NCBI GenBank assembly: GCA_038845975.1
Contig: JAWBQF010000047.1
Span: 1 to 14,691, forward strand
Source: Candidatus Methanomethylicia archaeon
GTDB taxonomy: Archaea > Thermoproteota > Methanomethylicia > CALHIW01
Reading direction: 5' to 3'
DNA: 14,691 nt
Shown: one piece after another, positions 1 to 14,691 of the stretch
How positions within the stretch are numbered: the first letter of the stretch is position 1
Layout of the letters: every line of letters starts with the position of its first letter
Translations under genes and position numbers: made by a program
Notes under the pieces: model-generated
What the model was told of the DNA's origin: nothing
Database searches by the model: none
The model's input: only the letters and a program-made list of their open reading frames with translations

Positions 1-54
1 GGTTGTATGGGTTTAATCTTTTCAATAACTTAAACCTTATAAATTCTACAATTA

Positions 55-306
55 TTAAAGTTTCAATCTTTCTTCTAATCTTTTTGAAAAAATTGGTACT
101 AATTCTAACCAATTATAATCAATACAGTCTTCAACTTCATGAGGAATGCCTCTATCTATTTTTTCTTTACAAATCTCTGAAATTAAACGGTTTACTTCTT
201 CATAAATTACTGGATCTTTAATAATTTTCTCACCTATAAGTTCAATTATCTTTTTCTCTATTTTCTTTTCTGCACCTAACTTGATTATTTCACTCATATA
301 TATCAA
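55..306 (-). CDS. Small helical hypothetical protein (83 aa, 2 Cys)
   Basis: ORF track; E/K/I-rich coding-like composition; co-oriented with neighbours. True start may be the internal Met (MSEII). Confidence 0.7.
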   Translation of the reverse strand: MIYMSEIIKLGAEKKIEKKIIELIGEKIIKDPVIYEEVNRLISEICKEKIDRGIPHEVEDCIDYNWLELVPIFSKRLEERLKL

Positions 307-445
307 CTGATATTTTTATTACTAATACTTTTATTTATCTTTTACTATTTTTTGATCATCTTTAATTAATCATCTACGAATAGCTTCTTTAACTAAACTC
401 TTTATCGTATTATTTAAATACTTTTAAAGTTGGTCATTATCTATT

Positions 446-709
446 TTATCGCCTTACTATAAACTCAGAGCATGTAACTTCTTCCATTGCTTTCTCATAT
501 CCAACTTCCTTTATTCTATTATACATTTTTTCCATATTATCTACTATACACTCAAGCAAATCCCAGCTAGTCTTACCACTACATATCTTTTCAACTACAC
601 ATCTATGAGCAGAACTAACTTGCTTACCAGTTAATTCACCAGCTAATTCAGACAAAAATTTAGCTAAGAATAGCTCAGCAGTTCTTTCAGCAACAAATTT
701 ATTGTTCAA
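446..709 (-). CDS. Hypothetical protein (87 aa, 4 Cys), paralog of the 45-aa protein at 795-932
   Basis: GGTGA RBS before TTG start; shares G..V...H..VV......K..WDLL.CIVD.M...Y with 795-932. Confidence 0.8.
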   Translation of the reverse strand: MNNKFVAERTAELFLAKFLSELAGELTGKQVSSAHRCVVEKICSGKTSWDLLECIVDNMEKMYNRIKEVGYEKAMEEVTCSEFIVRR

Positions 710-719
710 TTAAAATCAC

Positions 720-794
720 CAATAAAAAATATGATAGAGGAGAAAAAAAAGCTTTCGATAAAAAAAATAAAAAATAAAAAAAACTTGTTTTTTT
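720..794 (-). terminator. Oligo-T archaeal terminator downstream of the 45-aa gene
   Basis: Several T5-T8 runs on the minus strand (A runs on +) right after the stop at 795. Confidence 0.6.
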
Positions 795-932
795 TTAGCC
801 TTTATGTTCTTTATATTCTCTATGCATTTCGTCAACTATACACGCTAATAAATCCCATCCTACTTTTGTTTCTTTACATCTATCTACAACTGCTTTATGT
901 TTTCTTACAACCTCAGGTCCTTTGTATGGCAT
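795..932 (-). CDS. Unannotated 45-aa protein MPYKGPEVVRKHKAVVDRCKETKVGWDLLACIVDEMHREYKEHKG
   Basis: Translated by hand. GGTGA RBS 5 nt before ATG, TTAAATA box just upstream, oligo-T terminator downstream, clear paralogy to 446-709. Confidence 0.85.
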   Translation of the reverse strand: MPYKGPEVVRKHKAVVDRCKETKVGWDLLACIVDEMHREYKEHKG

Positions 933-957
933 TAATATCACCAAACTTAATATTTAA

Positions 958-1206
958 CTATACTTTATTTATACTTTTGTCCGACAATGTGTCAGACTTC
1001 TTAACAATCTTTGTAGCCTTTTCTATTGCATCTACTATTCCAATAGTATAGTAATCTTGCCTAATGTTCAGTATCAATCCAGTAAGCTCTATGCAAAATT
1101 TAATAGCATTTGATATCTCATCAGTTCTAAGAGCGTTCATAAGCTCTTTCAATATTTCCAATTGTCCTTTATTAAGTCTTACAGTTACTTTTTTTGACTT
1201 TATCAT
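958..1206 (-). CDS. Ribbon-helix-helix (CopG-like) DNA-binding protein
   Basis: N-terminal KKVTVRL beta strand followed by two helices (QLEILKELM...EISNAIKFCIE); ATGA overlap with the upstream gene. Confidence 0.75.
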   Translation of the reverse strand: MIKSKKVTVRLNKGQLEILKELMNALRTDEISNAIKFCIELTGLILNIRQDYYTIGIVDAIEKATKIVKKSDTLSDKSINKV

Positions 1207-1985
1207 TGCTTAGTCGCCATCTTAATCATTTTCTCAATGTCTTCATCAGTTATACCTTTTGATTTTCCTTCTTCAATCAATACTCTTATGAACTCCTCAT
1301 TACTAATCTCATTTTTTAAGTACTTTTGTAAAGCTTCAAAGCATTTATCACCTATTCTCTCACATAGTATTTTGAAGAACTTATTAGGATCTACATTACA
1401 TGCTGGACACTCACCATACTTAATCCTATACTTTTCAGCCATTTCATATGCCTTATCTAATAGCCTCTTAACCATATCTTTTGCAATTCTTAAATCATCT
1501 ATACTATTAGATACAGTTGTTAAACCTTTAGCCCACATAAACTTTCTAATATCTCTTTGAAGTACCTTTATTTCATCTAATGCTTTTTTAAATTCTTCAT
1601 CTTTAACATTTGTTCCAAGATCATCTTCAGCTGTTACTATTTCTTCTATTGCTCTTCTAATTTTCTCTCTAGCTTCTGGAGTTATTTTACCATACTTTAA
1701 GCTAAATCTCTCAGCTTCTTCCAATAATCCATGTGCTTTTGCATAATGACGCTCTAAACATTCTGCACATGCATCTTCTTTACTTTGACCTGGGTAACTT
1801 GGTGAGAAAACTCCAGTTTCTCTTTGCTCATAGATTGGCTTATATATTATCTTATTATCAAACTCATTAAGTACATTATCCAATTTTTTTATTATTGAAT
1901 CTAAGTCTTCTATTAATCTAAGTGGTACTTTAAGTACTTCATCTGGATTTTCAAATACTTTTAGTAATTTCTCCAACCTGACCAC
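1203..1985 (-). CDS. Alpha-helical hypothetical protein with CxxCxxxHxxxxH and CxxC motifs
   Basis: 260-aa ORF; motifs CAECLERHYAKAH and CPAC; overlaps the end of the 428-aa gene. Confidence 0.85.
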   Translation of the reverse strand: MVRLEKLLKVFENPDEVLKVPLRLIEDLDSIIKKLDNVLNEFDNKIIYKPIYEQRETGVFSPSYPGQSKEDACAECLERHYAKAHGLLEEAERFSLKYGKITPEAREKIRRAIEEIVTAEDDLGTNVKDEEFKKALDEIKVLQRDIRKFMWAKGLTTVSNSIDDLRIAKDMVKRLLDKAYEMAEKYRIKYGECPACNVDPNKFFKILCERIGDKCFEALQKYLKNEISNEEFIRVLIEEGKSKGITDEDIEKMIKMATKQ

Positions 1986-3237
1986 CTCTAGGTTTTAGAT
2001 TAGCTACAGACTTTATTAGTTCTTCTTCAAGCTTCAATATTTCCTCACTTTTCTCAAGCTTCTTTTTTATCTCTTCAGCTTTTTTAACTCTTTCTTCAGG
2101 AGTTCTTTTAACCTCAGGTTTCCATGTATTACTTATAGTAGAAATCTTATCAAGTAATTGTGCAGCTCTTTGATCAATTCTATCTACAATTGAGTCTAGT
2201 AAATCTGCTGTTGTCCTGCCACCTTTTTGAAAACCAAGTCTCTTGGCAATTTCCTCATATATTGTTAATTCTTCAATAAGGTTTGGCCTCTTCTTCAATT
2301 CCTCAAGCTCTTTCTTAATTATTTCAACTTCTTTTTTATGTAATTCTTCTCTTAATTTTTCAATCTCTTTTTTAGACTCGTCATCAGTCTTTAAATATAA
2401 TGGTGCAAGATAAGCTGGTACTTGAATTTCCTTATCACCAATTTTAACCGGTACTGTTGGTTCTTTCTTTCTTTCAGTCTCTTCTGTTATTTTCTTTATT
2501 TCAGCCTCAAGCTTCTTCATATTAAGCTCATGCTCCTGCTTTCTACGTTCATACTCCTCTCTTTCTCTTAAGAAGCGTTGCCAAGCCATATACCCACTTT
2601 CATCTGTCTCAATCTCTTGTCCATCAACTACTATTTTATATGTCTTTGGAGGCTTAGGTGGAGTATAATATTGAATCAATGGTGTTGTATAATAATATGA
2701 GCTATACTGTTGATATGGATTACTTAAATATGGTTGATATGGTACTTGAGGGGTATACATTGGCATAGGAGGTGGTGATTGAGATGTACTTTCAACATAC
2801 TTTGCAATTGCCTGAGGTAAGTTAGGAAACTTAGCATATAATGGGCTTATAACAAATGCAGATAGGTGTGAGTCATATGCCCTAGGAGCCATACTTTTTA
2901 TAAATGCATGTAAAGCATTTGGATTACCAAGTGGCATTGGATTCTCTTTAAGTGATTGAACTAATATCTTATCGTACTTCTCAATTCCATATACTTTTGG
3001 CAATCTCTCTCCCAAGAATGCTAAAGCCTCTTCAATTATTGAAACTTCCCATGGTTTTGGTAGTTCAGTTTCTGATTCTGGCTCCTCGACCTCTACTGCT
3101 TCGAACATCTTCTCCCAATCATCCCAAGGTGATTCATTAAGTTTTTCTGGGTGCACAAGATTGAAGTGCCCAAACTTTCCATGTTTATCAACCAACTTTT
3201 CACATATAGGACACTTAAACTTAGTTACCTTACCCAC
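1951..3237 (-). CDS. C2H2 Zn-finger / Pro-Tyr-Gln linker / coiled-coil protein
   Basis: CPIC-x11-H-x4-H at the N-terminus; P/Y/Q-rich middle; long E/K heptad C-terminal half; purine-rich RBS (AGGAGGGG) upstream. Confidence 0.88.
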   Translation of the reverse strand: MGKVTKFKCPICEKLVDKHGKFGHFNLVHPEKLNESPWDDWEKMFEAVEVEEPESETELPKPWEVSIIEEALAFLGERLPKVYGIEKYDKILVQSLKENPMPLGNPNALHAFIKSMAPRAYDSHLSAFVISPLYAKFPNLPQAIAKYVESTSQSPPPMPMYTPQVPYQPYLSNPYQQYSSYYYTTPLIQYYTPPKPPKTYKIVVDGQEIETDESGYMAWQRFLREREEYERRKQEHELNMKKLEAEIKKITEETERKKEPTVPVKIGDKEIQVPAYLAPLYLKTDDESKKEIEKLREELHKKEVEIIKKELEELKKRPNLIEELTIYEEIAKRLGFQKGGRTTADLLDSIVDRIDQRAAQLLDKISTISNTWKPEVKRTPEERVKKAEEIKKKLEKSEEILKLEEELIKSVANLKPRGGQVGEITKSI

Positions 3238-3283
3238 CCCATCCCCTCCTACTATACTTTATTACTAAAATATTAACTAAGTC

Positions 3284-3319
3284 TAGATCTAATCTTATAT
3301 ACTCAAGTATAAGTTGAGT
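3284..3319. promoter_or_regulatory. Overlapping palindromes upstream of the 428-aa gene (possible operator)
   Basis: TAGATCTA (3284-3291); TATAC-tcaa-GTATA; ACTCAA-n7-TTGAGT (3301-3319). Confidence 0.3.
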
Positions 3320-3332
3320 TAAATTTTCTATT

Positions 3333-3530
3333 CTATCCAGCATATCTCTCAGCCTCTATAGCCTTTAATATCTCATTAACCATAAAGTATAAGCATGCTC
3401 TCATAGTATCACCAATAGTTGGTTCTTTAATTTTACCTTGTTTATATAAATATTGAGCTAGTATTTCAATTACTTTTTTCTCCTCTTCTGTAACTCTAAT
3501 ACTTATTATTGTTGTAGTCATAATACACAC
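3333..3530 (-). CDS. RHH-like transcriptional regulator
   Basis: TIISIRVTEEEKKVIE (strand plus helix), then TIGDTMRACL (second helix); first gene of the left arm. Confidence 0.75.
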   Translation of the reverse strand: MCIMTTTIISIRVTEEEKKVIEILAQYLYKQGKIKEPTIGDTMRACLYFMVNEILKAIEAERYAG

Positions 3531-3643
3531 TAATATATATTGTATAATTAACTCTATTAAATATTTCGTTCAACTATTACACTATTGTAATGGTATAGTG
3601 TTACAAAATTATTTATACTATATTATAATTAATATGTATTTGT
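3531..3643. promoter_or_regulatory. Divergent promoter region with central inverted repeats
   Basis: TATA-like boxes in each direction (TTTATAC near 3612; ATTAAATA near 3556-3563). Central TTACACTAT-n9-ATAGTGTTA repeat (3577-3603) with interleaved TTACA/TGTAA half-sites. Confidence 0.6.
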
Positions 3644-4387
3644 GTGATAGAATTGATTAAGATAGGAGTTGTTAGTGGAAAAGGAGGGGTTGGAAAGAGT
3701 ACAATAGCAGTAAGTATGGCAATTGCATTAGTAAAGAAAGGATTCAAAGTTGGATTAGTAGATATTGATATAACAGGACCAAATATACATGACCTACTAG
3801 GTAAATCAGAATTAAAAATAACAAGTGATGATAAATTTATTCCTACAGAATCAATGGGAGTAAAATATATATCAATTGGAGAAATTGCAAGTGATGGACT
3901 TCCAATACTATGGGATTCTAAAGATGTTAAAAGTGCTGCTAAGCAATTAATGGAAAGAACTGAATGGGGAAATTTAGATTTCTTAATATTTGATTTCCCA
4001 CCTGGCTTTGGTCCTGAGGTAATTGAAATGCTTCCATTAATGGACTATGTTTTAATAGTTACTATTCCATCAGTTCTTTCTAAAAGCAAAGTTGATAGAA
4101 TTGTTGAAGCTTGTCGTGAATATCAAGTTAAAATACTTGGAGTAGTAATGAATATGTCTTACTTAATATGTCCATTTTGTAATACAAAATATAGAATATT
4201 TTCTGAAGACCATAGCTTTGAAGAATTAGGAATACCAACTATAGCTGAATTTCCATTTTGTAATACAAAATATATTAATGAATTTCCAGTAGAATCATTT
4301 ATAAAAGCATTGAATAATCCAATTATTCTAAAGAAGAAAAGATCACTTAAAAGAAAATTACTAAAATTATTATTGAAGGTGAGATAA
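3644..4387 (+). CDS. Mrp/NBP35-like (MinD/ParA superfamily) P-loop ATPase
   Basis: Deviant Walker A SGKGGVGKST; VDIDITGP; WGNLDFLIFDFPPG; LGVVMNMSYLICPFC (cf. Mrp ENMS...CPxC); basic amphipathic C-terminal tail. Confidence 0.92.
   Translation: MIELIKIGVVSGKGGVGKSTIAVSMAIALVKKGFKVGLVDIDITGPNIHDLLGKSELKITSDDKFIPTESMGVKYISIGEIASDGLPILWDSKDVKSAAKQLMERTEWGNLDFLIFDFPPGFGPEVIEMLPLMDYVLIVTIPSVLSKSKVDRIVEACREYQVKILGVVMNMSYLICPFCNTKYRIFSEDHSFEELGIPTIAEFPFCNTKYINEFPVESFIKALNNPIILKKKRSLKRKLLKLLLKVR
4171..4274 (+). repeat. Perfect 23-bp direct repeat inside the ATPase gene
   Basis: TCCATTTTGTAATACAAAATATA at 4171-4193 and 4252-4274; in frame, giving PFCNTKY twice. Confidence 0.95.
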
Positions 4388-4782
4388 TGGGATTTGTAAA
4401 AGACATAATAGATAAGATTCTATCTATTCAAGATAGATTTTATCCAGAGACAATTGAATACTATAAAATGGGAGAGGGGAAAGTATCATTATTGAGAGTA
4501 GTTGGTATAGATGGAGAATCAGTATTGCTTAAGGTTGATGGAGGAAAAATAAAATATGCTAAAGGAGATGAAACACCAGTACATATACTTAGATGTAGTA
4601 CAGATACATTCTTAGATCTTATTTCAGGAGAAGAGGATTTGAGAGATGCAATGACAAAAGGACACTTTATTATAGAAAGTGCAGCTACTTGTACAATGGA
4701 CTTAGTAGAAATGGAGAAATGGGCTAAGGCTTTTTCTAGACTTAGGAGATTAATAAATAAATATATTGGTGGTAAAGTATGA
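4387..4782 (+). CDS. SCP2 (sterol carrier protein 2)-like lipid-binding protein
   Basis: LKVDGGKIKY...ILRCSTDTFLDLISGEEDLRDAMTKGHFIIE matches the SCP2 pattern (..F..L..G..D...A...G.l.i.); TAATG coupling to the ATPase gene. Confidence 0.75.
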   Translation: MGFVKDIIDKILSIQDRFYPETIEYYKMGEGKVSLLRVVGIDGESVLLKVDGGKIKYAKGDETPVHILRCSTDTFLDLISGEEDLRDAMTKGHFIIESAATCTMDLVEMEKWAKAFSRLRRLINKYIGGKV

Positions 4783-5732
4783 ATGTATATGAATTATTTA
4801 AAGCAAGGGGTAAGTTTAGATTAAAGCATTATATATATGCATGGATTATATCAGCAAGACTTTTTGCACTACCATGGGTTATACTATATACTATATTCGG
4901 AATACTATTAGCTGGTATAACAAACATTGAAAGAGCTATTGCATCTTGTCTTATAGTAGCTTTTATTTTACTTTCATCACACTTTAATAATAATTATAAA
5001 GATGTTGAACTTGGCATAGATAAGTATGTGGATTCAATTGAAGAAGCTGAGAAGATATGTTCAACTTTAAAGCCATATACTGCTGGAGCTTGGATGGTTC
5101 CATTAAGAATAACAAGTATTAAATTTCAAAAAGCTAATGATTTTCTATTCATGACTTTAGCTATTTTGACTTACTTAATATTCTTTACAAAAGAATTAAG
5201 TATTTTAATTTCATCACTACCAATACTATTATTAGGATTATCTACTGGAAGACTATATACTACATTCTTTAAGTATAGAAAGTTGGGAGAAGTTGCTGCT
5301 TTCCTAGGTCATGGATTTGGAACAACAGCTTTTGGATTTCTATCACAAATACCTGATATTATAACTGCTATTCTAATTGGAATACCAACTGGTCTTATAT
5401 CAGCATTAGCATATAGTGTTGATCAATTTATAGATATAAAGACAGATTTCATTAAAAGAGTTAGATGTATTTATGAAAGTTGGTTCAATAGTAGAATGCC
5501 TCTTGGTCTATATGTTTTAGTAACGTTTGTATTTTGGATTAATGTTGTAATTGCATGGGTTGTTGCTGGAATATATCCACGTGGTGTATTAATTGTTATT
5601 TCATTAATACCTGCTTTTCTATTCTTTTCACCACAACTTGAGTATAATAGAGAGAAAGCACTACTTAATATTGTTATAATAGCAATTGTATTAATACCTC
5701 TTTTAATGTGTATAGGAGTAATAATTAAATGA
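4779..5732 (+). CDS. UbiA-superfamily intramembrane prenyltransferase, MenA/UBIAD1-like
   Basis: About 8-9 hydrophobic segments; AR...LP start; HFNNNYKDVELGID (cf. NxxNDYxDxxxGxD); KYRKLGE (cf. LKYRGLGE); second acidic motif DQFIDIKTD; ATGA coupling. Confidence 0.87.
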   Translation: MNVYELFKARGKFRLKHYIYAWIISARLFALPWVILYTIFGILLAGITNIERAIASCLIVAFILLSSHFNNNYKDVELGIDKYVDSIEEAEKICSTLKPYTAGAWMVPLRITSIKFQKANDFLFMTLAILTYLIFFTKELSILISSLPILLLGLSTGRLYTTFFKYRKLGEVAAFLGHGFGTTAFGFLSQIPDIITAILIGIPTGLISALAYSVDQFIDIKTDFIKRVRCIYESWFNSRMPLGLYVLVTFVFWINVVIAWVVAGIYPRGVLIVISLIPAFLFFSPQLEYNREKALLNIVIIAIVLIPLLMCIGVIIK

Positions 5733-5953
5733 AAAATAAATATAAGAAATTAGATTTTATTATTGGGGTGCTTGAAATGAATGAGTTAATAAAGGACTTT
5801 AGAAATGATATTAAGAAGTTAATTGAAACATTGATAACATTGAATAATAACTTAGCAAAGCTTGAGTCATTTACAGTATCAATAGAAAAGCTAACTAAGG
5901 AATTAGAAGAGATTAATAAAAACTTTAAACTTTTAATGGAGATGAATAAATAA
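5729..5953 (+). CDS. Small coiled-coil protein (alternative start at 5777, 58 aa)
   Basis: Heptad L/I pattern; GGGGTG RBS before the ATG at 5777; TAATG coupling to the protease gene. Confidence 0.75.
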   Translation: MKNKYKKLDFIIGVLEMNELIKDFRNDIKKLIETLITLNNNLAKLESFTVSIEKLTKELEEINKNFKLLMEMNK

Positions 5954-7158
5954 TGCCTAGATATTTGGTTGAGTTTTATCCAAATAAGCAAGAAGAAGTA
6001 TATAAAAGTCTTAAGAGTTTAGGTTTAACTCCACTAAGAAAAATTGCAGGAAAGTATTGGTCTGTAGAAGCTACTAAAGACTTAGTTCAAAAAATTGAAT
6101 CTATACCAGGTGTTATAAGGGTAATTGAGGAGAAAACATATCATATAGCATCTTTACCAATAGAGTTAAAGCTAGCTAAGTTTATAGAGATGGGAGGACC
6201 TTTAAATCCATTAGCATTGATATGGGCAGCTGGATTTAGAAAGGATAGATGGCCGACATCAGAATCGAGAAAGGTATTAGAGGCAAATATAGCAGATGAA
6301 ATTGGTATAAATGGGAAAGGAGTTAAAGTAGCTGTTTTAGATACAGGTTTTGATACCACTATCCAAAAGCCAGTAGTAGACTACATGGATTCAACACTTG
6401 AAGGAGATCCACTACCATTAGATAGTAATGGACACTCAACACATGTACTAACAACGATCTGCGGTAAAAGAATGCCAACACCATGGGGTTGGCTTGAGGG
6501 GATTGCTAAAGGAGTTCAAATAGCAACTATTAAATGCCTAGGATATGGAGTAGGAACTGCTAGAACTGCTGATGTAATAGAGGCAATTGCAAATGCATAT
6601 AATTGGGGTGCAAAGATAATTAACCTATCATTAGGAACTGACATAAATCCAGGTGAAACACATGATCCTGAAACTTGCCCACTATGTAACTTAATAACTG
6701 CATTGAGTAATAGAGGGGTTATATTCTGCGTTGCAACAGGAAACTCAGGTAAGGGATACGCAAGTTGCCCCGGAGCAAGCCCAGGAGCAATAACTGTTGC
6801 GGCCTTAAGGAAGGACCTATCCGTAGCAGACTTCTCATCAAGAGATCATCAAGTCTACACAAGTCTTAATAAGCCTGACGTAGGTGCTCCAGGGGTTGAT
6901 ACAGGCTCAAGTAGCACAGGCCTCATAGCGGCCATGGAATGGGTGGACGGCCCGAAGGTAGCATATATATCAGGATCAAGCATGGCAACGCCTCATTGTT
7001 CTGGCCTGTTCGCCCTATGGGTCGAGTACGCTAGGAGGAAAGGTGTTGAGCTGACTAGGGATGTTATTATGGATGTTATAGAACACTACTCTTATTGGAG
7101 GCCCGATGTTGGATACGGAGTCCCCAAGTTCTCGTGGATAGTTGACTACCTGAGGTGA
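5953..7158 (+). CDS. Subtilisin-family (S8) serine protease with N-terminal propeptide and no signal peptide
   Basis: Triad motifs VAVLDTG, NGHSTHV and SGSSMATPH; oxyanion ATGNSG; INLSLG; FSSR...KPDVGAPG; I9-like prodomain (YLVEF...IESIPGVIRVIEE). Confidence 0.95.
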   Translation: MPRYLVEFYPNKQEEVYKSLKSLGLTPLRKIAGKYWSVEATKDLVQKIESIPGVIRVIEEKTYHIASLPIELKLAKFIEMGGPLNPLALIWAAGFRKDRWPTSESRKVLEANIADEIGINGKGVKVAVLDTGFDTTIQKPVVDYMDSTLEGDPLPLDSNGHSTHVLTTICGKRMPTPWGWLEGIAKGVQIATIKCLGYGVGTARTADVIEAIANAYNWGAKIINLSLGTDINPGETHDPETCPLCNLITALSNRGVIFCVATGNSGKGYASCPGASPGAITVAALRKDLSVADFSSRDHQVYTSLNKPDVGAPGVDTGSSSTGLIAAMEWVDGPKVAYISGSSMATPHCSGLFALWVEYARRKGVELTRDVIMDVIEHYSYWRPDVGYGVPKFSWIVDYLR

Positions 7159-7162
7159 TCAT

Positions 7163-8002
7163 ATGTTGTTCAGCATTACTGTAAGGCTTCAGAGCGTTAA
7201 TCTTAGGAGACCTGAGTTCAACATCAAGAAAGGGTTGATGAGGCCATCACTATTTCCGTGGGCTCCTGTAGAGGTGGACAGTTCCAAAGCTATGAGCAGT
7301 GTTGCTGAGGTTGCACCGCTAGCACACGACGTTGTCGAATGGATGCACGTAGCGACGAGTGATTTAATAGTATTCAACGCTATGGAGGATGAGTACAACA
7401 GGCTCGGTAGTGAGCTAATATCATCATCTGGTGATGCATACATACCTGGCGTTAGGTGCGGTGATTTAAGGGGTGAGAGCGTGTCAGGATATACTGTTAG
7501 GTCTAGGGGCTATGGAACAGTTATAACTCCTGAGGGGTCCTTCAACGTACCTATTAGGGGTAAGACAACATTCGCTAAGGGAAGCGTAATTGCGTGGGCC
7601 GCCATACCAGACCCCGGGACAGGATGTCAGTGGGTCCTAACACTACTTCAGTGGAGGGACCTTGCTAGAGCACCTGTTAGGGATAGGGTTAGGTTCGGAA
7701 GCTCCTACGGATTAGTAGCACCTAACTTCTTCCTAATACCTCAGACAGTAGCACCGGTTAGAACTCTTAGGATTGGTATTACAAGTGATAAATCACAGAA
7801 GATTTTAATTAGGGGTAGGGGGACTAAGGGCTCATATGAGAGGGTGCTGTTTGAGGACTCATTCGAAGTAGATGCTGGTGAGAGCGAGGTAGTGTACAAC
7901 GTCTTATCATTCCCGTCAGTACCTGCATTCACGCTAGAGATACAGCCATCGGATAATACTCAAACAGTATTAGACTATATTGAAATATTACCACCATGGT
8001 GA
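7163..8002 (+). CDS. Beta-rich hypothetical protein (279 aa), possible structural protein
   Basis: GAGGTGA RBS; alternating hydrophobic beta pattern in the C-terminal ~100 aa; lies in a GC-elevated segment. Confidence 0.8.
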   Translation: MLFSITVRLQSVNLRRPEFNIKKGLMRPSLFPWAPVEVDSSKAMSSVAEVAPLAHDVVEWMHVATSDLIVFNAMEDEYNRLGSELISSSGDAYIPGVRCGDLRGESVSGYTVRSRGYGTVITPEGSFNVPIRGKTTFAKGSVIAWAAIPDPGTGCQWVLTLLQWRDLARAPVRDRVRFGSSYGLVAPNFFLIPQTVAPVRTLRIGITSDKSQKILIRGRGTKGSYERVLFEDSFEVDAGESEVVYNVLSFPSVPAFTLEIQPSDNTQTVLDYIEILPPW

Positions 8003-8319
8003 TTATAATGAAAATAAAACTACTACCCGAGGTAAATATACCTTTAATTAATGTAAGTCTACCATCTATTGAACTTCCAGAATTTCCTCCAAAGATTCCT
8101 AAACTTGATGAAAGACAAATTGATGTATTACGTTATGCAATAATGGATGATTTAGCTGATATAGTTCCATTCATAGGAGATGTACTTTCTGATATAGCTT
8201 ATGCTGAATTAAAGAAGAAACTAACCATTGATGAATATGAGCAATTTTTAAAAGATAATAAATGGCTTCCTTCTACTATAGCAGTATTGAAGACTTTTAC
8301 TGAACGGAAGACTTATTAA
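7996..8319 (+). CDS. Small Pro-rich protein with hydrophobic hairpin motif (probable start 8008)
   Basis: GGTGA RBS before the ATG at 8008; LP-rich N-terminus; DLADIVPFIGDVLSD motif. Confidence 0.75.
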   Translation: MVIIMKIKLLPEVNIPLINVSLPSIELPEFPPKIPKLDERQIDVLRYAIMDDLADIVPFIGDVLSDIAYAELKKKLTIDEYEQFLKDNKWLPSTIAVLKTFTERKTY

Positions 8320-8352
8320 GAAAGAAATATTGATTATATTTTGGTGGTTTGA

Positions 8353-8598
8353 ATGCCAGAGTTTGATTTAACAAAACCCCCACATAGAATTGCAGATGAA
8401 ATTTTAGACAGCTTAATTCACATACCTAAGGATCTATCTGAGACAATATCATCAGCAATAGATAAGGGACCACTAGGATCTACTGGTCCTCATAGAATGA
8501 TTGACAGCTTTGTTAAAGGTGTTGCAACAGCTATTGAAGATGTAGGTGAGGGAATAGCTAAAGCATTAGATATGCCAACAAAAGTGGTGAGAAAATAA
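8353..8598 (+). CDS. 81-aa amphipathic helical protein made of two internal repeats
   Basis: PHRxxD-x11-DxxExIxxAxD occurs twice; GGTGG RBS. Confidence 0.8.
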   Translation: MPEFDLTKPPHRIADEILDSLIHIPKDLSETISSAIDKGPLGSTGPHRMIDSFVKGVATAIEDVGEGIAKALDMPTKVVRK

Positions 8599-8906
8599 TG
8601 GATCTACCTAAGATATCTCAGTTCACAAAAGTTTTAGCAACACCAGAAGAATACTTAGAAAATATTATTAAGTCAACAATGGGAGTAGAAGTACCTCCTG
8701 GACCACAATCAGTTTTATTAAAGATTCAAACAGCAATAGAAAAAGGAGAAATGCCATCAATAGAAAGATTTATACCAACTATAAAAGCACCAAGATTACA
8801 AGATATATTATCAAGTATACCAAAAATACCAGAAATACAAACTGAAGTAGTACAAAAAACCGAAGAAATACAAAAAGTAAGAAAAGAAGAAACAATAGTA
8901 TTCTAA
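8598..8906 (+). CDS. Pro-rich hypothetical protein (102 aa)
   Basis: TAATG coupling; followed by an oligo-T tract at about 8929-8941. Confidence 0.78.
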   Translation: MDLPKISQFTKVLATPEEYLENIIKSTMGVEVPPGPQSVLLKIQTAIEKGEMPSIERFIPTIKAPRLQDILSSIPKIPEIQTEVVQKTEEIQKVRKEETIVF

Positions 8907-8959
8907 TCAAAATATAAAGATAAGTAATGTTTTTTCTATTTATAAGTAGTTATTTTTAT
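8907..8959. terminator. Probable terminator between convergent genes
   Basis: T-runs (8929-8935, 8953-8957) between the 102-aa gene and the reverse 52-aa gene. Confidence 0.45.
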
Positions 8960-9118
8960 CTAAAATGTTGGAGGTCTTCTTAATACCCCAGCCTTAATTA
9001 AAAGCTCTCTAAGTGCTTCAGCATAGCTCCTATAGTCAGATGCGTACCTTCTAAACGCTCTGTATAACTCATCATCGCATAATATATACAGCATCCTCTT
9101 ACTTATTTGCTTGGACAT
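8960..9118 (-). CDS. Unannotated 52-aa RHH-like DNA-binding protein MSKQISKRMLYILCDDELYRAFRRYASDYRSYAEALRELLIKAGVLRRPPTF
   Basis: Translated by hand. GGGAG RBS 6 nt upstream; strand (RMLYIL), helix (DDELYRAFRRYA), helix (SYAEALRELL); fills the only large gap in the right arm. Confidence 0.8.
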   Translation of the reverse strand: MSKQISKRMLYILCDDELYRAFRRYASDYRSYAEALRELLIKAGVLRRPPTF

Positions 9119-9179
9119 CTGAAACTCCCGAAATTTCAGGAATATATTTATAAGAGAAGGTTTAATATAAACTTATTGG
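9119..9179. promoter_or_regulatory. Compact bidirectional promoter with inverted repeat
   Basis: CTGAAA-n9-TTTCAG (9119-9139); ATATTTATAA at about 9144-9153, roughly 30 nt from both start codons. Confidence 0.55.
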
Positions 9180-9956
9180 GTGATGTTATTGTCTGAGAGA
9201 CCCGTACCTATAGAAGAAGTTCAAGCAGGAATACCCGTAGCAGCTCTTGAGAGAAGAACTGTAAGTTATGTAGATTTAAGTGATACAGAAAGGAAATGGG
9301 TTGAATATGTATTTAATTCAGGTGTAAAACATCTAAAAATTGTTGCACCTTCAATTGCAAGTGATATAGAAAGACAGAAGGATTTAGCAATAAGGATGGC
9401 TGGTGTTGCAAAAGCTACTTTCCCAGTTAGAAAGAACTACAACTTTCCAAGTGTTCCAGGTAGTTTAGGTGTTGCATGGTTATTCCCACAAGCAATAAAG
9501 TGGACTAAAACTCCAGATACATCTAATCCATGCTATACTAGTTATAAGGATAATAGTTGGGATATAGATGTAACAGCTGGTACTGCTGCATACTTATTAG
9601 GAGATGGAACAAACTTCTATAAAGCAAATCCAACTACAGAGCAACATACATTCATACTTATATTTGAGAATGGAGTAATAGAGGTTGGTTCAACACCAAC
9701 AATTGAACAATTCCACTTAATAAGTGAAGGTAAGAGAGATTATGGAATATATACAGTTGAGCCATTAGTAGATATACCAATTGAGAAAAATGTATCTATA
9801 TATCAGTATCCAACACCATTAGGAGCAGTTTTTGTAAGCCATGATAGAGGAATAATGTGGGGATTCATGCCAAGAACAAGTGGAACAAAGACAATAAAGC
9901 TACTTGGATTAGTCTTTTATGAACATGATTTCATGAGCAGATTGAAATGGATATAA
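9180..9956 (+). CDS. Candidate major capsid protein (N-terminal helices plus beta-sandwich/jelly-roll-like domain)
   Basis: The ORF itself is solid. Function is inferred from a dedicated promoter, pairing with a decoration-like protein, a strong terminator after the pair and a beta-rich C-terminal two-thirds. No homology search was run. Confidence 0.5.
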   Translation: MMLLSERPVPIEEVQAGIPVAALERRTVSYVDLSDTERKWVEYVFNSGVKHLKIVAPSIASDIERQKDLAIRMAGVAKATFPVRKNYNFPSVPGSLGVAWLFPQAIKWTKTPDTSNPCYTSYKDNSWDIDVTAGTAAYLLGDGTNFYKANPTTEQHTFILIFENGVIEVGSTPTIEQFHLISEGKRDYGIYTVEPLVDIPIEKNVSIYQYPTPLGAVFVSHDRGIMWGFMPRTSGTKTIKLLGLVFYEHDFMSRLKWI

Positions 9957-9967
9957 GGTGGTAGTAA

Positions 9968-10273
9968 ATGACAGTACTAGCTCTAACAGCTGATGGTAAG
10001 AAAATATCAGTAGTATCAGTTACTGGTCCATCATCATATACAGTAGGAGGATTTACAATAATAGTACCAGAGTTAGAAAGTATTCATTCAGTATTATATG
10101 CATTTATAACTGGAGGGTATAAAATCGGTGGATTATCAATAAGTAAAAATACTATTACAGTAACTATTCACTACTATAATTATCCAGCAACAGATGCTGG
10201 AACATCAGTTGAAATACCAGCTGGAACAGACCTAAGTGGACAAACAATAACTTTAGTAGTAATAGGAGTATAA
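9968..10273 (+). CDS. Capsid decoration/cement-like small beta protein
   Basis: GPSSYTVGG ... EIPAGTDLSGQTITLVVIG resembles the SY.TGG...E....DLS...G pattern I recall from proteins encoded just after capsid genes in prokaryotic viruses; AGGTGG RBS. Confidence 0.6.
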   Translation: MTVLALTADGKKISVVSVTGPSSYTVGGFTIIVPELESIHSVLYAFITGGYKIGGLSISKNTITVTIHYYNYPATDAGTSVEIPAGTDLSGQTITLVVIGV

Positions 10274-10312
10274 TTTTATCAATCTTTTTTTCTCTTTTTT
10301 TATTTTAATATT
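10274..10312 (+). terminator. Strong oligo-T terminator
   Basis: TTTTATCAATC followed by two long T runs directly after the stop codon. Confidence 0.7.
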
Positions 10313-10358
10313 TAACCAAAAATTTAAATTATCTTTAGATAAAATAGTACTTGGGAGA

Positions 10359-11147
10359 GTGATTGTATTGGATAAGAATATTTTAGACTCATATGGTCTA
10401 GTTACTGAGAACCAATTTATAGTTGTATATATTCCAGCTAGAATAACAGCACTTGTATTCAGAGTTAAAAGCAGGGTTAATAAAGGATATGAAGTATTAA
10501 ACTATGGTTCACTACCACTTATAGCAGGAGAGGTTATACCAACATACGAAGGTGGAAGTATAACTGTTCCAGCTGATGGTGTAATGCCTGCAAGATCATA
10601 TATACCAACTGGAAGAAGCTTTTCACTACATGGAGCATTTGATGAATCAGATATGTGGTATACTCATGAGGATGATAGAAATAGACTTTTCCATGTTATT
10701 CATATGGTTACACCTGAGTTCTTGAGAATAGATGTTCAAATACCAAAAGGTGTTACTCAGGGTAGATTTCAAGGAGATAGAGTTGTAACTGGAATTGATA
10801 AAGAATTTGGATTTACAAGGGGTAAAGTAGAGGTAGTACATATTCCTAGATTACGCTATGGCTATAGATGGGGAAATGATACAAATCTAACAGTAAGAAC
10901 ATTTGTTAAGTTCATCTATGGAGAATATATAGTTGAAATACCTAAAGACTCATCTCTTATATTCGATATTCTAACTAAGAAGATTCAAAGCCATTGGATT
11001 ACACTACCAATTAGTGTTTGGGATCCAGCAATTGAAGTAGCACTACAGTTAACATATGGCTTTACAGGATTCCCAATATATGGAATACATGAGAGGGATA
11101 AAGCAATAAGAGAGTATAATGATATACTTAAGTTGATTAAATTATGA
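10359..11147 (+). CDS. Beta-rich hypothetical protein (262 aa), possible second capsid/structural protein
   Basis: GGGAG RBS and TTTAAA box upstream; G/Y/V-rich beta pattern. Confidence 0.8.
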   Translation: MIVLDKNILDSYGLVTENQFIVVYIPARITALVFRVKSRVNKGYEVLNYGSLPLIAGEVIPTYEGGSITVPADGVMPARSYIPTGRSFSLHGAFDESDMWYTHEDDRNRLFHVIHMVTPEFLRIDVQIPKGVTQGRFQGDRVVTGIDKEFGFTRGKVEVVHIPRLRYGYRWGNDTNLTVRTFVKFIYGEYIVEIPKDSSLIFDILTKKIQSHWITLPISVWDPAIEVALQLTYGFTGFPIYGIHERDKAIREYNDILKLIKL

Positions 11148-11157
11148 GGTGATATAA

Positions 11158-11544
11158 ATGGGAGAGCTATTAGTATTAAGAGGAGAAACAACTGGTACTG
11201 ATACAAGTGGAGTTATTAATCTAGACTCAGATATATTATATACAACAGTTAGCTATGTCATAATACCAAAGGGTATAAAGTGTAGGATATGGTTTAAGAA
11301 TATTAGTGGTGAGGGAGAAACACTTTTCACACTTCAATATACATCTGATGTAACAGTACCTCAACCTATTTGGAAGGATATACAACAAGAAAAACTTACT
11401 TCTAAAGGTGAAATATCTATAGAGAAGCGTAGACCATTAGTACTAAGAGGATTAACAGGTAAAGAAGCATTTAGAATAACCTATAATCAACCAACTGCAA
11501 CCAAAGCCTATATAGAGCTTGGAGTTGAGATGGGTGAAGATTGA
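11158..11544 (+). CDS. Small all-beta protein (128 aa), putative structural
   Basis: GAGGTGA RBS; about 8 alternating-hydrophobic strands. Confidence 0.8.
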   Translation: MGELLVLRGETTGTDTSGVINLDSDILYTTVSYVIIPKGIKCRIWFKNISGEGETLFTLQYTSDVTVPQPIWKDIQQEKLTSKGEISIEKRRPLVLRGLTGKEAFRITYNQPTATKAYIELGVEMGED

Positions 11545-11662
11545 AGAGAATATATTAGAGGCTCTTAAGAAGGGAAAAATGGTTATAGTTAAAGGAGTAT
11601 GTGAGAGTAAAGTAAAGATAGAGTGTCCAAAGGATAAGATTGAAATAATAGTGAGGAGCTAA
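11534..11662 (+). CDS. Unannotated 42-aa protein MKIEENILEALKKGKMVIVKGVCESKVKIECPKDKIEIIVRS
   Basis: Translated by hand. GTG start overlaps the previous gene's end with GGAG upstream; stop lies 2 nt before the next ATG; fills the gap exactly. Confidence 0.65.
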   Translation: MKIEENILEALKKGKMVIVKGVCESKVKIECPKDKIEIIVRS

Positions 11663-11664
11663 AA

Positions 11665-12144
11665 ATGCCAAGTACAGGAGCAGTAAAAGTACCATTAATA
11701 CTTGAGCTACTTTGGATAATTGGAGATATAGAATTCCTCCATGATACTGGAACATATTATCTTCCTCCAGGTCTAGATATAACATTGAACTGGAGTCCTG
11801 AAGAGGATAACAAAGTATTTATTATATTTGCTATAACATTTGGTGAGCCTAGAAGACTTGATACAGGTGAAGTAGTTCATACAGATCAAATTGGATTCTG
11901 GCATAGAGGTCCAGGAATGAAACTACACTGGGATCCATTAGTTCAATCAATTACTAATATAACATATCCACATATAACCCCTACAACTAAGGAGAGTCCA
12001 TTTGAAATACGCTTTATTAATAGGACTAATATGATGGTATATCTTGATGTATCTGTATGGTATTTTGAATTAACTAAAAGTAAGTATAAAGAAATTGTTG
12101 ATTTTATAAGAGGTTTTATGAACTACTTCAGGAAAATAAAGTAA
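11665..12144 (+). CDS. Beta-rich protein (159 aa) with C-terminal amphipathic helix, putative structural
   Basis: GAGGAG RBS; beta pattern, then KYKEIVDFIRGFMNYFRKIK. Confidence 0.8.
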   Translation: MPSTGAVKVPLILELLWIIGDIEFLHDTGTYYLPPGLDITLNWSPEEDNKVFIIFAITFGEPRRLDTGEVVHTDQIGFWHRGPGMKLHWDPLVQSITNITYPHITPTTKESPFEIRFINRTNMMVYLDVSVWYFELTKSKYKEIVDFIRGFMNYFRKIK

Positions 12145-12187
12145 ACATTTTTTAGTTTGATTATCATAAATTCTACTGTGGTTTAAA

Positions 12188-12430
12188 TTGTATATTGATG
12201 AGGACTTAGTTGAGAGAGCTAAACATATTATGAATAGTCGACCTACTTATGTAATTGAAGAACCTATTTATGAACGATTAAATATTGATCCATTTATGAC
12301 AATTTTACTACTTCCATTCCTACCATTCATACTAATAGCTCAGGCTATTATTAAACCTAGAAGGAGACTACTTATAACTGAGATAGAAAAGACCCAAACT
12401 GGATATAGAATATTGGAGTATGAGATATAA
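12188..12430 (+). CDS. Small single-pass membrane protein (80 aa)
   Basis: Hydrophobic PFMTILLLPFLPFILIAQAII followed by KPRRR and a C-terminal beta hairpin. Confidence 0.75.
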   Translation: MYIDEDLVERAKHIMNSRPTYVIEEPIYERLNIDPFMTILLLPFLPFILIAQAIIKPRRRLLITEIEKTQTGYRILEYEI

Positions 12431-12921
12431 TGATTGATGAAGAAATACTGCTAGATATACTTAAGAAGAAGTTAGTAATTAGACCATGGATACCAATAGT
12501 TATTGCTGATATAATTAGTGAAAAGATTATACCAAAGCAACCTACTGTATCTTATCCACCTACAATACCTCAACCAGTAACTAGGATAGTTGATCTTAAA
12601 GAAATGCTAATCAGTAGAGACTTAACTCTATTAGATATAATGTATGGTGGAAAGCTTCATGAACTAATACTATGTTCAAATAATAAGAACTACTCAGTGA
12701 AGTTTATTACAGACAAAGTAGTTAGGATTGATAAGTCATTTACAGAGCTACAGTTAATAAGCCCATATATAGACACTATATCAGCATTTGAAGAGAATGG
12801 TAAGTTCATATTACATATTAAGGACTTCTCATGGGCTAACTCTGCTCATGTATCTATAATTGTTAAAGAGCCAATAACTTTTTATCAAATATTCATCAAA
12901 TATGATGAATTTATTAAATAG
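12430..12921 (+). CDS. Hypothetical protein (163 aa): Pro-rich linker plus beta-sandwich, putative structural
   Basis: TAATG coupling; composition. Confidence 0.8.
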   Translation: MIDEEILLDILKKKLVIRPWIPIVIADIISEKIIPKQPTVSYPPTIPQPVTRIVDLKEMLISRDLTLLDIMYGGKLHELILCSNNKNYSVKFITDKVVRIDKSFTELQLISPYIDTISAFEENGKFILHIKDFSWANSAHVSIIVKEPITFYQIFIKYDEFIK

Positions 12922-12973
12922 TACTAAATTTATATTTTTGAACTTAATATTATATTTTTGTGTGGTGTTGTGT

Positions 12974-13333
12974 ATGTCTAGCGTGGAGATTCTACATTAT
13001 TTAAAAAAGAATTTGGGAATAATTATTAAGAGGCTTGAGGAGAGCGGCGTTCTAGCGATTCCAACTGCCAGGGATCACTTATTTATTCCGGAGGTTGAGG
13101 TTGACGATACCGGAGTATCTCTCAACGTAAACGGCTTCCTACACTATATTAAGGTTCCAGCCGACTACCAACCAGTCAAATTTAACTTAGATAGACCGAT
13201 AACGGATAGAGAATACTCCGTAGTATATCCTGGCGTGGCTAAAATAGTATCTAGAGTAGCTAGAACCCTCTATCTTAAAGCTCCATCTGGTCAAAGAACG
13301 AAAGCTATCGTAGAGGTGCTTAAGTTTGGATGA
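12974..13333 (+). CDS. Small beta-sandwich protein (119 aa; start reassigned from 12902 to 12974)
   Basis: GGTG RBS before the ATG at 12974; 12922-12960 is AT-rich and promoter-like; C-terminus resembles the last domain of the 300-aa protein. Confidence 0.75.
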   Translation: MSSVEILHYLKKNLGIIIKRLEESGVLAIPTARDHLFIPEVEVDDTGVSLNVNGFLHYIKVPADYQPVKFNLDRPITDREYSVVYPGVAKIVSRVARTLYLKAPSGQRTKAIVEVLKFG

Positions 13334-13514
13334 AGTAATAGCTTTAATTAAAATGAGTGGAGGGGACTACGCCTTGATTTATCAAATAGCTAGAAACGAG
13401 AGAAAAACGGTTAATGAATGGATAATGACGTGTATTTTAGAAAAATTAGAAAGACTTCAGGAAGAATGGAGAGTTAAGCAAAAAATACAGGTTAATGAGG
13501 AGAGTAGGAGGTGA
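13326..13514 (+). CDS. RHH-like protein with C-terminal helix (62 aa)
   Basis: IALIKM strand, DYALIYQIARNE helix, TVNEWIMTCILEKL helix; GAGGTG RBS before TTG. Confidence 0.65.
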   Translation: MDEVIALIKMSGGDYALIYQIARNERKTVNEWIMTCILEKLERLQEEWRVKQKIQVNEESRR

Positions 13515-13520
13515 TAAGTT

Positions 13521-14423
13521 TTGTCTTTAATAGAGTTTCTCGACCCAGCGTATGTAAAAGGTAAGTTAGATACTTTCGATAGTAAATTAGACGTCGCTCT
13601 ATCGACTAGAGCTTCAGAAACTACATTAACTGCTTTAAGTAATAAATTTCCTAGTGCTACTACTTTAGGAGATTCTTTATCAAATCCAACAACAACTATA
13701 ATAGGCGGGGCTCTATTGGGTTGGGATAGCGCCGGCGGCGTCTGGGAGAGAGTATATACCGACGGTTCTAATAGACTTAAAGTTCAATTAGATACTATAC
13801 CTAATCCATCTAATTTAGACACAGCTCTTTCAACAAGACTCTCCGAAACAACCTTTACTAGTAGATGGGATGGAGGAATATATGGCTTTGATGGAACTAC
13901 TGCTAGAAAAATAAGAACTGATACAGACGGACACTTACAAATAGACGTCTTAACTACCTCTAATCCTCCAAACTTCGATGTGGCTTTAAGTACTAGAGCT
14001 AGTGAATCAACACTATCATCAATATTAAGTAAGTTAGACGTAAATCTTTCTACTAGATTATCAGATTCAAAGATACCTAATGCCCTCGGTCAAGCAAGTT
14101 TAGACGTAGTTGGCTCTACAATGTATGCTTTAGGCGTTGTGCCTTCTTATCTGCCGTCTAGAATGCCTTATTGTGTTGCTAATATTTCGGTTGGCACCAC
14201 GGAGAGTAGCACAGCTATATCGACTCCCGGAGGAAAGCTATTAATACTTAGGAATAAAGGAGACGTAGATATTCAGATAGGCATAAATGGCTCAGTCCCA
14301 GCTACCAACCCATTAATTCTAAGAGCTAGGACGATTAGAATATTCCCCTTCAAAAGTGTTACTGCAATATATTATAAAACGGCCGCCGGAAGTAGTACTC
14401 TAGATATAGAATACTGGAACTAG
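13521..14423 (+). CDS. Fibre/spike-like protein with LDxxLSTR repeats and C-terminal beta-sandwich
   Basis: S/T/G-rich; four [LF]DxxLSTR[AL]S repeats at 13587, 13815, 13974 and 14034; GGAGGTGA RBS. Confidence 0.7.
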   Translation: MSLIEFLDPAYVKGKLDTFDSKLDVALSTRASETTLTALSNKFPSATTLGDSLSNPTTTIIGGALLGWDSAGGVWERVYTDGSNRLKVQLDTIPNPSNLDTALSTRLSETTFTSRWDGGIYGFDGTTARKIRTDTDGHLQIDVLTTSNPPNFDVALSTRASESTLSSILSKLDVNLSTRLSDSKIPNALGQASLDVVGSTMYALGVVPSYLPSRMPYCVANISVGTTESSTAISTPGGKLLILRNKGDVDIQIGINGSVPATNPLILRARTIRIFPFKSVTAIYYKTAAGSSTLDIEYWN

Positions 14424-14434
14424 AGGGGTCTGAT

Positions 14435-14671
14435 TTGAACGAATACGAATATTTATTCGACTCTCCCGAACTACTAAAGGATAAGCCCCTCGACGCAGCA
14501 TATATACTGGAAGTGGTGAGCAAATCTAAGTTGAAGCCGATTGTGGTTAGAGTCGATAATTATAGGGGGCAAGTCATCTTCTACTTCGAAAAAACGCTCG
14601 GGAAAGAAGAAAAGAGCGAATTAGACCTGCTGGTTAAGAAGATCTTTCAGGAATGGAAGAGGTGGAAGTAG
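14435..14671 (+). CDS. Hypothetical protein (78 aa)
   Basis: GAGGGG RBS; tight packing between neighbours. Confidence 0.72.
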   Translation: MNEYEYLFDSPELLKDKPLDAAYILEVVSKSKLKPIVVRVDNYRGQVIFYFEKTLGKEEKSELDLLVKKIFQEWKRWK

Positions 14672-14691
14672 ATGACGGTATTCGAGTTTTT
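14672..14691 (+). CDS. 5' fragment of the next gene (MTVFEF...), truncated by the window edge
   Basis: GAGGTGG RBS; ATG immediately after the previous stop. Confidence 0.55.

What the first reader, a model, noticed from the sequence alone, without database searches (positions are those of the whole stretch)
3644..7158. Lipid-handling/prenylation plus protease module (Mrp/MinD ATPase, SCP2, MenA-like prenyltransferase, coiled coil, subtilase) heading a virus-like structural gene block
Seen: five genes with abutting or overlapping stop/start codons (TAATG at 4387, ATGA at 4779 and 5729, TAATG at 5953), one divergent promoter, and read-through into small membrane-type and beta-rich genes. Established: SCP2 domains carry hydrophobic ligands (as in UbiJ/UbiT of quinone synthesis); MenA/UBIAD1 enzymes transfer polyprenyl chains inside the membrane; MinD/Mrp ATPases dimerise on ATP; S8 proteases process proteins. 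No other quinone-pathway gene is present in the window, so this is not an ordinary men/ubi locus. Inference: the element makes, selects or attaches its own isoprenoid lipid, either to build a virion or particle membrane, to prenylate and then cleave small structural proteins or a peptide signal, or to reprogram the host quinone pool. I do not know of this combination in a described archaeal virus.
Basis: partly seen in the sequence, partly recalled or inferred. Interest (0 to 1): 0.88.

Follow-up and report, generated by a model that had tools for sequence, protein, structure and literature searches.

The report
Prenyl-lipid gene module on archaeal virus-like element
A hot-spring archaeal virus-like element carries a conserved five-gene operon for an iron-sulfur-type ATPase, a lipid-carrier protein, a vitamin-K-type membrane prenyltransferase, a small helical protein and a protease, which suggests that the element makes its own prenylated membrane lipid.

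Summary
Window 3644-7158 is five co-directional genes with the stated 1-4 nt overlaps.
- Mrp/NBP35 ATPase: PF10609, E 5.9e-58, with an invariant CxxC.
- SCP2-fold protein: Pfam is borderline, but the AlphaFold model gives 27 Foldseek hits led by SCP2 structures, including UbiJ.
- Divergent UbiA-superfamily prenyltransferase: no Pfam hit alone; its family profile hits UBIAD1 at 1.8e-17, and 16 of 25 members match MenA models.
- Conserved 74-aa helical protein.
- S8 subtilase with an intact triad.

The window is a whole 14.7 kb contig of a MAG. The operon recurs in the same order, next to the same downstream genes, in at least seven other lineages. In two of these a different UbiA gene sits inverted at the same slot. 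The SCP2 profile hits 2 of 401 genomes of the phylum. dN/dS is 0.04-0.32. Short contigs flanked by CRISPR-like repeats match the element.

It is therefore a selected, mobile module, not a housekeeping men locus. Nothing similar turned up in INPHARED, IMG/VR or the literature searches. Function is inferred: most likely an element-encoded quinone-type prenyl-lipid step with an SCP2 chaperone. The roles of the ATPase and the protease are open. No viral hallmark gene was identified.

The parts
3333..3530 (-). 65-aa divergent gene with faint ribbon-helix-helix-type hits; likely regulator
   Evidence: Weak NikA-like/DUF6290 hits, E 0.007-0.022. A homologue sits at the same position in L004-L007, L016 and L019.
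3531..3643 (.). AT-rich divergent intergenic region (putative promoters and a short palindrome)
   Evidence: Sequence read. TATA-like runs lie about 30 nt upstream of 3644. Not tested.
3644..4387 (+). Mrp/NBP35 (ApbC/NUBPL-type) P-loop ATPase, 247 aa
   Evidence: PF10609 E 5.9e-58, 196.6 bits. MrpORP E 1.9e-52, against ParA partition 1.1e-11. GKGGVGKS, C176 and C179 are invariant in 5 of 5 orthologues, and the basic C-terminal tail is conserved, with hydrophobic moment up to 0.73.
4387..4782 (+). SCP2-fold lipid-binding protein, 131 aa
   Evidence: PF02036 21.0 bits, E 4.3e-4, just under the cut-off. AF2 model pLDDT 73.5. Foldseek PDB gives 27 hits at E<=0.001, led by AF1534 SCP2 and UbiJ-SCP2 (TM 0.62-0.69).
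4779..5732 (+). Divergent UbiA-superfamily, MenA/UBIAD1-like polytopic membrane prenyltransferase, 317 aa
   Evidence: Family profile A1 against PDB finds only UBIAD1 8djk_B, E 1.8e-17. 20 of 25 members hit PF01040. 16 of 25 hit the MenA model NF004751. N71, D75, D81, D215 and D219 are invariant. Overlapping hydrophobic windows merge into about six hydrophobic regions, enough for roughly eight helices. dN/dS 0.05-0.22.
5729..5953 (+). Conserved 74-aa helical (coiled-coil-like) protein
   Evidence: 7 orthologues at 44-57% identity with 15 invariant positions. Only weak coiled-coil family hits.
5953..7158 (+). S8 subtilase, 401 aa, no hydrophobic N-terminus
   Evidence: PF00082 E 3.7e-38. Triad D130/H161/S343 is kept in 8 of 8 homologues, and relatives carry inteins exactly at His161 or Ser343.
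7163..8002 (+). 279-aa protein of unknown family that always follows the protease
   Evidence: Present after S8 in L004-L008, L016-L019 and L027. No Pfam, PHROG or NCBIfam hit.
7996..8906 (+). Three small proteins (107, 81 and 102 aa) that travel with the module
   Evidence: Conserved in L004, L016, L018, L019 and L027. They stay with the module in L027, where none of the window's genes downstream of o102 has a match.
9180..9956 (+). Highly conserved 258-aa beta-sandwich protein, candidate capsid protein
   Evidence: 189 homologues, and the 119 listed besides the window's own are 52-86% identical. AF2 pLDDT 93.6. Only generic jelly-roll/beta-sandwich matches, best Z 5.2.
6700..8000 (.). GC-rich tract (0.46 against about 0.30) that is 96-100% identical to metagenome contig L004
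   Evidence: The rest of the aligned 3340-7995 span is mostly 62-71% identical (two 150-nt windows near 0.5). Recombination or assembly chimera is unresolved.

Best explanation
The five genes form a selected operon at the head of the long rightward transcription unit of an undescribed family of virus-like mobile elements. The elements occur in hot-spring metagenomes, and most MAG bins that carry them are labelled Thermoproteota.

Core of the module (inferred). The core is a membrane prenyltransferase of the MenA/UBIAD1 branch of the UbiA superfamily. It most likely transfers a host-made polyprenyl chain onto a small aromatic, quinone-type head group in the host membrane. The SCP2-fold protein most likely holds the hydrophobic substrate or product, as UbiJ and UbiT do in quinone synthesis (recalled). 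The net effect would be that the element makes or alters a prenylated membrane lipid or quinone during infection.

Other genes (inferred). The Mrp/NBP35 ATPase probably works at the membrane as an ATP-dependent dimer that can carry an Fe-S cluster. It has a CxxC motif and a basic amphipathic tail. The cytoplasmic S8 subtilase most likely processes the products of the genes that follow it.

Shown: the family and fold assignments, conservation of order, purifying selection, the mobile and sporadic distribution, and CRISPR targeting.
Inferred: the substrate, the coupling between the five proteins, and the benefit to the element.
For: 1. Prenyltransferase family. Profile against PDB: UBIAD1 only, E 1.8e-17. 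20 of 25 members hit PF01040. MenA models are the commonest NCBIfam hits, 16 of 25 and 10 of 25, against heme O synthase 2 of 25. Both Asp-rich motifs are invariant in 25 of 25. The only host paralogue detectable by tblastn is the MenA-like one, E 1.5e-4.

2. SCP2 fold. 27 Foldseek hits at E<=0.001, led by SCP2 structures, with UbiJ-SCP2 at TM 0.62-0.69.

3. The linkage is selected.
- Same order in the window, L004/L005, L006, L007, L008 and L016.
- In L019 and L027 a different UbiA-family gene sits inverted at the same slot. The L019 gene scores PF01040 E 1.1e-9 and hhalign probability 96.9 against A1; the L027 gene is linked only by motifs read by eye.
- Locus tags place the prenyltransferase next to SCP2 on 4 further MAG contigs.

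4. Purifying selection. dN/dS is 0.04-0.32 in all computable pairs of the five genes.

5. Inteins sit in the S8 active site in L006, L007, L019 and L027, and in SCP2 in L016. L017 shows the same split in S8 as L007, by tblastn only.

6. Mobile, not housekeeping.
- The SCP2 profile hits 2 of 401 genomes of the phylum.
- The prenyltransferase has no convincing match in 40 relatives; one 69-residue match at E 0.006.
- All 50 clade members at >=48% identity lie on contigs of <=34.6 kb.
- Short contigs flanked by CRISPR-like repeats match 6238-6280, 7805-7841 and 8304-8341.
Against: - The window protein alone hits no Pfam or NCBIfam model. No family member was shown to reach a MenA equivalog cut-off. 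The acceptor substrate is therefore unknown.
- The second motif lacks the G-K that the host MenA-like protein has.
- No head-group pathway gene lies on the element. MqnA/D (PF02621) was not found in the 93%-complete host MAG.
- Prenyltransferase homologues at 50-56% identity occur in 6 loci without detectable ATPase or SCP2 (L009-L014), and one at 34% identity in L015. So the five genes need not be one machine.
- Five more distant relatives that share only the candidate capsid gene show no module in the flank available (L020-L024). The module is therefore accessory.
- Nothing ties the Fe-S-type ATPase or the protease to lipid chemistry.
- The small helical protein has no similarity to UbiK.
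Confidence: 0.4

Rival explanations
1. Co-transcribed but functionally separate genes. The prenyltransferase (with or without SCP2) is an auxiliary metabolic gene. The Mrp-like ATPase serves Fe-S supply or element segregation. The S8 protease is a maturation protease for the downstream proteins. Under this reading there is no joint lipid-plus-protease machine.
For: The prenyltransferase occurs without ATPase or SCP2 in L009-L015. The protease is always followed by o279 and the small proteins. The ATPase also scores against a ParA-like PHROG, E 4e-26.
Against: The order ATPase-SCP2-PT-cc-S8, with 1-4 nt overlaps, is kept across lineages whose synonymous sites are saturated. The slot is refilled by another UbiA gene in L019 and L027. 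An S8 gene also lies near the prenyltransferase in the otherwise different L013. The ATPase matches Mrp far better than ParA, 1.9e-52 against 1.1e-11.
Confidence: 0.3
2. Virion-membrane module. The prenyltransferase and SCP2 make or select a special isoprenoid lipid for an internal or external virion membrane. The membrane-binding ATPase and the protease take part in particle assembly.
For: The module heads the operon that holds the candidate structural genes. The candidate capsid protein is a beta-sandwich with weak jelly-roll-type matches, including capsid proteins of the membrane-containing viruses PRD1 and SPV1, Z 4.4-4.7. o80 and o143 each have a single hydrophobic helix.
Against: Those fold matches are below any meaningful threshold. 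No virion has been seen. Relatives that share the candidate capsid gene lack the module in the flank available (L020-L024). MenA-type enzymes make quinones, not bilayer lipids (established knowledge), and the host has its own DGGGPS-like enzyme.
Confidence: 0.17
3. Protein or peptide lipidation followed by cleavage, RiPP-like or sortase-like. The UbiA enzyme prenylates a small element-encoded protein and the S8 protease trims it.
For: The S8 protein gives weak hits to cyanobactin PatA/PatG-type maturation proteases, E 1e-8. Small conserved ORFs follow the protease.
Against: No protein substrate of a UbiA-superfamily enzyme is known (recalled). The best S8 matches are generic (PF00082; mycosin E 2.3e-23, far under its cut-off). 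No precursor-like repeated or leader-core peptide was seen in the ORF list.
Confidence: 0.05
4. Ordinary chromosomal housekeeping genes on a small contig of the host MAG.
For: The contig GC (0.336) equals that of the MAG (about 0.34). The host has paralogues of the ATPase, the PT and S8.
Against: Those paralogues are only 26-35% identical. The SCP2 profile hits 2 of 401 genomes. Relatives lie only on small contigs placed in many different bins. Contigs flanked by CRISPR-like repeats match the element.
Confidence: 0.03

Closest known systems
MenA (1,4-dihydroxy-2-naphthoate polyprenyltransferase) and UBIAD1, within the UbiA superfamily
   Same: The family profile matches UBIAD1 at E 1.8e-17. 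MenA NCBIfam models are the commonest hits. The motifs N-x3-D-x3-G-x-D and D-x3-D are invariant. The protein is polytopic.
   Different: The window protein hits no Pfam or NCBIfam model on its own. It belongs to a clade of about 50 clusters found only on contigs of <=35 kb, with a sharp score drop to cellular MenA, 249 to <=78 bits apart from one 168-aa fragment at 152 bits. It has no G-K after motif 2. It is carried by a mobile element without head-group genes.
UbiJ/UbiT (SCP2-domain accessory factors of ubiquinone synthesis) and the UbiJ-UbiK complex (functions recalled, not from a call)
   Same: The SCP2 fold superposes on UbiJ-SCP2 at TM 0.62-0.69. Its gene directly precedes a quinone-type prenyltransferase, and a small helical protein is encoded directly after that gene.
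   Different: There is no sequence similarity to UbiJ beyond the fold and none of cc74 to UbiK. The SCP2 family here has 42 clusters, all >=55% identical, and those with a source name are MAG hypothetical proteins on contigs of <=25 kb.
Mrp/ApbC/NBP35/NUBPL Fe-S cluster carrier ATPases
   Same: PF10609 at 196.6 bits. The deviant Walker A motif and the CxxC in an NMSY..CP.C context are conserved.
   Different: It scores below the NCBIfam equivalog cut-offs, 178.8 against 450. It is 33% identical to the host copy. It has a conserved basic amphipathic C-terminal tail, reminiscent of the MinD membrane-targeting helix (recalled). It is element-borne.
Virus-encoded lipid or redox auxiliary modules, such as the giant-virus VKOR module (PMC13486548; abstract and three passages seen)
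   Same: A virus-like element carries enzymes of quinone or lipid chemistry that could reshape host membranes.
   Different: That paper mentions no UbiA, MenA or UBIAD1 enzyme (0 occurrences of 'ubiad1', 'ubia' or 'prenyltransferase'). The host domain, the enzymes and the gene set all differ.
Subtilases (S8), such as intracellular subtilisins and RiPP or T7SS maturation proteases
   Same: PF00082 at 131.9 bits with an intact D/H/S triad.
   Different: No hydrophobic N-terminal stretch of the kind a signal peptide needs. It is fixed in a module with lipid genes. Relatives carry inteins at the catalytic His or Ser.

Membership tests
UbiA prenyltransferase superfamily (PF01040) | Significant match to the family model | tested here: met
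   Met at family level only. The window protein alone has no hit, even at E<=10. 20 of 25 aligned family members hit PF01040, best 2.7e-21. The profile hits UBIAD1 at 1.8e-17.
UbiA prenyltransferase superfamily (PF01040) | Two Asp-rich motifs that bind Mg2+ and the prenyl diphosphate | tested here: met
   N71, D75, D81, D215 and D219 are invariant in 25 of 25. That these motifs are catalytic is recalled knowledge.
UbiA prenyltransferase superfamily (PF01040) | Eight to nine transmembrane helices | tested here: inconclusive
   The Kyte-Doolittle scan gives 12 overlapping hydrophobic windows that merge into about six hydrophobic regions, enough for roughly eight helices. No structure was predicted for this protein.
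MenA / UBIAD1 subfamily | Reaches an equivalog model cut-off, or clusters with MenA in a tree | tested here: inconclusive
   MenA models are the commonest hits, 16 of 25 and 10 of 25. The window protein hits none, and no member was shown to pass a cut-off. No tree against named references was built.
MenA / UBIAD1 subfamily | Prenylates a naphthoquinone-type acceptor | not testable with these tools
   Needs an enzyme assay or menA complementation.
SCP2 (PF02036) | Pfam gathering score | tested here: not met
   21.0 bits against a cut-off of 21.3, E 4.3e-4. The profile against PDB sequences finds only an SCP2 entry, at E 0.12.
SCP2 (PF02036) | SCP2 alpha/beta fold | tested here: met
   AF2 model pLDDT 73.5. 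27 Foldseek PDB hits at E<=0.001, led by SCP2 proteins and including SCP2-like domains of alkylsulfatases.
Mrp/NBP35 (PF10609) | Family model, deviant Walker A and CxxC motif | tested here: met
   196.6 bits against a cut-off of 27.1. GKGGVGKS, C176 and C179 are invariant in 5 of 5. Fe-S binding itself is not testable here.
ParA/MinD partition or positioning ATPases | Best match to ParA/MinD models | tested here: not met
   MinD_arch 6.4e-18 and ParA_partition 1.1e-11, against MrpORP 1.9e-52.
Peptidase S8 | Family model and Asp/His/Ser triad | tested here: met
   131.9 bits. D130, H161 and S343 are conserved in 8 of 8.
Virus (as opposed to a plasmid or other mobile element) | A recognisable capsid, portal, terminase or packaging-ATPase gene | tested here: inconclusive
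   No hallmark family was hit in the 10 window proteins scanned against PHROGs or the 26 scanned against Pfam. The candidate capsid protein gives only generic beta-sandwich matches, best Z 5.2. Matches from contigs flanked by CRISPR-like repeats fit either a virus or a plasmid.

The most novel reading that the evidence does not exclude
An undescribed lineage of archaeal hot-spring viruses carries its own membrane 'prenyl-lipid metabolon'. It would consist of a MenA/UBIAD1-like prenyltransferase, an SCP2 chaperone and a small helical partner, analogous to UbiA with UbiJ and UbiK, plus an Fe-S-carrier ATPase. The metabolon would synthesise a virus-specific prenylated quinone or lipid. That product would either rewire host respiration during infection or be built into the particle, with the subtilase maturing the particle proteins. 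This would be the first virus-encoded UbiA-type prenyltransferase system in archaea.
Probability: 0.25. Interest if true: 0.8.

Novelty: new variant of a known kind. Interest (0 to 1): 0.66.

Why it matters
The archaeal viruses I can recall take their lipids from the host. In the collections and literature searched here I found no archaeal virus or phage with a UbiA/MenA-type prenyltransferase, an SCP2 protein or an Mrp/NBP35 ATPase as a fixed module.

If the module is active, a small mobile element would control part of the host's isoprenoid or quinone chemistry. That bears on how viruses of hyperthermophiles manage energy supply and membranes. It would also supply a compact, thermostable prenyltransferase-plus-carrier pair for biochemistry.

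The element family itself appears to be unclassified. It has more than 180 clusters of its most conserved protein, and none was found in IMG/VR or INPHARED.

Tried and rejected
Searches that found nothing.
- No DNA or protein match in the INPHARED phage collection for the whole window, o258, the prenyltransferase or o300.
- No relatives in IMG/VR for the prenyltransferase, as a single protein or as profile A2, or for o258, as a single protein or as profile A3.
- The genome-contig scan with A2 found nothing.
- No terminal repeats in the window and no tRNA.
- No DNA match of the contig to the rest of the MAG.
- None of 62 CRISPR spacers of the MAG matches the window or the related loci over more than 17 nt.

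Structure and complex predictions.
- Complex prediction of the SCP2 protein with the 74-aa protein returned 'no answer' (score 0.00). It is neither for nor against binding.
- The ESM Atlas gave nothing usable for o262 or o279.
- o262 is not a detectable paralogue of o258 (hhalign probability 0.2).
- Fold searches for o258 gave only generic beta-sandwich rows. I therefore do not claim a capsid fold.

Sequencing runs.
- No RNA holder was listed by the look-up of sequencing runs, so nothing can be said on expression.
- The contigs laid do not bridge 6728-6978. Recombination against chimeric assembly of the GC-rich tract stays open.

Rejected reading. I rejected the partition-ATPase reading of the first gene because Mrp models score far better than ParA models.

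Literature. The searches returned listings only, and none concerned this module. One paper, PMC13486548, was read in 'find' mode only. Supplementary files were not consulted, because they are closed.

Not done. There is no phylogeny against named MenA, UBIAD1, DGGGPS and CyoE references, because I had no reference sequences from a tool.

Full report
WHAT IS THERE

The window is an entire 14,691-bp contig (C47) of a 2.77-Mb, 76-contig archaeal MAG, 93% complete with GC about 0.34. It has no terminal repeats, no tRNA and no DNA similarity to the rest of the MAG.

A leftward arm (55-3530) holds genes with no clear family hit: a 428-aa protein, a 260-aa protein and a 65-aa gene with faint ribbon-helix-helix-type hits. 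From 3644 to 14671, twenty ORFs run rightward with gaps of -20 to +273 nt.

The first five are the finding.

THE FIVE PROTEINS

1. ATPase, 3644-4387 (247 aa). It is an Mrp/NBP35 (ApbC/NUBPL) P-loop ATPase.
- PF10609 scores E 5.9e-58. NCBIfam MrpORP scores 1.9e-52, against archaeal MinD 6.4e-18 and ParA 1.1e-11.
- The deviant Walker A motif and the C176-x-x-C179 pair are invariant in 5 of 5 orthologues.
- A basic C-terminal tail is conserved and has a hydrophobic moment of up to 0.73. I read it as a possible membrane-binding helix. This is an inference from what I recall of MinD.

2. SCP2 protein, 4387-4782 (131 aa). It just misses the Pfam SCP2 cut-off, 21.0 against 21.3 bits.
- Its 42-cluster family is at least 55% identical throughout. 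The members that carry a source name are MAG hypothetical proteins on contigs of at most 25 kb.
- An AlphaFold model built on 22 of these has pLDDT 73.5.
- The model gives 27 Foldseek PDB hits at E<=0.001. They are led by SCP2 proteins (AF1534 at 8.4e-6; UbiJ-SCP2 at TM 0.62-0.69) and include SCP2-like domains of alkylsulfatases.

3. Prenyltransferase, 4779-5732 (317 aa). It is polytopic and alone hits nothing in Pfam or NCBIfam.
- An exhaustive phmmer search of 1.84 billion representatives found only 34 relatives, 14 of them at E<=1e-10.
- I aligned the window protein with 24 of them, leaving out 10 short fragments.
- The profile hits a single PDB sequence, human UBIAD1, at E 1.8e-17.
- 20 of 25 members hit PF01040.
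- MenA models are the commonest NCBIfam hits: NF004751 in 16 of 25 and TIGR00751 in 10 of 25, against heme O synthase in 2 of 25.
- N71, D75 and D81 (N-x3-D-x3-G-x-D) and D215 and D219 are invariant in all 25.
- A second, word-based profile search gave 70 hits. Fifty of them, at 48-100% identity, all lie on contigs of at most 34.6 kb. After one 168-aa fragment at 152 bits, scores fall from 249 to at most 78 bits for cellular MenA.
- Several of these proteins are already labelled 'DHNA octaprenyltransferase' by JGI.

4. Helical protein, 5729-5953 (74 aa). It is conserved at 44-57% identity over 7 orthologues, with 15 invariant positions. It has only weak coiled-coil-type Pfam hits.

5. Protease, 5953-7158 (401 aa). 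It is an S8 subtilase, PF00082 at 3.7e-38. Asp130, His161 and Ser343 are conserved in 8 of 8 homologues. It has no hydrophobic N-terminus.

IS IT A HOUSEKEEPING LOCUS?

No.
- The host MAG has four canonical UbiA genes: two heme-O-synthase-like, one DGGGPS-like and one MenA-like. The MenA-like gene sits next to a radical-SAM/SPASM gene.
- The element's enzyme is only 26% identical to the MenA-like host gene.
- The prenyltransferase was not convincingly found in 40 related genomes. One 69-residue match scored E 0.006.
- The SCP2 profile hit 2 of 401 genomes of the phylum, G000 included.

CONSERVED SYNTENY

A metagenome scan returned 12 loci.
- Five of the 12 (L004-L008; L004 and L005 are nearly the same sequence) carry ATPase-SCP2-PT-cc-S8 in the same order, followed by the same downstream genes. 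L004-L007 also have the divergent 65-aa gene upstream; L008 starts inside the ATPase gene.
- The other seven carry a prenyltransferase homologue (six at 50-56% identity, one at 34%) without detectable ATPase or SCP2. Three of these contigs are shorter than 2 kb.
- L013 has a distant S8 gene nearby. L015 has a cytidylyltransferase directly upstream.

A scan of GTDB species genomes with the o258 profile returned 9 loci.
- L016 and L019 have the module.
- L017 and L018 show its 3' part at the locus or contig edge.
- The five most distant loci (L020-L024, 30-59% o258 identity) show none in the flank available.

In L019, and in L027 (G117, found), the slot between SCP2 and the helical protein holds a different membrane-protein gene on the opposite strand.
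- The L019 gene hits PF01040 at 1.1e-9 and aligns to A1 with hhalign probability 96.9.
- The L027 gene hit no NCBIfam model and was not scanned against Pfam. I link it to the L019 gene only by shared motifs read by eye.

Locus tags show the prenyltransferase next to SCP2 on four further MAG contigs. On one of them, o258 lies ten tags away.

SELECTION

dN/dS could be computed only where synonymous sites were not saturated.

| Gene | dN/dS | Computable pairs |
|---|---|---|
| ATPase | 0.11-0.23 | 10 of 15 |
| SCP2 | 0.04-0.19 | 6 of 15 |
| Prenyltransferase | 0.05-0.22 | 7 of 15 |
| Helical protein | 0.15-0.32 | 11 of 21 |
| S8 | 0.07-0.15 | 2 of 3 |

None of the genes is decaying.

Inteins are a further sign that these proteins matter to the element.
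- Some carry LAGLIDADG endonuclease domains.
- They sit exactly before the catalytic His of S8 in L006 and L019, and before the catalytic Ser in L007 and L027. The intein in L027 was read from its ORF and the alignment, not scanned against Pfam.
- L017 shows the same split in S8 by tblastn only.
- One sits inside SCP2 in L016.

MOBILE AND TARGETED

- Relatives of o258 form 189 clusters. They are scattered over bins named Bathyarchaeia, Nitrososphaerota, Thermofilaceae, Desulfurococcaceae, Sulfolobales and even bacteria, as expected for mis-binned extrachromosomal DNA.
- Contigs laid from four public hot-spring runs of three studies include very short pieces that match window 6238-6280, 7805-7841 and 8304-8341. 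Each piece is flanked on both sides by 24-nt CRISPR-like repeats (tables 7 and 8). I read these as spacers against the element.
- The MAG itself has arrays with a nearly identical 26-nt repeat on C6 and C27. None of its 62 spacers matches the element family.

IS IT A VIRUS?

Probably, but this is not shown.
- No hallmark family was hit.
- o258 folds confidently (pLDDT 93.6) into helices plus a beta-sandwich. It matches only generic jelly-roll or CBM folds: best Z 5.2, PRD1 P3 4.7, SPV1 4.4, all under the tool's caution line of 8.
- Downstream genes include fibre-like proteins with repeated L-S-T-R-x-S-E motifs. In relatives there is a Laminin_G_3 (concanavalin A-like) domain protein.

MECHANISM: COMMITMENT AND LIMITS

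The best-supported core is a quinone-type prenyl transfer in the membrane, assisted by an SCP2 lipid carrier. That MenA and UBIAD1 prenylate naphthoquinone heads, and that UbiJ and UbiT are SCP2 factors of quinone synthesis, is established knowledge that I recall. It does not come from a call.

The Fe-S-carrier type of the ATPase invites a link to respiratory-chain assembly, and the Pfam name itself refers to NUBPL. This is speculation.

The protease always precedes o279 and three small proteins, which stay with the module even in L027, where none of the window's genes downstream of o102 has a match. I therefore favour it as their processing enzyme.

Evidence against a single five-protein machine:
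- The prenyltransferase occurs alone in other element types.
- The module is absent from distant relatives that share o258.
- No head-group genes lie on the element.
- MqnA/D was not found in the host (the MAG is 93% complete).

COMPARISON WITH WHAT IS KNOWN, AND NOVELTY

Each protein belongs to a known superfamily. The combination, and its residence on an archaeal virus-like element, was not found in any of the following:
- INPHARED;
- IMG/VR;
- seven full-text searches, of which I saw listings only.

The nearest theme in print is a giant-virus VKOR redox module (PMC13486548). I saw its abstract and three passages, and it mentions no UbiA-type enzyme.

I rate the finding a new variant of a known kind, namely virus- or element-borne auxiliary lipid or quinone genes, carried by an apparently unclassified element family.

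VERDICT

Interest is 0.66.

Noticed in passing
L006:4181-6457, L007:4458-6932, L019:2980-4887, L027:6656-9169 (minus strand), L016:2273-3640: Inteins, some with LAGLIDADG homing-endonuclease domains, interrupt the element's S8 protease exactly before the catalytic His (L006, L019) or the catalytic Ser (L007, L027). L017 shows the same split by tblastn only. Another intein interrupts the SCP2 gene in L016. The window's own copies are intein-free.
   Followed up: partly
window 6700-8000: This GC-rich tract (0.46 against about 0.30) covers the 3' half of S8 and all of o279. It is 96-100% identical in DNA to metagenome contig L004, while the flanks are mostly 62-71% identical. Runs from two other studies hold mainly this tract. 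It is either recent recombination between lineages or a chimeric assembly. No listed contig bridges 6728-6978.
   Followed up: partly
window 6238-6280, 7805-7841, 8304-8341: Short contigs from public hot-spring runs match these stretches and are flanked on both sides by 24-nt CRISPR-like repeats. I read them as spacers against the element. The host MAG has arrays with a nearly identical 26-nt repeat (C6, C27), but none of its 62 spacers matches.
   Followed up: yes
window 4168-4193 and 4249-4274: A 26-nt direct repeat inside the ATPase gene duplicates the C-P-F-C-N-T-K-Y coding stretch. The second copy (F-P-F-C-N-T-K-Y) replaces a segment that is different and four residues longer in the four orthologues.
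   Followed up: partly
L019:1499-2362 (minus strand), L027:9463-10395: In these two lineages the prenyltransferase slot holds a different membrane-protein gene in inverted orientation (UbiA family shown for L019 only). It is accompanied by a small VapB-like or winged-helix gene. This is a replacement rather than a loss.
   Followed up: partly
window 13521-14423: This 300-aa protein has repeated (D/N)-x-A-L-S-T-R-x-S-E-(T/S)-T-L motifs and looks fibre-like. Relatives keep the N-terminus but vary the rest. No family hit.
   Followed up: no
L015:1091-1756: A distant (34% identity) homologue of the prenyltransferase is directly preceded by a cytidylyltransferase (PF02348, E 2.4e-15) on a small contig that also has RHH-like genes.
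   Followed up: no
L028 (G000:C3:96500-105500): The host's own MenA-like gene overlaps a radical-SAM/SPASM gene downstream by one base. A nucleotidyltransferase gene and a SufBD gene lie nearby.
   Followed up: no
L020, L022, L023, L024: Contigs that encode relatives of the most conserved protein (o258) are binned in MAGs labelled bacterium, Deltaproteobacteria, candidate division Kazan and Saccharibacteria. This may be mis-binning, or the protein family may reach far beyond Thermoproteota.
   Followed up: no
L019:17234-17739: The last ORF of this 19-kb relative looked to me like the N-terminal part of a tyrosine recombinase. I judged this by eye only; no family search was run.
   Followed up: no

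Follow-up and report, generated by a model that had tools for sequence, protein, structure and literature searches.

What does the run of small genes at 7163-14691 of this contig build? The window analysed here is the entire contig, 14,691 bp without terminal repeats, from a genome (G000) of the phylum Thermoproteota. A preliminary description read the run as the morphogenesis block of an undescribed, probably membrane-containing archaeal virus with jelly-roll capsid genes, with a domesticated locus as the alternative. As a whole, that reading is partly supported.

Gene content of the block

Fifteen co-oriented open reading frames (ORFs), A to O, were called on the plus strand (Table 1), close to the 16 or so first reported, but a 52-aa gene on the minus strand had been missed. 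The block genes are real, because dN/dS against four relatives is 0.04-0.25, indicative of purifying selection, wherever dS was computable, dS being saturated in many of the gene pairs (in E, for example, dN is 0.07 and dS saturated). None of the fifteen ORFs matched Pfam or NCBIfam, and the sole match in PHROGs is that of M, to a family without assigned function. As first described, terminase, portal, HK97 and tail families were not matched in Pfam, PHROGs or NCBIfam, and HK97-type genes were found neither in the window nor in the relatives scanned. The 52-aa gene has no NCBIfam match; its size and sequence pattern suggest that it is probably a ribbon-helix-helix (rhh)-type regulator.

Table 1. 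Features of the window and of the block, with related loci designated L
Feature	Coordinates (strand)	Size (aa)	Observations
P-loop ATPase	3644..4387 (+)		Mrp/NBP35-ParA type; Pfam PF10609, E 5.9e-58; NCBIfam MrpORP, E 1.9e-52, under cut-off
SCP2-like protein	4387..4782 (+)		Lipid carrier fold; weak match, Pfam PF02036, E 4.3e-4, 21.0 bits against a cut-off of 21.3; syntenic in L002, L005, L112
Polytopic membrane protein	4779..5732 (+)	317	Divergent UbiA prenyltransferase family member; strongly hydrophobic segments
S8 protease	5953..7158 (+)		Subtilisin-like serine protease; Pfam PF00082, E 3.7e-38
A	7163..8002 (+)	279	Always after the S8 protease
B, C, D	7996..8906 (+)	107, 81, 102	Small acidic proteins, pI 4.9-5.5; syntenic among relatives
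52-aa gene	8960..9118 (-)	52	Divergent from E
E	9180..9956 (+)	258	Most conserved core protein
F	9968..10273 (+)	101	Small core protein
G	10359..11147 (+)	262	Second core structural candidate
H	11158..11544 (+)	128	Third core protein
I	11665..12144 (+)	159	Kept in part of the family (cluster 15, 19 loci); 72-79% identity to close relatives
J	12188..12430 (+)	80	One transmembrane segment; syntenic in L002, L003, L005
K	12430..12921 (+)	163	Kept in L002, L003, L005, L006, L008
L	12902..13333 (+)	143 (ORF)	CRISPR protospacer at 13033-13065
M	13326..13514 (+)	62	Weak match to PHROG 13890, E 8e-4; syntenic in L003, L012, L013
N	13521..14423 (+)	300	Repeat-bearing, fibre-like; second protospacer from 14217
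O	14435..14671 (+)	78	Syntenic in L003, L005

By a hydrophobic-window scan, transmembrane-grade hydrophobicity is confined to J (a 19-residue window at residues 37-55, score 2.38), which is the small transmembrane protein noted previously, and to a doubtful N-terminal extension of L. No such stretch occurs in A, E, F, G, H, I, K or N, and no signal peptide was seen at the N-termini of the conserved proteins among them when the translations were read by eye. The protein first listed as 119 aa is L, whose relatives are 119-126 aa long and align from residue 20-27 of the ORF; judged from these alignments, translation probably starts at 12974, giving 119 aa. The repeat-containing fibre is N, in which an A-L-S-T-R motif is repeated (3 DNA matches against 0.10 expected by chance). 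N has no match in the PDB or the virus database and is a candidate host-recognition protein. Beyond O, L003 and L005 encode kelch-like, glycine-rich and fibre-like proteins, followed in L005 by an integrase, and the block of the relatives runs on past the position matching the contig end. Contigs in public sequencing runs extend past the left end of the window, and the element is therefore incomplete in it.

Gene A has no family match in Pfam, PHROGs or NCBIfam and none in the PDB, and P-x-I/P-K-I-like repeats can be read in the translations of B and D. Given that the S8 protease and B-C-D are likewise found in two genomes devoid of E, G and H, the block as first delimited comprises at least two modules. 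The protease also matches PHROG 3677 'protease' (E 1.2e-43), and its Asp, His and Ser motifs are legible in the translation. Further upstream, the Mrp/NBP35-ParA-type ATPase is the sole NTPase in the window and part of a variable left-hand module; it was found in 10 of 34 related loci of at least 9 kb. The 317-aa protein has no direct match in Pfam, NCBIfam or the PDB; among its 53 homologues, 13 carry a precomputed PF01040 (UbiA) domain, and 7 bear the name 1,4-dihydroxy-2-naphthoate octaprenyltransferase in their source. At the corresponding position, another relative encodes a polyprenyl synthase and a member of the geranylgeranyl-reductase family. Isoprenoid enzymes encoded by the elements recur next to the block, which gives some support to the upstream lipid module proposed earlier.

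Distribution, mobility and the conserved core

The core around E was found in about 150 confirmed metagenome stretches, on short contigs whose bins belong to many unrelated lineages, which the source records give as Bathyarchaeia, Nitrososphaerota, Thermofilaceae, Jordarchaeales, Desulfurococcaceae, Sulfolobales and even bacterial bins. The family is widespread in hot-spring archaea, and its proteins are unlike those of any catalogued virus. Within the host phylum, the element occurs in 2 of 401 genomes, G000 included, and E is absent from the other genome of the same genus (62% complete). The GC content of related loci of at least 9 kb is 37.6%-67.9%, against 33.6% in the window.

Mobility is evident in several relatives, which carry tyrosine integrases. 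The 19,271-bp contig of L005 terminates in a 293-aa integrase, integrase cluster c70 (PF00589, E 2.7e-18) occurs in 5 of the 34 large loci, and a sister-type copy within a 182.7-kb chromosomal contig has an integrase and an IS-type transposase at its borders, with its protease truncated. In sequencing run X4, from a different hot-spring study, CRISPR-repeat sequence adjoins the protospacer in L on either side and precedes the one in N. The X4 repeat is close kin of the repeat of G000, but none of the 62 spacers of G000 matches the window or its relatives.

Over 6901-7800 the window is 99.0-99.7% identical in DNA to L012, whereas dS is saturated in the flanking genes; the tract of about 99% identity that the two have in common is 1.1 kb long. 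The A protein is 98.6% identical to that of L012, with dS 0.053, and its gene has a GC3 of 0.44, compared with 0.08-0.37 in the remaining block genes; the GC content of L012 is 45.8%. These comparisons indicate that gene A was recently swapped by recombination and that the element recombines with relatives of different GC content.

The gene order rhh-E-F-G-H is combined with left and right arms of very different kinds, in integrase-based elements of about 20 kb and in a self-replicating, complete genome of about 90 kb. E is represented by 189 homologous clusters at 90% identity and by 100 representatives at 50% identity, mostly of 230-324 aa, plus some shorter fragments. The F family, including the homologous cluster c13 (hhalign probability 98.6%), occurs in 66 of the 71 loci that extend far enough downstream. 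By the same measure, G (143 homologous clusters) is present in 37 of 41 and H, whose profile has no match in the PDB, in 35 of 38. The 52-aa gene is kept in 63 loci, and in 58 of the 78 loci with at least 350 bp upstream.

The complete genome is G401, a distant relative from a virus collection, which is 89,732 bp long with a 127-bp direct terminal repeat and is rated 100% complete by CheckV. G401 encodes a family B DNA polymerase, a primase-polymerase, helicases and methylases, and retains the 52-aa gene, E, F, G and H together with a trypsin-like protease. Among the small relatives, no whole contig of at least 9 kb is circular or has inverted ends, and there is thus no complete genome of the window's own type. 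The sporadic distribution, the integrases, the complete relative, the spacer matches, the 1.1-kb recombinant tract and the want of HK97-type genes support the earlier proposal in so far as the block belongs to an undescribed, virus-like mobile element of archaea, one that is targeted by CRISPR. The inspection of the flanks that had been suggested yielded integrases in relatives but no FtsK/HerA-type packaging ATPase, even in G401. Nor did the window, the 19.3-kb contig or G401 contain a recognisable packaging ATPase of another type, a terminase, a portal or any further viral hallmark.

Predicted folds and the role of the core

The AlphaFold model of E (pLDDT 93.9) consists of three N-terminal helices followed by a jelly-roll-like β-sandwich, and that of G (pLDDT 91.1) of a β-sandwich followed by C-terminal helices. 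The two proteins of about 260 aa, described previously as all-beta, therefore each contain the sandwich but also a helical part. The top structural matches of E are the β-helices of 2OG-oxygenases (Z 4.7), and its match to the SPV1 capsid chain has Z 4.5 over 139 residues, where by the search tool's own note a Z below 8 may mean only a common arrangement. In a wide structural search, virus capsid proteins make up 17 of the 50 matches listed for E by our count, including those of SPV1, PBCV-1, ASFV (p72), PRD1, PM2 and HCIV-1. For G the best Z is 4.0-4.2, and about 29 of the 50 matches listed are, again by our count, virus coat or vertex proteins. No HK97-fold capsid protein is among the matches listed for either. 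Foldseek found nothing in the PDB at E <= 0.001 for either model and, among predicted viral structures, only generic C1q/TNF-like sandwiches. The best matches are jelly rolls or double-stranded β-helices, but with Z at most 4.7, and the models lend weak support to E and G being jelly-roll capsid proteins. E is the candidate major structural protein.

We consider it rather probable that the block is the module that builds the virion in a family of virus-like mobile elements, hitherto undescribed and widespread, of thermophilic archaea. It would be a late operon, E first, under the control of the small divergent regulator. E and G, as single jelly-roll-like sandwiches with a helical arm, would be the major structural proteins, F and H minor or vertex components, and J a small membrane protein. 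Particles would be assembled in the cytoplasm, given that the structural proteins lack signal peptides. Since no packaging NTPase is recognisable, the DNA may be enclosed while the particle forms, the route assumed for several families of archaeal viruses in which no packaging ATPase is known. Host binding would fall to N and to the variable kelch, LamG and Ig-like proteins encoded downstream in relatives. The S8 protease and A-D would form a separable accessory module with a role in maturation or in entry or exit. The UbiA, SCP2 and isoprenoid genes may alter lipids, which would be compatible with, but not proof of, a lipid-containing particle.

The element may instead be a virus in which E, G and H serve in adsorption or as vertex or decoration components, the shell being built from the product of gene A in the small elements and from other proteins in the 90-kb relative. 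This is unlikely, and several observations are in its favor. In G401, large ORFs (922 and 856 aa) take up about 7.8 kb between E and G, and two ORFs downstream have matches in PHROGs, to a family annotated as tail fibre (E 2.9e-6) and to PHROG 5417. In L046, sugar-metabolism genes sit between E and G. The β-sandwich matches also include lectins, carbohydrate-binding modules, C1q-like tail-fibre tips and the PRD1 P5 vertex protein, and A is as well conserved as E within the window's subgroup. However, A occurs, together with the S8 protease, in only 12 of 90 loci and is missing from G401, whereas E, G and H are retained more widely than any other genes, whatever the genome size or the arms. Parts that bind receptors tend to be variable, a pattern that N follows (40-58% identity among relatives), and the 'tape measure' PHROG match of the 922-aa protein spans only a 51-residue low-complexity P-K-I repeat.

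Also unlikely is a non-viral integrative element or plasmid whose core builds an intracellular or cell-associated structure rather than an infectious particle, for example a protein compartment that holds isoprenoid enzymes and serves host or element. The want of a recognised viral hallmark gene and the recurrence of isoprenoid enzymes beside the block suit such an element, ParA/Mrp-type ATPases and integrases are typical of plasmids and integrative elements, and plasmids are also targeted by CRISPR spacers. The L023 polyprenyl synthase shows a likeness, below the cut-off, to an encapsulin cargo family (E 2.4e-33; 115.8 bits, cut-off 450), but encapsulins have the HK97 fold, and no capsid protein of that fold is among the matches listed for E or G. 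Against a non-viral element, too, stand the terminally redundant G401, with the same core and its own replication machinery, the long variable fibre-like, kelch, LamG and Ig-like proteins of relatives, as in virus adsorption modules, and the absence of conjugation genes from every Pfam scan.

A cellular locus of the binned archaeon, whether domesticated or ordinary, such as an envelope or S-layer-related operon, would suit the binning of the contig with G000 at similar GC (33.6% against about 34%) and the chromosomal sister-type copy, but it is highly improbable because of the element's sporadic distribution, and the missing signal peptides, the bounds of that chromosomal copy, the spacer hits and the tract in common with a 45.8%-GC relative all argue against it.

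Comparison with known virus families

The favored reading as a virion-building module does not by itself carry the architecture first proposed. An icosahedral shape, penton and spike roles and an internal membrane are not supported by these results, in which neither a sequence match to a deposited virus nor, even in G401, an FtsK/HerA-type packaging ATPase was found. Kinship with Turriviridae, Halopanivirales and Portogloboviridae likewise finds no backing, since the block has no sequence match to deposited viruses. No particle of the present element has been seen; those three groups are, according to the preliminary description, icosahedral viruses with an internal membrane.

Gene content and conserved core

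The contig that carries the block belongs to a genome bin (G000; 2.77 Mb in 76 contigs, about 34% GC) in which an archaeal 16S rRNA was not found, and no terminal repeats, tRNA genes or Rfam families were detected in its 14,691 bp. The preliminary description had recognised the co-oriented genes, which between position 7163 and the contig's end come to 15 ORFs (A to O), but had overlooked a 52-aa gene on the minus strand that diverges from E. This small gene lies on the same strand for every copy in 63 related loci and, from its size and pattern, reads as a ribbon-helix-helix-type regulator; it has no match in NCBIfam. In L012, L013 and several other loci an additional N-terminal domain of roughly 100 aa brings its total to 157-174 aa. 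By eye, the spacer ahead of E includes an A+T-rich, TATA-like stretch about 28 bp before the E start and a 6-bp inverted repeat, CTGAAA ... TTTCAG. For all block genes, dN/dS is 0.04-0.25 against four relatives wherever dS is unsaturated, and all look real by this comparison of sequences. None of the 15 ORFs matches a family in Pfam or NCBIfam, and the sole PHROG match, that of M, is weak (E-value 8e-4) and leads to a family of unknown function. K and N were considered as paralogues within the window and rejected as such.

Coordinates of features in the window and in related loci
Feature	Located on	Position	Strand	Length
428-aa protein	window	1951-3237	-	428 aa
Mrp/ParA-type ATPase gene	window	3644-4387		
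Direct repeat within the ATPase gene	window	4168-4193 and 4249-4274		26 nt
317-aa membrane protein gene	window	4779-5732		317 aa
Weak SCP2-like protein	window, upstream of the block			
S8 subtilase	window, upstream of the block			
Exchanged tract	window	6901-7995		~1.1 kb
ORF A	window, block	 	+	279 aa
ORF B	window, block		+	
ORF C	window, block		+	
ORF D	window, block		+	
52-aa gene	window, diverging from E	8960-9118	-	52 aa
Spacer ahead of E	window	9119-9179		61 bp
ORF E	window, block		+	258 aa
ORF F	window, block		+	101 aa
ORF G	window, block		+	262 aa
ORF H	window, block		+	128 aa
ORF I	window, block		+	159 aa
ORF J	window, block		+	80 aa
ORF K	window, block		+	163 aa
ORF L	window, block		+	143 aa (probably 119)
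ORF M	window, block		+	62 aa
ORF N	window, block		+	300 aa
ORF O	window, block		+	78 aa
Stretch between CRISPR-type repeats	window, gene L	13033-13065		
Stretch preceded by a CRISPR-type repeat	window, gene N	from 14217		
Isoprenoid genes	L023	2746-4685		
Selfish insert	L002	8654-9703		
Selfish insert	L011			
Selfish insert	L015	5851-6450		
Selfish insert	L021	15971-16864		
Selfish insert	L076	1472-3343		
Selfish insert	L023	20098-20762		
922-aa protein	L096 (G401)	9072-11840		922 aa
Sister type	L112 (G087:C20), 11.2-kb contig	2602-4435		
Sister type	L113 (G018:C7), at ~173-177 kb of a 182.7-kb contig	7283-9297		

The S8 subtilase upstream of the block has recognisable Asp, His and Ser motifs in its translation, and the Mrp/ParA-type ATPase is the only NTPase in the window. 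The two copies of the direct repeat in the ATPase gene are 96% identical and encode a duplicated C-P-F-C-N-T-K-Y motif, which may be a doubled metal-binding site. The 428-aa protein has an N-terminal zinc-finger-like C-x2-C...H-x4-H, then a Pro/Tyr/Gln-rich stretch and a long charged coiled-coil-like tail; it is kept in L002 and L013 and matches no family.

The ORFs of 90 related loci were clustered, and the genes around E were counted only in loci with enough room for them. The regulator was found in 58 of 78 such loci, the F family in 66 of 71, G in 37 of 41 and H in 35 of 38; F and cluster c13 are homologous (hhalign probability 98.6%). The gap from E to G has a median of 448 bp and can hold cargo, such as sugar-metabolism genes (L046) or 7.8 kb of ORFs (L010), and I, J, K, L, N and O are conserved in only part of the family. 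The left arm of the window's subgroup consists of the ParA/Mrp ATPase, the SCP2-like gene, the 317-aa protein, S8 (13 of the 90 loci) and A (12 loci). Other subgroups have in this arm a tyrosine integrase (Pfam PF00589, E-value 2.7e-18; 5 of 34 large loci), a trypsin-like protease, Ig-like and CarboxypepD_reg proteins, glycosyltransferases and an M14 carboxypeptidase, and also TFIIB, LAGLIDADG endonucleases and an intein. The right arm of close relatives runs beyond the window's end, with kelch-like, LamG-kelch (1,217 aa), glycine-rich (465 aa) and more fibre-like proteins, and small membrane proteins and a 293-aa integrase lie at the right end of the L005 contig (19,271 bp). Several relatives contain selfish inserts: an adenine methylase of the D12 class placed between D and the regulator gene, endonucleases of the LAGLIDADG type and a fragment of a Hint/intein.

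A complete relative and the predicted folds of E and G

The core is shared with G401 (L010; L096-L100), a distant relative of 89,732 bp from the IMG/VR virus collection; its ends carry a direct repeat of 127 bp, and CheckV rates it 100% complete. G401 encodes a family B DNA polymerase, a 1,168-aa primase-polymerase protein, XPD-like and SNF2-like helicases, an MCM-like ATPase, thymidylate synthase, a topoisomerase, three DNA methylases and an integrase-like protein, and is itself a large virus of unknown type. Profile searches recover the regulator, E, F, G, H and the trypsin-like protease of other relatives in G401, and nothing further that the window carries. Virus hallmark modules serve genomes of very different size and lifestyle, and a core common to small integrative genomes and to the large, self-replicating G401 behaves as such modules do. 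It is on balance probable that the block is a virion-building module, with E and G as its major structural proteins.

The statement of the preliminary description that terminase, portal and HK97-type capsid genes are lacking was borne out for every ORF of the window in Pfam, PHROGs and NCBIfam, and Caudoviricetes/HK97 hallmarks were found neither in 120 ORFs of eight large relatives nor in G401. For G401, 101 ORFs were scanned against Pfam and 64 against PHROGs, and terminase, portal, HK97 capsid and FtsK/HerA ATPase were not found at an E-value of 1e-4 or below, nor was a capsid gene of another kind recognised. The FtsK/HerA-type packaging ATPase, which had been suggested as a thing to look for, was found in neither the window nor G401, with 0 of 101 G401 ORFs in that family, although a very divergent ATPase could escape the models. 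The 922-aa protein of G401 was rejected as a tape measure, given that its PHROG match covers a 51-residue P-K-I repeat only; it has a run of P-K-I/V-E-x repeats, which P-x-I motifs in the window's small proteins B and D resemble. Two ORFs downstream in G401 match a PHROG annotated as tail fibre, which keeps alive a rival to the virion-building module, namely that E, G and H serve for adsorption or decoration in a virus with a shell of other proteins. This is rather unlikely.

AlphaFold2 models were built from alignments of 32 homologues of E (pLDDT 93.9, pTM 0.92) and 36 of G (pLDDT 91.1, pTM 0.86). The E model is a confident one and shows a short arm at the N-terminus and, at residues 35-80, three helices, besides a sandwich made up of some ten strands; in the G model, also confident, the sandwich spans residues 10-195 and is accompanied by helices at the C-terminus and a single disordered loop. 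Neither model has a Foldseek match in the PDB at an E-value of 0.001 or below, and in BFVD the E model matches generic C1q/TNF-like sandwiches only (best E-value 6.7e-5). The exhaustive structural aligner used, by whose own note unmatched models typically reach a best Z of 7-8, scores E no higher than Z 4.7. At the head of the matches stand 2OG oxygenases and a BsmA homologue of the double-stranded beta-helix fold, with 149-159 residues aligned over the whole protein, and the next is the SPV1 capsid chain 6oj0_T (Z 4.5, rmsd 5.2, 139 residues aligned). Proteins of PBCV-1, EhV, ASFV (p72), faustovirus, PRD1, PM2 and HCIV-1 and satellite-virus coat proteins follow at Z 3.3-4.1, such that capsid proteins make up 17 of the best 50 matches by manual count. 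For G, the best Z is 4.0-4.2 (polyhedrin), and about 29 of the best 50 matches, again counted manually, are picornavirus, bromovirus, tombusvirus or PRD1 vertex proteins, with Z of at most 3.9 and high rmsd. The proposed jelly-roll folds, checked for E and G, are weakly supported by the sandwich and the jelly-roll-like matches; Z values of 3.3-4.7 would suggest a jelly-roll-like arrangement at most, and no kinship.

When the PDB was searched by sequence, neither the E, G and H profiles nor A, N or the 317-aa protein gave a usable match, E returning four with E-values of at least 0.28. In the ESM Atlas, A and E have weak leads that score at best 0.78 and 0.84, respectively, with no structure there for either. 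E and G were rejected as paralogues of one another (hhalign E-values 0.41 and 0.54). An assignment of E as a 2OG/Fe(II) oxygenase was also rejected. These enzymes carry an H-x-D/E...H iron-binding triad, and the 34 invariant columns among 32 E-family sequences include zero His and zero Asp, H249 alone being a nearly invariant His, so that the triad cannot be conserved. The conserved proteins have no hydrophobic segments, and signal peptides are absent by reading, which argues for cytoplasmic assembly and against an envelope or pilus structure. That a non-viral element uses the block to build some other structure is improbable beside the virion-building reading.

Distribution, mobility and exchange

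The E family is represented by 189 related clusters at 90% identity, by 100 representatives at 50% identity among 1.84 billion proteins (most of 230-324 aa, with some shorter fragments) and by 150 confirmed stretches in JGI metagenomes, 80 of which were retrieved; G has 143 clusters. The bins named for E and G proteins are of Bathyarchaeia, Nitrososphaerota, Thermofilaceae, Jordarchaeales, Methanomethyliaceae, Desulfurococcaceae and Sulfolobales, with three different copies in one Desulfurococcaceae bin, and source records assign some such proteins to bacterial bins from Guaymas as well. Of 401 sampled genomes of the phylum to which G000 belongs, 2 carry E, namely G000 itself and G306. The GC content of related loci of at least 9 kb ranges from 37.6% to 67.9%. 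Such sporadic presence in many bins and so wide a GC range fit a mobile element adapting to many hosts rather than a cellular gene, and make a cellular locus very improbable. The family as a whole has the marks of integrative elements, with its sporadic spread and a tyrosine recombinase in 5 of 34 large loci and on the L005 contig; no integrase lies inside the window, which is an incomplete contig. Terminal repeats were not found among whole contigs of relatives, nor evidence of circularity among the small relatives' whole contigs of at least 9 kb.

The block has no blastn match among deposited viruses; E, G and N have no tblastn match in 50,697 phage and archaeal virus records, nor E in plasmids, and IMG/VR gave no match with E alone and one locus, L010, with the E profile. 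A PHROG scan of 25 distant E-family members gave only one match (E-value 0.006), to a family of unknown function, and a DNA search of 401 genomes with the whole window gave mostly short chance or P-loop matches. At the level of titles and abstracts, no description of this gene set was found in the literature, and the double jelly-roll, His1-like spindle and SIRV2-like filamentous viruses described in PMC9246712 are all unlike this element. Several hot-spring and vent studies together yield about 150 metagenome stretches and about 100 protein clusters with the core, which the virus databases and family libraries searched lack, and E is a practical marker for detecting these elements.

Exchange between elements is visible at gene A, which has a GC3 of 0.44 as compared to 0.08-0.37 in the other block genes. 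Against L012, whose GC content is 45.8%, window positions 6901-7800 show 99.0-99.7% identity, which decays gradually leftward (92%, 86%, 76%) and is lost after about 7995, with a sharp edge at the end of A. The tract spans the 3' end of the S8 gene and the whole of A, whose protein is 98.6% identical to the L012 copy (dS 0.053), whereas E has a dS of about 2 against the same contig. The tract was thus swapped very recently, between elements whose hosts differ in GC. In G087 and G018, genomes of the phylum that lack E, what comes after S8-(A)-B-C-D is not rhh-E-F-G-H but a trio of unrelated-looking proteins (232, 239 and 112 aa), so the protease-A-D module and the E-H module are separable. The copies of this sister type are 91-93% identical in protein; that of G018, with a truncated protease, bounded by an integrase and an IS-type transposase and adjoining cellular sugar genes, is an integrated remnant. 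No match to the trio was found in virus databases (tblastn of the 232- and 239-aa proteins against phages). The 239-aa protein has a faint likeness to G (E-values 0.022 and 0.0058, probability 2-6%), and none was found between the 232-aa protein and E or between the 112-aa protein and H or F.

Parts of the block are present in six hot-spring metagenome runs of three studies, and contigs of four runs (X1-X4) were compared with the window. Contigs from X1-X3 cover 30 of 30 bins of the window, and more than half of the aligned contigs continue into unlike sequence, which points to a mosaic population. The window contig is incomplete, given that one loose end extends 255 letters before position 10. 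A joint on one X4 contig that skips 2843-8527 was rejected as too weak (40 letters on the shorter side, at a likeness threshold of 90). The spacer matching that had been proposed for finding the host gave a divided result. The 62 spacers of the two CRISPR arrays of G000, on C6 and C27, have only chance matches of at most 20 nt to the window and all retrieved related loci, but an X4 contig, from another study, has the gene L stretch, which is not of low complexity, with CTTTCAATTCTCTTTGTGAGATT(C) on both sides, and a second has CTTTCAATTCTCTTTATGAGATTC immediately ahead of the gene N stretch. Both flanking sequences correspond, on the reverse strand, to a CRISPR repeat that is nearly that of G000, GAATCTCAAATAAAGAGAATTGAAAG. 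These stretches read as spacers with which a relative of G000 targets the element, and they support both its mobility and its host lineage. The core thereby offers a CRISPR link to that lineage.

Isoprenoid genes and comparison with known viruses

The upstream lipid module of the preliminary description gains some support in its isoprenoid part, the SCP2-like match being weak. The 317-aa protein has no direct match in Pfam, NCBIfam or the PDB, but 13 of its 53 homologues, all on contigs of at most 34.6 kb, have the UbiA domain PF01040 and 7 are named octaprenyltransferase in their source records; it is probably a divergent UbiA-family prenyltransferase. At the same place, L023 has a polyprenyl diphosphate synthase (Pfam E-value 2e-37) and a geranylgeranyl-reductase-family protein (NCBIfam E-value 1.3e-30, below the cut-off). 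The small transmembrane protein J and the SCP2-like gene are further indirect hints of lipid in the particle. The recurrence of isoprenoid genes is notable and would fit a particle that contains lipid.

Of all viruses, those of archaea are the least well charted, and most of their known families come from a few cultured hosts. If E and G form the shell, they would be a new family of shell proteins and the elements a common, still unnamed group of viruses that infect thermophilic archaea, and the prenyltransferase, polyprenyl synthase and geranylgeranyl reductase would be rare viral genes for archaeal ether lipids. A bolder and more doubtful proposal, advanced tentatively, is that E and G are a new shell-protein lineage, unrelated in sequence and barely related in structure to known capsids, of a new high-rank group of archaeal viruses from hot springs and hydrothermal sediments, with genomes from integrative ones of about 20 kb to self-replicating ones of 90 kb, many of which would encode isoprenoid-lipid enzymes with which to build or remodel the membrane of the virus. 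The lineage first proposed is right in kind, as an undescribed archaeal virus-like element without HK97-type genes; its icosahedral shape, internal membrane and kinship with Turriviridae, Halopanivirales or Portogloboviridae are putative.

Outside of viruses, the 2OG/Fe(II) oxygenases provide the best whole-length matches to E (6lnh_A, Z 4.7, 149-150 residues aligned; PHD2, Z about 4) and similarly have N-terminal helices before the sandwich, but the gene context of E is a mobile element, not metabolism. Turriviridae (STIV) share hot-spring archaeal hosts with these elements, and PBCV-1, ASFV p72, PRD1 P3 and PM2 P2, of the double jelly-roll viruses (Varidnaviria type), are among the matches to E at Z 3.4-4.1. 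However, E and G have one sandwich each in about 260 residues rather than two, the matches align to a single roll only (113-145 residues), and no packaging ATPase was found. Halopanivirales, or Sphaerolipoviridae in the old sense (HCIV-1, PDB 6h9c), are tailless, icosahedral and membrane-containing viruses whose two vertical single-jelly-roll capsid proteins form heteromeric capsomers. They resemble the elements in having two neighbouring, co-conserved beta-sandwich genes, like E and G, with small membrane proteins nearby; HCIV-1 is among the E matches at an uninformative Z of 3.3. An FtsK/HerA-type packaging ATPase adjoins the capsid genes in viruses of this type but was found neither here nor in G401, and E and G are without detectable kinship to each other.

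Portogloboviridae (SPV1, PDB 6oj0) differ in that no sequence similarity links the elements to any deposited virus, the Z of 4.5 being within the chance range, that E and G are of about 260 aa with helical arms, and that the elements have integrases, an S8 or trypsin-like protease and isoprenoid enzymes. The likenesses are hosts among Thermoproteota, the lack of a recognisable packaging ATPase, a genome of roughly 20 kb, as in the small relatives here, and shell proteins of single jelly-roll type, to be compared with the jelly-roll-like E and G, SPV1 being the best virus match to E.
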